A DNA stretch of 59,103 nt from an uncultured Gammaproteobacteria bacterium. GTDB taxonomy: Bacteria > Patescibacteriota > Microgenomatia > Daviesbacterales > UBA10151. Positions within the stretch are counted from its first letter, which is position 1; every line of letters starts with the position of its first letter. The DNA lies in NCBI GenBank assembly GCA_964415615.1, contig CAYQAW010000007.1, forward strand, positions 1-59,103, in the 5' to 3' direction. The notes beneath the pieces were generated by a model. The model saw only the letters and a program-made list of their open reading frames with translations, did not search any database and had not been told where the DNA came from. The translations under genes and the position numbers were made by a program. Positions 1 to 59,103 of the stretch are shown piece by piece.

Positions 1-112
1 ATTTCTCGTGAGGCAATGAATCAATTTCATTCGGATTTTAGGTGAGTCATATCGCCTCCTGTTTAATTCCCTTTTAATTTGGTAAAATTATCCTTGGTTG
101 GACGAGGAATTT

Positions 113-188
113 GCCGATGTAGCTTAAATGGATAAAGCAATGCTTTTGTAAAGCAAAGACTACCGAATCATACTCGGTCATCGGCTCA
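113..188 (+). tRNA. tRNA-Thr(UGU) with atypical T-loop
   Basis: Cloverleaf: acceptor GCCGATG/CATCGGC, D stem GCTT/AAGC, anticodon loop TT-TGT-AA (stem TGCT/AGCA plus an A.A mismatch), T stem ACCGA/TCGGT with loop ATCATAC; no encoded CCA. Confidence 0.75.
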
Positions 189-764
189 GACTGTTTTAAC
201 CTTTTTAAGTATTTTTTTCCAGGCAATCTTGCCTACTAAATAAATCAGTAACAACCCTACCAATTCTAAAATTATTGAGCCTGTTTTAGCATAATGCTTA
301 CTAAAAATATCTGTCAAATTATCAGAAAATCTCTGTGTTAAAGAAACCCAAAATGTATAACTAATAAGTCTTCCTACAAAAAAAGACCCAGCCAAAAGCT
401 TAATTTTGACCTTTGCCAAACCTGCTGCTATAAAAACATCATTAGAAGGAATTGGTAAAAAAGCATAAGCTACCACTAAAGGAATAGTTATGCGTCTGTT
501 GCGGTTTAAATACTCTCCAATGCTGGCATAATTTTCCTGTGAATCAGCAGACAAAATCCTTCTAAAATATTTTCTGGAGATACCTGCCAGAACAACACGC
601 CCTAAAGTAGCACAGCTTGCCCCGATTAAAACAACTGAAATCAGCAAGAGATCATACTTTGTCACAAAAAATGCCAACACTGTCCAAGTTGGAGGCATAA
701 AAGCTGGAATAATATTTAAACCCAAAACTAAGCTTGCAAGTAGCACATAAGACCCTAAAATCAT
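186..764 (-). CDS. Integral membrane protein, VTT/DedA(SNARE-associated)-like
   Basis: 192 aa, several hydrophobic helices, 'IPAFMPPTW' and 'FFVGRLISY' segments resemble DedA-type proteins. Confidence 0.55.
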   Translation of the reverse strand: MILGSYVLLASLVLGLNIIPAFMPPTWTVLAFFVTKYDLLLISVVLIGASCATLGRVVLAGISRKYFRRILSADSQENYASIGEYLNRNRRITIPLVVAYAFLPIPSNDVFIAAGLAKVKIKLLAGSFFVGRLISYTFWVSLTQRFSDNLTDIFSKHYAKTGSIILELVGLLLIYLVGKIAWKKILKKVKTV

Positions 765-786
765 ATATCTAGTTTACCAGAATCTA

Positions 787-795
787 TGCTAAAAT
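787..795 (+). promoter_or_regulatory. Extended -10 promoter (TGcTAAAAT) for the tRNA-Thr(GGU) locus
   Basis: TGnTAAAAT about 10 nt upstream of the first tRNA 5'-end copy at 805. Confidence 0.45.
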
Positions 796-804
796 GTCTT
801 TTAT

Positions 805-948
805 GCCGACATGGCTCAGTGGGTTAAAGTGAGCAACCTCACTTTAACGGGATAACGACAAACAAGTCCGCGTTCAGCGGACAACTTTAAAAAGTTGTTA
901 TCCCAGGAAAAGCATTGTGCATATTGTTAAGCCGACATGGCTCAGTGG
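805..948 (+). repeat. 18-bp direct repeat of the tRNA 5' end (805-822 = 931-948) flanking a 108-nt structured insert
   Basis: GCCGACATGGCTCAGTGG occurs twice; the insert has hairpins 823-848 and 849-904. Confidence 0.9.
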
Positions 949-1005
949 TAGAGCACGATCTTGGTAAGATCGGGGTCGCGGGTTCAATTCCCGCTGTCGG
1001 CTCCA
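931..1005 (+). tRNA. tRNA-Thr(GGU)
   Basis: Canonical cloverleaf GCCGACA/TGTCGGC, anticodon arm CGATC-TTGGTAA-GATCG, T loop TTCAATT, encoded CCA. Confidence 0.97.
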
Positions 1006-2585
1006 AATGAAACTGGAAGGGTATAATTTGCCTGTTTAGGCTGTTGTATCGATCCATCTTTGAGTCCGACTAACCCGTTACTTTCAAAAAGCTCATTTTG
1101 CTTATTTCTAAGAAAGATAAAAGCAGATTTGGCTTCTATAAAAAGCTTTTTGTCTTTTAATCTCAGGTCCGACCCGAGAATTTGCAGTACCATCCTTTTA
1201 ACATAAGGATCTTTACTATTAAATAACTCCTGTATTTTAGTGGCAAAACTCATGGTGTCATCTATCACCTGTCCCCAATAAGAAATCCTATCTGAACTAA
1301 TTTGGTCCTTAATTTCATTTTCTTCTTTTAATATCTCAGCAATTTTAGGTTTGATTTCTGCCTCAGAATAAAGCCCGTCTATCTTCATGGCATACACAAC
1401 CTCTTTCCTTTTATCCAGCTCCTGCAATCTCTTGGTTAGCATTTCCTTACGCTTTCGTTCAAATTCAAATTCTTCTTGGTTTCTTCTTCTTAAAGCTCCC
1501 TTTACCCAATCTATAAACCTTGGATGTAGCTCCAAATTGTTTATGTAAGCTTTCACCTGATCTTCCAGTTGTTCTGCTGGTAAGTAATGCTGAGTGCATT
1601 TAATACCTTTATTTTTCTTGCACCTGTAATAACAAAACTCATGTGATGTGCCGTTCTTATATTGCTTTAATTTCCTATCTCCCGTAACTGTTCCTCCGCA
1701 TTCGGCACATTTAATTGCCCGCGCTAGCGGTAAAGGCTCCCTTTTATCATAATCTTCATATCTTCCACCATATTTACCAGTAATAATCCTTTGGACTTTT
1801 TCATATTCTTCATAAGTAATCATAGCGTTGTGGATACCCTTATGAACTGCTCCTGAGTAATAAAAATGTCCAGTGTAAAATACGTTATGGAAGAACCTAA
1901 AAGCAGCTGTTTTTGAAATTTTGCCACCCTTTTTATCTCTTAATCCCATTTCAGTAATTTCTGCTAAAGATTCTTCAACAGTATATTTGCCAGTAAGCAT
2001 CATCTCCCACCACTTTTTGCATAAATCATACCTCTCAGGGTCATCTACAATGCTTTTTTCACCCTTTATCTCCCCAACATTAAGATAGCCTAATGGAGCT
2101 GTTCCTGGCCTTAATCCTTTTGCCACCTTTGACATCAACCCCCGCTTTACATCTTTGGATAACTTGAGGCTAAAATCTGTGGACATGCCAAACTCAATGA
2201 GAAGCATAAACCAATTTGAAGAATCATACATGGTATACGGAGTAACAATCCTAAGTCCTTTATTTTGAACCAAATCTATGATTTCAGCTCCATCTTTTAA
2301 GTTTCTGGCTAACCTGTTAGCTGCCCAACAAACCACAACTCTGGCTTTACCCTTCTTTAACAGGTCAAGCATTTTATAAAACTCCACTCTTTTACCTGCT
2401 ACTTTGGCTGATTTTTCTTCTTTAAAGTGGGGAGCAACTAGAGTGAGTTCATCATCTTCAATAAGCCTATTACATTCACTAATCTGGTCATCCAATGACA
2501 AAACTTGCTTTTTCTTATCCTCTTCTGACTTTCTGGAATAAGTAACAGCTAAATTATTCATATCATTTTTATTTTCATTATCCAT
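984..2585 (-). CDS. Large serine recombinase (resolvase + recombinase + Zn-ribbon + coiled coil)
   Basis: 'YSRKS' catalytic Ser motif, 'NRLARN', 'CAECGG...YYRC...C' zinc ribbon; last codons overlap the tRNA 3' end. Confidence 0.93.
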   Translation of the reverse strand: MDNENKNDMNNLAVTYSRKSEEDKKKQVLSLDDQISECNRLIEDDELTLVAPHFKEEKSAKVAGKRVEFYKMLDLLKKGKARVVVCWAANRLARNLKDGAEIIDLVQNKGLRIVTPYTMYDSSNWFMLLIEFGMSTDFSLKLSKDVKRGLMSKVAKGLRPGTAPLGYLNVGEIKGEKSIVDDPERYDLCKKWWEMMLTGKYTVEESLAEITEMGLRDKKGGKISKTAAFRFFHNVFYTGHFYYSGAVHKGIHNAMITYEEYEKVQRIITGKYGGRYEDYDKREPLPLARAIKCAECGGTVTGDRKLKQYKNGTSHEFCYYRCKKNKGIKCTQHYLPAEQLEDQVKAYINNLELHPRFIDWVKGALRRRNQEEFEFERKRKEMLTKRLQELDKRKEVVYAMKIDGLYSEAEIKPKIAEILKEENEIKDQISSDRISYWGQVIDDTMSFATKIQELFNSKDPYVKRMVLQILGSDLRLKDKKLFIEAKSAFIFLRNKQNELFESNGLVGLKDGSIQQPKQANYTLPVSFGADSGN

Positions 2586-2760
2586 TACTTTGTACCATTT
2601 TCTTATGTGTTTTCATAGTCTCTGCATTCGCCTTAATCAGTCCTTCAAACAGCATTATTAGTCTGGAACCTTGGTCTAAAGCCTGAGCATCAGTCAATTC
2701 AATACCGTAGACTTCTAAAACCAACCTTTTAAACTCCACAACCTCCTCATGCGTTAACAT
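2578..2760 (-). CDS. Small hypothetical protein coupled to the recombinase gene
   Basis: 60 aa, overlaps both neighbours in a tight minus-strand operon. Confidence 0.65.
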   Translation of the reverse strand: MLTHEEVVEFKRLVLEVYGIELTDAQALDQGSRLIMLFEGLIKANAETMKTHKKMVQSNG

Positions 2761-4174
2761 GCTCCCTCCCCGAATAGTATTCTTCAGCTGTGTTTTTTAT
2801 AAACTTGAATTCTTCCTCAATAAACCAGTTAAATTCAGGCTTTAAAGTCATTACTTTTGACGGCCTTCCTGATGCAACAGACTCTTCATCAGTAAGGTCA
2901 ACAAGCTTGAGGATTTTTAAAACCTCCATCTCTTTTAAAGCTGTTGGTCTTGAGCAATTAAGTTTAGTTAATAACTGTTCGCTGCCTATTTCTCCGTCAT
3001 TCTCAATAAGAATTCTGAATAATCTGGACCTGGTTAAAGGAGCTGAATCTAAAGTAATACTTAAAACAATTCCCAGATCATCATGGTTTATATTTGTTCT
3101 ACCAGATATTAAAGCATGACCTCTTGCTAAGTTATACAAAATCTGAGAAATCCTATCAGGCATTTCAATAATTGGCTCTTGGTAGCTGTATTCATCGCTT
3201 CCACCAAAATCTTCTTTCCAAACATTAATAGAACCTCTAAGTCTAGCCAGCAAATTAGCACAACGGGTAATTATTCTTAAGCAATCTTCAGGATCATCAG
3301 CTTTATTCCATTCAACACCATCTGGGTATTTTGACCAAAGTGTTTTTAAGAAATCTTGAGTTGCTTGACTGCAAACTTTTTGCTTTTCTTTCCAAGATTT
3401 AGAAACAAGCTGATTTGATAACTCCTGTTCACTCTTATCCTTTGATTTAAGATTAAAGAAAAATAATCTTGACCCTAAATTACCCATTAACTTAAAAACT
3501 TTTGGAGGAATAGGAGTTGAGGCTGCTAGCATCATAAAGGAGTAATCCCCGCTATAACCTCTTTGGCCGTGAACTCCTGCATGAAGCTCTAAACCCTCAC
3601 CATCCAACACTCTGGTTAAAACCCCCATACTCCTTAACAAGTCATCATCTCTTAATCCAAATAACGGAGCTAAATCACGAATAATTAAGACTTTGTCTTT
3701 AATTCTAGGTAATAAATCTACATCTTTTAGCTTTTCTGTTTTAACATTGGCTGCCTGAGAGACAAAAGAAGCAGGGGTAAAGTTGTCTAAGGTAATAGAC
3801 TTATCAAATCCTGAGAAAAAATTTAAGGTAATGGTCTTGCCAGCACTAGGCACATCAATAAAAACAGTAGCCTCAGGATTTGTAATATCTTTAATAAGAA
3901 GTTGGCCAAAATGACTTGCTCCTACCTCAGCTGCCATAAGCAGATTGGGGAAGTTCGCTCTAATCTGTTCTCTCCAATTAGGATACTCTAATAAATTAAA
4001 GGTTTCTGACGTTGTGCTTTCATCATGGTCTTCTTCGATAACCTGCTCCTCTTTTAAATCATCCGACACAGCGTCAAATTGGCTTAATTTATTACCATTA
4101 CTGTCCAAATCCTCTTTTAGGAAAGTATTTAATTCACCAATCTCATCATTTGTTAAGATTTCTCCGTTGCCCAT
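2747..4174 (-). CDS. P-loop/AAA+-like ATPase with C-terminal winged helix (replication-helicase-like)
   Basis: Walker A-like 'DVPSAGKT', Walker B-like 'VLIIRDL', 'LGSRLFF' Arg-finger-like segment, C-terminal HTH-like 'SRPTALKEMEVL...GRP'. Confidence 0.6.
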   Translation of the reverse strand: MGNGEILTNDEIGELNTFLKEDLDSNGNKLSQFDAVSDDLKEEQVIEEDHDESTTSETFNLLEYPNWREQIRANFPNLLMAAEVGASHFGQLLIKDITNPEATVFIDVPSAGKTITLNFFSGFDKSITLDNFTPASFVSQAANVKTEKLKDVDLLPRIKDKVLIIRDLAPLFGLRDDDLLRSMGVLTRVLDGEGLELHAGVHGQRGYSGDYSFMMLAASTPIPPKVFKLMGNLGSRLFFFNLKSKDKSEQELSNQLVSKSWKEKQKVCSQATQDFLKTLWSKYPDGVEWNKADDPEDCLRIITRCANLLARLRGSINVWKEDFGGSDEYSYQEPIIEMPDRISQILYNLARGHALISGRTNINHDDLGIVLSITLDSAPLTRSRLFRILIENDGEIGSEQLLTKLNCSRPTALKEMEVLKILKLVDLTDEESVASGRPSKVMTLKPEFNWFIEEEFKFIKNTAEEYYSGREHVNA

Positions 4175-4175
4175 A

Positions 4176-4442
4176 TTACCTTCTTTCGGAATAAAGCCTT
4201 GCTTTAATAGATTTAAGCTGATTGAAGTAAGCCTGGGGCTCTACCCGCACCTTACCATGCCAATAGGACTCAATGAGTTGATCTAATTGTCTGTCTCTTT
4301 TAAAAACAAATTGAGCCTTATAGGGGTTCTGAGTTTTATCAATCGTCTCAAGAGGAAAATAAAGTGCCAGAACACTGGTTAAAGCCAAGTCCGAAGTTTT
4401 GTAATAATCATCATCTTTAGGATCTACATTAGTAATACTCAT
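4176..4442 (-). CDS. DUF5659-like small phage/element protein
   Basis: 'YKTSDLALTSVL...QFVF...YWHGKVRVEPQAYFNQLKSIKARL' pattern. Confidence 0.65.
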   Translation of the reverse strand: MSITNVDPKDDDYYKTSDLALTSVLALYFPLETIDKTQNPYKAQFVFKRDRQLDQLIESYWHGKVRVEPQAYFNQLKSIKARLYSERR

Positions 4443-4631
4443 CTTAGTTATTTAAGCCAAAATGTAAATTTTGACTTTCTAAGATGGATCATAAAAAATC
4501 CTCTTATTTTTAACGTTTGAGAGGAGACCAGAGGATATTACAGTATTAAATTAGCTTATTTAGATTGTTGTATCAATCTCATTTTATACTTCCTCTAAAA
4601 TATTGAAATCCTTATCCTCTAAGTTCCTCTG

Positions 4632-6026
4632 TTAAGATATGAACTCTGCCTTGAGCTGTGTGTTATTTTCATTAAAGCAGAACTTAATCTCCTTTTCTTT
4701 ATCTTTTAACTTACCTATCTTCTGTAACTCCTTTATGGCATATTGAATAATTTCTATTTTCCTAGCTTGAGCTGTATTCCAATTTAATAGCTTATGATCA
4801 TCTTTGTCTTTCTGTTGCCTAATCGCTTCAAAAACTGCATCTATTGTCTTAGCTAAGCTAATTGGTTCTAGAAGGCACTGAATTAATCTAAAAGGTCTTC
4901 CTGTTGCCAAACCAATTTTCTTTTTAGTTCCATGTTTACCAAATTTCAAATACCCCGTTCTTCTTTCAACAATACAATAAGGCTTATTTATAGGCACTGA
5001 CGTATCTGAAGGAGCTTCACTTTTATTTTGCTCTTGGTAAGAAGTAGCCAGTTTTTTATAATTATTTCCTAGTTCTTCATATTTTTTTGGCAATAATTCA
5101 TGGTTAATAAACTGTAGATCATACCATCTGTCCTTCCTTTCCCAGTCTTTAAAAAAGCTTTCCCTCTTAAATCCATCAATAACTCCATCAATCAATTCAA
5201 CGCTTCGGTCTTTAACAGTTAATCGTGCTACAGGTACAAAGATACAATCTGGCCGACTATGTGATTCATATACCTCCCATATAGACTGAAGAGCGTCCCA
5301 CTTTTGCTCGAAAGCTCGTCTTGTAGCGGTATCGTCAAAGGGTAATTCTGTTTCCTCAATTTCTCTTTCTTCTGGTGTCAATAAATATAAAACTAGCCGT
5401 TTAAGCTTATTGATTATTTCGCCTTTAGTCATAATACCTGCTTCTTCAGGGAAAATTTCTTTAAAAAAAGTTATGTACCCCTTTAGTGAGTTATATAAAC
5501 CCCAAATCTCTTCTTTTTCCTTTTCTTCATATTTACGGCTCTGAATCTGGTAATTTCTATATGTCGGAAACACTTCAGTAGCTTTGTCGTAATCCAAATA
5601 CCAAAATCCTTCTCGCTCACTCATTAAATTATCAAAAATTTTAAGTTTCCCAGTGTTCTTACACATTTCAAGAGTAGTACGTATGGCATGGTATAAAGCA
5701 TCAGGCAAACTTTCGCTAGTTAAAACTTCACCTCTCTTGATTTGTTTGTAACGAACAGCATCTATTGAAAGTGGTATTTGAGCTTTACTTGCCTCACCTT
5801 CAATCTTATTAAATAGGGGTTCAATTTCATTTACTGCTTCCTCGCCAAGCTTATTGAGCTGTATATATTCCTTTTCGTACTCTTCTTCCAATTTTCTAAT
5901 TTTTTCTGGATTTTCTATAACAAGAAGATTAAGAAACTGTCTGAAGGTGGGAAAGAATTCCTGATTGGAAATAGTAGATAATTCACTTAACCAATGGCTG
6001 TAAACCTGATGCTTATTAATGTCCAT
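4632..6026 (-). CDS. Hypothetical protein, possible C-terminal DNA-binding (wHTH-like) domain
   Basis: 464-aa open frame, helical N-terminus, basic C-terminal domain. Confidence 0.6.
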   Translation of the reverse strand: MDINKHQVYSHWLSELSTISNQEFFPTFRQFLNLLVIENPEKIRKLEEEYEKEYIQLNKLGEEAVNEIEPLFNKIEGEASKAQIPLSIDAVRYKQIKRGEVLTSESLPDALYHAIRTTLEMCKNTGKLKIFDNLMSEREGFWYLDYDKATEVFPTYRNYQIQSRKYEEKEKEEIWGLYNSLKGYITFFKEIFPEEAGIMTKGEIINKLKRLVLYLLTPEEREIEETELPFDDTATRRAFEQKWDALQSIWEVYESHSRPDCIFVPVARLTVKDRSVELIDGVIDGFKRESFFKDWERKDRWYDLQFINHELLPKKYEELGNNYKKLATSYQEQNKSEAPSDTSVPINKPYCIVERRTGYLKFGKHGTKKKIGLATGRPFRLIQCLLEPISLAKTIDAVFEAIRQQKDKDDHKLLNWNTAQARKIEIIQYAIKELQKIGKLKDKEKEIKFCFNENNTQLKAEFIS

Positions 6027-6123
6027 TTTAATCTTAATAATCGAGGTAATTTTACCTGATTTTAGCTTAATAAACTATATTGATTGGTCAAATTGCTAAG
6101 GAGATACTGACTATACTAAAAGA

Positions 6124-9123
6124 TTAAGCAGCCTTGAGTTTATCCCACTGTCTTTGCATGTCTAAAATAACTCTCTCTTCTTGAGTAACTGCTTCACCTA
6201 CTTCACCTGCTTCAAACTTATTAGCTATTCGAGATACTCGGTCAATCACTGTAACAAATAGTGATTGCATAGCATGTCTAAATTCATTGTCGTGATCCAT
6301 TGACCAGTTATGTGCCACCTCATGAACAAAGGTACTCATAGCTTCTGTAAATTGAGTATTAAAAAGAGATTCATGCATTCCGATAGCTTTTTGTCCCAAA
6401 TTAATTCCCTTACTCCCAGTTCCTCTATATAAAAATAAATCATTTGGTAGGGCAACACCTGTAGTCAATTGCGTATATAATCTTAGCAAACCTAATTGAG
6501 CAAGTTGTCTTTCATTTGGATCAAATACAACCTCAAAATCATCAATCTCATCTTCGGAGGGACTCATTCGGTCAACAATATCTGAGAGCTTTCCAGCAAG
6601 TGCTCCAAGAATTTTATCTTCTGGTGATTCATCACGTATCACGTAAACACTCGCAATCTCAGCTTGGTTTTGTTCGTTTATCAACTCGAGTAAATGTCTC
6701 CCTGTAAGATAACCAGCATTATCACCTAACTGCCCATAAAATTGCCCAGAGTTTCTCCATTGTAAATATTTTTCAAAAACAGTTGATCCTGTTAGAGCTT
6801 GGGGCTGAACTTCTGGCACTAATTCCTCAAGTTTATTAACTGCATCTAAAATACCAGGCAATTGAGCCTCCATTTGCCCTACTCTTGCTTTTTCGGCATC
6901 AGACATCGTTGCTTCTTTATCAACTATAAAACCCTTACTTTCGACTTCAGGTAATTCAGGTTGAGATACAGGAACACGCCCAAATTCTTGTTTTAGTTGC
7001 TCCCTTTGTTGAATAATAAGCCTGTCCTCATCTGTTAAGTCAGCAGAATTTTTTCCTATTGCGTTTAGATAAAGTCTTTCTTGTTCAGGAGTCCATGCTT
7101 TTACTTGTATTGCACGGTCTATATCTATTTCTGTAACTCTATTATCCTCACCTTCAGATTGAGGAGTAATATTAACTACATTTGGGGTGGTACCCTCAAC
7201 AAACCCTCCTTGTACAATACCTGAAACACTTGGTCCAGGTGAAATTGGCGAACGTTGAAATACATCTTTAAATGACTGGAGGTATTGATCTGTAAGCTCC
7301 ACTTCGACAAATAAGCCTTCTTCATTTTCATTCTGAACATTACGTGCCAAGAGAATCCTTTCTTTTACAACTTGGTCGTAATCCATCCCAAAAGTGGTAA
7401 CAAATTCACCTTGTGAGGTAAAAATTTTCTTAAATATTCTATTTTGGAGTCCATAAGCCGCCATTCCTCTTAACAAATATAAAAGTTTTTGATCGCCTTC
7501 TTGTGGTTTTGGAAGAGCATGAAAAAGAAGTTCTTTTTTAATACCCCCTTTTAATTTAATCCTAATAGTATCTGGCTTACCTTCTCTTGATTCAACTGAG
7601 ATTACTTGTGGCGATAAGCGCTCACCTATCAAATGAATGAATTCAGCTGGATCTCTTATGGTAGAAAAATCTTCATGAGCTACTTCCATACCATATTCTT
7701 GAGCAAATCGCTCTTTTTGATATTGTGGGAGTGCTGGAGCTTCGTTGCTAGCTGCCTCCACTGCACTTAGTTTGCTACTAGCTCTGGGCATTCCAATAGA
7801 TTCCATATAAGATGGGCAAATTACAAATCCCTTTTCTTCCAACTCATGAACTTGACTTTCACTTACTCCTCGATCCCAAGCGATATAATTTTTTCCACCA
7901 AAGAGTTGTTGATATTCTGCCTTATCATATCCTCTATAAGGTAATTGCCCCACTAATTTCTCGATTACAACAAACGCTCCTTTTCTTTCAAAACTGTAAC
8001 CTGCGTCAACATGGCCTGCCCAAAGATACTCTGAACGCTTTACTTGCTCAACAAGATCACTTTTTTCCATTCCTCTGACCATATCATCAAGGTAGTAACC
8101 CAAATCAAAGGAAGTTACAGGAGGTCTATCTATACTCATTCTATATTCCAGATTATTTAATTGAATTGTTACTCCTTCTGGTCCCATCCAATAATTTTCG
8201 GCAGAAGTACCCTTATCTTTATAATTCATAACTTGGCCGTTAATGAATAAACGTCCACGGGTAGGAACTAAACCTTCAGATTTAGGAAGCCATTTTATTG
8301 CTCCATGTCTATTTTGATAATCCATACTCTGTAAGTAGGGATTTTCCCTTGATACTCCTAATGTTGGAAGTTGCTGTAATGCTTTTATAACTTCTGCATT
8401 GTCAGTTTCAATAATATATGCGTTTTTGCCAGTCTTCGGCGCTTCCTGAACATCTGCTAGCAGCCAGTCATGCTTTACCACATAAGCGGGATTTTGACCA
8501 TGTAGACTTATCCATTCTCTATTTACATCAACGGCTTTTGCTAATCTATAATCAACAGTCCATCCTTCCCCTTGAATCTGAAATTTATGTACTCCAAAAT
8601 CTCTTAGGAAACGTATCGCTGTTTGTTTCAAGCCAATCCCATTGCCTCCTGCGGTATTCATATTTTCAGGTTTATCAGAATGGGGACTTAATACCCCTGT
8701 AGGATCTTCAAACGGCCAGTCGCCTTCAATCCGAAATCTTTTAGCTCCATGACGCGCATCTTCAACTATAAACCTCACTCCATTTAATGTGCCTGGATCT
8801 TGGGGGTTATGATCTACAAAGTTTTGCACTAATTCTCTTGTTAGCCATGCAGAGTTATATTCGTCTCTAGATTTATCTAAAAAGCTATCTGTTGCTATAG
8901 CATGCGCATCTATCCCTCGTTCTTTAAAAAAATATTGCAGAAGTTTTTGGTCAGTAATGACACCTTCTATATGTGCTTCTGCAATAGCTCCTTCTTCGGG
9001 AGGCGTACCTGGTGTTGTTGGGGTAGGTGTTCCTTTTCTGCCAAAAAACCTATCTCTAAATCCAGCAAACCTTGACCTTCCACCAGATGCTTCAGCATTT
9101 TCTGTCCTCATGGGATCGGCCAT
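6124..9123 (-). CDS. GHKL-type ATPase fused to a C-terminal HEXXH (zincin-like) metallopeptidase domain
   Basis: 'RELVQNFVDH' N-box, 'AGGNGIGLK' G-box, C-terminal 'FVHEVAHNWSMDHDNEF'. Confidence 0.65.
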   Translation of the reverse strand: MADPMRTENAEASGGRSRFAGFRDRFFGRKGTPTPTTPGTPPEEGAIAEAHIEGVITDQKLLQYFFKERGIDAHAIATDSFLDKSRDEYNSAWLTRELVQNFVDHNPQDPGTLNGVRFIVEDARHGAKRFRIEGDWPFEDPTGVLSPHSDKPENMNTAGGNGIGLKQTAIRFLRDFGVHKFQIQGEGWTVDYRLAKAVDVNREWISLHGQNPAYVVKHDWLLADVQEAPKTGKNAYIIETDNAEVIKALQQLPTLGVSRENPYLQSMDYQNRHGAIKWLPKSEGLVPTRGRLFINGQVMNYKDKGTSAENYWMGPEGVTIQLNNLEYRMSIDRPPVTSFDLGYYLDDMVRGMEKSDLVEQVKRSEYLWAGHVDAGYSFERKGAFVVIEKLVGQLPYRGYDKAEYQQLFGGKNYIAWDRGVSESQVHELEEKGFVICPSYMESIGMPRASSKLSAVEAASNEAPALPQYQKERFAQEYGMEVAHEDFSTIRDPAEFIHLIGERLSPQVISVESREGKPDTIRIKLKGGIKKELLFHALPKPQEGDQKLLYLLRGMAAYGLQNRIFKKIFTSQGEFVTTFGMDYDQVVKERILLARNVQNENEEGLFVEVELTDQYLQSFKDVFQRSPISPGPSVSGIVQGGFVEGTTPNVVNITPQSEGEDNRVTEIDIDRAIQVKAWTPEQERLYLNAIGKNSADLTDEDRLIIQQREQLKQEFGRVPVSQPELPEVESKGFIVDKEATMSDAEKARVGQMEAQLPGILDAVNKLEELVPEVQPQALTGSTVFEKYLQWRNSGQFYGQLGDNAGYLTGRHLLELINEQNQAEIASVYVIRDESPEDKILGALAGKLSDIVDRMSPSEDEIDDFEVVFDPNERQLAQLGLLRLYTQLTTGVALPNDLFLYRGTGSKGINLGQKAIGMHESLFNTQFTEAMSTFVHEVAHNWSMDHDNEFRHAMQSLFVTVIDRVSRIANKFEAGEVGEAVTQEERVILDMQRQWDKLKAA

Positions 9124-9183
9124 ATTATATCCATAGTAGCATAAATTACCAGAGTAGGTGTGCTATAATCGTCTTAAGTCACT

Positions 9184-10071
9184 ATGTCAGCACAAAGACA
9201 ACCAGAGTTTGTAAGTGGTGTAAAAAATGTAGCTGCTCCTGATGGATCTTCTTTTGACATCCTAAGAGGAGCATCTGAAGTTACGACTAATCTCAGAGGT
9301 AATGCTTTAGTTCGAATGAGAGAAATAGTACGAGTTAACGAACCAGAAATCCTCCATTTCCTCAATGCTGGACCTGGAATATCCGCTGAGTATGCTATGT
9401 CATCAGGAATTATGCATTCTAAGAAGCCAGGAGTTAAAGCAGACTTAACCAAAATATCTGTTGAAGAACATCTAGCTGAAGGTGATCGTTGGGGAGCAGT
9501 ACATATGCTCGCTTATGCAAAAGCGGCAGAACTACCACTAATTGAATACGGGGAACCTTTTGTAGCAGAGCAATACGATATTTCATTAGAAGAAGGTGAT
9601 CCTGGTGAAGCTTGGCGTATTGCCCGCACCATGCTATCAGAAGGAGACAAGATAGCAAAAATAGAGCCCGAAGTACAAGAGCATGCAACTCAAGCTTGGG
9701 CTGCCAGAGAAAAAAGGGCATTTGAGCTTCATGCAGAAGAAGTATTAGCTAGAACTGATCAGCATGAAGGTGCAAGAGAAGACTGGGACCTTCGAAGTAT
9801 CTTTGAAGAATTAAGATTCCGCCAAGATGGTGGTTTTAATAGTGAGATCCCTAGTGAATTAGCTAAAAGAGTTGCGGAAAAGGTTGTTCAACAAGACTTG
9901 CAAACAAAAGGCAGAGAATGGACTGCTATTATTGATGCAACTGAAGCAAAAATGTCCAATGAATATATAGCTCAACTTAGAGGTCATGTTCCGTCAACAG
10001 GTTTTGAGAAAGTTAAAAATTGGTGGAGTGGAATTAAAGCTAGACTAGAGACTATAATCCCTCGGCAATAA
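9184..10071 (+). CDS. Hypothetical helical protein
   Basis: 295-aa ORF divergent from the 999-aa gene across 60 bp. Confidence 0.65.
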   Translation: MSAQRQPEFVSGVKNVAAPDGSSFDILRGASEVTTNLRGNALVRMREIVRVNEPEILHFLNAGPGISAEYAMSSGIMHSKKPGVKADLTKISVEEHLAEGDRWGAVHMLAYAKAAELPLIEYGEPFVAEQYDISLEEGDPGEAWRIARTMLSEGDKIAKIEPEVQEHATQAWAAREKRAFELHAEEVLARTDQHEGAREDWDLRSIFEELRFRQDGGFNSEIPSELAKRVAEKVVQQDLQTKGREWTAIIDATEAKMSNEYIAQLRGHVPSTGFEKVKNWWSGIKARLETIIPRQ

Positions 10072-10191
10072 TAGTTATCCCTTTGATAAGCGCAATTCTT
10101 TATTGCTTTTTTGAGTGATCCGTAGTAAAATATAGACAAATCGAACCGAAAACTGGCCGTATCGGTAAGCTGATTGAAAAATCTAGGTTCT

Positions 10192-10217
10192 ACCACCCCT
10201 TTGTGGGTGGTTTTTTT
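10192..10217 (+). terminator. Intrinsic terminator-like hairpin (may also belong to a DUF3800-associated RNA on the minus strand)
   Basis: ACCACCC-ctttgt-GGGTGGT followed by a T run. Confidence 0.6.
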
Positions 10218-10221
10218 ATGA

Positions 10222-10800
10222 TTAAACCTCAACTAAGCTTTCTTCTTTTATAGCTTCCTTAAACAGTTTTTCCGAATCTTCAGCCTCTTTATTTAATACA
10301 TCTCTTACAAATCCAGCTATAGCATCAGCTAGTCTTGTTAACGAATTATTTTCATCCCTGCTTACTCCTTGAACCTTTCTAGTAGGAACACCAAGTTTTC
10401 TAAGCTCGCTTCCATATTCCTGCCTTTTGGATTTAGCCAAACCATCAACATAAACTAAGGTGGTATATTCATGAGGCTCCTTAAAATGAATAGCTTTAGC
10501 AATACCCATAATTGTTGCCATATCATAATTGACCTGTTCTTTATAAACTGTGTAGCGAAGTTTGCCTCTAAAAACCTTACAAGAAAAGACTCTCTTCATA
10601 TAATTTAGTCTGCGGTTATGTTCAGCCTTACCCCATTTAAATTTTCCTTTACCGCTATCCTTTTCTATTTCTTCACAAAGATTTAATAATTCATCCCGTT
10701 CCTTGTCAGTAACCACTATAGAGACAACAAACACATCACCTTTTGTATCCTGACCAGATTCATCCACATAACAATAAAGTTTTTGCTTTACATCATTCAT
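10222..10800 (-). CDS. DUF3800 family protein (RNase H-like fold)
   Basis: 'CYVDESG', 'VYVDG' and 'RLADAIAG' acidic motifs. Confidence 0.85.
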   Translation of the reverse strand: MNDVKQKLYCYVDESGQDTKGDVFVVSIVVTDKERDELLNLCEEIEKDSGKGKFKWGKAEHNRRLNYMKRVFSCKVFRGKLRYTVYKEQVNYDMATIMGIAKAIHFKEPHEYTTLVYVDGLAKSKRQEYGSELRKLGVPTRKVQGVSRDENNSLTRLADAIAGFVRDVLNKEAEDSEKLFKEAIKEESLVEV

Positions 10801-10825
10801 ATTAGGATCATACCATTTTCAATAG

Positions 10826-12412
10826 TTAGCTTTCTCTAGCTTCTGCCTCTAATCTCGCTAGCTGTTTTGCTACCCAATTATTATCTACTCCATGCTCAGC
10901 TTTTAACAGATATTCATCCATATCTTCTAATTCAAACTCACAAAAGCCAAAGTCAGTTCTATTTAATTGTTTGAGAGCGTCTTTGATTCTATTATTATGC
11001 GTATTGATGACATTTTGAACTGCTTCTTCAATTCTCCCGATAGAAATATCTTGAGCTAGAGGGTCTTTATTTACAATATCCATTCCATCAAAGTATTTCC
11101 TCTCGATTTCTTCAATTAAAGCTTTATAGTTTACGATTTTTCTAATTAAAATTGTTGCCTGTTCCACAAAATTTACTATCATTTCCTCATAAGTATCTTT
11201 GGAGAACTTAAGAGTTATTTTATTAGCATCGGTGTCTTTATTAATCGCTTGGAAGGGTGCTAACATTCTCAGTAAATCCAACACACTATCAACTTTTGTT
11301 TGCCCATCCTTATCAGGACCAGCAAGAAAAGGCATATTCTCGTTATGTGGGGTGGCAATTACAATATGACGCCAGTTATCACTTTTTAATGCCTGACCAG
11401 AAGATGCAACTTTTCCATCGGCATATCCTATTTCCAAACAATCCTCATTTAATGGATTCCAATGAATATGACTTGATCCTTCCTCACCTGCAAACTTTTG
11501 ATGTCTTTCAGTCCAATCATAGTAACTACCAGCCTCAATTCCATTATCTTTGGCTTTAAGTTGGCCTACTTTTACTGCTTCTAATAGCCTTAATCTTTCT
11601 TCTTCTATAGTTTTTTGCCAAAGATCAAACTCTTCTTGAGTGGGAATCATAAAATAATCTTTATAGCTTTTCTTAATTTCCTCATGTAATTTGTCTTCTG
11701 TTAAATCTACATATTTGCTTACCCAACTAAAAAGTGGTTCATCTCCCTCTAGTCTTGTTTTTCTTTCTTTATATTCTTCAATTCCCTTTTTAATCTCTTG
11801 CAGCTTTTCATTAAATAAATCCTCTTCGGTTTTGCCATAATTTTCTATAAAGTCCAAATATTCATCTAAATCTCCACCTTCTAAAATCTTTCCCTCTTTA
11901 ATTAGTCTGGCGTAAGCTTCTTCCTCAGCTAAGTTATACCTATCATGAAGCTGGATTACTTGAGCTCTTTCAAATTCTCTTGCTGATAAAACACCCTCGT
12001 CATAATCCTTCTTACTTACAATTACTGGAACTCTGGATAATTCGTCAATCATATGCTGAATAAGAAAATCAATAGAAATTAAATAGCTTAAAGCTCTTAT
12101 ATCTCCAGCCATAAGCTCTATTCTGGTTAAATAATCACACATTTTGCCAATAATCTCTTTCCAAACAGCTTTATGGAGACTAACTAAATAATTATATTCA
12201 GAAGCATCTGATGATGGGCAAGAAGCTATAATCATTCTTATATCGGCTTGAGTAGACAAAGTAGGCCTTGTATCTATTTCTCCTTCGTCATATTTTTGAG
12301 CTTCTCCTATAGGTAATTCGTTTAACCCTTTAAGTTCTAGAGAAATTACCAGTTTTGCTCTTTCTTTTGGAGTCATCGCAGATGATATTTTGCTTAAATC
12401 TAAGTTAGTCAT
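10826..12412 (-). CDS. Hypothetical acidic helical protein
   Basis: 528-aa ORF directly abutting the 127-aa gene. Confidence 0.65.
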   Translation of the reverse strand: MTNLDLSKISSAMTPKERAKLVISLELKGLNELPIGEAQKYDEGEIDTRPTLSTQADIRMIIASCPSSDASEYNYLVSLHKAVWKEIIGKMCDYLTRIELMAGDIRALSYLISIDFLIQHMIDELSRVPVIVSKKDYDEGVLSAREFERAQVIQLHDRYNLAEEEAYARLIKEGKILEGGDLDEYLDFIENYGKTEEDLFNEKLQEIKKGIEEYKERKTRLEGDEPLFSWVSKYVDLTEDKLHEEIKKSYKDYFMIPTQEEFDLWQKTIEEERLRLLEAVKVGQLKAKDNGIEAGSYYDWTERHQKFAGEEGSSHIHWNPLNEDCLEIGYADGKVASSGQALKSDNWRHIVIATPHNENMPFLAGPDKDGQTKVDSVLDLLRMLAPFQAINKDTDANKITLKFSKDTYEEMIVNFVEQATILIRKIVNYKALIEEIERKYFDGMDIVNKDPLAQDISIGRIEEAVQNVINTHNNRIKDALKQLNRTDFGFCEFELEDMDEYLLKAEHGVDNNWVAKQLARLEAEARES

Positions 12413-12796
12413 CTAAAATTTCCTCCCTTTTGAGGCTATTTTTCTTTGAAATAAGACACTCTCAATCATTTCAACTCTTTGATCCATATCTGAAACTTCT
12501 AAAGCCTTAAGCATGTGTCCTGCTAAATAACCAATGGTATTGGCAATATTGGGCGGAATTTCACCACTTCTTACACTATTGATGGTGCTTTCCAAAAGAT
12601 CTACCACTTGTTGAGGAGTTTTTATTTCTAGGGGAACAAGTGCTAAAACAGTCTTTTTGCTAGCATATCCACCTTTGGTAACTGCAAGTTGTTTGTCCTG
12701 TTGAGTCTCTGGATTATGGCTAAAGCAAAAGGTAGCCTCCTTGATTGACATGGCTCCACATTGCTCACCATCTTCTTTTATGTACTGACACTGCAT
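12413..12796 (-). CDS. CCCH Zn-finger protein, small-terminase-like
   Basis: N-terminal C-x9-C-x10-C-x2-H, then 'KGG' and a helical tail. Confidence 0.45.
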   Translation of the reverse strand: MQCQYIKEDGEQCGAMSIKEATFCFSHNPETQQDKQLAVTKGGYASKKTVLALVPLEIKTPQQVVDLLESTINSVRSGEIPPNIANTIGYLAGHMLKALEVSDMDQRVEMIESVLFQRKIASKGRKF

Positions 12797-13018
12797 AAGC
12801 TACGCTTACGGGGTATACCCCTAAATCCTCCTTTTCATGCGTAATTAAAACTTTTTATATTTAAATGATTCTTTAGAAGATCAAGTTGAAATGCTAGAAG
12901 TTTGGCTTGTTCTGAGGTATCATTAAATAGGTTTTGGAGTCCGACCCTAATACCGACTCCCGCTCATAGTCTCGTCCTTTTTGTTTCACAAAAAGAGACG
13001 GACTCATTAAACAGCGCA

Positions 13019-13273
13019 ATGTATACACTATACGTTCTTAAAAGCCTCAAGGATGGAAGGACGTATGTTGGTTGTACTAAAGATTTTGAAAATAGGCTTA
13101 GGGAACACAATGCTGGTGAAGTGAAATCTACAAAAAGTAGGATTCCATTTGTGCTTTGGTACAAAGAAGGATATCAGGATAAATATGAAGCTTTTAAACG
13201 CGAACAACATTTTAAAACTTCCTGGGGGCGTAGACAGTTAAGGAAAATTCTTGATAACTTGCCAGAAGCGTAA
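13019..13273 (+). CDS. Small GIY-YIG nuclease (UPF0213-like)
   Basis: 'MYTLYVLKS...TYVG.T...RLREHNAG...REQHFK'; ATG at 13019 preferred over the track start 12902. Confidence 0.88.
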   Translation: MYTLYVLKSLKDGRTYVGCTKDFENRLREHNAGEVKSTKSRIPFVLWYKEGYQDKYEAFKREQHFKTSWGRRQLRKILDNLPEA

Positions 13274-13295
13274 CTATCTAGTAAACTCTTAATAT

Positions 13296-14000
13296 ATGGG
13301 AAACGATACAAACAATGATGAACTAAATAAGACATCACCGTTATCTTCAAAATCATCAAAAACAAATTATGTCGTACTTGTATTAACAGTTTTAGTTTGT
13401 TCTCTCGTTTTTGGTGCGGGAGGTTATTACTTAGGAACAAAATCATCAGTTAATAAGCAGGTTACCACCAAAATACCTTCACCTCAAAATATCGTAAAAG
13501 AGGAAGTAAAAAAGTCAAATTTGCCATTTCCAATAGTACGAGTTAAAAAACAGGTAAGTTACAGTGACTGGACTCGGTACAAATATAAGTCAGGTTATAG
13601 TTTTTATTACCCAAATGATTGGTTTATTAGTGAAGAAGGGCTGCAAGTTCAAAATTGGGATCCTAAAAGCCCTAATCTTAGACCAAGGCCCCTTTCGGGA
13701 GAAGAGACTAAATGGGATTTAAGTTTTAATGAACAACCCCTCTCTTCTTTCGAGGGGGTGATGACCCAAGCTGATACAAGTGTAAGCAACTGGGATTCAA
13801 TAGAAGTTTCATCAACTTTAAAAGGTTGGCCTGTTTATTTTGCTTATAAAGAAAAAACTGAGCCAATGGGAAATCCTTATTTGGTTGCCGTTGTTGTCAC
13901 CCCTGAAAACAAAATATTATCATGGCATGGCTTTTCAGGTGACGCTAAAAGTGTGAATATAGAAAAATTAAAACAAATTGTAGAAAGCCTACAAAAATAA
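13296..14000 (+). CDS. Membrane-anchored exported protein (PsbP-like fold possible)
   Basis: N-terminal TM helix, 'YSFYYPNDW' motif. Confidence 0.6.
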   Translation: MGNDTNNDELNKTSPLSSKSSKTNYVVLVLTVLVCSLVFGAGGYYLGTKSSVNKQVTTKIPSPQNIVKEEVKKSNLPFPIVRVKKQVSYSDWTRYKYKSGYSFYYPNDWFISEEGLQVQNWDPKSPNLRPRPLSGEETKWDLSFNEQPLSSFEGVMTQADTSVSNWDSIEVSSTLKGWPVYFAYKEKTEPMGNPYLVAVVVTPENKILSWHGFSGDAKSVNIEKLKQIVESLQK

Positions 14001-14161
14001 AGCAGTCCGTCTTGGCAGCAAGGATCGATTTTCTAATATGCATACTTATACATTTTTTAGTCCTAAAGTATAGACTAAATCAGGTAAAAGGCCGTCAGAT
14101 AGGAATAATTTGAAGAATTCTGGCAGTCTGGCTAAGACCTCGTCAGGAGCTCCCAGTCCAG

Positions 14162-14196
14162 ATTCTCCACACAGACAGAAAATCTGTATGGAGAAT
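14162..14196. terminator. Hairpin between convergent genes
   Basis: ATTCTCCA-cACAGA...TCTGTa-TGGAGAAT. Confidence 0.5.
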
Positions 14197-14226
14197 TTAA
14201 GATAATCCTTAATAGATCCTCTGCTC

Positions 14227-14454
14227 TTACATTGTTTGATAAGGCTGATCCATTTCTTTCTTACCCCAACCTAATACCTTCATCACATCATCAGCAGAGG
14301 TATAAACCTTATCTGCAAGATGCTCTTCAAACCATTTTTTATCTTCCTTGGAAAAATCAGAAAGGTTTTCACACTCTTTAACCAAATCCTCTTTGCTGGC
14401 TGGATAACTCTGATGGTTTTTCAGATGATCCATGGCTCCTGACATATTTTGCAT
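14227..14454 (-). CDS. DUF2795-like small protein
   Basis: 'YPASKEDLV...YTSADDV' pattern. Confidence 0.55.
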   Translation of the reverse strand: MQNMSGAMDHLKNHQSYPASKEDLVKECENLSDFSKEDKKWFEEHLADKVYTSADDVMKVLGWGKKEMDQPYQTM

Positions 14455-14560
14455 TTATTCTCACCCCCTTCCAGTACCTGCAAGTATCTAATATTCTTTT
14501 AAGATTTACAGAATTTTTCAGTAAGAAATAGGTGATAAATTATGATATAATCCATTGATT

Positions 14561-14728
14561 ATGGCAAAAAAAGGCAACAGGCAGTTATTTAGCTTTCAGT
14601 GTTCAACTTGTAAAAGTAAGAACTATACTGCTACAAAAAACACAGTAAATATTAAAGAAAAGCTTGCTTTGAGTAAATTTTGTAAACACTGCAGAAAATC
14701 CACAGAACACAAAGAAGTAAAACTCTAA
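14561..14728 (+). CDS. rpmG: 50S ribosomal protein L33 (Zn-ribbon C+ form); not in the ORF track
   Basis: Hand translation MAKKGNRQLFSFQCSTCKSKNYTATKNTVNIKEKLALSKFCKHCRKSTEHKEVKL. Confidence 0.95.
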   Translation: MAKKGNRQLFSFQCSTCKSKNYTATKNTVNIKEKLALSKFCKHCRKSTEHKEVKL

Positions 14729-14782
14729 AATCCAGGTTACAGTTTACAGTTAACAGTTAACAGGTTACAATTAACCCAGCTT

Positions 14783-14853
14783 AGGGATGTGATGAAATGG
14801 TATCATAGAGGTCTCCAAAACCTTTTTTTCAGGTCCGAATCCTGACATCCCTG
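14783..14853 (+). tRNA. tRNA-Trp(CCA)
   Basis: AGGGATG/CATCCCT acceptor, anticodon loop CT-CCA-AA, T arm TCAGG-TCCGAAT-CCTGA; usual position after rpmG. Confidence 0.9.
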
Positions 14854-14858
14854 CCCAT

Positions 14859-15566
14859 TTAGAAATTTACCTTAATTCTGGCAGATTGGACAAATAAAGT
14901 TTTGCCTTGAGTGCTTTTTATTTGGATCGAATAAGTCTTCTGCCCGCTGGGCAACTTGAATGTTGCCGAAGTCTGACTACCAAAACTAGTTGAAGTTGTG
15001 CTCAACTCCGAAGAAATAGCACTATTGTCTGTTATATTATATAACCTGACAGATCCTATACCTGCTGCTTCTGTTAACCTGAAATTTGCCTCAAGTTGCA
15101 TACTGGAATAACCTGAATAATTATCCGTATTAATTGAGATCTGATATTCAGCCAAGCTTTCCCAATTCTGATTATCCCAAGGCCCTCCACCAGAACCTAA
15201 AGGAATATATAAAGGATATTTGGCACTGCTCACTGCTGGAGCAGGAGTGGCTTTTTCCAAAACTGCAATACGGGTTTTTAAATCAATAATTGTTGATTCT
15301 AAATCCTTAATTTTTGAATCAGCAGAACTGGAAATATTAACTTGTGGACTTGGGGATTTCAGATTATTAACCTGGGGCACAGGTTCTGCTGTGCTGACTG
15401 CAGGCAAAGTTTTAGGTACTTCTACAGGAGCTTGAACTTGTTGATCAACTTGAGAATTTATCTTTTGTGGTGTTTGCAAGCCCTGTTTGCCTGCCAGATA
15501 TCTCCAATAACCCAGCCCAGAAACTATAATCACAGGTATTAAAATAAAAGGCAGCAGTCTAATCAT
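14859..15566 (-). CDS. Membrane-anchored hypothetical protein
   Basis: N-terminal TM, Pro-rich linker, short coiled coil, beta-rich C-terminal domain. Confidence 0.65.
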   Translation of the reverse strand: MIRLLPFILIPVIIVSGLGYWRYLAGKQGLQTPQKINSQVDQQVQAPVEVPKTLPAVSTAEPVPQVNNLKSPSPQVNISSSADSKIKDLESTIIDLKTRIAVLEKATPAPAVSSAKYPLYIPLGSGGGPWDNQNWESLAEYQISINTDNYSGYSSMQLEANFRLTEAAGIGSVRLYNITDNSAISSELSTTSTSFGSQTSATFKLPSGQKTYSIQIKSTQGKTLFVQSARIKVNF

Positions 15567-15633
15567 AAATTAATAATACCACAACCTGTCCTAGTTTGAT
15601 TTTAAACTTATAGTCTGGTAAAATACTCAACTT

Positions 15634-16266
15634 ATGTTCAAAAAGTCTCTTTTGACCTTGGCCATCATCCCTTATTTAGTTAACCCTTTCCCTGACAACT
15701 ATCTGCTTGCCCGAAAAGAGATGTCTTTAGACAATCGTTACAGTAATCAATTTGTAAATAATGTTTTCAAAGATAATATCTTACTAAACCTGGCCTACAT
15801 GACAGGCAGGGTGACAAAAGCCTCAGACATTAAATGGGATGAAATAGTCAAACCCTTTCAGTATGAATTTAAACTGGATCCCAATAAAACTTTTGCTTTT
15901 CATGAGGATGTAAAAGATAAGTATAAAGCAAGCTTAGTAAAAACCACCAATGCCCATTTTAACTCTGCTGAAGGCTTTAAAACTGATGGATATTTGTTTG
16001 GAGATGGAATCTGTCATCTTGCTTCTTTGATAAATTGGGCAGCAAAAGAAGCAGGTTTGGAAGTTGAAGCACCAACCAATCATGACTTTGCTATCATCCC
16101 TGATATTTCCAAAGAGTATGGAGTATCTATTTATTCTTCACCATTCTCTAAAGGCTCAAATGCCCTGCAAAATTTATATATAACTAACAATAAAGGCAAA
16201 CCAATTACTTTCAAGTTTGAGTATTATAATAACAATCTAAAAGTATCTATTGTTGAGCTAAATTAA
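15634..16266 (+). CDS. VanW-like domain protein
   Basis: 'GDGICHLAS', 'PTNHDF', 'LYITNNKGKPI'. Confidence 0.75.
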   Translation: MFKKSLLTLAIIPYLVNPFPDNYLLARKEMSLDNRYSNQFVNNVFKDNILLNLAYMTGRVTKASDIKWDEIVKPFQYEFKLDPNKTFAFHEDVKDKYKASLVKTTNAHFNSAEGFKTDGYLFGDGICHLASLINWAAKEAGLEVEAPTNHDFAIIPDISKEYGVSIYSSPFSKGSNALQNLYITNNKGKPITFKFEYYNNNLKVSIVELN

Positions 16267-16270
16267 ATTT

Positions 16271-17017
16271 ATGCCAGGCTCCCCTGAATTATTAGACAAA
16301 TGGATCACAACAGGCTTTAATTCTCAAGCAGTTGCTGGTTATGGCACTAGTGTGGAATTTCTAAAGCAGGCATTAGTAACTGGAGAAATACCATGGGGTG
16401 TACCTCAAGATGGTCAAGAGATATTACCTTACCAGCAAAAAATATTAGCCAAAGGAGGTTATCTCTACTTTGCATATCCTTTTGTTGAAAATCTACAGCC
16501 TTATAAACCAAAGCTTGTCAAGAAACTCCGCGTAGTGCCTAATAATGATCTCACTCACAATTCAATCCACGACCAACTTAGTGACTACGCGAGACGTCAA
16601 GCAGTTGAACACCATTTTGAATCATTAACAGATATAAAAAGGGGGGACGACAGAGCAATTGTTTTTCTGACTTATCTGCTTTTCCCAGATTTAATAAGCC
16701 AGTTCAAAGATGATGAATTTCTGGAAAGTTGTTTCTATGCTTTCAAAGCTGACGCTAATTGGCAAGCTCCCCCTGATCTGGGTCTTAATAACTCTACCAT
16801 ACCGCTTCCCCGGTTAAAGGAAATTTTAGCCAGCTGTGTTGAGAAAAGAGGATTAATTATATATTACAACGAAAAAATATTACGCAACCGTGTTTTGCCT
16901 GGATTCGAGCTGGAAAGTGAAATTATGATTCATACCAAAAAACCACTAACCCTAGCTGTTATATCTGGCATCAAACCATTGGCTAAACCAGATATCAAGG
17001 CTTTACACTGCAGTTAA
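16271..17017 (+). CDS. Hypothetical protein (possible ADP-ribosyltransferase-like fold)
   Basis: 248 aa; 'GYGTS' near the N-terminus and 'ESEIMI' near the C-terminus. Confidence 0.55.
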   Translation: MPGSPELLDKWITTGFNSQAVAGYGTSVEFLKQALVTGEIPWGVPQDGQEILPYQQKILAKGGYLYFAYPFVENLQPYKPKLVKKLRVVPNNDLTHNSIHDQLSDYARRQAVEHHFESLTDIKRGDDRAIVFLTYLLFPDLISQFKDDEFLESCFYAFKADANWQAPPDLGLNNSTIPLPRLKEILASCVEKRGLIIYYNEKILRNRVLPGFELESEIMIHTKKPLTLAVISGIKPLAKPDIKALHCS

Positions 17018-17037
17018 CTCTGGGCTAATATTAAATC

Positions 17038-18330
17038 ATGCCTCAAAAGCCACCTGCTGAGCACCATGATCATGGGATATTAAAATTTCCTGAGGGGTTT
17101 TTGTGGGGAGCTGCCACATCTGCTTATCAGGTAGAGGGTAATAATACCAACGCAGATTGGGAAGAATTTAAAAGCGCAGGCAAAGCCTGTGATCAATATA
17201 ACCTTTATGAGCAAGATTTTAAGCTAGCAAAGGAACTAAATCATAACTCTCACAGGCTCTCTATTGAATGGTCCAGGATAGAACCCAAAGAGGGAGAATT
17301 TGACTGCTCAGAAATTGAGCACTACAAAAAGGTATTACAATCTTTAAAAGATAAGGGTTTTACTGTTATGCTAACTTTATGGCATTTTACCCTGCCTAAA
17401 TGGATAGCAGATAAAGGTGGCTGGGAAAACAGCAAAACTCCCTGGTATTTTGAAAGATTTGTCAAAACTATTGTTCCCCAAATTGCTGAGTATGTTGATT
17501 TATGGGTAACTTTGAATGAACCTGGGGTATATGTTTATGATGTATATGTTGAAAAAGTCTGGCCTCCTGTCAAAAAAGGTTGGTTCGGACAAATCAAGAC
17601 TTTTTTGAATCTGGTTTCTGCCCACAAAAGGGTCTACAAATACTTACACTCCACTTTTCCTGCAGGCAAACCTGTAGGCATTGCCAACAATATTTTATCT
17701 TTTGAATCATTCCATAAACACTCAATCAGGGAACAATTGGCAGTTTTTCTAAATGATGTTTTTGTAAATCATCTGTTTTATATATTAACTGTCAAGACCC
17801 ATGATTTTTTGGGGATTAATTATTATTTCCATGTCCGTTTCAAAGGTAAAGAACTAACAGCACAATCTCAAAATATCACAGGAGCAACTCATGATGTATC
17901 TGATTTAGGCTGGGAAATTTACCCTGAGGGAATATTTGAAGTACTGACTGATTTTGCTGATGGCATACCTATATATATTACTGAATGTGGGATTGCCTCT
18001 ACCAATGATGACAGAAGAAACAGGTTTTTAATTGCTTATTTGCAGGAAGTAGCCAGAGCTATAAAATCAGGTGTTAATGTAAGAGGATTTTTTTACTGGT
18101 CTTTAATTGATAATTTTGAATGGCATTTAGGGTATAGCCCTAGGTTTGGCCTTGTCGAGGTTGATTATGAAACAGAGAAACGCCATATCAGGCCATCAGC
18201 CCTGGTGTATACAGATATTATTCAAAACAATGGAATTCCTCATGCCCTACTTCGCTTTATTGGCCACACTGTCCAGGCAGAAGAAGTTTTGGAAAAAAGA
18301 CAAAAGGAGATAGAGAAAGAATTGAAATAG
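17038..18330 (+). CDS. Glycoside hydrolase family 1 (beta-glucosidase-like)
   Basis: 'FLWGAATSAYQVEG', 'TLNEP' acid/base, 'ITECG' nucleophile, 'WSLIDNFEW'. Confidence 0.95.
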   Translation: MPQKPPAEHHDHGILKFPEGFLWGAATSAYQVEGNNTNADWEEFKSAGKACDQYNLYEQDFKLAKELNHNSHRLSIEWSRIEPKEGEFDCSEIEHYKKVLQSLKDKGFTVMLTLWHFTLPKWIADKGGWENSKTPWYFERFVKTIVPQIAEYVDLWVTLNEPGVYVYDVYVEKVWPPVKKGWFGQIKTFLNLVSAHKRVYKYLHSTFPAGKPVGIANNILSFESFHKHSIREQLAVFLNDVFVNHLFYILTVKTHDFLGINYYFHVRFKGKELTAQSQNITGATHDVSDLGWEIYPEGIFEVLTDFADGIPIYITECGIASTNDDRRNRFLIAYLQEVARAIKSGVNVRGFFYWSLIDNFEWHLGYSPRFGLVEVDYETEKRHIRPSALVYTDIIQNNGIPHALLRFIGHTVQAEEVLEKRQKEIEKELK

Positions 18331-18741
18331 CTTTCAGCTATCAGTCATCAGTCGTCAGACATGAATACACATAAATTTAGAAAACTTAATGTGTGGCAAA
18401 GATCTATCCAGTTAGTATCTTTAATTTATAAAATAACATCTAAATTTCCTGCTGAGGAAAAATACGGTTTAATAGATCAGATCCGCAGAGCAGCAGTTAG
18501 CATTTGTCTAAATATTGCTGAAGGTTCAGGTTCTGGATCTGATGCAGAATTTACCAGGTTTCTACGGATAGCACAAAGATCTGCTTATGAAGTAATTGCA
18601 GCATTAGAAATCGCTATCAATTTGGAAATGGCAGACAAAGTGATTATCGAAGGCGTCATAAGTGAAGTTGATCAAGTTAGTGCGATGCTTTCTGGACTGA
18701 TTAAAAGTCTGAAAGCTGACAGCTGAAAGCTGAAGACTATT
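18328..18741 (+). mobile_element. Heptamer-arm inverted-repeat cassette enclosing the four-helix-bundle gene
   Basis: Left arm 18328-18360 (TAGCTTTCAGCTATCAGTCATCAGTCGTCAGAC) and inverted right arm 18707-18741 (GTCTGAAAGCTGACAGCTGAAAGCTGAAGACTATT). Confidence 0.7.
18361..18726 (+). CDS. Four-helix-bundle protein (23S rRNA IVP / TIGR02436-like)
   Basis: 'FRKLNVWQRS...FPAEEKYGLIDQIRRAAVSICLNIAEG...RFLRIAQRSAYE'. Confidence 0.93.
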   Translation: MNTHKFRKLNVWQRSIQLVSLIYKITSKFPAEEKYGLIDQIRRAAVSICLNIAEGSGSGSDAEFTRFLRIAQRSAYEVIAALEIAINLEMADKVIIEGVISEVDQVSAMLSGLIKSLKADS

Positions 18742-18744
18742 ACT

Positions 18745-19611
18745 ATGAATCATTTACCTTTTGTCATTACAGCATACTTTTTCAATGCCTTGGCAGTCAC
18801 AGCCAATAAGTTCCTGCTCAGTAAAACCATTCCAGACCCATTAGTTTATGTTTTTTACATCAGCCTGGTATCTGTTTTGGCAATTTTTGCCCTGCCTTTC
18901 ACTAAAATCCCTGCTTTAGATATATTTTTCATTGCCTCTGCCTCCACCATTTTTTGGACTACTGGAGTATACTTTATGTTTGCTGCCTTGAAAATTGGCC
19001 AAGTTTCCCGGGTTATCCCAATCATTGGCACTTTAATCCCCTTGGTACTCTTGATTTTTGCATCCTCAACTAATACACTCTCGCATACTCAAATTCTTGC
19101 TGTAGTAATTCTGCTGATTGGGATGGTTTTTTTAACCAGATCTGACTTGCAAGGAAAAATGGAAAAGAAAGAGATTATTTTTGAAGTTTTATCTGGTTTT
19201 ACTTTTGCCCTTTCTTATATCTTCTTAAGACAGGCATATTTAAAACTTGATTTTTTCTCTACTTTAGTTTGGTCCAGAATCATCTTGTTGCCCCTGTGTG
19301 TTTTTATGCTAATTATGCCAAATATCAGAAAAAAAATTATCACCTCAAAAGGCTCAACTATTAATTTTTTCTCCAGAAGTGGCCTGATATTTTTGAGCGG
19401 TCAAACAGCTGGAATCATCTCTGAAATATTACTGCTTTTTTCCATATCTTTAGCAAACCCAGCCTTGGTCAATTCTTTACAAGGCACTCAGTATATATTC
19501 CTGCTGATTTTTGGCTTGATTTTTTTCAAAGAAAAATATAACTTTACCAGTCTGTTTTCTAAAATAACTGGCATAGGGACAATAGGCATTGGTCTTTATT
19601 TACTAGTATGA
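18745..19611 (+). CDS. DMT/EamA-like membrane transporter
   Basis: About 10 hydrophobic helices in two repeated halves. Confidence 0.7.
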   Translation: MNHLPFVITAYFFNALAVTANKFLLSKTIPDPLVYVFYISLVSVLAIFALPFTKIPALDIFFIASASTIFWTTGVYFMFAALKIGQVSRVIPIIGTLIPLVLLIFASSTNTLSHTQILAVVILLIGMVFLTRSDLQGKMEKKEIIFEVLSGFTFALSYIFLRQAYLKLDFFSTLVWSRIILLPLCVFMLIMPNIRKKIITSKGSTINFFSRSGLIFLSGQTAGIISEILLLFSISLANPALVNSLQGTQYIFLLIFGLIFFKEKYNFTSLFSKITGIGTIGIGLYLLV

Positions 19612-19870
19612 AAGAGGTTTACTGCCAGAGTAAAACCAAGTTTTTCAAAAGAAGGAAAAGAAAAAGTCTCAAAACTTACACAGAGTTGAAGATTTTGTCG
19701 AGCCTTTTCCTATGTAGGTCCGCACAATGCCACATCAACCTCTGAAGTAATAATCTGTAGAGAAACTAATTAGTTCTTCCCAGTAAAATAATTTGCCTCT
19801 TGTGGGCTGCATGTAAATATTTTAGAATGCGACTACTACTTAACTTATTTTCTGTCCAAAAGCAAGAATT

Positions 19871-22012
19871 ATGCCTGCAGGACGAAGAAAAAAAACCAGT
19901 TTTAGGTTCTTTCCTGCCACCTATGTCCTTTTTTTGGTTAAAATTATTCTGATTAAAATTGGCGAGATTCCATTAAAAATAGTTTACCGCATACACCGAA
20001 GACGGGCAGTAGGTCGCCCTAAAAAGCTGCGTTTTTCTAAAAAAACTAAAATTGCCTTGGCATCAGGTGTATTTTTACTTTTCATCTCTTCTTACACTGC
20101 CTTTATCCTCACAGCAGCCTATGCGCTGCCTACCCCATCCAAGATGGCTTATTCCAATAATCCACTAACTACAGAAATTTATGATAGAAATGGAAATTTG
20201 CTTTATAGATTTTATGAGGCAAAAAACCGGACTCTGGTTCAATTATCAGAAATCCCTAAGAGTTTAACTCAAGCTACTCTGGCTATTGAGGATCAGAATT
20301 TTTATCGCCATTTCGGTGTTGATTTTTCTGCCATAATACGCGCTTTTTATCAGAATGCAACTACAGGTTCCCGGCAAGGAGCCTCAACTATTACCCAACA
20401 GCTGATTAAAAACTCTCTTTTAACTCCAGAGAGAACCTATACCAGAAAGATTAGGGAGGTTATTTTAGCTTTATGGACAGAGCAGGTTTATTCAAAAGAC
20501 CAGATTTTACAGATGTATTTTAATGAGGCTCCATATGGAGGAGCAATTGTGGGTATTGGGGCTGCTTCACAAACCTATTTTGGTAAATCCCCCTCAGAGC
20601 TATCCTTAGCAGAAAGTACCTACCTGGCAGGATTGCCTGCCTCACCTACTCAATTTTCTCCATATGGAGAAAATCCCGAGTTGGCAAAGCAGCGGCAAAA
20701 AGAAATCCTGCAAAGAATGGTTGTAGATAAATATATTACTCAATACCAGGCAGATGAGGCTTACTCAAAGAAGCTTAATATTAAACCTTTAGCCAATGAT
20801 ATCCTGGCTCCACACTTTGTTTTCTATATCAAGGATCAGCTGGTAGACAAGTTAGGACCAAGGGTTGTTTCCCAGGGAGGCTTAAAAGTCTATACTACCC
20901 TGGATTTAAACCTGCAGGGGAAAATTGAACAAATAGTCAAAGATGAGGTGGATAAGCTGCAGAATTTAAATGTTCAAAATGGAGCAGCCATGGTAACCGA
21001 CGGCACAACCGGACAAATCCTGGCTATGGTAGGATCCAGAGACTATCACTATCCTAGCTTTGGTAATTATAATGTGACCCTTTCCCTTCGCCAACCAGGC
21101 TCATCCATCAAACCAATCACTTATGCCACTGCTTTCAAAAACGGTTTTAACCCAGGCAGTATGATCCTGGATGTTCCTGTTGTTTTCAAAGATGAATGGG
21201 GAAATTCTTACTCTCCTGTCAACTATGATGGCACTTTTCATGGCCCAGTTACCCTACGTCAAGCCCTGGGCAGTTCTTTAAATATTCCTGCTGTTAAATT
21301 ACTTGCTACTTTAGGAGTAAATCCTGTAATAGAAACTGCCAGGAATCTAGGAATTACTACTTTTACTGATCCCAAAAGATATGGACTAAGCCTAACTCTC
21401 GGAGGAGCTGAGGTAAAAATGATTGATATGATGGGTTCTTATGGAGCTTTTTCCCAAATGGGCAAGCTAAATACACCCACTGGTATTATAAAAGTCACAG
21501 ATTTTAGTGGCCATATTTTAGATGAGTACAAAAATTCTCCCAAACAAGTACTTTCTGCTGATACAGCGTACCTTGTAACTAACATTTTGACAGATGAAAT
21601 GGCAAGAAAAATGGCTTTTGGACCACATTCTTTACTTTATATTCCGAGTTTTGATGTAGCAGTCAAAACTGGCACCTCCGATAATAAAAGGGATAATTGG
21701 ACTTTTGGCTATACACCAAAGTACGTAGTAGGAGTTTGGGTAGGTAATCCTGACAACTCACCTATGAATCCTGCGTTAACTTCAGGGGTAACAGGGGCAG
21801 CCCCAATTTGGAATAAAATTATGCATACACTTTTAGATAACACCGCACCTTTAGCTTTTGAGAAACCATCAATCTTAGGTGCAGCTGGAACAATTCCTAA
21901 AGCTATGGTCAAAGTACAAAAAAAAGGAGACAAGCTGATTTTTTCTGACGCATTCTCCTCATATTCCACCCCTTCAGCGCAAGCAGCCACTTTAGAAATC
22001 ACCACCAATTAA
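19871..22012 (+). CDS. Class A penicillin-binding protein (PBP1A family)
   Basis: GT51 motifs 'EDQNF', 'QGASTITQQLIKN', 'RKIRE'; transpeptidase SxxK 'GSSIKP', 'SLN', 'KTG'. Confidence 0.95.
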   Translation: MPAGRRKKTSFRFFPATYVLFLVKIILIKIGEIPLKIVYRIHRRRAVGRPKKLRFSKKTKIALASGVFLLFISSYTAFILTAAYALPTPSKMAYSNNPLTTEIYDRNGNLLYRFYEAKNRTLVQLSEIPKSLTQATLAIEDQNFYRHFGVDFSAIIRAFYQNATTGSRQGASTITQQLIKNSLLTPERTYTRKIREVILALWTEQVYSKDQILQMYFNEAPYGGAIVGIGAASQTYFGKSPSELSLAESTYLAGLPASPTQFSPYGENPELAKQRQKEILQRMVVDKYITQYQADEAYSKKLNIKPLANDILAPHFVFYIKDQLVDKLGPRVVSQGGLKVYTTLDLNLQGKIEQIVKDEVDKLQNLNVQNGAAMVTDGTTGQILAMVGSRDYHYPSFGNYNVTLSLRQPGSSIKPITYATAFKNGFNPGSMILDVPVVFKDEWGNSYSPVNYDGTFHGPVTLRQALGSSLNIPAVKLLATLGVNPVIETARNLGITTFTDPKRYGLSLTLGGAEVKMIDMMGSYGAFSQMGKLNTPTGIIKVTDFSGHILDEYKNSPKQVLSADTAYLVTNILTDEMARKMAFGPHSLLYIPSFDVAVKTGTSDNKRDNWTFGYTPKYVVGVWVGNPDNSPMNPALTSGVTGAAPIWNKIMHTLLDNTAPLAFEKPSILGAAGTIPKAMVKVQKKGDKLIFSDAFSSYSTPSAQAATLEITTN

Positions 22013-22043
22013 CAGAATACTACTCTCAAACCACCTTCTATTG

Positions 22044-22550
22044 TCAACGAGAAGAATCACCTGGTGTGGTAAATGGTTGAGATCTCCTAAGGTCCTCTAA
22101 AATTGCCCCGGCTCTACTTACTGCAAGAGGAGTATTCTCAATACCCACCCTTCCTGTCTGAGGAACCTCTGTCCGATTAATATAGGTGATTTTTGAAGGA
22201 TCCTGACTGGCAGTTCTATTCATCATCAAATTTATAAGAAGAGTTTCTTCCTCCAAACCAGTTCTATCTATCTTTAGAAAGATATTGCCTATTTCAGTAC
22301 GGATATACTGTATGGCATACCTTCTTCCGTTAAACGAGAATCTAAGAAAAGGATCTGAGGAATGTGGCGTATCCCAGAATTTCTCATTCAGAGCCTTGCT
22401 GGCTTCTGGCAAGACTTTAAAGGCTTCTCTAAAACCATCAATCAAACGGATGGCTGCTGCCTCAACTTCCAACTCCGGAAGCTCATCATTGACAGATCTT
22501 CTTCTCAGCCACTGATCTGCCTCTTCAGCTATTTGCTCAGGTGTATCCAT
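22044..22550 (-). CDS. Hypothetical protein
   Basis: Open frame; ATG at 22550 (MDTPEQ) preferred. Confidence 0.5.
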   Translation of the reverse strand: MDTPEQIAEEADQWLRRRSVNDELPELEVEAAAIRLIDGFREAFKVLPEASKALNEKFWDTPHSSDPFLRFSFNGRRYAIQYIRTEIGNIFLKIDRTGLEEETLLINLMMNRTASQDPSKITYINRTEVPQTGRVGIENTPLAVSRAGAILEDLRRSQPFTTPGDSSR

Positions 22551-22610
22551 AACTTTCTTACTAATTATACACCAATTTTCCAAACACCTTTTTCTTTAAA
22601 AGCTCAAATA

Positions 22611-22814
22611 TTACTTCTTTACCACACTGCTGACTAACTTTTTAGCTAAATTCCTATAAAAATCTTTCAGCTGATCTAAAGTTAAAGGCTTTAACATTTT
22701 TGGCAAAGAATCAAAAGATTCCACCTTTAGACAATCTATTCCTATTAAAAAAGGATCTGTTTTTAACCTGAATTTAATCCTCGCTCCTTCCATTAAATCC
22801 CAAATAAATGGCAT
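22611..22814 (-). CDS. Small hypothetical protein co-oriented with the ASCH gene
   Basis: 67 aa, starts 5 nt after the ASCH stop. Confidence 0.5.
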   Translation of the reverse strand: MPFIWDLMEGARIKFRLKTDPFLIGIDCLKVESFDSLPKMLKPLTLDQLKDFYRNLAKKLVSSVVKK

Positions 22815-22819
22815 ATATA

Positions 22820-23212
22820 TTATTGTAACACAACCCAGCCTCTTAAGTCAGATTTTTTAATCTTTATTGGTGATGTAATGAAGCGCGCCGAATCTCCAAT
22901 AAAAATTAAGGTCGCATATTTGCTAGTATTTTTATTTATCCAGTAACTTTCATCTACTGCCAGCTCTTTTCCATATTTATTCTTTAAGTTGTCTAAATCA
23001 TTTTGCTCAAGTCCATCAAAAAAGATCACTTTTTTTACTCGGAATTGGCCTATAATCTCTTCACCAGAGGGTTTTATATAAACCAAATCACCACTAGAAA
23101 TGTGACCAAATGGAGGATTTTTTGCCTTGGAAAAACGAGATTCAATAGTTTTTTTACCAAGAAGTATTTCCTCCCCCCCATTACCTTTAAAAATAGCTAA
23201 GTGCTTTTGCAT
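22820..23212 (-). CDS. ASCH domain protein
   Basis: 'ILLGKKTIESR' GxKxxExR motif and 'GDLVYI'. Confidence 0.85.
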   Translation of the reverse strand: MQKHLAIFKGNGGEEILLGKKTIESRFSKAKNPPFGHISSGDLVYIKPSGEEIIGQFRVKKVIFFDGLEQNDLDNLKNKYGKELAVDESYWINKNTSKYATLIFIGDSARFITSPIKIKKSDLRGWVVLQ

Positions 23213-23277
23213 ATTGTAATTATACATCCACATTTGTTATACTTGACAAAGGTCCTCTAAAAGTAGAGGATTTTTTT

Positions 23278-23466
23278 ATGATTACCAAACCAATTGATTT
23301 TATAAAGGAGGTTTGGCAAGAGTTAGCAAAAGTTGCCTGGCCCACCCGCGAACAAACTGTCCGCTATACTGTTTTAGTAATAGTAGTAGCTGTGGCAGTG
23401 GGACTATTTTTAGGTGGACTTGATGCTATTTTAACTGCTGTTACAGCATTTTTGTTAAAGAAATAA
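23278..23466 (+). CDS. secE: Preprotein translocase SecE
   Basis: 'ELAKVAWPTR' plus one TM, upstream of nusG. Confidence 0.95.
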   Translation: MITKPIDFIKEVWQELAKVAWPTREQTVRYTVLVIVVAVAVGLFLGGLDAILTAVTAFLLKK

Positions 23467-23468
23467 AT

Positions 23469-24077
23469 ATGACCGACAATAAAAAACAGCTATCAGCTAT
23501 CAGCTATCAGTCTTCAGATAAAACACTTCCTGAACCAACCGAATCTGATAACCCTGCCTCTAAATGGTATGTAGTTCATACCTATTCTGGCCATGAAAAT
23601 AAAGTATCTCATACCTTAAAACAAAAGATTGAAACTGAACATTTGGAAGAAAAAATTCTGGATGTTCTAGTACCAACTCAGGAAAAAATTGAGATCAAAG
23701 GTGGCAAGAAAACCAATATTAAAGAAAAAATCTTTCCAGGATATATTTTAGTCAAAATGGTTTTGGATGATATTTCCTGGCTGGCTGTTAGAACAACTCA
23801 AGGGGTAACTTCCTTTGTAGGCATGGGCAACAAACCAACTCCTATTTCAGATGCTGAAGTTCAAACAATAGTTAGATTTGCTCAAACTGAAGCACCAATG
23901 TACAAGCAAGTCTTTTCTGCCTCAGATACAGTCAAAATTGTTGATGGTCCATTTGCTGATTTTATAGGTAAAATTGATTCAGTTGACCAGGAAAAAGGCA
24001 AAGTCAGAGTCTTAGTCTCTATCTTTGGTAGAGAAACACCAGTAGAACTAGACTTTTTACAAGTACAAAAAATCTAA
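23469..24077 (+). CDS. nusG: Transcription factor NusG, with heptamer-repeat-derived N-terminal extension
   Basis: '[11 protein letters not shown]', 'FPGYILV', KOW '[11 protein letters not shown]', 'FGRETPVEL'. Confidence 0.97.
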
Positions 24078-24078
24078 T

Positions 24079-24504
24079 ATGGCAAAGAAGGTAAAAACAT
24101 TTATAAAACTAAATATTCCAGCTGGATCAGCAACCCCAGCCCCTCCTGTGGGACCTGCACTGGGACAGCAAGGGCTTCCTATTATGGAGTTTGTTAAGGC
24201 TTTTAATGATAAAACTGCTGAGAAAAAAGGCAATATCTTGCCAGTGGTTATAACAGTTTATGAAGATAGGACCTTTTCTTTTATTACCAAAGAACCCCCT
24301 GTAGCTGAGATGATTAAAAAAACCTTAAGTTTGGAAAAAGGATCAGGAACTGCTTTAAAAGATGCTGTTGGCACACTAACCCAAGCTCAAGTAAGACAGA
24401 TTGCTGAGGCTAAAATGCCTGATTTAAATACCAGAAATGTGGAAGCTGCTATGAAAGTTGTAGAAGGCACAGCCAAAAGTATGGGGGTAAAAATCAGTGG
24501 GTAG
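24079..24504 (+). CDS. rplK: 50S ribosomal protein L11
   Basis: '[12 protein letters not shown]', 'GTAKSMG'. Confidence 0.98.
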
Positions 24505-25234
24505 GCCAAAAATAAAAACAATTGATGATTCAGTAGCAGAAGAGCCAACAGAGACAAAGGAGGCTAGTAAAACTGAGGTTATAAAAGAGGAAGTTAAAAA
24601 AGAAACTAAAAAGGCTAGCAAGCCTGGTAAAGCCAAACCAAGAAGTAAAAAATACCAGGAATTAGTCAAAGATTTAGATAAAACTAAAAGCTACCCTGTA
24701 TCTGAAGCACTAGATTTGGTTAAAAAACTATCTTACTCTAAATTTGAAGGTACCCTAGAAGCTCATATTAACACTGTTACTACAGGTATCCGTGGCTTAG
24801 TCTCTCTTCCTTTTGTAACTGGCAGAAAACTCCGCATCCTGGCTTTTGAAGGTTCAGATGAGATTATAGAAAACATTAACAAAGGCAAGATTGATTTTGA
24901 TATCATAGTTACTTCTCCTGCTTGGATGAGCAAACTTGCCAAAGTTGCCAAAATCTTAGGCCCCAGAGGACTGATGCCTAATCCTAAAAATGGAACTATC
25001 ACTGATGACCTTAAAAAAGCAGTTGAAGGCTTTCAAACAGGCAAAACTGAATATAAAACAGAATCTAAGGCTCCTGTTATACATATTGCCATGGGTAAGC
25101 TAAATCAGCCAAATGAGGAGCTTTCAGCTAATATCAAAGCCTTGCTGCAAATTTTGGGCAAATCAAGGGTCAAAAAAGTTTCTTTATCTCCCACCATGGG
25201 CCCATCAGTTAAATTAGATCTGTCTTCTGTTTAA
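24497..25234 (+). CDS. rplA: 50S ribosomal protein L1 (internally shortened)
   Basis: '[14 protein letters not shown]', 'SPTMGPS'. Confidence 0.95.
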
Positions 25235-25285
25235 CCTTAAATCCTACCTTTCACACTCTAATAATATCATAAAAGATATCAAAAT

Positions 25286-26269
25286 CTATTCTCTTTTTAA
25301 AACCCTCTTGAGCAAAACTCTTACATCAATTTTGAGGCTATAGAGGGAAAATAGGCCAAAAATTAACACAAATATAGCTGTAAGTATATGAACTAACACT
25401 ATCATCGATGAAGCTAAATTAGGCACAATCCCAAATATACCTGAAAGAACCAAGAGCCCAGAGGCTTCAGCTGATCCCACATAGCCTGGAGCTGCAGGAA
25501 CAAGATATGTTAAAGCAGATAAAAGCTGTCCTAAATACATTTTTATAAAATTTTGATTTACCCCTAAAGAGACAAAAGTAAAATACCAGATTGCTGCATC
25601 AGCCCCATAAGCGAAGATTGTGATAATAGTCATATAAAATAAATCCTTTGGATGCCTGTTTAGAATTGAGAAGGATTCTAAAATAAAGTTACTAAACCTA
25701 TCAAAATATATCTTAATAGAATTTATTATAAATAGGTGCCTCAATAATTTAAATAAGTCCTTGGCAAAACCCTTTTTATGAACTATCAGGTAGGTTAAAA
25801 ATAAAGCTGTGATTAGTATAATCGTTATAATAGTTATAAAAGTTATACTAAGTGAGGTGGGAACTATAAAAAATAAAATAGCAGCCAGAAGCAATATTGC
25901 CAGGAAATCTACAAACCTATCAATAAATATCCAAACTACAGACTTACTTAGAGGTAATTTATAGTGGGTATTTAGGTAAACTCCTTTGAGGATCTCCCCT
26001 GCCCTTATTGGCACAAAGAAATTAAGAATTTGGGCTGCCCCATTTAAAAAAATCAGGTCCAAGAGTTTAATTTTGGTAATTTCTGAAAGAAAAATCTGCA
26101 GCCTGGCAGCCCGCAGAACTGGAGAAAGCAGCATAAAGAAAAAAATAGGACCTAAATAAACTAAATTAACTTTTGATAAATTAGAAAGGATTTGAGGAAT
26201 ATCAACAAACCTGGACCAAATAAAAATCAAAACTATGCCTAGAATAGTATTAAAAATAATTTTCAGCAT
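25286..26269 (-). CDS. Lysylphosphatidylglycerol synthase TM / flippase-like (UPF0104) membrane protein
   Basis: 'PIRAGEILK', 'DRFVD', 'PAAPGYVGSAE'. Confidence 0.8.
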   Translation of the reverse strand: MLKIIFNTILGIVLIFIWSRFVDIPQILSNLSKVNLVYLGPIFFFMLLSPVLRAARLQIFLSEITKIKLLDLIFLNGAAQILNFFVPIRAGEILKGVYLNTHYKLPLSKSVVWIFIDRFVDFLAILLLAAILFFIVPTSLSITFITIITIILITALFLTYLIVHKKGFAKDLFKLLRHLFIINSIKIYFDRFSNFILESFSILNRHPKDLFYMTIITIFAYGADAAIWYFTFVSLGVNQNFIKMYLGQLLSALTYLVPAAPGYVGSAEASGLLVLSGIFGIVPNLASSMIVLVHILTAIFVLIFGLFSLYSLKIDVRVLLKRVLKRE

Positions 26270-26376
26270 TGAAAAATCTCCCTTATTAAATATACACTAT
26301 TATTAGCGTAAAGTGTTAAGCGGAAAGGGAGAAGTAAAATTCTTTACCCTTCACGCTTGCCCCTTTACCCTTTCCT

Positions 26377-27249
26377 ATGTTCTCAACTTTTAAACAAAAG
26401 CTGCTTTTGGGAGTATATGTATTTATTCTAGTCTCAATCCCTGTAGGTGCATTTCTTGCTTCTCAGTATAGAACAACTGTCAAAAGCAGCGCTTTTGAAC
26501 AAAAAGGCACTAAACCAACTCTGCAAATTCCCCCCAAACCATCCACCTCACCTGCTAAACAACTACTCAACGCTTCCCAGCAAGCAGCTGCTGGAATAGC
26601 AGCTACAGCTACTCCTTCACCTGAACCTTCATCTCTCACTATAGCTACCTCATATGGCCCCACCTTATCTTTAAAAATAACGTTAGGAGGCAGACCAAAT
26701 AATAATCAGGCAACTAAACTTTTTGTAGGTATAGCAGAAGGTGCTTTAACCACTAACCCTAAATTCGTGCTCAGTTTCAGTGTAGATGTTCCTATCTCAG
26801 GAGAGTATTCTAATCTATCTTTGGCAGGTCTCAACCCTGGATCAACTTACACTGCGCTTTTGAAAGGATCTGCTCAATTAGCTAAATCTGTCACTTTTAC
26901 TATGTCCCCAACTATGACTAACTTAAATAATGGCCAGAGTGTAAATTTGATCTCAGGAGATTTAAATGAAGATAATGTGATAAATAATGCAGATTTAACT
27001 ATTGCCCAAAGAGCCATAGGTACCACTCCAAAATATTCAACCTGGAATGAAAATGCCGATTTAAATAAAGATGGAGTAATAAATATTTTTGATTTAGGAA
27101 TAATATCCAAAAACATTGGCCAGACTGGGGATTCAGGAGTCTGGACTTCACCAATTCCTAAAGTTGCTACCCCTTCTGCCAGCTTAAACTCACCACCTGT
27201 TGGTGGACCAACTGGTGTTGGTGGCTACTGGCTCTGGCTACCAAAATAA
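26377..27249 (+). CDS. Membrane-anchored dockerin type I domain protein
   Basis: N-terminal TM; duplicated 'GDLNEDNVINNAD' / 'ADLNKDGVINIFD'. Confidence 0.8.
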   Translation: MFSTFKQKLLLGVYVFILVSIPVGAFLASQYRTTVKSSAFEQKGTKPTLQIPPKPSTSPAKQLLNASQQAAAGIAATATPSPEPSSLTIATSYGPTLSLKITLGGRPNNNQATKLFVGIAEGALTTNPKFVLSFSVDVPISGEYSNLSLAGLNPGSTYTALLKGSAQLAKSVTFTMSPTMTNLNNGQSVNLISGDLNEDNVINNADLTIAQRAIGTTPKYSTWNENADLNKDGVINIFDLGIISKNIGQTGDSGVWTSPIPKVATPSASLNSPPVGGPTGVGGYWLWLPK

Positions 27250-27308
27250 CATAAGTCCCATAGGACTTGACAAAGTGTTTTAGGTATGCTAGAATACACA
27301 CTTGTATT

Positions 27309-28013
27309 ATGAAAATTATAAGTCCTTTAAATATTAAAAAAGTTTTAGCCCTAAGTTTTATTGGGTTATCTCTTTTATCACCAGTAAATGTTTTAGCTGC
27401 TCCCCAACCTGTTTCTGCACCAATTACTATCCCAGTTATTGTTCCAGTTTTAAGTGCTCCAGAGATGGTCTATCCAAGAAATGGCCAGACTTTAGATTTA
27501 GAAGGGGCATATATGTTCAAAGTAAAACCAGTTGCTGGAGCAACAGGTTATCTATTTGGTTTATTTCAAGATGGACAAATGATCTATGAAAACTATCGGG
27601 ACACTAAAAGATTAAGCCCAGATGGTACATTTGCCCTACGCGAAAATGATTCCAATCATGCTAAATTCCATACTGGTCCAGTGAAAGTAATGATTAGAGC
27701 TTATGTTAACAACCGTTGGACTGATGCTAGAGAGATTACCATCACTTTAAAACCCCGGATTTCTCTTCCAATCCCAACTCCTAATCCAACACCAATCGGC
27801 ATAGGCAACACTGCTCCAATTGGTATTGGGACAACTAATCCTATCGGGATCGGGACTACTAACCCAATTGGAATTGGCACAACCAATCCAATACAACGCG
27901 TTACTGCAACACCAAGCGCTACAATATCAACAGCAAGCAAACCTACCAAACAAGTTCTTCCTGTATGGAGAAGGTTCTTCAACAGATTCTTCTACCGCTT
28001 TTTCTACAGATAA
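27309..28013 (+). CDS. Secreted protein with PIGIGTTN peptide repeats
   Basis: Signal peptide, beta-sandwich-like core, 4 copies of an 8-aa repeat, basic aromatic tail; ATG 27309 preferred. Confidence 0.7.
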   Translation: MKIISPLNIKKVLALSFIGLSLLSPVNVLAAPQPVSAPITIPVIVPVLSAPEMVYPRNGQTLDLEGAYMFKVKPVAGATGYLFGLFQDGQMIYENYRDTKRLSPDGTFALRENDSNHAKFHTGPVKVMIRAYVNNRWTDAREITITLKPRISLPIPTPNPTPIGIGNTAPIGIGTTNPIGIGTTNPIGIGTTNPIQRVTATPSATISTASKPTKQVLPVWRRFFNRFFYRFFYR

Positions 28014-28030
28014 TTTGCTATAGTTAATCT

Positions 28031-29476
28031 ATGGCTTCTCTGTCTCGGATCAGTTGGCTGTTAGTTTTTATTCTCTTTGCTCTCCCTTTGTTATTCTTTC
28101 CCTGGACTTACATGGCCTTTGAGATGCCAAAAGTATTTTTGTTATATATTTTTTCTGTATCTGCAGTTTATTTTTTACTCAAATCAGGCTATAGATTTGG
28201 CAATTTAACAAAAACTCACTGGTTATATTTAATCTTTCTGGTTTGGATTGCAATCACAGCTATTTTAGGCTTATCCTGGCAAAACAGCTTTTGGGGCAGC
28301 TATTTTAGAATGCAGGGCATTTTAACCTGGATTTGCTATAGTTTGTTATTTTTTATCTCTGGCAAGATTTTTGATAATAATCATTTTAGAAAAATGATAA
28401 GCCTGGCTATTTTGGCAAGCAGTAGTGTGGCTGCATTTATTGCTATTGCCCAATTTATATCCCTTTGGTTTTTCGGAAATACTTCCCAGCTACTCTATAA
28501 TAATAGAGTTATTTCTACCTTTGGCCAGCCTAATTTTTTAGGGGCATTTTTAGTCATGTCCCTCCCCTTTATTTGGTACCTATTTAAACAGGTCAAAGGA
28601 CTACCAAAAGCCTTAGTAATATTGGGACTTATTATTACCATTTTAGGCATCATTTCAACTTTTTCAAGAAGTGCTTATGTAGGATTTATCCTTTTAGCCC
28701 TCACCTGGGGCATTTATCATTACCGCTTACTTCTTGCTGGTATTACCTCTTTAATAATACTTTTTGCTCTTTTAGCCAATCTTTTCCCTAATTTGGTTTA
28801 CCAAGAGTGGTATAGATTTCAAGTTGATACAGTTTCCAAATGGACAGCTGAAAATAGGCTCATTATTGCTCAAAAATCAATAAATTTGATCTTAAAAAAA
28901 CCTCTGACAGGCTATGGAATAGAAAATTTTTCCTTAGCTTTTCCTAGTGTTGTTACTGCAGATGATTTAGGATTAAAAGATATTATTGTAGATTCATCAC
29001 ATAACTTATTTTTGGATATTGCAGTCCAAACAGGCTTAGTTGGGTTAGGATTATTTGTGACTGTTTGTATTCTTACATTTATCCGTAGTTTGAAGCATGA
29101 AACTTTTACCAAAACTGCACTGACCTCTGCTGTGGCTTTTTTAGCAATCCATCAGTTTTCTCCTGTTTCTATGGTGCCTGCTGCGCTTTTTTGGTTATCT
29201 TTAGGCATCATAAACGGACCTGTATTAAGCTATACCAATTTATCAAAAAGCCTTAAATTTATTTTAAGTATTGTTGGTATCTCTCTACTTATAATTACCA
29301 GTTTGCTCATCTATCAGACAATCAGAGCAGATATATTGTTTAGAGAAGCCAGTGCTTATGAAGTATCTGATATACAAAGATCTATTAATTTAGATAATGA
29401 TGCTATAGAAATAGCTCCTTGGATCCAATTTTATCAAATAAGAAGAAATTTCCTGCTAAAACAGCTAGGCTATTAA
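28031..29476 (+). CDS. O-antigen ligase family membrane protein
   Basis: 'STFGQPNFLG', 'TFSRSAY', 'GYGIENF', 'SHNLFLD'. Confidence 0.88.
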   Translation: MASLSRISWLLVFILFALPLLFFPWTYMAFEMPKVFLLYIFSVSAVYFLLKSGYRFGNLTKTHWLYLIFLVWIAITAILGLSWQNSFWGSYFRMQGILTWICYSLLFFISGKIFDNNHFRKMISLAILASSSVAAFIAIAQFISLWFFGNTSQLLYNNRVISTFGQPNFLGAFLVMSLPFIWYLFKQVKGLPKALVILGLIITILGIISTFSRSAYVGFILLALTWGIYHYRLLLAGITSLIILFALLANLFPNLVYQEWYRFQVDTVSKWTAENRLIIAQKSINLILKKPLTGYGIENFSLAFPSVVTADDLGLKDIIVDSSHNLFLDIAVQTGLVGLGLFVTVCILTFIRSLKHETFTKTALTSAVAFLAIHQFSPVSMVPAALFWLSLGIINGPVLSYTNLSKSLKFILSIVGISLLIITSLLIYQTIRADILFREASAYEVSDIQRSINLDNDAIEIAPWIQFYQIRRNFLLKQLGY

Positions 29477-29481
29477 CTATT

Positions 29482-29820
29482 TTAAGCCAATTTAGCCCTA
29501 TGTTGTAAAATATTGGCCCAGGTTAAAGCCCTTTCTGCCCAGCATCGTTGATTTTCCTTATTGATATTTAGATTTTTAAGATCTTTGAATTCTTTTGTAA
29601 ATCTTTCTAAAGTTGGTTTGAAACCTTTTGATATATTTTGATGGTATAGATCATTTAAATAATTGTCAGTTTGGCTCATAAATCTTTGAATTAATTCTTT
29701 CTTTAAATCATAGCTATCGAAAACCCACTGGCTTACTCTGGCCATATTAACAGCGATATTGAGTATCTGCAAATTAAGCGGTAAGTCTATTTGGGAAATA
29801 GAATGATTTGTAATCTTCAA
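29482..29820 (-). CDS. Hypothetical helical protein
   Basis: 112 aa, overlaps the stop of the DUF5674 gene. Confidence 0.6.
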   Translation of the reverse strand: MKITNHSISQIDLPLNLQILNIAVNMARVSQWVFDSYDLKKELIQRFMSQTDNYLNDLYHQNISKGFKPTLERFTKEFKDLKNLNINKENQRCWAERALTWANILQHRAKLA

Positions 29821-30152
29821 AGGAGTAAATCCTCCACTATTTGCTTAAACTTTTTCCTTATATCTTCTGGTAAAATATCACGGCTCGGATTACCCTGATG
29901 AGATCTGATATTGATCATTGAATTGTAATCAATCTCCCTGGTTGTAAAATCTATTCCTCCTCCCCAAAGATTCTTCTGGTCGCAGCCATATTCTAAAAGT
30001 AATTGTTCCTCATCATAGTGCATACCCCCGCCTCCAGCCAGTATTTTTTTTTCCACATCAACCACCACTTTGACATAATTGCCCAATTCATAAGACATCT
30101 TATCAAGTTCTTTCTGTGTTGCTTTCCTATTTTTCAAAATAATAATCGACAT
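29817..30152 (-). CDS. DUF5674-like protein
   Basis: 'KVVVDVEKKILAGG..MH...LL..G..Q.NLWG...SMINIR'; ATG 30152 preferred. Confidence 0.7.
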   Translation of the reverse strand: MSIIILKNRKATQKELDKMSYELGNYVKVVVDVEKKILAGGGGMHYDEEQLLLEYGCDQKNLWGGGIDFTTREIDYNSMINIRSHQGNPSRDILPEDIRKKFKQIVEDLLL

Positions 30153-30202
30153 TTGACAAATTGTAGCATGTTGGATTAGAATAAGGAAGCTTAAGAAAGT
30201 GA

Positions 30203-30224
30203 GCCCTTCGACTCCGCTCAGGGC
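30203..30224. repeat. Palindromic REP-like unit GCCCTTCGACTCCGCTCAGGGC
   Basis: GCCCT.../...AGGGC hairpin; it creates the spurious 'LSGVEG' extension in the track ORF. Confidence 0.6.
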
Positions 30225-30258
30225 GGGTCGCATATAAGTCTCACCGAGGCGAATTGAC

Positions 30259-30337
30259 TAGCTTTCAGCTATCAGTCTTCAGTCATCAGACTAAAAATTT
30301 CAAAGTCTGAAAGCTGACAGCTGAAGACTGACGACTA
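30259..30337 (+). repeat. Empty heptamer-arm hairpin upstream of rplJ
   Basis: TAGCTTTCAGCTATCAGTCTTCAGTCATCAGAC-spacer-GTCTGAAAGCTGACAGCTGAAGACTGACGACTA. Confidence 0.9.
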
Positions 30338-30363
30338 CAAAACTCCTTGAAAGGAGTTTTTTT

Positions 30364-30885
30364 ATGAAAACAAGATTACAAAAAGAAGAAGCAGTTGTAA
30401 AATTATCAGAAAAATTAGGTAAAGCAAAAGCCATAGTTTTTGCAGACTATAAAGGCATGAGTATGAAGCAGCTCTCAGACTTAAGAAATAGCCTCCGTGA
30501 TGTTAATGGAGAATTTAGTATTACCAAAAATACTTTGCTATCCCGGGCACTACCAACTACCAACTACCAACTACCAACTGAATTAGAAGGCCCAACTGCC
30601 ACACTCTTTGCCTATGATGATGAAATATCCCCTATTAAAATTTTAGTCAAAGCCCTCAAAGATGCTTCCTTAGGTAAAATCAAAAGTGGGTTTTTAGGCA
30701 CCATAGCTTTAGAAGAAAGCAAAGTCCTGCAACTTGCAACCCTTCCTACCAAAGATGAACTCCGGGGCAAAACTGTGGGAGTATTAGTTGCTCCTTTGCA
30801 AGGCATTATTTCAGTTCTACAAGGCAACTTAAGAAATCTAGTATACACACTTTCCGAAATCCACAAAGCGAAGGGGGGTGAGTAA
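30364..30885 (+). CDS. rplJ: 50S ribosomal protein L10
   Basis: 'DYKGM', 'KNTL', 'LEGPTA', 'LATLPTK'. Confidence 0.96.
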   Translation: MKTRLQKEEAVVKLSEKLGKAKAIVFADYKGMSMKQLSDLRNSLRDVNGEFSITKNTLLSRALPTTNYQLPTELEGPTATLFAYDDEISPIKILVKALKDASLGKIKSGFLGTIALEESKVLQLATLPTKDELRGKTVGVLVAPLQGIISVLQGNLRNLVYTLSEIHKAKGGE

Positions 30886-30960
30886 ATAGCTATCAGTAGT
30901 CAGCTCTCAGCTATCCCGATTAAATCGGGACGACTGAAGACTGATGACTGAAAGCTAATT
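30886..30960 (+). repeat. Heptamer-arm hairpin between rplJ and rplL with a CCCGATTAAATCGGG palindrome at its apex
   Basis: Arms and central palindrome read directly from the sequence. Confidence 0.9.
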
Positions 30961-30963
30961 AAT

Positions 30964-31479
30964 ATGGCAGACGATCAAACAAAAACAGAAGAAGCTAGGG
31001 AAGAAGCCCAAGAGGCAGCAACCGAAGCGAAAGAAGCAGTAGAGGAAGTTAAAGAAAAAGAATCCAAGGCAGTTTCAGCTAACCCCGATAAAATCGGGGC
31101 TAATTTAGAAAAAATCATAGAAACAGTAGAGAAATTAACTGTTTTAGAATTGGCTGATTTAGTTCACGCTTTAGAAGATAGATTTGGTGTTAGCGCTTCA
31201 GCCCCAGTTGCAGTCGCAACTCCTGGAAACAATGGAGCAGCAGCAGGTGAAGCAGAACCAGAGAAAACTACCTTTAATGTTATTTTATCAGGCGCAGGAG
31301 CCAATAAGATTGCAGTTATTAAAGCTGTAAGAGAACTCGTTGCAACCTTAGGCCTAAAAGAGGCTAAAGATTTGGTAGAGGCAGCTCCAAAACCAGTACT
31401 TGAATCAGTTAATAAGGCAACCGCAGAGGAAGCCAAAACAAAGCTTACCGCCGCAGGCGCAACTGTAGAATTACAATAA
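30964..31479 (+). CDS. rplL: 50S ribosomal protein L7/L12 with acidic N-terminal extension
   Basis: '[10 protein letters not shown]', 'KIAVIKAVR...[10 protein letters not shown]'. Confidence 0.97.
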
Positions 31480-31587
31480 TCCGCTTTCTCGTCGCTCGCC
31501 TAGCGCGGGTGACGGGAAATGGGTCAATACTGAATGAAAGTGAAGTATTGACACTGTCTGTTTTGTTATGATATATATTGAGTCAGA

Positions 31588-31800
31588 ATGGCAGACAAGT
31601 TATCACTCGAAACTCTCCCCGATTTATTAACAGTTAAAGAAGTTGCGCAGATACTGCGTGTCTCTCCCCTTACTATCAAGCGCTGGGGCAAAAGAGGCAA
31701 GTTACCCGCAATAAGAATTAACTCCAGAGGAGACAGAAGATATAAAAAGGAAGCAGTATTGTGGTTATTGGGCATTACCCAAAAATTAGCACCTAACTAA
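31588..31800 (+). CDS. MerR/excisionase-type HTH protein
   Basis: 'LLTVKEVAQILRVSPLTIKRW...GDRRY'. Confidence 0.85.
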   Translation: MADKLSLETLPDLLTVKEVAQILRVSPLTIKRWGKRGKLPAIRINSRGDRRYKKEAVLWLLGITQKLAPN

Positions 31801-32509
31801 CATACTCTGCTAATAAGTATAGAATATATTGTCCCAAAGCCATTTGTCTTTTAATCCTCCAAGGCTGTAATATAAGTCTAAATAACCACTCAAATCCTAA
31901 GTCCCTCATCCATTTTGGAGCCCTGCGAACTTCACCTGAAAGATAATCAAAAGCTCCTCCCACTCCCATAGCCAAGTGCACTGGAATTTTATCTAAATTG
32001 TCAGCAATCCATTTTTCCTGTTTAACATGACCTAAAGCCACAAATAATAAATCCAAGGGGGGTATCAGACTTTTTGTATCAGCACTGGTCAACAAAACTT
32101 TAAGTGCTGGATATTTTCTCTTTAAGCACTCAGCTACCTTTTCTGCTACACCATCTTTACCTCCTAGAAAGCCTACTACAAAGCCCTTTTCTGCAGCTAC
32201 CTCAATCAGCCTCTCCATAAAATCAGTCCCGGAAAAAGTATTTTTGATTTTTCCAGACAGCTTTAGTCCAGCCCCATCAGGAACAGATAAGTCTGCATCA
32301 TTTAATATCTTTTTAAATATAGGATCTTTTTGGGCTGCCACAAGAAATTCTGGATTAGGGGTAACTACATAATGTTTCTCCCGACGAATTTCATTCGTCG
32401 AGGATCCTCGATGGAAACTACCATCGGGACAAATCCACTCCTCTACCTGAGTCAAGGCCTCATTTATATCAATGTCATCAATTTTTACTCCCAAAATATC
32501 TACTCTCAT
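31793..32509 (-). CDS. WecB/TagA/CpsF family glycosyltransferase
   Basis: 'VTPNPE', 'PDGAG', 'GVGGAFD', 'EWLFRL..QPWR'. Confidence 0.92.
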   Translation of the reverse strand: MRVDILGVKIDDIDINEALTQVEEWICPDGSFHRGSSTNEIRREKHYVVTPNPEFLVAAQKDPIFKKILNDADLSVPDGAGLKLSGKIKNTFSGTDFMERLIEVAAEKGFVVGFLGGKDGVAEKVAECLKRKYPALKVLLTSADTKSLIPPLDLLFVALGHVKQEKWIADNLDKIPVHLAMGVGGAFDYLSGEVRRAPKWMRDLGFEWLFRLILQPWRIKRQMALGQYILYLLAEYVS

Positions 32510-33633
32510 GTATTACTTTCTAATACCTTCAAGGTTTCTCTAGCGCACTTCTCCCAAGAAAATCTCTTAACATTCTCGAGTCCTATTTTAATTAGCTTGA
32601 TTCTTAATTCATGATTCATGATTCTACCCATCCCACTTACTATATCATCAATATCATAGGGATTCACATAGACCGCTGCTCCGCCAGCTGGCGGACCCCC
32701 AACTTCTGGCATACTCGATAAATTAGAAGTAATCACAGGACATCCACAAGCTTGAGCTTCTAAAATTGGCAGTCCAAACCCTTCAAAAAGAGATGGAAAA
32801 ACAAAAGCAATTGCCCCAGAATATAAAGCAGGTAACTTTTCATCAGGAACATATCCCAAAAATTTAACCCTATCCTCTATCCCCAGCTTCTTTGGTAATT
32901 TATAAATTTCATCACTCATCCAACCTTTAGATCCTGCAATAATCAGTCTGAAAGCTGAAGACTGATGACTGAAAGCTTCTATCAATCTTTCTAAATTTTT
33001 CCTTGGTTGTACTGTACCTACAAAGAGGAAGTAGTTTTGATATATTAAGTTATATTTTTTAATAATTTGACTAACTTTGAACTTTGAACTTTGAACTTTG
33101 AACTTTTCTTTATCGTAGCCCTCATAAACCACACTAATCTTCTTTTCGTCTATATGTATTTTCCTTACCAAATCTTGTTTGGTAGCTTTTGACACAGCAA
33201 TAATCTTAGTGGCAGTTTTAAGCTGCCTCTTTTGCATAAATCCCAAATAAAGCCTTTGTTTAATCTGATGCATGGAAGGCAAATATTCAGAACCTAAATC
33301 ATGAACTGTTACTACAGTTTTAAGTCCTGGCTTTTTGATCACTGGCAAAGTGTGCGATGGAACAAACAACACATCCAAGTTATCCTTAAAAGTTTGCAAA
33401 GCCAAACCCCCTTGAGTCCATAATCTAAACCAGCGAATTTCTTTGATTTGGAAATTATTAGGCAATCCTACATTACTTGTAACGATCGTGGAAGTAATTG
33501 TAGCCCTTGTGTAAATTATATAAGTATTATTCTTATCAATCCTGGCTAAAGCTTTCAGTAGTTGATAAGAATAATACTCTGTCCCTGTTTTCTTATCAAC
33601 AAACGCTCTGGATCCATCAAAACCAATGACCAT
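32506..33633 (-). CDS. Glycosyltransferase family 4
   Basis: 'RKNLERL', 'EGFGLPILEA'. Confidence 0.92.
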   Translation of the reverse strand: MVIGFDGSRAFVDKKTGTEYYSYQLLKALARIDKNNTYIIYTRATITSTIVTSNVGLPNNFQIKEIRWFRLWTQGGLALQTFKDNLDVLFVPSHTLPVIKKPGLKTVVTVHDLGSEYLPSMHQIKQRLYLGFMQKRQLKTATKIIAVSKATKQDLVRKIHIDEKKISVVYEGYDKEKFKVQSSKFKVSQIIKKYNLIYQNYFLFVGTVQPRKNLERLIEAFSHQSSAFRLIIAGSKGWMSDEIYKLPKKLGIEDRVKFLGYVPDEKLPALYSGAIAFVFPSLFEGFGLPILEAQACGCPVITSNLSSMPEVGGPPAGGAAVYVNPYDIDDIVSGMGRIMNHELRIKLIKIGLENVKRFSWEKCARETLKVLESNT

Positions 33634-33640
33634 AAAGCTA

Positions 33641-34657
33641 TTATCTTTTACTAACTGACCTTTTGTACAGATCCAGGTTTTCTAAAGCTAAACCAGTTCC
33701 TAAAGCTACACAAAGCAAAGGATTTTCTGCTAGAGCAGCTGGCACCCCTAAAGCATCTGTTAAAGATTTGTCTAAATTCCTAAGTAGAGATGTTCCCCCG
33801 CTCATCACAATTCCTTTATCAATAATATCTGAAGCCAACTCAGGAGGAATTTGTTCCAAAACACCTTTAGCAGCAGCTATTATCTTACGGATAATATCAG
33901 AAATTGCTTCAGTCACCTCATCAGAGGTAATCTCAATAGATCTGGGTAAACCTGAAAAAGCATCTCTGCCTCTTACTTCCATTTTTTGCATCTCAGAAGG
34001 TTTAAGATGCGTTGCAGACCCTATTTTAATTTTAACCTCTTCGGCCATCCTCTCCCCTATAATTAGATTGTGTTTCTTGCGGATATAACTTTGTATCGCC
34101 TCATCAAGCTTATTACCCCCTACCCTTACAGATGTATGCACCACCACTCCTCCTAAGCAAACCACTGCTGCCTCTGTAGTCCCCCCACCAATATCCACAA
34201 TCATATTGCCTGAAGGATTGGCAATAGGAATTTTGGCGCCAATTGCTGCAGCCAAAGGTTCATCTATTAAAAAAGCAGTTTTTGCGCCAGCTGATAAAGT
34301 AGCATCCAATATTGCTCTTTTCTCCACAGAGGTCACACCAGCTGGAGCGCAAACCATCACTTCAGGCTTAAAAATCCTTGAAGAACCACAAACTTTATCC
34401 AGAAAATAACGGATCATCGCCTCGGTGATTACATAGTCTGCAATCACTCCATCCCTCATCGGACGGGAGGCTACAATATTTCCAGGGGTTCTGCCTAGCA
34501 TCTCCCTGGCTTCATTACCAACAGCCAAAACCCGATAGTCATCTGTGGTAACCGCGACCACAGTTGGCTCGTTTAAAACTATGCCAGTACCTGCCAAATA
34601 AACTAAAGAATTTGCAGTACCCAAATCTATCCCTACTCTTTTGGAGAAATTAAACAT
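33641..34657 (-). CDS. mreB: Rod shape-determining protein MreB
   Basis: 'IDLGTAN', 'VDIGGGT', 'SGGTSLL'. Confidence 0.96.
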   Translation of the reverse strand: MFNFSKRVGIDLGTANSLVYLAGTGIVLNEPTVVAVTTDDYRVLAVGNEAREMLGRTPGNIVASRPMRDGVIADYVITEAMIRYFLDKVCGSSRIFKPEVMVCAPAGVTSVEKRAILDATLSAGAKTAFLIDEPLAAAIGAKIPIANPSGNMIVDIGGGTTEAAVVCLGGVVVHTSVRVGGNKLDEAIQSYIRKKHNLIIGERMAEEVKIKIGSATHLKPSEMQKMEVRGRDAFSGLPRSIEITSDEVTEAISDIIRKIIAAAKGVLEQIPPELASDIIDKGIVMSGGTSLLRNLDKSLTDALGVPAALAENPLLCVALGTGLALENLDLYKRSVSKR

Positions 34658-34718
34658 ATCGCTGGTGTCATTCTACCAACCCAAAAACATAGTCACAAGA
34701 TATACTAAAGGAGTCAAA

Positions 34719-34810
34719 AGCTATCAGCTATCAGCTATCAGCCATCAGCTTTCGGCTATCAGACTTAAATTGTGACCGTCTGACAGCTGACGACTGACTA
34801 CTGACGTCTA
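34719..34810 (-). repeat. Heptamer-arm hairpin starting at the PEGA gene stop codon
   Basis: (GCTATCA)n arm and inverted (CTGACAG/CTGACGA)n arm. Confidence 0.9.
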
Positions 34811-36028
34811 CTTAAGATTTATACCATAGAGGTTGGGTTCTGAGGCAGTAGGAGTTGGGAATGAGCTGATAATAACCAACCTGGATGAATCCAACCAGGG
34901 AAAAACAAAATTATCCTGAAAACTGCCAGCATAAATCACAGCTTTATTAGTACCATCAAAATCCACGACTGATATTGTTCCTTCTTCAATTAAGATAATG
35001 TGCATTGAATCTGGCAGCCAAATATGAGATTTGGCTGGAGGAATGGCATATTCTTTTCTATCTTTTAAATCATAAACTTTCACCGAGCTATCAGTCTTCA
35101 GTATCGCTTCGCCCGCCTTCAGCGTGGCTTCGCTGTCAGCTGTCAGACTTTTTGTTTTGTCTGACGACTGTGGGCCCCCGAAGGGGAAGACGACTGACGA
35201 CTGATTTACTACCATAAATTTGGTCTCGTCTGGCGACCAGCGGACATTGGCAGAACCAGAGGCAATCTGACGTAAATTAATATCTTTGATAGCCAAAATT
35301 CTTGAAGTATTCTTATTTTGAGTATCTTCATCCCAAGATTTTAAAGTAGATTGCAAAAGAGGTGTGATATCCCTGGGATCAGAATTCAATCTATCAAAAT
35401 CCAACAGATAATTATTATCATCTACCCCAATTTTATCGGGGTCTACTGTTGCCAAGACTTGTTTGGAATCAGAAGACCATTTAAGTGTGGCTTTGGAAAA
35501 ATCTGCGATTGTATTCTGGACAATCTGGTGTGGCTCTGAAGATCTGACAAAAGAAATTGGTTGATTCCGCATCTGGGTCCAAACCCAAATCCCACCTTTC
35601 TTAGTGAAACCGGGCACAATATAAGCAAGCTTGCTGCCATCAGGAGACAAAGTAGCATTATCTACTCCAGTAAAAGTTAATGGATAAATAGTAGGGATTG
35701 CCGGAAAAAGAGTTACCTTAATTGCTGTCACTAAACCTTCTTTTACAGACACTTGTTTCTCCCAAGGAATAAAACCTTCTTTTACCACCTTTACTGAATA
35801 ATCTTTAGGAGGCAGCGATGGAACTGTGGCATTAGTGGCAGTAGTCAGATGCCCATCTATATAAACTGAAGCAGCATCTGGCTCTGAAGAAACAGTGATA
35901 ATTCCAGTTCCAACTATCCTTTTTTCTTTTTGAGAAAAGGTATAACCTTTAGCGAAAAGTATAGCTATACCAGCTACAACTGCAATTACCAGCAAGGTTA
36001 CTATGGTAATAATGAATCTTTTACTCAT
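34808..36028 (-). CDS. PEGA domain membrane protein with beta-propeller-like C-terminus
   Basis: TM, then 'VSSEPDAASVYIDG...YSVKVVKEGF'; 'LSPDG', 'WSPD' repeats. Confidence 0.88.
   Translation of the reverse strand: MSKRFIITIVTLLVIAVVAGIAILFAKGYTFSQKEKRIVGTGIITVSSEPDAASVYIDGHLTTATNATVPSLPPKDYSVKVVKEGFIPWEKQVSVKEGLVTAIKVTLFPAIPTIYPLTFTGVDNATLSPDGSKLAYIVPGFTKKGGIWVWTQMRNQPISFVRSSEPHQIVQNTIADFSKATLKWSSDSKQVLATVDPDKIGVDDNNYLLDFDRLNSDPRDITPLLQSTLKSWDEDTQNKNTSRILAIKDINLRQIASGSANVRWSPDETKFMVVNQSSVVFPFGGPQSSDKTKSLTADSEATLKAGEAILKTDSSVKVYDLKDRKEYAIPPAKSHIWLPDSMHIILIEEGTISVVDFDGTNKAVIYAGSFQDNFVFPWLDSSRLVIISSFPTPTASEPNLYGINLK
35086..35202 (-). repeat. 117-bp palindromic composite element inserted in frame in the PEGA gene
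   Basis: Near-identical to 44851-44973. Confidence 0.92.
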
Positions 36029-36062
36029 AAGTCTAAATTATATCACCCCGATTAAATCGGGG

Positions 36063-36752
36063 TCAGCTATTGACTAATTTTGCTCTAATAATGAGTCTAT
36101 TTAATAATGTTCCTGGAGGATCACAGGTCTGCAGAGTTAGAACTGGCGCTTCATATCTGTTAGTAAGATAAGAAACATCTGTGGGATTTACAATTGATTT
36201 ATCAAACACTATATAATCATACCTTTTATTTTTATAAAAGATAACCACCAAGTCACCTGCTTCAAGCTCTCTCAACAGATAAAATATAGCATTGTATCTG
36301 ACTATATTCCATGGAGCATCTGTTGAGTGAGAAAAAAGATATAAATTACCCGGTTGACCTGGAGGAGTTGAACCTAAAGCTTCAGCTACACCAGAGGCTA
36401 ACGCACGGGTATATTCCCTTTCATTACCAGGATTAACACCTGCAACTACTCTTGCATTAGCATTAATTTTTTCAATAACTATTCCATACTCTGTTGAAAC
36501 AGGAATAATACTGTTTTCAGAAGCGTTAATATTACTAAAACTAACTGTTTGAGCAGAGGAAGTTGCTTCAACCTGCTGCAAAGCAGTAATCTGAGACACA
36601 GTTCTTTTAACTTGCAAGATCCTATCTGCTCTATAACTTACTTCTGCTTGAACTAAAGGCCCCAGCATAAAAATAAAGGTAATTAAACCTGCAAAAAATA
36701 CCAGGTACCCAATAAACCTTACAATAAATATTGTTCTAAAACGTTTAGACAT
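36063..36752 (-). CDS. Sortase family protein
   Basis: 'LFSHS' His and 'TLQTC' catalytic Cys, 'R' in 'RLIIRA'. Confidence 0.9.
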   Translation of the reverse strand: MSKRFRTIFIVRFIGYLVFFAGLITFIFMLGPLVQAEVSYRADRILQVKRTVSQITALQQVEATSSAQTVSFSNINASENSIIPVSTEYGIVIEKINANARVVAGVNPGNEREYTRALASGVAEALGSTPPGQPGNLYLFSHSTDAPWNIVRYNAIFYLLRELEAGDLVVIFYKNKRYDYIVFDKSIVNPTDVSYLTNRYEAPVLTLQTCDPPGTLLNRLIIRAKLVNS

Positions 36753-36759
36753 ACTTTAG

Positions 36760-36832
36760 TATCCCTGGAGGGAATTGCACCCCCGACCAACTTCTTAGGA
36801 CGAAGCTGCTCTATCTACTGAGCTACAGGGAC
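36760..36832 (-). tRNA. tRNA-Arg(CCU)
   Basis: Reverse complement folds as GTCCCTG/CAGGGAT, anticodon loop GT-CCT-AA, T arm GGGGG-TGCAATT-CCCTC. Confidence 0.88.
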
Positions 36833-36877
36833 GAACACATGGATATTTTAACATCTTGGAAGGTATAATGCTAAGTA

Positions 36878-36955
36878 CGGGGTGTAGCTCAGTGGCAGAG
36901 CGCACGATTCGGGATCGTGAGGAACTTATCGCTGGTTCGATTCCAGTCACCCCGA
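36878..36955 (+). tRNA. tRNA-Pro(CGG) with enlarged variable loop
   Basis: CGGGGTG/CACCCCG, anticodon arm CACGA-TTCGGGA-TCGTG, T loop TTCGATT. Confidence 0.92.
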
Positions 36956-36971
36956 CTAGTAGGAAATCCGC

Positions 36972-37000
36972 TTGACAATTTGTACAATATGTACTAATAT
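36972..37000 (+). promoter_or_regulatory. Sigma70 promoter of the TA operon with an inverted-repeat operator
   Basis: TTGACA-17 bp-TAATAT; GTACA-ata-TGTAC in the spacer. Confidence 0.7.
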
Positions 37001-37006
37001 TTAGTT

Positions 37007-37285
37007 ATGACATTAACAGTTTCCATTAGTGAACTTAGAAATAATCTGGCGCAATATTTGGAAAGGGTAACAAGTGGAACTAATTTGCTTATCCGTGACG
37101 GGAAGAAAAATCAGCTTGTAGCAGAACTTGTTGGGAAAAAAGAATTTAATACTGATAGATTTGAGAAAGCTCTTCAGTCAGCTGCTGGTGTTTTTACTGC
37201 AAAAAATCATCCTGAGTGGACAACCAAAAAAGATGTAATAAAGTGGCTAGAAAAGACCAGATTAGCCTCAGAACGCATTTTTTAG
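37007..37285 (+). CDS. Phd/YefM-type antitoxin
   Basis: 'VSISELRNNLAQYLERV', upstream of a PIN toxin. Confidence 0.85.
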   Translation: MTLTVSISELRNNLAQYLERVTSGTNLLIRDGKKNQLVAELVGKKEFNTDRFEKALQSAAGVFTAKNHPEWTTKKDVIKWLEKTRLASERIF

Positions 37286-37287
37286 AT

Positions 37288-37662
37288 ATGTACCTAATTG
37301 ATACCGATATTCTTATTTGGGTGCTGAGAGAGAACGGAAAATATGTTAATTTACTTAAAAAGTTGGCGCAAAAAGACTCCCTTGCTATTTCTACTATAAC
37401 TATTGCTGAAATATATAAAAATATTTATCCTACAGAACTGCTAAAAACTGAAAGACTATTAAATGAATTGCAAAACTTTGATGTAACATCCACAGTAGCA
37501 AAACAAGCCGGTCTATATTGGCAGGAATATTCCAAGAATCTAAAAAATTTAAGCTTAATAGATTGTTTAATTGCTGCAACCGCCAACATGAATGAAGCTA
37601 TCTTAGTTTCTCTAAACAAAAAACACTTCCCTATGAGTGATATTAAATTATTGGATTTTTAA
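37288..37662 (+). CDS. VapC/PIN domain toxin
   Basis: 'YLIDTDILI', 'TIAE', 'DCLIAATA', 'N.KHF'; ATG 37288. Confidence 0.9.
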   Translation: MYLIDTDILIWVLRENGKYVNLLKKLAQKDSLAISTITIAEIYKNIYPTELLKTERLLNELQNFDVTSTVAKQAGLYWQEYSKNLKNLSLIDCLIAATANMNEAILVSLNKKHFPMSDIKLLDF

Positions 37663-37718
37663 CCATTCTCTCATCCCTGACATTTACTTCAAAACCATCT
37701 TCTGTGTACAATGAAGAT

Positions 37719-38825
37719 ATGGATCAGAATTTTGAAAAATCTGGGTTTCAACCACGAAAAATATACCAACCTGAACATGGTACAAGCTGGAGAGATTTAA
37801 ACCCAGCTCATGACAAAGGGAAAAATAGATTACCAAACTTTCTTAAAGAACTTATTCCTGCTAGAGAAGATTTGTTGGCTGCCAGAAGAAGGTTGTTAAT
37901 AGCCACAGGCGCAGCTGCATTACTTTTTTCTGGTAGTTTATTTCTGTCAGTACTCGCATCACCTACACCTATAACTATCGCTCCAAATGAAATTCAACCT
38001 CCAGTTGCAACAACAGAACAACCTGCTACTCAAAATTCTTTTGCCAAATTCTTAATCCCTACTACCTACTCTTCTGATGGAAGAAACATTATTAAACCCA
38101 CCGCTGCAATTATCAATGCTGAAGTTAAATATACAAATGAGCAAGCTGATAAAGAAAGTCAAACTTTTCTAGCTTCCAAAGGGGCAGCCTTGCTTAGATA
38201 TGCCAATGTTCAAAAATGGAGTCCTTTGATAGATGAGGCAGTAAATGATCCTAAAATAGGAATCAAGGAAGAAGAAAAAGAAGATATGAAAAAACTCATG
38301 AAGCTTTTGATATCTATAGAAAGCAATGGTGATCCTAAAGCAGAAAGCAACAATAAAGCTTATGGACTTGGGCAAATCAAGGAGGAGGCAGCCAAACAAA
38401 CAGCGCAATATTTGGGAATAAAAACCTACGATATCTTTAATCCCAGAGACAACATCCGTTTGTCTCTGGCTTACTTACAAATCATCCGCCGCTCACACCC
38501 ATCTATGGCCCTCGCTTTAACTGAATATAATGCTGGACCAGGAATAATGATAGGCGCTGATCGGACTTATATACTAAGTCGTCAAAAAGAAAATAATATC
38601 ACCATTGATGCGCTAGACCATGATTTTGATACATTGGGAGCGGATGGAAGAGGGCATACGGCAACCTGGGTTCATGAAGTTAATGACAATATTACCCTCG
38701 CTGTCTTGAGAGAATCTGCTGAGGTTCAAGCGTATCTTAAGAAAAATAATATAGATGCTAATGAGTTCGGACAAAATTATTTTAGGATGGTTAGCTTAGC
38801 CAAAGCCTGGAACTATATTCGTTAA
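37719..38825 (+). CDS. Membrane-anchored lytic transglycosylase (SLT domain)
   Basis: 'IESNG' catalytic Glu, 'GLGQI', 'EYNAG'. Confidence 0.8.
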   Translation: MDQNFEKSGFQPRKIYQPEHGTSWRDLNPAHDKGKNRLPNFLKELIPAREDLLAARRRLLIATGAAALLFSGSLFLSVLASPTPITIAPNEIQPPVATTEQPATQNSFAKFLIPTTYSSDGRNIIKPTAAIINAEVKYTNEQADKESQTFLASKGAALLRYANVQKWSPLIDEAVNDPKIGIKEEEKEDMKKLMKLLISIESNGDPKAESNNKAYGLGQIKEEAAKQTAQYLGIKTYDIFNPRDNIRLSLAYLQIIRRSHPSMALALTEYNAGPGIMIGADRTYILSRQKENNITIDALDHDFDTLGADGRGHTATWVHEVNDNITLAVLRESAEVQAYLKKNNIDANEFGQNYFRMVSLAKAWNYIR

Positions 38826-39334
38826 TCTTCCCCAAACCACAGCTCAATTTCTTTTTGAGCTTCATCTGCAGAACCTGAGGCATGAATTAAATTATAAACT
38901 GGTCTTTCTTCTTGGTTTGCTTTTAAGATATTATCAGTGCCTAAATCTCCTCTGATAGTACCTTTTTCAGCAGTAGCTGGATCTGTAAAACCAGTAGTTT
39001 TTCTAGCAGTAACTATTGCATCTTCCCCCTCCAAAAGCAAAGCTACAATTGGACCAGATGTGATAAATTTTCTAAGCCAAGTGACTACTTTTCTACCCTG
39101 GTCTTCTGCAGATTTTACCTGCTGTCCTGCAGCAATGGTTTTTTCACCAATCAATTTAAGGTAATCTGGATCCATTGGATAGTGTTTCTCAACAATATCT
39201 AAAGGGGCCATTATATCTTTTCTTTTAACAATTTTAAGCCCTGCAGCTTTATATCTTTTAATTATTTCCTCAGTTAAATCTCTCTGGACTCCATCAGGTT
39301 TTATCAGTATCAAAGTCTGTTGTAACATATTCAA
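38822..39334 (-). CDS. ndk: Nucleoside diphosphate kinase
   Basis: 'LIKPDGVQR', 'GTIRGD', 'NLIHAS'. Confidence 0.95.
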   Translation of the reverse strand: MNMLQQTLILIKPDGVQRDLTEEIIKRYKAAGLKIVKRKDIMAPLDIVEKHYPMDPDYLKLIGEKTIAAGQQVKSAEDQGRKVVTWLRKFITSGPIVALLLEGEDAIVTARKTTGFTDPATAEKGTIRGDLGTDNILKANQEERPVYNLIHASGSADEAQKEIELWFGED

Positions 39335-39343
39335 AGTATTATA

Positions 39344-40366
39344 CTACTTTATCTCTACATCCTCTACCTTAGTTGTGCCATCATCAAATACAGACACTAC
39401 TGCAAATCTGGGAGCCTGAGGATTTCTTTCGATGGTCACTGCCCCAATAGTTACCATCTCAAGATCAGTTACAGGCTCTTTATACTCTGAGAAAAAATGA
39501 GTATCCCCAGTAAAAACCTTTTTAACCCCAGCAGCCTTTAACTGATACATCAAATCCCTTGCTTGTTGCTTTAAACCACTTTCTATCTTACCCATCACAT
39601 GATCAGAAGAAGGATGGAACAAAGGCTCATGCAGAAAAACAAAAGTACCATTGGTTGGTTGTTGTTTAATCTTTTCCAATTCATTTTCAATCCATTTTTG
39701 CTGAGTATCTCCTAAGCCTTTATAATCATCACTATTGTCCAAAAGCAAGAATTTAAAATTGTTGTAATCAAAAGATTGAAAAAGTGGCCCAAAAATCTGG
39801 TTAAAATTAGTACCGTCTGACATTTTTTTATCTCTAGAGTCCCAAAGATCATGATCTCCTGCTATTAAAAAGTATCTCAAACCAGAACTATCCAGCTCTT
39901 TTTTAGCATTATTTAACTCTGCAGTAGTTCCCACATTAGTATAATCCCCAAGTCCAATGATAAATTTCAAATCAGGATAAGATGCCCTAGCATGAGCAAG
40001 AGCTTTACTTAAATCATCATTATCACTATGAGAATCAGCTATTAGCAAGAATCTGAAAGCTGGAGTTACTGCTGTATCTGGGGTAGAATTCTCCAAAACT
40101 AGCTGGTTATTGGACAGAATAGGTAAAGTTTTTGAATCAATCTTAATTGAGGATAAAACCCCTAATACTTGTTGAGGAGTTCTCGCTGCTAATACATTTT
40201 TAACCACAGCCTGAGGATCCAACTTTAAAGGATCTATACCAGAAAAATGCTTATAGGCAACATAAATTCCCACTGCCAGAACTGCCAGCATTACCATGCT
40301 CAAAATTAGTCTAAATAGAACAAACAATATATTAGGAGATCGTTTTTGATAATGTTTTTTAAACAT
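39344..40366 (-). CDS. Membrane-anchored calcineurin-like metallophosphoesterase
   Basis: 'ADSH', 'GDY', 'GDHD', 'HEP', 'GDTH'. Confidence 0.88.
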   Translation of the reverse strand: MFKKHYQKRSPNILFVLFRLILSMVMLAVLAVGIYVAYKHFSGIDPLKLDPQAVVKNVLAARTPQQVLGVLSSIKIDSKTLPILSNNQLVLENSTPDTAVTPAFRFLLIADSHSDNDDLSKALAHARASYPDLKFIIGLGDYTNVGTTAELNNAKKELDSSGLRYFLIAGDHDLWDSRDKKMSDGTNFNQIFGPLFQSFDYNNFKFLLLDNSDDYKGLGDTQQKWIENELEKIKQQPTNGTFVFLHEPLFHPSSDHVMGKIESGLKQQARDLMYQLKAAGVKKVFTGDTHFFSEYKEPVTDLEMVTIGAVTIERNPQAPRFAVVSVFDDGTTKVEDVEIK

Positions 40367-40369
40367 AGC

Positions 40370-41977
40370 TCACATCCTTTCAGGAGCTGAAACTCCTAAA
40401 AGTTTTAAATTATTCTCCATCGTAATTTTGGCAGAACTAACCAAAACAAGTCTTGCTTGAATCAGTTGCTCGCTTTCTGCCTGCAGCACTGGGCAATTTT
40501 CATAAAACTTATGAAATAAGTCTGCCAAATAAATTGCATACTCAGTAAGTTGTTGCACCTGATAATTTGCAGCTATCTCTTCTATCAGATCAGGAAAATT
40601 CAGCAGATGCTTGATTAAATCCAGCTCTGATTTAGAATTCAACAAACTGTAATCTATGTTTTCTACGCCTTCCATTTTATTAACAATATTTACCATTCTG
40701 ACATAAGCATACTGAACATAATATACTGGGTTTTTGTTTGATTGCTGTTTTAAAAGCTCCAGATCAAAATCCATATGGGTTTGGGGAGAAAACCTGAGAA
40801 GATAAAACCTAAAAGCATCTACTCCTACCTCATCCAAAACCTCCCTAGCAGTGACAAAATTACCAGCCCTCTTGCTCATTTTAACTATATCAATACCCCT
40901 TCTAACTCTAACATACTGATACAAAATTACTTTTAGTTTTTGGGGGTTAAAACCCAAGGCTCTAATGGCAGCCTGCATCCTGGGGATATGCCCATGATGA
41001 TTACTGCCCCACACATTTATCACCAAATCTGCGCCTGTTGTAAATTTTTGTTTGTGATACACAATATCAGAAGTAAAATAAGTATAATTTCCATCTGATT
41101 TTCTAATTACAGTCTCTCTATCTTTTAGAAACTCATCATTAGGAGCCAGCCACAAAGCTCCATCTTTTTCCTTAATTACTCCCTTTTTTTGTAATTCTTC
41201 TATAATTTCAGGCGCCTCTTTACGCAACTGCGACTCATGGACAACTAAGTCAAATTTAATGCCCATCGCATGAGCGTCAGCCATAATATCTTCATATATC
41301 AAATTCACAGCCATCCCGCCTATCTCCAAATCAGACTTATCTTCTATTTCAGTTTCCAATTCTTTAACCAAATCATTAATATATTCTCCCTGATATTGAT
41401 TTTGACTGGCTAAATTCCCATGATATTTAGCTTTAATTGTGGCACCCAAAGCTTCAACTTGTCCACCCACATTATTATCAAGATATTCTCTTAAAACTTC
41501 ATATCCACAAAATGCTAGAACATTGGCTACTGTATCACCTAGTGGTCCGCCTCTGGCATTACCTATATGTAAAGGCCCTGTTGGATTGGCAGAAATATAC
41601 TCTACTCTGGCCTTTTTTCCTTTACCAATTTCTGATTTTCCAAAACTTTCTTTTCTTTCCAAAATTTCTTTTAAATTATCTGCTAAATTTTCTGCCTTTA
41701 CAAAAAAATTAATAAATCCCCCACCAGCAATTTCTATTTTTTCTAAATAGTCTTTACTAGACTCTTGACTCTTGACTCTTGTCACTATTTCATTAGCAAT
41801 TTCTACTGGTGATTGCTTACTATTTTCTGGTTTTAGTTTAGTAAGCTGCAAGGCTACATTCGTGGTATAGTCCCCAAAAGCATAATTTTTGGGACTAGAT
41901 AAAACTATATCACTAGTTGGAAACCCCAAATCTTCAATTATCTTTTTAAGGTCTCCTAAAAGTATCTGCTTTAGCAT
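40370..41977 (-). CDS. argS: Arginine--tRNA ligase
   Basis: HIGH 'PLHIGNAR', 'KMSKRAG', DALR-like C-terminus. Confidence 0.96.
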   Translation of the reverse strand: MLKQILLGDLKKIIEDLGFPTSDIVLSSPKNYAFGDYTTNVALQLTKLKPENSKQSPVEIANEIVTRVKSQESSKDYLEKIEIAGGGFINFFVKAENLADNLKEILERKESFGKSEIGKGKKARVEYISANPTGPLHIGNARGGPLGDTVANVLAFCGYEVLREYLDNNVGGQVEALGATIKAKYHGNLASQNQYQGEYINDLVKELETEIEDKSDLEIGGMAVNLIYEDIMADAHAMGIKFDLVVHESQLRKEAPEIIEELQKKGVIKEKDGALWLAPNDEFLKDRETVIRKSDGNYTYFTSDIVYHKQKFTTGADLVINVWGSNHHGHIPRMQAAIRALGFNPQKLKVILYQYVRVRRGIDIVKMSKRAGNFVTAREVLDEVGVDAFRFYLLRFSPQTHMDFDLELLKQQSNKNPVYYVQYAYVRMVNIVNKMEGVENIDYSLLNSKSELDLIKHLLNFPDLIEEIAANYQVQQLTEYAIYLADLFHKFYENCPVLQAESEQLIQARLVLVSSAKITMENNLKLLGVSAPERM

Positions 41978-42944
41978 TATTTAATAATAACATAATCCCA
42001 GCAAGTAAAATATAATACCCTACCCATGTTATCCAAACTTGTTCTCCTACATATTCCCAAGCAAAGGGCAGAGAAGCAAAAAATTGAACTACATAGATAA
42101 AATATGTCAAAAATATGCTAGTTGCTAAACCCAGAATTGACCCTAAAACCAGCATTAAGCTTCCTAGAATCATTATAAAAGGTACTGTCCAACCTATAAA
42201 TAAATTAGTAATTACCCCTACCAAAGATAATTGATGAAAATTAGCAATAATAATAGGTGTAACCATCAGTTGAGCTGCCAAGGTAACTGCTAAATCATTC
42301 CCAATGATAGGTAAAACTTTAAAATAGGCAAGTAAAATAGGAGAAACCACCACTACCCCAAGTGTGGCCAGGAAACTTAATTGAAAAGATAAATCAGTAA
42401 CCCACTTAGGATTTACCAGTAACATCAAAGCAGCAGTAATAAGTAGTACTCTCCAGCCTTCTTTGGCTCTACCAAATAAAGAAGCCAAAGATGCTAAAGA
42501 AAACATAATCGCAGCTCTAAGAATTGGTACCTGTACGCCCGTTAGCAGAGTATAAAGTAGGACTGCCAACAGACTCAAAAACAGAGCATTTCTTCTTTTA
42601 ATCAGCCCAGCCAGGCTCAAGAAAAATCCAGCTACCATACTTAAGTTTTGTCCTGAGGCCACCACTATATGCAAAGTTGAGGTATCTCTTAAAGCCAGTT
42701 TAAGTTGTCCAGGCAGGTTTTTATTTTGCCCTAATAATACCCCTGAAAGCAGTTCTGCTTGAGGTGAAGGCAAAAATTGGCTGATTTTTTGATCCAAAAA
42801 CTGGCGCTCACCTTGAAACAAGTCAACTTTTACATCCCCTCTATCCCTTTGGGTCTGACCCTCAGTGTCGTAGACCTGCTGATACCTAATAAAATAGATC
42901 AAAAGGTATAAAACAATAGCTAAAATAATTGGCAACTTCTTCAT
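41946..42944 (-). CDS. comEC: ComEC/Rec2 competence membrane protein (channel domain only)
   Basis: 'HIVVASGQN', 'RAAIM', 'FQLSFLAT'. Confidence 0.9.
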   Translation of the reverse strand: MKKLPIILAIVLYLLIYFIRYQQVYDTEGQTQRDRGDVKVDLFQGERQFLDQKISQFLPSPQAELLSGVLLGQNKNLPGQLKLALRDTSTLHIVVASGQNLSMVAGFFLSLAGLIKRRNALFLSLLAVLLYTLLTGVQVPILRAAIMFSLASLASLFGRAKEGWRVLLITAALMLLVNPKWVTDLSFQLSFLATLGVVVVSPILLAYFKVLPIIGNDLAVTLAAQLMVTPIIIANFHQLSLVGVITNLFIGWTVPFIMILGSLMLVLGSILGLATSIFLTYFIYVVQFFASLPFAWEYVGEQVWITWVGYYILLAGIMLLLNNAKADTFRRP

Positions 42945-42954
42945 AAACCCTACA

Positions 42955-43470
42955 CTAACTTCCACGATCGTTGAATATTATGTAGTTTAAAGACTCATCT
43001 CCTGATTCAATCACCGCCACCCACTTCTCAATTTCTAAATTTTTGATCAGCCTTCGTAGTTTATCTGTAATATTTCTATTACTAACCCAAACACTTCTTT
43101 GCCAGTTTTTAAATCCCCAATCTTTTAGTCTCCTTCGAAAAAGATCTCTGATCCCCCTTCTATTCTCTGGAATATCAAAAAGAACTAGCCTGTATAACCC
43201 ATCCCATTTTTCATCTTCTACTCCTAAAAAATCTTTGCCCAACTGAGTCAATTTAAAAATAATCTGTCCTTCTTTAACATCTTTTTCAATATAACCATCT
43301 AATCTCAATCTTCTTAGAGCTTGAGCTAAAGAAGATTTCTTAAGCTCAGGGATATCATAATGATATCTGTAGTGGTGAAAAGCAAAATCTTCCAACCTGC
43401 AATAACCATCAATTGCCTTTTCAAGGGTAAACAATACCGCACTGCTAATGCTTTTCTTCCTTAAGCCCAT
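42955..43470 (-). CDS. PaaX-like regulator (wHTH plus Cas2-like ferredoxin domain)
   Basis: 'FKLTQLG', 'WDGLYRLVLFDIPE..R..RDLFR..L...GF...QRSVW'. Confidence 0.8.
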   Translation of the reverse strand: MGLRKKSISSAVLFTLEKAIDGYCRLEDFAFHHYRYHYDIPELKKSSLAQALRRLRLDGYIEKDVKEGQIIFKLTQLGKDFLGVEDEKWDGLYRLVLFDIPENRRGIRDLFRRRLKDWGFKNWQRSVWVSNRNITDKLRRLIKNLEIEKWVAVIESGDESLNYIIFNDRGS

Positions 43471-43514
43471 GCTTTAACCCTACATTATTTGTAACGATCG
43501 TGTCAAGAATTGTA

Positions 43515-44120
43515 TTAATATGCCGAGACTAAGTCTTTAATCTTCTCGAAGATAGCTGGGGATATGATCTTCTTGCTTACAAGATCCTCTATTGCAGCAT
43601 ACTGCCTACCAGAAATAATTTTAGCAGCCCTGGTTGTACCAATATCTGGCAAACCTTCCAGTTCTGCTGAGTTAGCTGTATTTATATTTACTTTATTACT
43701 TGCCTGGACTCCAGCCACTACTCCACTGCTTTGAGACCCACTTACTTGCTCCCCTGCAAAAGGCACATAAACCTTACTGCCATCTGATAGCTTTTGTGCC
43801 ATATTTAAATACTTTGATATATATTCCTGATTGGCTTCCTGGCTAAAACCTCCTGCTTCTTTTATGGCTTGTTCAATCCTGGAACCATCAGTGAACTTAT
43901 AAACACCAGGCTTTTGGACTGCTCCAGATACATCAACAGAAATAAATTTCTGGTTCTGAACCAAACTTTCCTTGGGAAATCCGCCGGCTGGCGGATTTGG
44001 TTGCTGCTTATTTAAACCTGAAGCAAGTACTCCTCCAATAATCAGCACCAGTCCTAAAAGACTTAAAGCTATGGGGATTTTAAATTGTTCCAGCTTTTCT
44101 CTCCAATTTGGACTGTCCAT
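43515..44120 (-). CDS. comEA: Competence protein ComEA (SLBB + HhH)
   Basis: 'VDVSGAVQKPGVY', 'NINTANSAELEGLPDIG'. Confidence 0.92.
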   Translation of the reverse strand: MDSPNWREKLEQFKIPIALSLLGLVLIIGGVLASGLNKQQPNPPAGGFPKESLVQNQKFISVDVSGAVQKPGVYKFTDGSRIEQAIKEAGGFSQEANQEYISKYLNMAQKLSDGSKVYVPFAGEQVSGSQSSGVVAGVQASNKVNINTANSAELEGLPDIGTTRAAKIISGRQYAAIEDLVSKKIISPAIFEKIKDLVSAY

Positions 44121-44123
44121 ACT

Positions 44124-44552
44124 CTACCAATCTGCTGTCAATTCTTTTCTATATTGCTTTACCCATTCTCTATAAGCATCATGCAGATAGCCCATCCCTC
44201 TCTCATTCATTTCTCTATTGACCACTCCACCAGCATGAGGGTAACGGTGCAGTCGTGGCTGGGTAGAAGAAAATCCATGAGCGTAATGAACCAGCTCATG
44301 ACCAATAGTATGATCTACCACTTCAGCAGGGATGTTTAAATCTTTAAACATCGAAGTAATAGTGACATAACTGGATTTTGTAGTCCTGTTTAACTTTATT
44401 GACCCTAGTCTATATTTAGCAGACCTGCCAAACTTTATAAATACCTTGTTTGTTTGGGGAACATCTGCAAAATACTTTGACCAGATAAAATCCAGACGTG
44501 ATAATAACCAGATATTATCTCTTTTCGCAGCAGTTTTTGATTTCATTGTCAT
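44124..44552 (-). CDS. SprT-like HEXXH metalloprotein
   Basis: 'HELVHY...H'. Confidence 0.65.
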   Translation of the reverse strand: MTMKSKTAAKRDNIWLLSRLDFIWSKYFADVPQTNKVFIKFGRSAKYRLGSIKLNRTTKSSYVTITSMFKDLNIPAEVVDHTIGHELVHYAHGFSSTQPRLHRYPHAGGVVNREMNERGMGYLHDAYREWVKQYRKELTADW

Positions 44553-44596
44553 AACAGTCTAAACTATCTACTAATAATCATTAGCAATAACAATTG

Positions 44597-47095
44597 CTAG
44601 TTGCCAGTAACAAAGCTAACTATTTTACCAGGGATATACACAATTTTTTTCACAGATTTTCTATCCAAAAATTTCCCCACCTTTTTACTGCCTTTGGCCA
44701 TTTTTTCTACAACCTCTCTATTTCCTACTATATCCTTCTGTATCACTAATACATCTCTAACTTTTCCATTAACTTGAACAGCTATTGATATTTCTTCTTC
44801 CTCCAGGAATTTACTAGCAAATTTGGGCCAAGACTGCTGATGTATAGAGAAGCTATCAGTCTTCAGTATCGCTTCGCCCGCCTTCGGCGTGGCTTCGCTG
44901 TCAGCTGTCAGACTTTTTTCTGATTTTTTGTCTGACGACTGTGGGCCCCCGAAGGGGAAGACGACTGACGACTTTAATATCTCCCATAACTCTTCTGTAA
45001 TATGAGGCGCAAATGGAGCTAGTAGCATCAAGAAAGTTTTATACTCCTCTGCAGAGATCTCTGCTTTCCTGGAAAGATAATTCAACCATTCCATGAGGCT
45101 AGAAATAGCAGTGTTAAACTTTAACTGCTCAATATCCTCTGTCACTTTCTTAATCGTCTTATGCATTATCCTTAAATCGTTCATCGTTAATCGTTCATCG
45201 TTAATCGTTAATCGTTCCTGTAACATCCAGACTCTTTGTAAAAAGTGATATGCTCCATTAACTCCATCAGGATTCCAAGAAGTAACTATATCAAAAGGGC
45301 CTAAAAACATTAAATAAAGCCTGATAGCATCGGCACCATAACTTTTTACTTCTTCATCAGGATTGACCACATTCCCCTTAGATTTGCTCATCCTGGCTCC
45401 ATCAGGACCTAAAATCGTACCATGGTGAATCCTTTTTTTGGCATATTCATCAAAATTTATTAACCCTAACTCTTTAAAAATCATGGTAAAAAACCTGGAA
45501 TATAAAGCATGGCCTAAAGTATGCTCAGGTCCCCCAATATAAATCTCGAGCGGCATCCATTCAGCAGCAATATTTTTATCAAAGATTGCCTGGTCGTTTT
45601 CCGGATCCAGGTATCTAAAAAAATACCAGGCAGAATCCACAAAAGTATCCATAGTTTCAACTTCCCTTTTAGCAGGCCCACCACATTCAGGACATTCTGT
45701 ATTAACCCAATCCTCTGCTGTAGCCAATGGAGGCTTACCATGAGGAGCATAATCCACCTTGTAGGGAAGTTCTACTGGTAAATCTTTTTCTGGAACAGGA
45801 ACAGCCCCATCTTTATCACAATAAATCATTGGGATAGGTGTGCCCCAATAACGCTGTCTTGAGATTGACCAATCATGAAGATGATAGTTGGTGGTTCTTT
45901 TTCCTAAATTATGTTGCTCTAAATAATCTGATATTTTTTCCCTGGCTACCTTGTTTAGCAATCCATTATATTCTCCGCTATTTACCATTTCTCCATTGCC
46001 TATATAAGCTGCTTTGGATATATCCCCGCCTTTAACAACTTCTCTTATCAATAGATCAAACTTTTTGGCAAACTCATAATCTCTTTGGTCATGGGCTGGC
46101 ACGCCCATAACTGCACCTGTTCCATAGCCTACTAATACATAATCAGCTACCCAAACTGGAAGTTTCTCACCATTAATTGGACTTTTGACATAAGAACCAG
46201 TAAATACTCCTGTTTTTTCTTTATTTTCTTTTCTTTCCAGCTCGCTTTTCTTTTTTGCTTGTCGGATATACTCTTCGACCGCTAATTTTTGTTCAGGCAT
46301 AACTAAAGCGGCTAGCAAAGAATTTTCAGGACTGATAACTATAAATGTAACCCCAAATATCGTGTCCTGACGGGTACCAAAGATTTCTATGTTATCAAAC
46401 TTTATCACTATACCTTCTGATCTGCCAATCCAATCATTTTGCCCTACTCTTAAAGACTTAGGCCAATCTGCCTGAGGTGGCTCTTGCCAGAGTAATTTAT
46501 CTGCAAAAGCAGTAATCTTAAAAAACCACTGGTCAATTTCTTTTTGGACCACCTCTGTTCCGCATCTCCAACATTTACCGTCCTCAACATTTTCATTAGC
46601 AAGTACAGTTTGATCTTTTGGACACCAGTTTGACAGTAATTTTCCCCTGTAAGCCCAACCTTTTTCTAGCATTTTCAAAAAAATCCATTGATTCCACTTA
46701 TAATACTTAGGATCACAAGCTACCATAGTTTTTGTCCAATCAATTGATGTACCTAAAGTTTCAAATTGATCTCTCATCCGCTCCATATTTTTATATGTCC
46801 AGTCTCGGGGGTGAATGCCGTTTTTAATGGCAGCATTCTCAGCAGGCAGCCCAAATGCATCAAAGCCATTAGGAAAAAGCACATTAAAACCCTGCCTGGA
46901 TTTAAACCTGGCTAAAATATCACCCATGGTAAAAGTAAACCAATGACCCATATGTAGATCGCCAGAGGTATAAGGCAGCTCGACTAAAACATAGTATTTG
47001 TCTGTCGATTTAGAAAGATCAGTTAAATAAAGACTCTCCTCTCCCCACTTCTTCTGCCACTTGGGCTCTATATCTTGAGGAATGTATTTCTTCAT
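44597..47095 (-). CDS. leuS: Leucine--tRNA ligase
   Basis: 'LHMGH', CP1 editing domain 'GTGAVMGVPAHDQRD', 'RMSKSKGN'. Confidence 0.98.
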   Translation of the reverse strand: MKKYIPQDIEPKWQKKWGEESLYLTDLSKSTDKYYVLVELPYTSGDLHMGHWFTFTMGDILARFKSRQGFNVLFPNGFDAFGLPAENAAIKNGIHPRDWTYKNMERMRDQFETLGTSIDWTKTMVACDPKYYKWNQWIFLKMLEKGWAYRGKLLSNWCPKDQTVLANENVEDGKCWRCGTEVVQKEIDQWFFKITAFADKLLWQEPPQADWPKSLRVGQNDWIGRSEGIVIKFDNIEIFGTRQDTIFGVTFIVISPENSLLAALVMPEQKLAVEEYIRQAKKKSELERKENKEKTGVFTGSYVKSPINGEKLPVWVADYVLVGYGTGAVMGVPAHDQRDYEFAKKFDLLIREVVKGGDISKAAYIGNGEMVNSGEYNGLLNKVAREKISDYLEQHNLGKRTTNYHLHDWSISRQRYWGTPIPMIYCDKDGAVPVPEKDLPVELPYKVDYAPHGKPPLATAEDWVNTECPECGGPAKREVETMDTFVDSAWYFFRYLDPENDQAIFDKNIAAEWMPLEIYIGGPEHTLGHALYSRFFTMIFKELGLINFDEYAKKRIHHGTILGPDGARMSKSKGNVVNPDEEVKSYGADAIRLYLMFLGPFDIVTSWNPDGVNGAYHFLQRVWMLQERLTINDERLTMNDLRIMHKTIKKVTEDIEQLKFNTAISSLMEWLNYLSRKAEISAEEYKTFLMLLAPFAPHITEELWEILKSSVVFPFGGPQSSDKKSEKSLTADSEATPKAGEAILKTDSFSIHQQSWPKFASKFLEEEEISIAVQVNGKVRDVLVIQKDIVGNREVVEKMAKGSKKVGKFLDRKSVKKIVYIPGKIVSFVTGN
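44851..44973 (-). repeat. 123-bp palindromic composite element inserted in frame in leuS
   Basis: Near-identical to 35086-35202. Confidence 0.92.
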
Positions 47096-47120
47096 AATAA
47101 CCTGATGTTAACATAAAAGC

Positions 47121-47198
47121 CGTCAGCTGTCAGCTTTCAGTCATCAGCCTTTTAATTTTTTAAATCTGATAGCTGAAGACTGACTACTGATAGCTATT
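47121..47198. repeat. Heptamer-arm hairpin upstream of leuS
   Basis: (GCTGTCA/GTCATCA)n arm, AT spacer, inverted arm ending TAGCTATT. Confidence 0.85.
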
Positions 47199-47369
47199 TC
47201 TCTTTTCATATTCTCTTTTCACAAGCTAAACACTTTGTTATCTAATTATAATTGATATAGTTTATACATATTCTGATCTATTCTAGACTCTAGACTCTTG
47301 ACTCTAGTCTCTATTTTGTGTTCATGCGGTAATTATCTTGATTTTTTTTGATATAGAATGAGAGATTGA

Positions 47370-48338
<969 letters not shown>

Positions 48339-48339
48339 C

Positions 48340-48410
48340 GAGAGACTAGTCGCTAGAGTCTAGTAGCTAGTATAGTATCTTGACTCTTGACTCTAGACTC
48401 TTGTCACTTT
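48340..48410. repeat. Heptamer-arm hairpin of the TAGAGTC/GACTCTA family (related arm at 47281-47312)
   Basis: GAGACTAG..TAGAGTCTAG arm versus (CTTGACT/CTAGACT)n arm. Confidence 0.7.
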
Positions 48411-48428
48411 CTGTCGTATCATCTACTT

Positions 48429-49115
48429 ATGCCCACTCTGCCCTTGGATTTAACCACCCTACTGTTAATTTTTACCATCGTTTTAATCACAATTCTCTAT
48501 CTTCGTGAATATAACCAGAGAAAAAAACTTGAATCTTCTGAAGAGAGGTTCTTAGAACAATTCAAGGAGAAAGGCTGGAATACTTTACATAAATCCATCC
48601 AAAAATCTCAGGATTTACTGGGACAGGCAGAACTGGAAGGCATAAAAGTAGTAGCTGGCAGCAAAATTGAAACCTCCAAAATGGAGCAGGATTTTTCAAA
48701 AGAAATCTCTCAGTCTCTACTTGCATCTAAGCAAACTATAGCTTCTGCCCAAAATCAGCTTTTACAATTTATGACAGACTTACAAAAAAGAAGCGCTGAA
48801 TTTGAGGAAGCTAGCAAAAAAACAGGAGAACAAAGAATCAACCAGCTATTTGGCAGAATTGAAGAAAGACTAGCTGATCTGCTGGTACAGACAGAGCAAA
48901 GAACCACCTCTTCCATTGAACTGGAGTTAAAAAGCACCAGACAACTAATTGAAACTTATAAAAACGAGCAGCTTAAACTGATTGATGAAAATATTGTGGC
49001 CATGATGGAACAAACTTTAGGTATAGTCTTAAGCAAAAAACTGTCTTTAAAAGACCAACTGGATATTATTTATGAAGCACTTGAGAAAGCTAAGGTGGAG
49101 AAATTCATTGTATAA
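48429..49115 (+). CDS. Single-TM coiled-coil protein, F0 subunit b-like
   Basis: N-terminal TM, long charged helix, position in the atp operon. Confidence 0.55.
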   Translation: MPTLPLDLTTLLLIFTIVLITILYLREYNQRKKLESSEERFLEQFKEKGWNTLHKSIQKSQDLLGQAELEGIKVVAGSKIETSKMEQDFSKEISQSLLASKQTIASAQNQLLQFMTDLQKRSAEFEEASKKTGEQRINQLFGRIEERLADLLVQTEQRTTSSIELELKSTRQLIETYKNEQLKLIDENIVAMMEQTLGIVLSKKLSLKDQLDIIYEALEKAKVEKFIV

Positions 49116-49208
49116 ATAGCTATCAGCTATCAGTCTTCAGTCATCAGACAAGAAAAGTCTGACAGCTGACAGCTGACAGCTGACAGCGAAGCGATACTGA
49201 AGACTATT
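49116..49208 (+). repeat. Empty heptamer-arm hairpin filling the stop-to-start gap
   Basis: TAA|ATAGCTATCAG...GAC-aagaaaa-GTCTGACAG...GAAGACTATT|ATG. Confidence 0.92.
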
Positions 49209-49682
49209 ATGGATGACACGCTGGCCGTTATTTTAAAAGACACCTATTCCTTATCCCAACTCAAACATAGACTGAGGATCTTAAAATCCTCTCTTTTGAG
49301 AGCATTTTTTGGAGGAGAAAACCTCTCTTTTACTCCTGAACAACTAAGCTGGCTCAAATCCCTGCCCACTGAGTTTTATCAAAAATTTAACAAAGATAAT
49401 GTTTACCAAATCTTTACTGAAATTGACAAGGAGATGGGCAAACTTAAAACCTTAACTATGTATTTAACTTTTGAACCAGATGAGATGACTTTAGCCCAAC
49501 TAGGCACCTATATCAGAACCAATTTTGGTCCAAATTTCCTTTTGGATATTAAATTGAAACCAGACCTTATTGCTGGGCCTGCTTTAGTATGGAAAGGAAT
49601 TTATAAAGATTATTCTCTGAAAGCTAAACTGGAAAGTAAAAATACAGAAATTTTGCAGGAATTTAAGAAGTTCTTAAGGTAG
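49209..49682 (+). CDS. atpH: ATP synthase delta/OSCP-like subunit (divergent)
   Basis: C-terminal 'LDIKLKPDLIAG...KDYSLKAKL' resembles the delta C-domain; directly upstream of atpA. Confidence 0.6.
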   Translation: MDDTLAVILKDTYSLSQLKHRLRILKSSLLRAFFGGENLSFTPEQLSWLKSLPTEFYQKFNKDNVYQIFTEIDKEMGKLKTLTMYLTFEPDEMTLAQLGTYIRTNFGPNFLLDIKLKPDLIAGPALVWKGIYKDYSLKAKLESKNTEILQEFKKFLR

Positions 49683-49770
49683 TCGTCAGCCATCAGTTTT
49701 CAGCTATCAGACTAAAAAATTAAAAATCTGAAAGCTGACAGCTGAGAGCGAAGCGATACTGAAGACTATT
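49680..49770 (+). repeat. Empty heptamer-arm hairpin, atpH-atpA
   Basis: Arm begins with the TAG stop and ends GAAGACTATT 3 nt before ATG. Confidence 0.92.
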
Positions 49771-49773
49771 ATT

Positions 49774-51222
49774 ATGAATCAAAACGAAGTAGGTTATGTT
49801 GTATCAAGCAGGGATTTTCTAGTTTACCTAAATGGCTTCCCCACCATCAGAGTTAATGACATGGTGGAATCTGATAATAATCTCCGTGGCTGGGTTAATT
49901 CTACCCTAGAAGATAAAATTGAAGTTCTGATGTTAGATGAAGGAGAAATCAAACCAAAGCAACAATTTAAAAAACTACCTAACCGTTTAGGAATTGCTGT
50001 AGGAAATTCATTGCTAGGGCGGGCAGTCAACCCTTTAGGAATACCTATTGATGGTAAGGGCCTACTTTCCCATACTAAATCTACTGATATCTCAGAACTG
50101 GACAAAGAGGCCCCTGGAATAGAATCCAGAGAATTTATTACCACCCAATTTTTAACAGGAATAACTTTAATTGATACTTTGATTCCTCTGGGACAAGGCC
50201 AAAGAGAACTGGTTTTGGGAGATGCCCATTCTGGTAAAACAGGCTTCTTGATTGATACAGTTATAAATCAAAAAAACACTGGTGTAATTTGTGTGATAGC
50301 CTCAATTGGCAAACCTGCTGTGACAGTCAGGAATTTGATTGATACCCTAAAAAACAATGGTGCTTTGGATTATACAATTGTGGTTGCCACATCTTCTTCT
50401 GAACCAGCGCCTCTAATTTTTTTAACTCCTAAAACTGCCATGACTATTGCTGAATATTTCCAAAAACAGGGCAAAGATGTGCTGTTGATATTAGATGATT
50501 TAGGCTCGCATGCCAAAATCTACCGGGAAATTTCCCTGCTCGGCAACAAAGCCCCAGGCAGAGAATCTTATCCTGGAGATATTTTTTACCAGCATGCTCA
50601 TTTACTGGAAAGGGCTGGGAATTTTTTGCCACAATTTGGCGGAGGTTCTATCACAGCTCTACCTGTAATCGAGCTTAATTTAAATGATTTTACTACTCTT
50701 ATCCCTACAAATGTGATGTCCATGACTGATGGACATTTAATGTTTAAAGCTTCTATGCGTTCCCAGGGACAAATACCAGCCATAGATATTTCTTTATCAG
50801 TATCCAGAGTAGGCAGGCAAACTCAAAACCATTTAACTAATTTACTTTCTACTAAAATCAGGCAAGTTCTATCTGAAGCAGCAGATTTGGAAACAGTTTC
50901 CAGATTTTCTTCAGAACTACCAGCAGAAACTCAGCTGATATTAAAAAGAAGAGATTTAATCATGGAAATTTTAAAACAAGAATCTTTAACTGCTGTAGTC
51001 AAACAAATTCAAGTTATACTTCTGGCACTCCCCTTTACCAAATTCTTGCAGGATAAAAACAAAGCTTTTGTTGAAAAATATAAACCAATAATTATTGAAA
51101 ACTTTCTAAAAAATCCTGGACTTGTACCAATTACCAAATCCATCAACCAGTTAAAAAGTGACGAGGAATTAATAAAAATGCTGGAGGGAGCAGGACCAGT
51201 ACTGACAAAAATCTGCCAATAG
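49774..51222 (+). CDS. atpA: F1 ATPase alpha subunit (divergent)
   Basis: 'GQGQRELVLGD..SGKT', 'PGRESYPGDIFY', 'SMTDG', 'SVSRVG'. Confidence 0.93.
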   Translation: MNQNEVGYVVSSRDFLVYLNGFPTIRVNDMVESDNNLRGWVNSTLEDKIEVLMLDEGEIKPKQQFKKLPNRLGIAVGNSLLGRAVNPLGIPIDGKGLLSHTKSTDISELDKEAPGIESREFITTQFLTGITLIDTLIPLGQGQRELVLGDAHSGKTGFLIDTVINQKNTGVICVIASIGKPAVTVRNLIDTLKNNGALDYTIVVATSSSEPAPLIFLTPKTAMTIAEYFQKQGKDVLLILDDLGSHAKIYREISLLGNKAPGRESYPGDIFYQHAHLLERAGNFLPQFGGGSITALPVIELNLNDFTTLIPTNVMSMTDGHLMFKASMRSQGQIPAIDISLSVSRVGRQTQNHLTNLLSTKIRQVLSEAADLETVSRFSSELPAETQLILKRRDLIMEILKQESLTAVVKQIQVILLALPFTKFLQDKNKAFVEKYKPIIIENFLKNPGLVPITKSINQLKSDEELIKMLEGAGPVLTKICQ

Positions 51223-51310
51223 CTATCAGCTATCAGTCTTCAGCCATCAGACTAAAAATTTCAGAGTCTGAAAGCTGAAAGCTGAGAGCGAAGCGATACT
51301 GAAGACTATT
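51220..51310 (+). repeat. Empty heptamer-arm hairpin, atpA-atpG
   Basis: TAG stop inside the arm; GAAGACTATT directly before ATG. Confidence 0.92.
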
Positions 51311-52159
51311 ATGACTATAAAACAAATTGATGCAGCGCTGGAAGAAGGACAATCTTTAAAACAGATTGCTCAAGCTTATTCTGAAATTGCCAATCTGAAA
51401 ATTAAAAGAATCAGAACAGAGGTGGAAAGAAACAGGGTCTTTTTTAAAGAGATTGAAGGAGTTTATGCTTTGATTAAAAATCTGGCTGTCAGGAGAAAAA
51501 CAAATATTACCAAACCTAAAAAGACAATCAGCATAGTTTTAACTTCAAATCACAGGTTTTATGGCAACATTAACTCTGATCTATTAAAGTTTTTTGTAAG
51601 TTCTACTCAAAACTTAGATACAGATAGAATCATGCTGGGCAAGGCTGCAATAGATTATTTCAGGGCTGATCCCATATTTAAAGATTACCAGGAAATAACA
51701 TTAAAAGAGGACCAGCCAGATAGTGTTGAGCTGTTGGCTTTAACAAATATGGTCAAGGATTATAACCAAGTACTGGTTTTTTATTCCAGTATGAAAAGTT
51801 TACTAGTCCAGCAACCTGTGGTAACAGATATCACAGCCTCAAGTACACTCGTAGCAAGCGATCCCAATCTCCATCCTCAAAACAAAGAAGGATTTAAATT
51901 TATCTTTGAGCCGGATTTAGGTAAAATATTGCATTTTTTTGACAGTCAAATCATCACTCTACTAATTGAGGGGACATTTTTAGAATCTGAACTCTCCAGA
52001 ACAGCTTCCCGTTTTGTTTCCATGGATGGTGCAGAAACGCAGGCAAATAAATTTCTTAAAGATTATCAATTGATTAAAGCATATGCTAAAAGAAACATGG
52101 ACAACAATACAATTTTAGAAAATTTTGCTACTATGATAGCTGTAAGAAAGGAGCATTAG
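51311..52159 (+). CDS. atpG: F1 ATPase gamma subunit (divergent)
   Basis: 'IVLTSNHRFYGNIN', 'SELSRTASRFVSMDGA'. Confidence 0.88.
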   Translation: MTIKQIDAALEEGQSLKQIAQAYSEIANLKIKRIRTEVERNRVFFKEIEGVYALIKNLAVRRKTNITKPKKTISIVLTSNHRFYGNINSDLLKFFVSSTQNLDTDRIMLGKAAIDYFRADPIFKDYQEITLKEDQPDSVELLALTNMVKDYNQVLVFYSSMKSLLVQQPVVTDITASSTLVASDPNLHPQNKEGFKFIFEPDLGKILHFFDSQIITLLIEGTFLESELSRTASRFVSMDGAETQANKFLKDYQLIKAYAKRNMDNNTILENFATMIAVRKEH

Positions 52160-52279
52160 ACAATAGAAGGTAGAAGATAGTATTTTGATAATAGAAGTTA
52201 GATAGTAGATAATTCCATCTTCTATCTTCTATATTCAAAGATCCATTTTCTATTTTCCATCATCTATCGTCAGAACATT
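52160..52279 (+). repeat. Heptamer-arm hairpin of a different family (TAGAAGA/TCTTCTA), atpG-atpD
   Basis: Purine-rich 7-mer arm followed by a complementary pyrimidine-rich arm. Confidence 0.8.
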
Positions 52280-53779
52280 ATGTCAAATCCAACTGTTCAA
52301 AATAGTCCAAATATCGCCTCCACACCTTCCCTAAACCATCAAAATCGGGCCCGCGGAACCATCACCTCCGTCAATGGCCAAATTGCTACTGTTGAGATTG
52401 ACGGCGATATTTTTCCTGAACTTTTTGAGATACTGGCTGCACCCTCTGACCCCTCAGTAATTTTGGAAGTTTTTTCCCAGTCTGAACTTTCAATTTTTGT
52501 CCAGATTTTAAGTAATCCGGATAAACTATTCAGGGGCATGCAAGTTGTAGGCACTGGATCTGATTTAAAAGTCCCTGTGGGGTCTCCTGTTTTAGGACGG
52601 GTTATAGATTTATTTGGAATTCCCAAAGATAATGGCAAGGCAATAACTACAGATAAAAAAAGCTCTATTTATTCCAAAGCGCCATCTTTAAATATCGTTA
52701 AATCAACCTATCAGGTTTTAGAAACAGGCATCAAGGCTATAGATTTCCTGACCCCCATACAAAAAGGTGGAAAAGTGGGCTTTATAGGAGGAGCAGGTGT
52801 AGGAAAAACTATTTTACTTACAGAACTCATGCACAACATTACCTTAAGACCAGCCAGTTCACACCTCCCAGGTGAGCATAAGCTGCAGACTGAATCACAC
52901 CTGGGAGGTGAAAGTAAACCAGTCTATTCTGTATTTGCAGGTGTAGGAGAAAGAATTAGAGAAGGACAAGAGTTGGTTCAACGTTTACAAGAATCAGGAG
53001 TTTTACCTAAAACAATCCTGGTGCTGGGACAAATGAATGAAAATGCAGCTATCCGTTTCAGGATAGCTTTAGCAGCAGCAGCCCAGGCAGAATATTTTAG
53101 GGATGAAATAAAATCAGATGTGCTATTTTTTATTGATAATATGTTCAGGTATGTTCAGGCAGGAGCTGAGGTAGCAACGCTTCTGGGTACTATCCCCTCT
53201 GAACAAGCCTATCAGGCTACTCTTCAAACAGAGGTAGCAACCCTAGAAGACAGACTAATCCCTACAGGAAATGGGGCGATTACTTCTTTCCAGAATGTGT
53301 ACGTGCCAGCAGATGAAATTTCCGATGCTGGAGTAGTAGCTGTTATGTCGCTTCTGGATAATGCCATAGTACTATCACGTTCTGTTGCCCAAAAAGGTAT
53401 TTACCCTCCTATAGACTTATTCCAGTCCTCTTCTTCTACTGCTTCCAGGTCTTTCTTAGGTGAAGTGCATTTTAAAGCTTTAACAGAGTTTCAAAAGATT
53501 CTGGAAAACTATAACAAACTATCACACATTGTAGCAATTGTCGGAGAAGAAGAATTATCCCCGGAAAACAGGATACTTTATAACAGGACCAAAAAAATAA
53601 TAAATTATCTAACCCAGCCTTTTTTTATGACCGAAAAACAAACTGGCAAAAAAGGAGTTTATGTTTCCAGAGAGACTAGTGTAAAAGATATCGCAATAAT
53701 ACTTTCTGGCTCATTAGATAACACCCCAGCAGAAAAATTTATGTACATTGGATCTCTGGCTGACGCCAAGATAATATAG
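52280..53779 (+). CDS. atpD: F1 ATPase beta subunit
   Basis: 'GGAGVGKT', 'GVGERIREG', 'GQMNE', 'IDNMFRY', 'YVPADE'. Confidence 0.96.
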   Translation: MSNPTVQNSPNIASTPSLNHQNRARGTITSVNGQIATVEIDGDIFPELFEILAAPSDPSVILEVFSQSELSIFVQILSNPDKLFRGMQVVGTGSDLKVPVGSPVLGRVIDLFGIPKDNGKAITTDKKSSIYSKAPSLNIVKSTYQVLETGIKAIDFLTPIQKGGKVGFIGGAGVGKTILLTELMHNITLRPASSHLPGEHKLQTESHLGGESKPVYSVFAGVGERIREGQELVQRLQESGVLPKTILVLGQMNENAAIRFRIALAAAAQAEYFRDEIKSDVLFFIDNMFRYVQAGAEVATLLGTIPSEQAYQATLQTEVATLEDRLIPTGNGAITSFQNVYVPADEISDAGVVAVMSLLDNAIVLSRSVAQKGIYPPIDLFQSSSSTASRSFLGEVHFKALTEFQKILENYNKLSHIVAIVGEEELSPENRILYNRTKKIINYLTQPFFMTEKQTGKKGVYVSRETSVKDIAIILSGSLDNTPAEKFMYIGSLADAKII

Positions 53780-53855
53780 CTTTCAGTCATCAGTCTTCAG
53801 CTTTCAGACTTTTCTGATTTGTCTGATGACTGACAGCTGATAGCTGACGACTATT
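53777..53855 (+). repeat. Empty heptamer-arm hairpin, atpD-atpC
   Basis: TAG...GACGACTATT|ATG. Confidence 0.92.
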
Positions 53856-54122
53856 ATGCAAACCTTACATGTCAGAATCATCTCCCCTCAACAACTAATC
53901 TTAGATACTACTGCTTCCTCAGTCAGCTCCAAAAACCCCCAGGGGAATTTTGATATCTTACCCCAACATGCTAATTTTATAACCATTGTAGAAAATGAAC
54001 CTATTGTGGTAAGAACGCTGGACCAAAAATCTGTAACTTTTAAATTTCCTCTAGCTATAATTTTAACAAGAGAAAATAAGGTGAGTATTTATACATATAT
54101 CCAGCCTCAATTAGATAAGTAG
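53856..54122 (+). CDS. atpC: F1 epsilon subunit, N-terminal beta domain only
   Basis: 'LHVRIISP', 'GNFDILPQHANFIT'; 88 aa, no C-terminal helices. Confidence 0.85.
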   Translation: MQTLHVRIISPQQLILDTTASSVSSKNPQGNFDILPQHANFITIVENEPIVVRTLDQKSVTFKFPLAIILTRENKVSIYTYIQPQLDK

Positions 54123-54241
54123 TAATTTTCAAGTACCAATTATCAATTTACAATGAATTTTCAATGATTCAATTACCAATGTTTGAAAATTATTCCATTG
54201 ATCATTGATTGAAAATTGCAAAATTGAAAATTGTAAATTAA
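54120..54241. repeat. Heptamer-arm hairpin (AATTTTC/GAAAATT family) after atpC
   Basis: (CAATTNN)n arm versus (AAAATTG)n arm. Confidence 0.75.
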
Positions 54242-54344
54242 TTCTGATCCTTTTTGATTACCCCCTTTTTTCTTCTTAGTAATGAATTTTAATTACTAAG
54301 TATTAGTATTAACCATTATATATATTAATCATTAATAATAAGTC

Positions 54345-54414
54345 TTGACAAATGCGTCAAAATCTATGCATACTGGATATAGGATCTATGCATGATAAAA
54401 AAAGATGCATAGAT
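54345..54414 (+). promoter_or_regulatory. Promoter (TTGACA at 54345) with three ATCTATGCAT operator-like boxes
   Basis: Direct copies at 54362-54371 and 54384-54393, inverted copy at 54405-54414. Confidence 0.65.
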
Positions 54415-54482
54415 TTAGGGCAGAGCAGCCTAGATTTTTGCAGACGGAAGCCTGAATCCCTCTTTTTTTTACTTTTGTTTTT

Positions 54483-57400
54483 ATGGAAAAACCGTCTGCG
54501 AAAAAAGTTAATAGTTCAGAGTTAATAGTTAATAGTGAAAAAACTACAAACTACAAACTACAAACTAATAACTTCGTTAAGATTGGCCAAGCTTCTGAAA
54601 TCCTCGGAGTTTCTATTGACACCTTAAGAAGATGGGAGAGGCTTGGAAAAATCACAGTTCAAAGAACCCCCGGCGGAACAAGACTTTACCCTCTGTCTGT
54701 AAAAATTGGTGATGCCTCTAAAATTTTAGGAGTTTCTATTGACACCTTAAGAAGATGGGAAGCAGCTGGCAAAATAGCAACCATCAGAACCTCTGGCGGA
54801 ACAAGACTTTATTCCTTAGTATCCTTAAGCAGAAAAAATAAAGCTGAGCCTAAAAACACCAATAGCACAGAAGAATTACTCAAAAAAACTAACTCCGATT
54901 CAAAAAATATATCACCTAGCTCTTATATTATTCCTACATCTACTCCTATCACTCTGGAGAAAACAAAGGATATAAACAAATTCTTAATTGGAGCTGGATT
55001 TACTTTGGTAGTAATTTTAATAATTTCTGGCTTCATGGTTGCTTCTTTCCAAAAGAAAAATGGGCTATCTACCAACTACCAACCCCGATTCAATCGGGGC
55101 CAACTACCAACTACCAACTCTAATGTCCTGGCTGTAACAACTGTTTCTAAATATCTAGAAATAAACAGCGATACTCAAATCAATGGGTCTTTATCTGTGC
55201 GTGATGGCATCAATGGTTTAACCTTGGAAGCTACTCCTTCAACAAATAGCATTGCTTTAACATCAGGAGATACTACTTTGACTGTAACAAAGACTGCCAA
55301 ACTAGATCAAGATGTATCAACTACCTCTACTCCTACCTTTGCCAGTCTTAATTTATCCTCTACTAAAAATCAACTAGTTTTCCAAAGTGGTGGACCCACA
55401 GGCACTTTAACCTGGACTCCAACTGGTGCAAGAATTGTAACCTTACCTGATGCCACCACAACCTTAGTTGGTAAAGATACTACTGATACTTTAACCAACA
55501 AATCCATTTCTGGTTCTACCAATACTTTAACTAATATCCCCAATTCTGCTTTAACCAATCCATCTGTTACTGTAACTGCTGGGACCAACTTAACTGGTGG
55601 AGGAACTGTTGCACTAGGCGGTTCAGTTACCCTTGCTCTAAAAGACTCGCCTGCTTTTACTGGTCAGGTTCTGCTAACTGATGGAACAGCTGCTGCCCCA
55701 GCTTTAGCCTTCAGCAGTGATATTGATTCAGGTCTATATCTAATTGGTACAAACAAGATCGCTCTGATCACAGGAGGCACAGCTACCTCAGGTATTACTA
55801 TTGATGCATCTGGTAATTTAGGAGTAGCTAATAATGCTCCAGCATATAAATTAGACGTGACAGGCACAGCCAATATTACTTCCAATACTACTATTGGTGG
55901 AACTTTGGGAGTAACGGGCGCCTCGACTCTCTCTTCGACCCTAGGGGTATCTTCAGGATTATCTGTTGGTTCTGCTTACTACTCGCTTTCGCCACCACCA
56001 AATGGTGCCATTATAGAAGGTAATGTCGGAATCGGAACCAGCGCGCCTGGTTCTTTTGCGTTAAATGTAAACGGTGATGCTAATATCACCGGGAGCCTGA
56101 TAACCAGTCAATCTTTAACATTTTCCTCTCTTTCTCAAGGATCAGTTGTCTTTGCAGGCTCATCAGGAACTCTGTCTCAAAACAACCCAAACTTCTACTG
56201 GGATGATACCAATACCAGGCTGGGAATAGGCACCTCTGCTCCTTCTGATACCCTCACTGTCAGTGGTACTAGTTCTTTTGCTTCTACCTTAACTGCTTCC
56301 AATGGTTTAACTCTAACCACAGGAGCTTTAAATTTAACCTCTACCTCAGGAGCTGTTAACTTAGGGTTAACCTCCTCTACTCAAGCATTTAGATTAGGAG
56401 CTGGATTTAACTTTGATTCTACTAACTCCAGAGTTGGTATAGGTTCTACTGCTGCTCCAACTTCTGCTTTAACAGTAATTGGTAATATTGGTATTGGTAC
56501 CTCTGCTGCAGGAGCAGCCTTACAGGTAAATGGCGGAGGACTATTTGGCTGGGGGACAGCTTCTTCTTCCCTCTCTTCTGGAGCTATTTTAGGAGTTAAT
56601 GGAAATGTGGGAGTAGGAACTACTACACCTTTGGCTAACCTGCATGTAGTAGGACAGTGTGTGACTGGAGATACCAGGCTGAGGAGAAGGAAGAAAAAGA
56701 AGAATGGTGAGTGGTCTGATGAATATGAAGATATAGAGATTAAAGATATCCAAACAGGAGACCAAATCCTGTCCTTAAATGAGAGTACTGGTGAATTTGA
56801 ACCTCATACTGTCAAAGCCCTCAAAAATATGGGTAAACAGGGAGTATTCATGTTAGTTACCCAGTCAGGAAAAAGAATTGAAACTACAAATGAACACCCA
56901 TATCTGACTATTACACACCTGGAAGGAGTCAAGGCCCACCTTCCAGGTGCTAATCAACAAAAATCCTCTGTCTTTGAAGTTGATCAATCACCTAAGGTGG
57001 AAATCTTAACCCAAAAATCTGTGGTAGCAATAGCCCAAAAAAATCAAGCATTCACTTTAACAATCTCCAAAGAACTTAAAAGGAAATTGTTTGATAACTA
57101 CTATCAGGACAGACCTAAATTATTTGGACCGGAGATTTTTGCATTCTCCATCATAGATCTTTTACAAAAATCAAACACTTCTATCACCAGATTGGAAATT
57201 GATACTGATTACACAGGATATGGGATAAAGATTACGGCATTAATAAAAAGATTCTATCCGGAAATTGATGTCCGCTTTAAAGAAGTTGGTAAACACTCAC
57301 CTGCTCACTTGGCAGCATACCTTACCCAGACAGGAAGAAAAGTTCAGAAAACCAATAAAAAAGAGACCCTGGCCAATTTGAAACTCAAAGGCTTCTTGGC

Positions 57401-59103
57401 TTCAGAACTGTTGCGCCAGGCGTTTACAAGGGTTCGCAGTCCACATGGTCTCTTAAACATTTCCAAGTATACCACTAAATGGGAAAAAATCAAGTATCTA
57501 AAACCTGGAATGATTATAGCTACAGCTGATGGATGGGAGAAAATACAAACTAAATACTCTACTGGTAAAAAACAAACCTTTGATATAGAAGTTAGTGAAA
57601 CTCATAACTTTGTAGGGAATAATATAGTTGCCCATAATACTTTTATCACTGGTAATGTTGGGATAGCTAACTCTGCTCCATCTTTTACTCTGGATGTAGT
57701 AGGTACTGGTAGATTTTCTTCTGCTTTAACGGCCTCAAATAGTTTAACTCTATCAACTGGAGCTCTAAATTTAACTTCTACCTCAGGCCAAGCTAACTTA
57801 GCTTTAAGCAGTAACACCAATGCCTTTACCGTTAATGGATTGTTTGGGATTGATACACAAAATAATAGAGTCGGCATTGGGACAACTGCTCCAGTTCAAA
57901 CTTTCCAGGTAAATTCAGGCACTTCTTCTATGGTGGTTACTTCAGGAGGAAATGTTGGAATAGGATTTACTTCTCCAACAGCTAACTTACATGTTGTTGG
58001 AACCACCAGATTTGATGGCACCACCACCTCTTATGGCAATATCCTGCCTGGCAATGATGTTACTTATGATCTTGGCTCTTCTGCTGTCAGATGGAATAAT
58101 TTATATGCCTACAACATCACTGCCACCAATATAGCAGGTGTGATTACTGGAGGTTCTACTTCTTCTTCTGATTGGTTAATCAACTCCACCAATACCTCAG
58201 ACAGCGCTAATTCATCTTTAAGCTTTAAAAGAGGCTCTGCTACTAATGCTGTACTGCAGTGGTATGGAGACAATAATACTTTTGATTTTAACTCAGGTAT
58301 AAGAATTGGGGTAAACGGTGGTGCTGCTTCTACCATTGAAAATACTACTGGCTTAGTATTATCTGGTTTTGGAAATGATATCACCACAGGCACTAATGAA
58401 AACTTATCCTTAATTCCCAATGGTACAGGCAATGTTGGAATTGGAACATCCAATCCAACCCAATTCTTCCAAATTAACTCCAATGGTTCCTCAGCTTTTG
58501 TTGTAACCTCCTCTGGAAATGTTGGAATAGGAACAACCACTGCTGATTACAACTTATCTGTTGTTGGTACAGCTAACTTTACAGGCAATGTAGGAATTGG
58601 AGGCACAGCTACTATCAGTTCCCTACTACAGGCAAATGGTGGTTTAACTGTGACTGGATCTTCCATACTTCAAGCTCTGTCTGCTACAGATATATCCTCA
58701 TCTACATTAACCACTACTGGAAATGTGGGAGTAGGAGGATCTTTAACTGTTACAGGTACTTCTACCTTCACAGGACTTTCTACTTTCAATGGTGGAGCTA
58801 CTATTGCCTCAGGACAAAACCTAACATTATCTGGATTTACTTCTGGAGCAGGACTGTTTGCTGGAACATCAGGAGTAGTATCTCAAAACCCATCAAACTA
58901 TTACTGGGATAATACTAACAACAGATTAGGAATAGGTACTTCTGCCCCATCTGCTGCTTTCCAGGTTAATACTAATACCTCAAACCCAGTAGTAATTACC
59001 TCTACTGGTAATGTTGGTATTGGAACCACCTCCCCAGCCATGCTTTTGCAAGTCATGGGTAATGCTGGTTTTGGAGATTCAGTTACAGCTGCCAGGGCTA
59101 GCA
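54483..59103 (+). CDS. Giant surface/fibre-like protein (3'-truncated by the window edge): 2x MerR-type HTH, TM, Thr/Ser/Gly-rich 'GNVGIGT..P' repeats, internal intein
   Basis: Most of the frame hand-translated from ATG 54483 without meeting a stop; its absence from the stop-delimited ORF track fits an ORF running off the window; >1540 codons. Confidence 0.9.
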   Translation, partial: MEKPSAKKVNSSELIVNSEKTTNYKLQTNNFVKIGQASEILGVSIDTLRRWERLGKITVQRTPGGTRLYPLSVKIGDASKILGVSIDTLRRWEAAGKIATIRTSGGTRLYSLVSLSRKNKAEPKNTNSTEELLKKTNSDSKNISPSSYIIPTSTPITLEKTKDINKFLIGAGFTLVVILIISGFMVASFQKKNGLSTNYQPRFNRGQLPTTNSNVLAVTTVSKYLEINSDTQINGSLSVRDGINGLTLEATPSTNSIALTSGDTTLTVTKTAKLDQDVSTTSTPTFASLNLSSTKNQLVFQSGGPTGTLTWTPTGARIVTLPDATTTLVGKDTTDTLTNKSISGSTNTLTNIPNSALTNPSVTVTAGTNLTGGGTVALGGSVTLALKDSPAFTGQVLLTDGTAAAPALAFSSDIDSGLYLIGTNKIALITGGTATSGITIDASGNLGVANNAPAYKLDVTGTANITSNTTIGGTLGVTGASTLSSTLGVSSGLSVGSAYYSLSPPPNGAIIEGNVGIGTSAPGSFALNVNGDANITGSLITSQSLTFSSLSQGSVVFAGSSGTLSQNNPNFYWDDTNTRLGIGTSAPSDTLTVSGTSSFASTLTASNGLTLTTGALNLTSTSGAVNLGLTSSTQAFRLGAGFNFDSTNSRVGIGSTAAPTSALTVIGNIGIGTSAAGAALQVNGGGLFGWGTASSSLSSGAILGVNGNVGVGTTTPLANLHVVGQCVTGDTRLRRRKKKKNGEWSDEYEDIEIKDIQTGDQILSLNESTGEFEPHTVKALKNMGKQGVFMLVTQSGKRIETTNEHPYLTITHLEGVKAHLPGANQQKSSVFEVDQSPKVEILTQKSVVAIAQKNQAFTLTISKELKRKLFDNYYQDRPKLFGPEIFAFSIIDLLQKSNTSITRLEIDTDYTGYGIKITALIKRFYPEIDVRFKEVGKHSPAHLAAYLTQTGRKVQKTNKKETLANLKLKGFLASELLRQAFTRVRSPHGLLNISKYTTKWEKIKYLKPGMIIATADGWEKIQTKYSTGKKQTFDIEVSETHNFVGNNIVAHNTFITGNVGIANSAPSFTLDVVGTGRFSSALTASNSLTLSTGALNLTSTSGQANLALSSNTNAFTVNGLFGIDTQNNRVGIGTTAPVQTFQVNSGTSSMVVTSGGNVGIGFTSPTANLHVVGTTRFDGTTTSYGNILPGNDVTYDLGSSAVRWNNLYAYNITATNIAGVITGGSTSSSDWLINSTNTSDSANSSLSFKRGSATNAVLQWYGDNNTFDFNSGIRIGVNGGAASTIENTTGLVLSGFGNDITTGTNENLSLIPNGTGNVGIGTSNPTQFFQINSNGSSAFVVTSSGNVGIGTTTADYNLSVVGTANFTGNVGIGGTATISSLLQANGGLTVTGSSILQALSATDISSSTLTTTGNVGVGGSLTVTGTSTFTGLSTFNGGATIASGQNLTLSGFTSGAGLFAGTSGVVSQNPSNYYWDNTNNRLGIGTSAPSAAFQVNTNTSNPVVITSTGNVGIGTTSPAMLLQVMGNAGFGDSVTAARAS
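56658..57638 (+). mobile_element. Intein (Hint), 327 aa, with a non-LAGLIDADG insert
   Basis: Block A 'CVTGDT', block B 'TTNEHPY', blocks F/G 'TFDIEVSETHNFVGNNIVAHN', +1 residue Thr. Confidence 0.92.

Follow-up and report, generated by a model that had tools for sequence, protein, structure and literature searches.

A captured module in an intein of a CPR fibre gene: a predicted RNase H-like nuclease and an opposite-strand small RNA gene

The intein and its host fibre gene

We analysed a window of 59,103 nt, positions 1 to 59,103 on the forward strand of contig CAYQAW010000007.1 (GCA_964415615.1) from a CPR bacterium. Its last gene is a fibre gene (Table 1), translated into two MerR-type helix-turn-helix domains (Pfam MerR, 1.1e-27), one hydrophobic transmembrane-like segment and a long series of GNVGIGT...LxVxG fibre repeats. 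From this sequence, the host protein looks like a membrane-anchored fibre, oriented N-in and C-out. Its full-length version, P0011 (1555 aa), contains the intein at residues 726-1052 and is 100% identical to the window over the insert. A syntenic host orthologue is found in a Daviesbacteria locus (L088), after the ATP synthase operon.

Table 1. Features of the intein-bearing fibre gene
Feature	Position	Strand	Remarks
Host fibre gene	54489..59103	+	Truncated by window end; translation
Class-1 intein, complete, 327 aa	56658..57638	+	Translation, Pfam, TIGR and PDB matches
Hint N-terminal part	56658..56915	+	Block A (CVTGDT) to block B (TTNEHPYLTI)
Linker with palindrome	56916..56966	+	Low confidence, pLDDT <50 (AlphaFold)
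RNase H-like nuclease core (predicted)	56967..57353	+	Family HMM, AlphaFold, Foldseek
Small RNA gene body (predicted)	57355..57459	-	Covariance-model matches, identity, suppressed synonymous change, inverted repeat
Promoter-like site for small RNA	57466..57493	-	TTGATT (57493-57488), 16 nt, TG-TATACT (57471-57466)
Hint C-terminal part	57477..57638	+	N4-like strand KWEKIKYLKPGMIIAT, block F TFDIEVSETHNF, block G NNIVAHN
+1 Thr codon	57639-57641	+	Directly after intein

The initial annotation had described a complete intein within a fibre repeat, and the translation bears this out: the element starts with CVTGDT (Cys1), carries TTNEH (TxxH) as block B and ends with THNFVGNNIVAHN (His-Asn), followed by Thr. 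The predicted spliced junction, LHVVGQ/TFITGNVGI, falls within a GNVGIGT-type repeat. Pfam Intein_splicing matches over its cut-off (5.6e-14), as do TIGR01445 and TIGR01443, and the PDB matches are DnaB mini-inteins. The window intein, DnaB-type mini-inteins (PDB 4o1r, 1mi8) and canonical inteins have in common the Hint fold with blocks A, B, F and G, as well as Cys1, TxxH, His-Asn and a nucleophile at +1. A whole-intein AlphaFold model (pLDDT 82) forms the Hint fold from residues 1-88 and 271-327, and the intein looks splicing-competent. BIL and pre-toxin Hint domains likewise sit in repetitive surface proteins; however, the window element has the full intein signature, including the +1 Thr, and passes the Intein_splicing cut-off, while PT-HINT (16.9 bits against 27.7) and Hint fall short of theirs.

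The insert (56916-57476, about 187 aa) was first thought to occupy the usual endonuclease site between blocks B and F. It actually lies one strand earlier, in the loop that joins block B to the N4 strand. The point at which canonical inteins take up an endonuclease, between IIAT and DGWEKI, is closed. A construct lacking residues 87-271 gives an end-to-end alignment to the Npu DnaB mini-intein 4o1r (E = 4.5e-13), stronger than that of the full intein (4.2e-09). As the annotation had stated, the insert holds neither LAGLIDADG nor HNH; it matches no Pfam or NCBIfam family and no known homing-endonuclease class. The palindrome noted at its start is real (arms 56916-56926 and 56939-56949, 11/11 perfect pairs, RNA fold z = -3.7) and is one of four perfect 11-nt hairpins with arms at most 30 nt apart in the 59-kb window. 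The element does not conserve it: its second arm encodes residues absent from the closest homologues, and the linker is specific to the window's lineage and probably a small inverted duplication.

The nuclease-type core

A family HMM matches the insert core at 5.4e-33 and matches nothing else in the window. An exhaustive search collected 191 clusters at E < 1e-3, both intein-borne and free-standing, and a profile search collected 271 proteins; in all there are 48 clusters of intein-borne copies and more than 200 free-standing homologues, the latter of the kind that the initial annotation had suggested seeking. Because both intein-borne and free-standing homologues were found, a chance origin of the insert is excluded. 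The family, absent from Pfam and NCBIfam, consists mostly of free-standing proteins of about 150 aa (core about 145 aa) from CPR bacteria, DPANN archaea and Chloroflexi.

The AlphaFold model of the core (pLDDT 90.3, pTM 0.87) has the topology beta-beta-beta-alpha-alpha-beta-alpha-beta-alpha. Its top Foldseek matches are RNase HII/H2, RNase HI and integrase cores, all of them RNase H-like, with modest E-values (best 6e-3 in the PDB and 1.5e-3 in BFVD; TM 0.45-0.56). This confident model points to an RNase H-like fold, the part of the earlier RNase-H/DUF3800 proposal that stood. The two acidic strands on which that proposal drew are also real, coinciding with the near-invariant family positions D6 and D79/E81-Y82 (domain numbering). 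When placed by secondary structure, the near-invariant D, E, D-x-E and H fall in strand 1, at the end of strand 4 and in the last helix. The window core keeps the candidate catalytic and motif residues: D-Q-S in strand 1, E12, K38/R39, D79-x-D81-Y where strand 4 ends and G-K-x-S-P-A-H where the last helix begins. The nuclease motifs are conserved in all 12 aligned intein-borne copies, although these are only 40-50% identical to one another; R46, near-invariant in free-standing proteins, is lost from intein-borne ones.

The opposite-strand small RNA gene

The stretch that follows the core is GC-richer, as had been observed (0.457 over the RNA gene body, compared to 0.354 in the core and 0.373 in the whole intein), but was not judged richer than the exteins (0.41). 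The initial annotation had proposed a co-captured 3' non-coding region read in frame. Co-capture and non-coding origin hold: the same 36-nt core is read in three frames across genes, and follows the stop codon in others. The stretch is, however, predicted to be a convergent minus-strand gene for a small RNA and not a 3' UTR. At free-standing loci the RNA lies after the stop codon, while inteins and long-tailed genes are translated through it in any frame; in the window its reverse complement supplies about 35 intein linker residues of low predicted confidence.

The RNA family is 55-95 nt long, with strong covariation, helices P1, P2 and P3 and an invariant CGA/UAA internal loop. Covariation against homologues, a check that had been suggested, gave a score of 0.805 compared to 0.303 in shuffles (0/500 reach 0.805), and 10 of 11 pairs are compensatory. 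In helix P2, the plus strand would have 24 A.C pairs (G.U on the minus strand) and zero G.T. Covariance-model matches are confined to the 3' ends of family genes and are antisense every time. The RNA gene has its own sigma-70-like promoter and a terminal U-tract: the minus-strand pattern TTGACA-N15-19-TAnnnT, followed by a U-run, occurs at 61 of 74 family loci; the controls gave 8 and about 10. No match to the RNA came from Rfam, which includes the Weinberg DUF3800-associated motifs.

In the window, the positionally homologous promoter-like site overlaps the N4-like strand codons (KWEKIKY), and the RNA is predicted to start near 57459. The closing helix P1 pairs 57454-57447 with 57368-57361, an extra hairpin arm lies at about 57371-57403, and the core has the order P2, CGA-loop, P3 and UAA-loop; the U-tract is the complement of 57354-57362. 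Two covariance models match here, R1 at 57394-57455 (23.9 bits, E = 0.003) and R2 at 57396-57452 on the minus strand (20.0 bits, E = 0.006), and inverted repeat I7 was detected in the region. Nucleotide identity with a Daviesbacteria intein copy is 88% over 137 nt. Synonymous change is suppressed, with an identical-codon fraction at identical residues of 0.74 in the tail compared to 0.46 in the core. The RNA model still scores in 8 of the 12 intein-borne copies examined. The window RNA is degraded, with three invariant positions altered and P3 weakened; since conserved positions have been lost, RNA control is probably weakened in this copy, while the nuclease motifs are intact.

By sequence comparison, the insert is thus a captured two-gene module, an RNase H-like nuclease ORF and an opposite-strand small RNA gene on one piece of DNA, which also circulates alone in CPR bacteria, DPANN archaea and Chloroflexi.

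Distribution, known relatives and possible function

The module is patchy and crosses domains, with 143 confirmed matches among the 185,579 species genomes of the collection, some of which hold several. At the loci examined, we found no conserved gene partner of the family; neighbourhoods vary and include tandem copies and fragments. Free-standing members lie among housekeeping genes and lack signal sequences. Bona fide DUF3800 genes adjoin module copies in loci L015 and L009. Differently loaded inteins, also sought at the annotation's suggestion, occupy sites of the same kind as well as the orthologous one, and include cargo-less and degenerate examples. The same loop of multi-copy inteins can carry another nuclease cargo, an NYN domain (6e-27). 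The Daviesbacteria fibre gene at L088 has at least eight inteins, others of which hold junk in this loop, such as a reverse-complement tRNA-Glu-like piece. Complementarity of the RNA to the reconstituted insertion site was at chance level in eight of nine inteins tested (longest matches 6-8 nt, shuffle mean about 7). Locus L014 has one unexplained 14-nt same-sense match to the reconstituted site.

We compared the module to several known systems. Canonical inteins similarly carry a nuclease-fold domain mid-intein, with free-standing relatives and with degenerate and empty versions in related genes. Their LAGLIDADG or HNH cargo, however, sits at the usual block B-to-F site and their hosts are conserved replication and repair enzymes, whereas the window host is a repetitive surface-fibre protein and the cargo is RNase H-like with an antisense RNA gene alongside. 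We know of no described homing-endonuclease class with an RNase H-like fold, and a literature search found none. Type I toxin-antitoxin pairs such as txpA/RatA and bsrG/SR4 encode an antisense RNA that converges on the toxin gene and covers the 3' end of its message, and RalR, paired with RalA, is a nuclease toxin. The module resembles them as a protein gene whose 3' end is overlapped or abutted by a convergent small RNA, in a two-part selfish unit that is solitary, patchy and multi-copy. Known type I systems have small membrane peptides as toxins, whereas this is a folded 145-aa nuclease-type domain, and simple pairing would not need a three-helix RNA with loop bases invariant across phyla. 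In known type III systems the antitoxin is a repeat array that precedes the toxin gene, which the module RNA is not.

DUF3800 was also compared. It has the same RNase H2-like fold, an N-terminal D-x-S/E-G strand motif, a tightly linked, small, structured, UAA-rich RNA ending in a terminator, freedom of orientation, and mobile and defence contexts. Among the top Foldseek matches of the window core is PDB 3puf, a best modelling template for DUF3800 (PMC7736814). Membership of DUF3800 by sequence was rejected: none of 121 family members matches PF12686 and hhalign gives a probability of 1.7%, leaving a likeness of fold and RNA partner. The window family also has D-Q-S in place of D-E, lacks the QxxD motif and is shorter (about 145 aa compared to about 200-250 aa).

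The function we favour, while holding it at slightly less than even confidence, is that of a selfish nuclease module under RNA control, by which the intein is stabilised or mobilised. Having an RNA partner speaks for a toxin-antitoxin-like nuclease, or one controlled by RNA, more than for a plain homing enzyme. The lack of a conserved gene partner, the variable neighbourhoods, tandem copies, fragments and patchy cross-domain spread support selfishness, and the multi-copy inteins with NYN cargo also count in favour. There is precedent in RNase H2-like DUF3800 proteins paired with terminator-bearing structured RNAs, among them DUF3800-I to -XI, drum and skipping-rope (PMC5737381), and in DUF3800 as the partner and effector of type VII retrons (PMC7736814). 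Against it stand the first carboxylate motif, D-Q-S and not the D-E of RNase HII and DUF3800, the lost R46, the modest Foldseek E-values and sigma-70 promoters unsuited to archaeal members. The weak window RNA (20-24 bits) and its loss from some intein copies may mean that the RNA is dispensable inside inteins. The module also fits neither the known type I nor the known type III pattern and, if the fibre is N-in and C-out, the intein might fold extracellularly, away from the genome and the RNA.

A plain homing endonuclease that cuts the intein-less LHVxGQ-TYxxGNVGIG allele, with the RNA gene an idle passenger of capture, is a rather unlikely but substantial alternative. A nuclease fold inside an intein, with relatives that are free-standing, is what every homing-endonuclease family shows; the protein set has 29 occupied LHVxGQ/C sites, the L088 fibre gene is multiply occupied, the empty and degenerate inteins suit a homing cycle and the window RNA is decaying. 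Moreover, window and L088 are 87-93% identical over the 30 nt upstream of Cys1, while their N-extein proteins are 27% identical, a pattern suggestive of a conserved target or a co-conversion tract. Yet uninterrupted targets were absent from 264 proteins and 92 loci, with only one in a JGI metagenome scan, and unequal recombination alone could spread inteins among GNVGIGT repeats. The domain lacks a DNA-binding part fit for a long target, its sister cargo NYN is typically an RNase, and the intein may lie outside the cell. The conserved synonymous sites across intein copies, together with the promoter and structure retained in most, argue for selection on the RNA. An open frame 187 codons long in a genome that is AT-rich, and catalytic-type motifs retained across divergent copies, count against an inert passenger, neutral as it is spliced out and slowly decaying in a tolerant loop; splicing does hide the insert from the host protein and the L088 junk and degraded window RNA fit this, but we consider it quite improbable.

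Only a little more probable is a ribonucleoprotein nuclease with the RNA as obligate cofactor or guide, its mobility or defence RNA-directed as with TnpB/IscB omega-RNAs or IS110 bridge RNAs. Those proteins also combine an RNase H-like (RuvC-type) fold with a structured RNA at the ORF edge, the RNA gene adjoins the 3' end as in TnpB, protein and RNA genes are strictly one-to-one across bacteria and archaea, and the invariant loop nucleotides suggest specific protein contact. However, the window protein is at least three times smaller, its RNA is encoded opposite the ORF and has a promoter and terminator of its own, transposon ends were not seen, and in place of a variable single-stranded guide-like segment the variable parts are paired, with insertion-site complementarity no better than chance in eight of nine inteins. 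Least probable is an exported effector, in which a probably extracellular fibre would undergo splicing outside the cell and set free a nuclease toxin aimed at host or competitor cells in pre-toxin Hint style, the RNA shielding the producer. CPR bacteria live attached to host cells, and the MerR-to-fibre architecture and weak PT-HINT similarity are compatible with this. The full ligation chemistry (His-Asn and Thr+1) in place of a C-terminal toxin layout, the sub-threshold PT-HINT score and the free-standing relatives, without signal sequences and set among housekeeping genes, count against it.

Under the RNA-controlled selfish module that we favour, splicing would free an intein carrying an active nuclease domain, and the antisense RNA, transcribed within the intein-coding DNA, would control that nuclease, either through pairing with the 3' part of its message or through protein binding. 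Together the two would be selfish, addiction-like or self-limiting. The module would then prevent loss of the intein, and may aid its spread among the repeated LHVxGQ/TYxxGNVGIG fibre sites.

The intein and the position of its cargo

The host reading frame that runs through position 56658 on the plus strand is open from about 54489 to the end of the window. Its product begins with two MerR-type helix-turn-helix domains (Pfam, 1.1e-27) and continues through one hydrophobic segment into GNVGIGT...LxVxG repeats. The MerR/excisionase-type pair at the head of the protein occupies 54489-55100, and the fibre repeats extend for more than 1,300 aa after the hydrophobic segment. It is odd for a DNA-binding head to be fused to what is probably a surface fibre, and this arrangement is kept in a Daviesbacteria orthologue that is annotated as a MerR regulator.

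Positions 56658-57638 encode a 327-aa intein, and the splicing blocks, together with Pfam and TIGR scores above their cut-offs, bear out the complete Hint domain proposed in the initial annotation. Block A with its N-terminal nucleophile (CVTGDT, at 56658) scores 24.8 bits with TIGR01445 against a cut-off of 24.5; block B (TxxH) reads TTNEH-PYL, its T and H being invariant in an alignment of 11 relatives; and the end, THNFVGNNIVAHN followed by T, provides blocks F and G with a penultimate His, a terminal Asn and Thr at +1 (TIGR01443 on the C-terminal part, 22.7 bits versus a 15.6 cut-off). Pfam Intein_splicing (PF14890) scores 52.7 bits versus 35.8 (5.6e-14), and the closest PDB sequences are DnaB mini-inteins. 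By sequence criteria, the element is a class-1 intein that is predicted to splice. A pre-toxin Hint or BIL domain was rejected, as PT-HINT scores 16.9 bits, below its 27.7 cut-off, and a His-Asn and Thr+1 ligation junction is present. The window contains exactly one intein, one family protein and one RNA copy.

When residues 87-271 are removed, the remaining 141 aa align without a break to the Npu DnaB mini-intein 4o1r, with a better E-value than the intact intein (4.5e-13 versus 4.2e-09), and HPYLTIT-TKWEKIKYLKPGMIIAT of the window falls over HKFLTIN-GWKRLDELTPKEHLAL of 4o1r. The canonical endonuclease site, after the N4-like strand, is closed in the window (IIAT-ADGWEKI); therefore, the cargo lies one strand earlier than usual, in the loop between block B and N4. 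An AlphaFold model of the whole intein agrees with this position, placing Hint strands at residues 1-88 and 271-327 and a confident domain at 105-225; the linkers at 90-99 and 231-263 are modelled with low confidence.

The palindrome that had been flagged before the insert is real (11/11), but it is specific to this lineage. Because the 59-kb window holds four perfect hairpins of this kind, and because the second arm encodes residues absent from the nearest homologues, we take it for a lineage-specific inverted duplication within a disordered linker, which has pLDDT below 50 in the whole-intein model. More short perfect or near-perfect hairpins, some within ORFs, lie at 47403-47441, 823-848, 20653-20674 and 33561-33600 of the window. 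A match to RAGATH-12 (Rfam) on the minus strand within the fibre repeats, at 56373-56451, reaches 19.6 bits where the gathering score is 75 (E = 0.7) and is almost certainly due to chance.

The inteins of this family have stereotyped junctions, with ...LHV(V/A/E)GQ before CVTGDT... at the N-terminal end, and ...(D/G/N)I(V/I)AHN before TY(I/L)xGNVGIGT at the C-terminal end. At the syntenic Daviesbacteria locus L088, an ATP synthase operon is followed by a MerR-fibre gene with at least eight inteins, whose N-terminal 30 or so residues are near-identical where they follow NLHVVGQ. Several of them have a frame break about 30 codons past Cys1, in a repetitive GAAGATGGA stretch, which could be repeat-assembly errors, pseudogenes or programmed shifts. 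Differently loaded inteins thus do occur at the same kind of site: the B/N4 loops of L088 carry the RNase H-like module three times and elsewhere an NYN domain, an insert of about 150 aa or short linkers. The NYN domain (PF01936, 6e-27; intein at L088:13719-14738) is followed by a basic tail, RKRPRRASQNR, and to our knowledge an NYN/PIN-like domain has no prior description as intein cargo. The insert of about 150 aa (intein at L088:11574-12575; ...VYFSREGWNHL...YFWALQGIVEGVWVKVIIRK...) has no Pfam match and is a third cargo type. Short-linker inteins encode SGPEGNRTPATRI..., the reverse complement of a tRNA-Glu-like sequence, and the minus strand has a real tRNA-Glu(ctc) immediately past the last, degenerate L088 intein. 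These tRNA-Glu-like pieces occur in cargo-less inteins of L088 and not in the tail of the module, and in this form the 3′ flank of the gene itself has apparently been taken up into the loop as well. With an NYN domain and unrelated inserts in the same loop of the sister locus, the B/N4 loop acts as a general cargo slot.

The N-exteins of the window and its orthologue are only 27% identical, yet 26-28 of the 30 nt before Cys1 are the same. The truly orthologous site, L088:19726 (77/90 upstream nt identical), is occupied by an intein without cargo and with a degenerate C-terminus. An uninterrupted LHVxGQ-TY was absent from 264 proteins and 92 loci, the protein set alone having 29 occupied sites, and a JGI metagenome scan contained one (L093:5478-5513). 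Recombination among the repeats and endonuclease-driven homing are therefore equally likely routes of spread.

Features of the window and of related loci
Feature	Location	Strand	Remark
Promoter-like TTGATT-16-TG-TATACT	57493-57466	minus	overlaps codons of the KWEKIKY strand
Predicted start of small RNA	near 57459	minus
Closing helix of small RNA	57454-57447 / 57368-57361	minus	inverted repeat I7
Extra hairpin arm of window RNA		minus	covaries with copies of L089, L090 and L091
RNA core	listed between extra hairpin arm and U-tract	minus
U-tract	complement of 57354-57362	minus
Intein-less junction			coding DNA for GNVGVGTTSPLANLHVVGQ-TYISGNVGIGTT
Syntenic locus	L088:6117-20500		Daviesbacteria GCA_016187035.1; syntenic with window 49774-59103
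SGPEGNRTPATRI-type loci	L088 ~16400-16600; L088:20365-20434; L089:10001-11237 (P0009)
Secondary structure of nuclease domain	E2-8, E18-24, E27-33, H35-46, H50-69		AlphaFold model, domain numbering
Secondary structure, continued	E75-79, H86-96, E101-105, H112-121		AlphaFold model, domain numbering

A family of RNase H-like proteins

The middle of the intein (187 aa, 56916-57476) has no match in Pfam or NCBIfam. The insert and 8-121 of its homologues were without a LAGLIDADG, HNH, GIY-YIG or Vsr-type match in Pfam, NCBIfam, PHROG and PDB sequences, in keeping with the earlier view that no known homing-endonuclease class is present; Pfam, NCBIfam, PHROGs and PADLOC gave nothing consistent for the domain and its relatives. 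A word-indexed protein search yielded no match for the insert alone and seven CPR proteins with the same insert when the whole intein was the query. HMMER, run exhaustively over 1.84 billion representatives, recovered 191 clusters (E < 1e-3). About 45 are within giant repeat proteins with intein blocks on both sides, and about 100 are free-standing proteins of 140-160 aa whose N-terminus falls right at the domain's first strand, so that stand-alone homologues of the insert do exist. The 271 family proteins from a profile search have no Pfam domain and are called hypothetical, apart from P0239, whose label 'arginine deiminase' is evidently a mislabel.

The predicted structure (AlphaFold, 121 sequences; pLDDT 90.3, pTM 0.87) has the order beta-beta-beta-alpha-alpha-beta-alpha-beta-alpha, in which we found the RNase H-like topology of an antiparallel three-strand start, a helix, strand 4, a helix, strand 5 and a helix. 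The top Foldseek matches are RNase HII/H2, RNase HI and retroviral integrase cores in the PDB, and RNase H, terminase nuclease and RuvC in BFVD; the top 30 against both are mostly RNase H, integrase, terminase or RuvC folds, at modest E-values (best 6e-3 in the PDB and 1.5e-3 in BFVD) and TM-scores of 0.45-0.56. The model thus places the insert core in the RNase H-like fold class, as the initial annotation had suggested. A family-profile match to the 'SIDEAY' of Dbh/Dpo4 (PDB, E = 0.04), a weak match and the only one in that search, was judged to be chance because the predicted fold is RNase H-like and not a polymerase palm.

Invariant or nearly invariant positions are D6, Q7, S8, E12, T18, K38, R39, F58, D79, E81, Y82, G84, G108, S111, A113 and H114. 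The window's core retains them with the conservative changes E81D, T18S and G9P. D6 is on strand 1, D79 and E81 close strand 4, and S111 and H114 open the last helix; in the model, the conserved D, D-x-E and S-x-A-H would therefore be placed as in RNase H-type active sites, and the core probably acts as a nuclease. Its last conserved position is a His, in contrast to the Asp or Glu of RNase H-type sites.

The likeness to DUF3800 that had also been put forward does not amount to membership. None of the 121 family members matches PF12686 (DUF3800) at E ≤ 1, whereas true DUF3800 neighbours score 27-45 bits, and hhalign gives a probability of 1.7% between the family and those neighbours. DUF3800 proteins have an N-terminal DE and a C-terminal QxxD (PMC7736814); the family here has D-Q-S-G and G-K-x-S-x-A-H instead. 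Bona fide DUF3800 genes, with the PF12686 scores just given, lie directly downstream of a module copy or fragments at L015:1245-4570 and L009:3959-5260, and the fragments in this set retain the small RNA. This adjacency suggests that the two RNase H2-like families are linked, physically or in function.

An antisense RNA gene at the 3′ end of the nuclease

As had been noted from the sequence, the 3′ stretch that comes after the domain has a higher GC content (0.457) than the rest of the intein (0.354 in the nuclease core). About half of the residues that are identical between the window and the Daviesbacteria intein L089 use different codons, except in 57361-57455, where the DNA is about 90% identical in a block that begins exactly at the 8-bp stem. 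Six pairwise comparisons among four inteins give an identical-codon fraction of 0.74 for this block and 0.46 for the nuclease core. A short-word BLAST across all fetched loci found a shared 36 nt (ACTGTTACACCCAGAGTTTACAGGGATTCGCAG...) that is read as LHPEFTGIRSPH in the inteins of L089 and L090 and as TVTPRVYRDSQPN in a free-standing gene of L009, with more copies outside any family ORF. Because these 36 nt are translated differently between genes, the apparent tail peptide motifs are one nucleotide sequence in three frames. In short free-standing genes, the element starts just past the stop codon. The proposal of a captured non-coding region that is read through in frame thus holds. That the tail is a tRNA was rejected, as ARAGORN found none in the 3′ ends of 60 loci.

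The element is an antisense RNA gene with a conserved structure that follows the nuclease ORF. On the minus strand 3′ of the ORF, TTGACA (at most one mismatch)-N15-19-TAnnnT is present in 61 of 74 loci; the control counts are 8 for the plus strand of these segments and about 10 for shuffled sequence. A folded RNA of 55-90 nt comes after the promoter, and in 52 loci a U-run comes next, which is the plus-strand A-run adjoining the stop codon; the RNA ends at or inside the 3′ end of the nuclease ORF. Helix P2 (GAACTG/CAGTCC on the plus strand) has 88 Watson-Crick, 24 A.C and 0 G.T cells. These mismatches are G.U wobbles only on the minus strand, and therefore the RNA is on the minus strand; helices P1 and P3 do not discriminate (25 G.U versus 20 A.C), unlike P2 (24 versus 0).

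In 20 diverse minus-strand copies, P2 and P3 are 91% paired, with compensatory changes in 10 of 11 pairs. The covariation score of 0.805 is reached in 0 of 500 shuffles (0.303) and falls to 0.19 or less when the partners are slid. A previous model of P1 and P3, built on the plus strand, agrees with this result. The internal loop has an invariant C-G-A on one side and an invariant U-A-A on the other, which we take to recall the UAA/GAN internal-loop motif. Folded as a plus-strand RNA, 57380-57476 has z = 0.04; the signal is visible only by comparison between copies and on the minus strand.

In a search space of about 0.67 Mb, one covariance model (R1) has 21 matches at E ≤ 1, of which 18 reach E < 0.01, and another (R2) has 46 at E < 0.1. 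All are antisense at the 3′ end of a family gene or fragment, save two weaker secondary matches slightly further downstream (L055:3708-3794 and L028:4521-4586). Rfam models searched permissively (E ≤ 1), including DUF3800-I to -XI, drum and skipping-rope, have no relevant match in the window region and 19 loci. The window's copy scores 23.9 bits (E = 0.003) and 20.0 bits (E = 0.006) with the two models, compared to 40-54 bits for the L089 copy; the lower score is due to TTACAC changed to TTGCGC, GATTCG changed to GGTTCG and lost P3 pairs.

Distribution, mechanism and significance

Among 185,579 species genomes, 143 matches were confirmed, several in some genomes; they belong to Patescibacteria, DPANN archaea, Chloroflexota and a few other groups, and no homologue turned up in the collections of phages and plasmids or in IMG/VR. 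Neighbour clustering over 70 loci found no conserved protein partner of the free-standing genes, the best shared neighbour being a glycosyltransferase in 8 of them. Their contexts include EF-G/DnaJ, SecA and glycosyltransferase genes, and they also occur in tandem (L020) or as fragments that retain the RNA (L015). Tandem or nearby paralogues, each with its own antisense RNA, are present at L020:2992-3525 and 3995-4542, and also in L037 and L076. In a neighbour-joining tree of 259 leaves, all 48 intein-borne cores are in one sub-tree together with 35 free-standing ones, a pattern that fits one or a few capture events.

We favor an RNA-controlled selfish nuclease module. The RNA is under selection in many intein copies and is strictly linked to the nuclease in free-standing loci, which argues that the two work together; such joint working would in turn favor RNA control. 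We infer that the small RNA is expressed and acts on the nuclease, either by binding it directly or by toxin-antitoxin-like antisense pairing with the message's 3′ end. Within an intein, the module would penalize loss of the element, and the nuclease might nick or cut DNA and so promote the element's spread. Less favored alternatives are a plain homing endonuclease, in which case the RNA would be vestigial, and an inert passenger. The intein-borne copies retain catalytic-type motifs, and the RNA model still matches 8 of the 12 examined.

Alternatively, the pair could form a ribonucleoprotein or guide system, but in eight of nine inteins the longest stretch that the RNA region shares with the reconstituted site is 6-8 nt, a length that shuffles also reach. 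With site complementarity at chance level in these eight, a TnpB/IscB-type guide segment was rejected. The ninth, L014:2061-3152, has a 14-nt same-sense match, GAAGTCACCGGCAC, where the shuffle maximum is 13, and it is the sole such case. The layout of helix-turn-helix, hydrophobic segment and fibre suggests that the intein-bearing part may be exported, which would accord with an exported toxin, a further alternative, and is a caveat for all intracellular models, that of an RNA-controlled nuclease included.

Among known systems, DUF3800-RNA pairs are the closest analogue in mode of working. DUF3800 proteins, which are RNase H2-like, have an unexplained association with many unrelated, terminator-bearing, UAA-rich structured RNAs (PMC5737381), are also associated with retron RNAs (PMC7736814) and are linked to mobile elements and defence systems (PMC13594972). 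The module shares a structured, terminator-bearing small RNA, which by analogy is a likeness of working and not proof of membership. Type I toxin-antitoxin systems have the same geometry of a convergent or overlapping antisense RNA, with promoter, RNA and U-tract on the opposite strand; the likeness is of geometry only, and the module protein is not a membrane peptide. Our literature search, which also covered CPR inteins, turned up no earlier account of an intein with an RNase H-like cargo, with cargo in the B/N4 loop or with an RNA gene inside it.

On the prevailing view, inteins persist by means of a few homing-endonuclease folds at one structural position. Here, at least 48 clusters have a different cargo fold in a different intein loop, and the cargo is one partner of a protein-RNA pair that Pfam, NCBIfam and Rfam lack and that occurs in bacteria and archaea with reduced genomes. 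Dual coding is here taken to an extreme, since an RNA gene with its own promoter and terminator has its other strand translated as the linker of an intein. We regard the feature as real and see a substantial chance that a new protein-RNA system lies behind it. More tentatively, an RNase H2-like protein of about 145 aa and a convergent CGA/UAA RNA might possibly constitute an undescribed two-component system of CPR, DPANN and Chloroflexi, whose RNA would bind the nuclease directly and either gate or equip it; the window would then show that system captured whole inside an intein.

At 145 aa and about 60 nt, the pair is a small and tractable system for asking why DUF3800-type proteins accompany structured RNAs, a question open since 2017, and it would, if the proposal is true, be a minimal model for those enigmatic associations. 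This would also be the first intein whose coding sequence holds an independent, functional RNA gene, and the first to persist or move by a protein-RNA pair and not by a classical homing endonuclease. Should the pair act by addiction or as an RNA-gated nuclease, it would suggest a new way for selfish protein-splicing elements to resist loss.

Follow-up and report, generated by a model that had tools for sequence, protein, structure and literature searches.

A giant tail-fibre-like protein of a Candidatus Daviesbacteria genome with tandem BldC-related winged helices that may act on its own promoter

Why should a giant fibre-like protein begin with helix-turn-helix (HTH) units of a DNA-binding type, and do these parts belong to one polypeptide at all? 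The question is raised by the end of a 59,103-nucleotide stretch of DNA (the window), which is the whole of contig C7 of the 1.2-Mb genome of an ultra-small bacterium from groundwater, Candidatus Daviesbacteria. The 5' part of a giant gene starts there with an ATG at 54483 and stays open for 1540 codons (54483-59102) until it runs off the contig end; its 3' end is absent from the assembly. This gene and all features described below are on the + strand, except for the operator-like boxes, which have no strand assigned. An earlier note on this DNA called the protein unannotated, which is partly right: public collections hold it as a 1555-residue call with a TTG start at 54438, and NCBI names relatives 'MerR family DNA-binding transcriptional regulator'. 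The same note took the HTH units and the fibre for one polypeptide, and the single reading frame agrees with this. Four groundwater runs, on four samples from two studies, supplied Logan contigs that tile the region 54300-59078 with no indels and two SNPs, and these contigs contained neither a stop nor a frameshift between HTH and fibre; none of the RNA runs holds the locus. The fusion could in principle be an assembly or gene-calling artefact in which a small gene for a regulator was joined to that of a fibre, as the contig terminates within repeats and the tandem HTH copies have a common 32-mer that causes branching in short-read graphs. However, unitigs of the four runs span every junction at matching depth and without an indel, and 22 full-length homologues, assembled independently, repeat the order of parts, which also recurs in 64 of 96 genomes of the order to which this one belongs, where frames reach 5984 residues. 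We therefore regard an artefact as extremely improbable. Dozens of genera share the design, and this widespread fibre family is apparently undescribed.

The N-terminal head consists of two tandem HTH units, as the earlier note had seen. The Pfam MerR family (PF00376) matched the protein with an E-value of 5.2e-27 (93.8 bits versus a cut-off of 28.2) in two copies, at residues 33-69 and 75-115. Both units, HTH 1 (54579-54689, E 7.6e-15) and HTH 2 (54702-54812, E 3.5e-14), are winged helices of the MerR/BldC type; they are separated by four residues and followed by a low-complexity linker and a transmembrane (TM) segment. A comparison of 54576-54688 with 54699-54811 revealed a tandem duplication with a 123-bp period and 76% identity, and the 32 identical nucleotides at 54606 and 54729 can be read directly. 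Single-HTH orthologues start aligning at query residue ~72, which is HTH 2, and HTH 1 is hence the extra copy, HTH 2 being orthologous to the relatives' single unit. Relatives have 1, 2 or about 9 copies, always N-terminal to the TM segment, and this variation fits a unit that acts as a multimer on repeats. Among orthologues the HTH is the best-conserved N-terminal region (58-73% identity), with a recognition helix, S(I/V)DTLRRWE, and a wing conserved in the manner of relatives that bind DNA; the linker to the TM segment is long, low in complexity and poorly conserved, and does not align.

The MerR_1 profile was matched only at positions 2-38 of 69, and neither the profile match nor the sequence revealed a coiled-coil dimerisation helix or an effector domain after the wing. 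The best solved relatives of HTH 2 are structures of BldC (6amk/6ama). The NCBIfam model HTH_BldC matched with an E-value of 6.9e-10, beside HspR, IS607 transposase and excisionase models, and scored 38.6 bits versus a subfamily cut-off of 77. Judged from its sequence, the head is a relative of BldC and not a member by the NCBIfam model. The residues by which BldC contacts DNA are partly kept, with an equivalent of Arg30 and replacements of Lys26 by Asp and of His46 by Thr. The genome's three soluble MerR-type ORFs have recognition helices that differ from those of the head, which is predicted to bind DNA.

The segment FLIGAGFTLVVILIISGFMVA (residues 167-187, 54981-55043) is the only strongly hydrophobic one in the protein (Kyte-Doolittle score of 2.53 over 21 residues), in line with the single TM helix proposed before, and would serve as a signal anchor. 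It follows an N-terminal region that forms a 166-residue folded domain without a signal peptide. Exactly one TM-like segment was present in 22 of 26 family proteins screened with a Kyte-Doolittle threshold of 1.9, at residues 100-190; two of the remaining four had segments slightly under 1.9 and two had no TM segment in the first 320 residues. In the 22 proteins with one segment, it is always placed 60-140 residues past the HTH. Lysines and arginines summed across the family amount to 69 on its N-terminal side versus 44 on its C-terminal side, and the 3 versus 3 around this protein's own TM segment give a neutral positive-inside signal. The protein is predicted to have a type-II, N-in/C-out topology.

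The TM segment is followed by 1344 residues, of which 1017 belong to the fibre and 327 to an intein. The earlier description of more than 1300 residues of Thr/Ser/Gly-rich GNVGIG repeats was correct for the composition (16% T, 14% G, 13% S, 9% N and no cysteine) and the motifs, 11 of which are present, but its length had included the intein. The N-extein part (55071-56657) contains a conserved base module, NVLAVT..YLEINSDTQING.., with 50-75% identity to orthologues, followed by GNVGIG repeats, and had weak PHROG matches. The C-extein part (57639-59102) contains GNVGIG repeats up to the contig end and had matches, both weak, to the PHROG tail fiber families phrog_18345 (2.5e-6) and phrog_9942 (3.8e-6). 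These matches, with E-values of about 3e-6, agree with the likeness to phage tail fibres noticed earlier, as do the C-terminal regions of relatives. Peptidase_S74 (PF13884) is present in 6 of 22 relatives (for example P0006 with 55.6 bits and P0016 with 33.4 bits) and K1-lyase_C is the end domain of P0002. Twelve of the 22 have a different C-terminal module with a GRVPVKV motif, whose structure model best matched the auto-chaperone of phi29 gp12 (3gqh, E 3e-4). The family therefore shares with phage tail fibres and spikes that carry C-terminal intramolecular chaperones (endosialidase S74; phi29 gp12, PDB 3GQH/3SUC) the GNVGIG-type repeats, the PHROG similarity and, in relatives, the S74 domain, the module modelled like the gp12 C-terminal fragment and the K1-lyase_C end. 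Unlike them, the protein is chromosomal and cellular, has an N-terminal TM segment in place of a virion-attachment domain and is ten-fold longer than most; its own C-terminus is unassembled. The composition, the PHROG matches and the modules of relatives suggest that the fibre is located outside the cell, where it is probably trimeric.

What could the head bind? The best match to a sigma-70-type promoter within 54050-54600 is located at 54345-54374 and comprises TTGACA, an 18-nt spacer and CATACT (10 of 12 positions); TTGACA and the 18-nt spacing are invariant across 7 aligned orthologous regions. Three operator-like boxes occupy 54361-54415, with AATCTATGCA at 54361-54370 within the spacer, GATCTATGCA at 54383-54392 and an inverted AATCTATGCA at 54406-54415. 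The first spacer box in the window is degenerate (AATGCGTCAA). The 1.2-Mb genome has only one cluster of at least three box-like sites within 80 bp, and this is the giant gene's own promoter; the AATCTATGCA motif is not enriched genome-wide and occurs at chance level outside the cluster. Boxes are present at the equivalent promoter position in eight other loci (L001, L002, L003, L009, L011, L015, L020 and L021), and in at least 9 loci the spacer of TTGACA-18-TAnnAT contains 10-bp direct repeats, AATCTATG(C/T)A. Divergent paralogues retain a TATGCA core in different arrangements. One of these has a different wing and retains a similar box, hence no covariation of specificity was found. A classical MerR regulator was rejected on the grounds that the head lacks a coiled coil, that the spacer has 18 bp instead of 19-20, and that the spacer boxes in orthologues are direct and not palindromic. 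The earlier note considered autoregulation possible; at the sequence level, the conserved, genome-unique box cluster at the gene's own promoter and the kinship of the head with BldC, a direct-repeat binder, lend this genuine support. The boxes could also be the target of another factor or a promoter element of this class of genes.

BldC of Streptomyces forms head-to-tail multimers on 9-bp direct repeats, AATTxxxx(C) (PDB 6AMA/6AMK; PMC5859096). Like BldC and the excisionase and IS607-type winged helices, each unit of the head is a MerR-type winged helix of ~40-45 residues that lacks a coiled-coil dimeriser and an effector domain. The recognition-helix arginine (..TLRRW..) and the wing G-G-x-R-x-Y are retained, the candidate sites are phased direct repeats that start with AAT and have a C 8-9 bp on, and the tandem or arrayed HTH units mimic the head-to-tail multimers. 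In contrast, BldC is a free 68-residue cytoplasmic protein with a regulon, whereas the head, which differs at the Lys26 and His46 equivalents and scores under the BldC cut-off, forms the N-terminal end of a membrane protein of at least 1540 residues, and its only site cluster lies at its own gene.

A 13-bp RNA stem, UUUUUGCAGACGG / CCGUCUGCGAAAA (54435-54504), encloses a U-rich leader and the ATG at 54483, with a fold energy of -19.5 kcal/mol (z -2.8). The arrangement CAGACGG ... ATG ... CCGTCTG is kept in L001, L002, L003, L010 and L020; the stem showed conservation but no covariation, and its 3' arm encodes conserved 'PS' codons.

How might these parts work together? The reading we consider best, and to which we give about an even chance, is that of a membrane-anchored, type-II surface fibre, probably trimeric and phage-tail-fibre-like, whose cytoplasmic head autoregulates its own promoter. 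The first ~125 residues, with the two BldC-type minimal MerR winged helices, would stay on the cytoplasmic side, bound to the phased AATCTATGCA boxes that occupy the -35/-10 spacer and the start of the transcribed region. By this binding, the membrane-bound protein would feed back, positively or negatively, on its very costly gene, and the protein would be a transmembrane transcription regulator with the giant fibre as its 'sensor' domain. The conserved mRNA stem might add a second layer of control by sequestering the start codon and thereby affecting translation. Membrane-bound one-component regulators are widespread, and those of the ToxR, TcpP and CadC type are considered to act on promoters from within the membrane (PMC10269533). 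They likewise have an N-terminal cytoplasmic DNA-binding domain, one TM segment and an extracytoplasmic C-terminal part, an orientation that is predicted here. However, their HTHs are of the OmpR/PhoB type or others and their periplasmic sensor domains are small, whereas here the HTH is of the MerR/BldC type and the outer part is tail-fibre-like, with 2,000 to 6,000 residues; the text of the census mentions no MerR-type or Patescibacteria examples (PMC10269533).

The same facts, a head of a DNA-binding type on a membrane protein, would also suit a DNA anchor. The head would then fasten the chromosome to the envelope beneath the fibre, or would fasten the gene's own locus there while transcription, translation and insertion are coupled, and any effect on expression would be incidental. 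RacA, which attaches the Bacillus chromosome to the pole, is a soluble coiled-coil dimer that binds many GC-rich sites and reaches the membrane via DivIVA. The head resembles RacA of Bacillus subtilis as a MerR-like winged helix that would hold DNA at the envelope, but its sites form one AT-rich cluster and its link to the membrane is a covalent TM anchor. RacA is treated as another atypical MerR-like protein in the BldC work (PMC5859096), and since translation of this gene of more than 4.6 kb yields the head first, the head could act in cis. Nevertheless, the box motif forms one cluster, is at chance level elsewhere instead of being spread over the genome, and sits exactly on the -35/-10 spacer, a site of regulator action, which makes an anchor unlikely. 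Equally unlikely, in our estimate, is that the HTH is a protein-protein module that docks the inner end of the fibre to a cytoplasmic partner and that the boxes belong to another regulator. The cytoplasmic HTH of RodZ, for example, binds MreB, and a candidate partner here would be an F1-like ATPase. The earlier note had placed the gene directly downstream of an F1-like operon, and this position is conserved: in ~46 genomes a same-strand F1 beta gene of the window type precedes the giant gene by 0.4-2.2 kb. Fibre and ATPase occur together in 57 genomes, the fibre alone in 5, the ATPase alone in 12 and neither in 19 (odds ratio 18, p 9e-8, from raw counts that ignore kinship). The operon in the window is a second, divergent F1 set beside the canonical one on C2, and its c-subunit-like protein has the same exported module as the C-terminal region of the fibres. 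On the other hand, the S(I/V)DTLRRWE helix and the wing are kept as in DNA binders, P0012 has the HTH without a neighbouring ATPase, and in five genomes the fibre occurs alone.

Autoregulation could also take a different route, in which the fibre, on engaging, being lost or failing to assemble, sets off proteolytic cleavage close to the TM segment and the freed HTH pair acts on its own and possibly other promoters. TcpP and related regulators are known to undergo regulated proteolysis. The long, poorly conserved linker could contain a cleavage site, and the class of regulators concerned has been surveyed (PMC10269533); yet neither a protease site nor a gene for a partner protease nor another target site was found, and the genome has a single box cluster, and we hold this the least likely of these three alternatives. 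A little more probable, and still doubtful, is a wider scheme in which fibre, DNA-binding head and second F1-like ATPase form a single machine in the envelope of episymbionts like Daviesbacteria. As the earliest product of a gene of at least 12 kb, the head would bind the operator of the copy being transcribed and pin that copy to the membrane; whether the assembled, probably trimeric fibre is attached, loaded or lost would set the number of heads on the promoter; and the dedicated F1-like motor, with a c-ring displaying the gp12-like module of the fibre end, would assemble, move or retract the fibre. If true, one protein would wire host contact directly to the chromosome and be coupled to a rotary ATPase in a new use. 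Tethering of DNA to the appendage and sensing of host contact are speculation.

The earlier note left the intein unmentioned. It is a class-1 intein of 327 residues (726-1052, 56658-57638), inserted after ..GNVGVGTTTPLANLHVVGQ and recognised by PF14890 (52.7 bits), TIGR01445 and TIGR01443. The NpuDnaB intein was matched by sequence (E 4e-9) and by the HINT fold in Foldseek (E 9.8e-6, TM 0.77 on the target). The catalytic set is complete, with C1, T77-N-E-H80 in block B (TxxH), a C-terminal ..VAHN and T+1, and suggests that the intein splices, which it would have to do to yield a continuous repeat by joining ..LHVVGQ to TFITGNVGI... Cys1, TxxH, the His-Asn end, the nucleophilic +1 residue (Thr) and the HINT fold are features of DnaB-type class-1 mini-inteins, as opposed to bacterial intein-like (BIL) domains. 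Unlike canonical inteins, it resides in a presumably exported structural protein instead of a nucleic-acid enzyme, and its insertion site is the fibre's own repeat motif. Its nested domain (56964-57341) had no Pfam match and was modelled with an RNase-H-like fold (b-b-b-a-a-b-a-b-a, pLDDT 76-89), and a LAGLIDADG or HNH homing endonuclease was rejected. Foldseek matched the model to RNase H2, RT RNase H and integrase cores (probability 0.97-0.99, E ~0.015), and D109, Q110, S111, E115, D182 and H217 are invariant in 8 homologues. Sister inteins with this insertion site have NYN or DUF3800-like inserts in place of LAGLIDADG or HNH, and the literature searched contained no paper linking inteins with NYN or DUF3800 domains.

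The window is contig C7 in its entirety. Its source genome (1.2 Mb in 40 contigs, 36% G+C) is placed by its relatives in Candidatus Daviesbacteria within the CPR/Microgenomates. The giant frame at 54483..59102 on the plus strand comprises 1540 codons, is open and runs past the contig end. Pfam identified two MerR HTH stretches at residues 33-69 and 75-115 (E 5.2e-27). They are encoded by copies at 54576-54688 and 54699-54811 with 76% identity, a tandem duplication with the claimed 123-bp period, and the 32 identical nucleotides claimed at 54606 and 54729 can be read directly in the sequence. The single TM that had been claimed (FLIGAGFTLVVILIISGFMVA, residues 167-187) is the only strongly hydrophobic segment in the protein. 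The remainder outside the head and the TM is rich in Thr, Gly, Ser and Asn, lacks Cys and contains 11 GNVGIG-type motifs. The earlier note described more than 1300 residues of fibre behind the TM; the repeats are present, but only 1017 residues are fibre, and the same stretch holds a canonical intein that the note did not mention. We searched independent assemblies for a stop or frameshift that would separate the HTH part from the fibre part. Logan contigs from four groundwater runs (four samples, two studies) covered 54300-59078 with two SNPs and no indel, and the claim of a single frame therefore stands. The depths of these contigs were consistent with two HTH copies. Misassembly or an artefactual fusion was ruled out by this independent tiling together with the same architecture across genomes of the order, and we regard the probability of an artefact as negligible.

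We then examined how widespread the architecture is. A complete orthologue, P0002 (locus L001), is 3440 aa long and combines a single HTH, a single TM and a fibre that lacks an intein. A word-index search retrieved 22 relatives of 2000-5325 aa. Of 26 proteins screened, 24 had the HTH motif, and in 22 of the 26 it was followed by just one strongly hydrophobic segment. An exhaustive HMMER scan returned 335 cluster representatives (E < 1e-10), and in the same order, represented by 96 species-level genomes from 63 genera, 64 genomes had a family match. Open frames of the family reach 5984 aa in that order, and some 1-Mb genomes carry up to four paralogues. Within the N-terminal region, conservation is highest in the HTH (58-73% identity), and the linker could not be aligned. 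Most members have one HTH copy; the window protein, the relatives P0012, P0080, P0087 and P0112 and the member at locus L020 have two, and P0059, a 623-aa protein of the representative library, is an extreme case in which one TM comes after about nine MerR/BldC-type units in tandem. Whatever their number, the HTH units precede the TM in every case. Several relatives are labelled 'MerR family DNA-binding transcriptional regulator' at NCBI.

By sequence, the best solved relatives of the HTH are BldC (6amk, 6ama), followed by CarH and classical MerR; NCBIfam ranked HspR, BldC, IS607 transposase and excisionase, all below whole-protein cut-offs. BldC lacks the MerR coiled coil, forms head-to-tail multimers on 9-bp direct repeats AATTxxxx(C), and contacts DNA through Arg30 and Lys26 of the recognition helix and His46 of the wing (PMC5859096). 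The window HTH keeps the Arg but has Asp at the Lys26 position and Thr at the His46 position. The best promoter upstream of the giant gene consists of TTGACA at 54345, an 18-nt spacer and CATACT; the missing coiled coil and the 18-bp spacer exclude the classical MerR mechanism. Three operator-like AATCTATGCA boxes lie at this promoter, one in the spacer (54361), one with a single mismatch (54383) and one inverted (54406). It is the only place in the genome with at least three such sites inside 80 bp, the motif occurring elsewhere at chance level, and the HTH-less fibre gene on contig C18 has no such cluster. The same layout, in which TTGACA precedes two copies of AATCTATG(C/T)A and additional copies in direct or inverted orientation come after them, was found in relatives' loci L001, L002, L003, L009/L012, L011, L015, L020 and L021, with orthologues sharing it down to 36-38% identity. 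More divergent members keep the TATGCA core as palindromes, for example TGCATATATGCA twice in L023. No covariation between recognition helix and box was found among paralogues within single genomes (G071, G072), where a divergent paralogue retained a similar TATGCA core.

A 13-bp leader stem, in which 54435-54447 pairs with 54492-54504 (CAGACGG ... ATG ... CCGTCTG; -19.5 kcal/mol, z -2.8), surrounds the start codon of the giant gene. Its sequence is conserved, which accounts for the conserved 'PS' at residues 4-5. The arms are invariant among the orthologues compared and show no covariation, so the stem is marked by conservation only. The public gene call (1555 aa) starts at TTG 54438 within the stem; judged from the orthologues, the conserved start is ATG 54483 (M-x-x-P-S). 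The giant-gene locus appeared in no RNA run searched for expression data.

As had been claimed, the giant gene lies downstream of F1-like alpha, gamma, beta and epsilon genes, and this order recurs in L001-L003, L009 and L011; L010 does not share it. The operon at 47394-54122 is a second set, the canonical atp operon being on contig C2 (~89.9-93.7 kb), and the subunits of the two sets are 41% (beta) and 35% (alpha) identical. A window-type beta (at least 52% identity) was present in 69 of 95 other genomes of the order, usually together with the canonical beta (41-48%). HTH-fibre gene and window-type beta were both present in 57 genomes, the fibre alone in 5, the ATPase alone in 12 and neither in 19 (odds ratio 18, Fisher p 9e-8, with kinship ignored). 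Where both occur, the beta gene is usually the immediate upstream neighbour; by hand count, about 46 genomes have the fibre gene starting 0.4-2.2 kb downstream of it on the same strand. The first ORF of the operon (47394..48338) fuses a leader or TM, an exported gp12-like module and a c-subunit-like hairpin, and its exported module shares 29% identity with the module conserved at the C-terminal end of the giant fibres.

The outer end of the family points to phage fibres. S74 (PF13884) was found in 6 of the 22 relatives, and 12 carry a different conserved C-terminal module, ..AExY..GD(L/I)V..G(I/V)(V/I)S..ALAGRVPVKVSTENGPIEIGDYLTSSSTPGVAMKA... A model of this module, of moderate confidence (pLDDT 63, core 80-90), best matched the C-terminal auto-chaperone fragment of phi29 gp12 (3gqh, E 3.3e-4), followed by 3suc and trimeric phage decoration proteins. 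At the end of P0002 lies a tail-spike domain of the K1-lyase_C family (31.4 bits, above cut-off), and the fibre part of the window protein matched two tail-fibre families in PHROG (E ~3e-6). Because of these matches, the phage tail-fibre likeness that had been proposed is real, though distant. The N-terminal 166 residues have no signal peptide and contain the folded HTH domains, nearly all family members have exactly one TM, and the 15 residues flanking the TM, summed over 24 proteins, contain 69 Lys and Arg on its N side against 44 on its C side (3 and 3 in the window protein itself). Considered along with the phage-fibre domains and a composition of exported type, these features make N-in/C-out the likeliest orientation.

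The fibre is interrupted by a canonical class-1 intein at residues 726-1052 (56658-57638, plus strand), with Cys1, block B T-N-E-H, a C-terminal ..VAHN and Thr+1. It resembles DnaB mini-inteins in sequence (E 4e-9) and, as a predicted model, in fold (E 1e-5, TM 0.77 on target). Two sites inside it differ in the groundwater runs: at 56717 (T>A), three of four runs show A alone, and at 57392 (C>T) two runs contain a mixed T variant. The 125 residues between the splicing halves had no match in Pfam; in their model (pLDDT 76-89), strands and helices follow one another as in an RNase-H-like fold, and the model matched RNase H2, RT RNase H and integrase cores (prob 0.97-0.99, E ~0.015). D109, Q110, S111, E115, D182 and H217 are invariant in eight intein homologues. 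The site at which the intein is inserted is a repeat of the fibre itself, ..GNVGVGTT(S/T)PLANLHVVGQ / C...HN / T(F/Y)ITGNVGI.., and splicing is predicted to yield ..LHVVGQTFITGNVGI... A second intein (366 aa), on contig C28, sits in the same repeat motif and has a DUF3800-like insert (E 0.007, below cut-off); C28 also holds an uninterrupted copy of the insertion motif. A third, at the same site in an orthologous fibre gene (L002 9977-13297, Daviesbacteria RIFCSPHIGHO2_02_FULL_39_12), carries an NYN (PIN-like) nuclease domain (PF01936, E 7.7e-24). These are thus three sister inteins with three different nuclease-type inserts. The relative P0018 has six ..VAHN(T/S/C) intein ends. A literature search turned up nothing specific on inteins with NYN or DUF3800 inserts, which is weak evidence given thin coverage of subscription journals. 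The genome has three or four inteins, two of them in fibre DNA; the third clear one lies on contig C16 (9210-10208, minus strand) within a 1013-aa frame. If the giant protein is N-in/C-out, its intein would be threaded outward unfolded and would have to splice outside the cell; this is unusual for inteins, and splicing needs no cofactor.

We observed directly the domain order and its conservation, the unique and conserved operator-like cluster, the kinship to BldC and the F1-like linkage. In the working that we propose, the giant protein would insert N-in/C-out with a probably trimeric fibre outside. Its cytoplasmic heads would sit on the phased boxes at the -35/-10 spacer and, by occupying that promoter, would feed back on transcription of their own very costly gene. 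The leader stem would control translation, and intein splicing would restore the fibre repeat. Taken as a whole, we give this combination of outward fibre, box-bound autoregulating heads, stem-gated translation and splicing intein an even chance.

The boxes could instead be bound by a small soluble MerR-type protein; the genome has three such ORFs, and their different recognition helices weaken this reading. It is also conceivable, if unlikely, that the head is a pure DNA or locus anchor, and we would give the same low weight to a protein-docking module, possibly for the F1-like machine. Release of the head by proteolysis, making the protein a contact sensor, seems somewhat more doubtful still. 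An autoregulating protein of this kind would resemble the transmembrane transcription regulators ToxR, CadC and TcpP but differ from them in its BldC-type head and giant tail-fibre ectodomain. The text of a census of transmembrane regulators contains no MerR-type or Patescibacteria examples (PMC10269533). This architecture was not described in the literature that we searched, whose incomplete coverage makes the absence weak evidence.

Ultra-small CPR/Patescibacteria are believed to live attached to other cells, and to our knowledge their means of attachment and its sensing are largely unknown. The HTH-fibre family links the cell exterior to a DNA-binding domain in one chain. If the membrane-bound head controls its own promoter, no larger or simpler 'surface-to-gene' device would be known, and the BldC-type fold would have a new use. 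Each gene of the family occupies at least 1% of a 1-Mb genome, the family is present in two of every three genomes of the order, and its members reach ~6,000 residues; 'MerR family transcriptional regulators' is a misleading public name for surface proteins of 4,000 aa. Two further questions are the conserved link to a second, divergent F1-like ATPase and the repeat-homing inteins with unusual nuclease-like inserts.

The 3' end of the giant gene was not found in the other 39 contigs: a tblastn query with the last 590 aa of P0002 matched nothing but the first ORF of the atp operon, and the assembly has no contig overlapping the end of the window. C28 (6369 bp, minus strand) is open at both ends and encodes 2122 aa of fibre repeats; its end shares a 24-nt overlap with the start of contig C37. 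A smaller HTH-less fibre gene on C18 (~13134-15963, minus strand) has an N-terminal TM, GNVGIG repeats and an S74-like motif near its end, and is interrupted by a 100-N scaffold gap. C28 and C37 may derive from the giant gene or from this gapped gene, and because either could own them we left them unjoined. Two short contigs, C34 and C36, carry one ORF of ~355 aa apiece; by eye, we take one to resemble a group-II-intron-type reverse transcriptase and the other a transposase.
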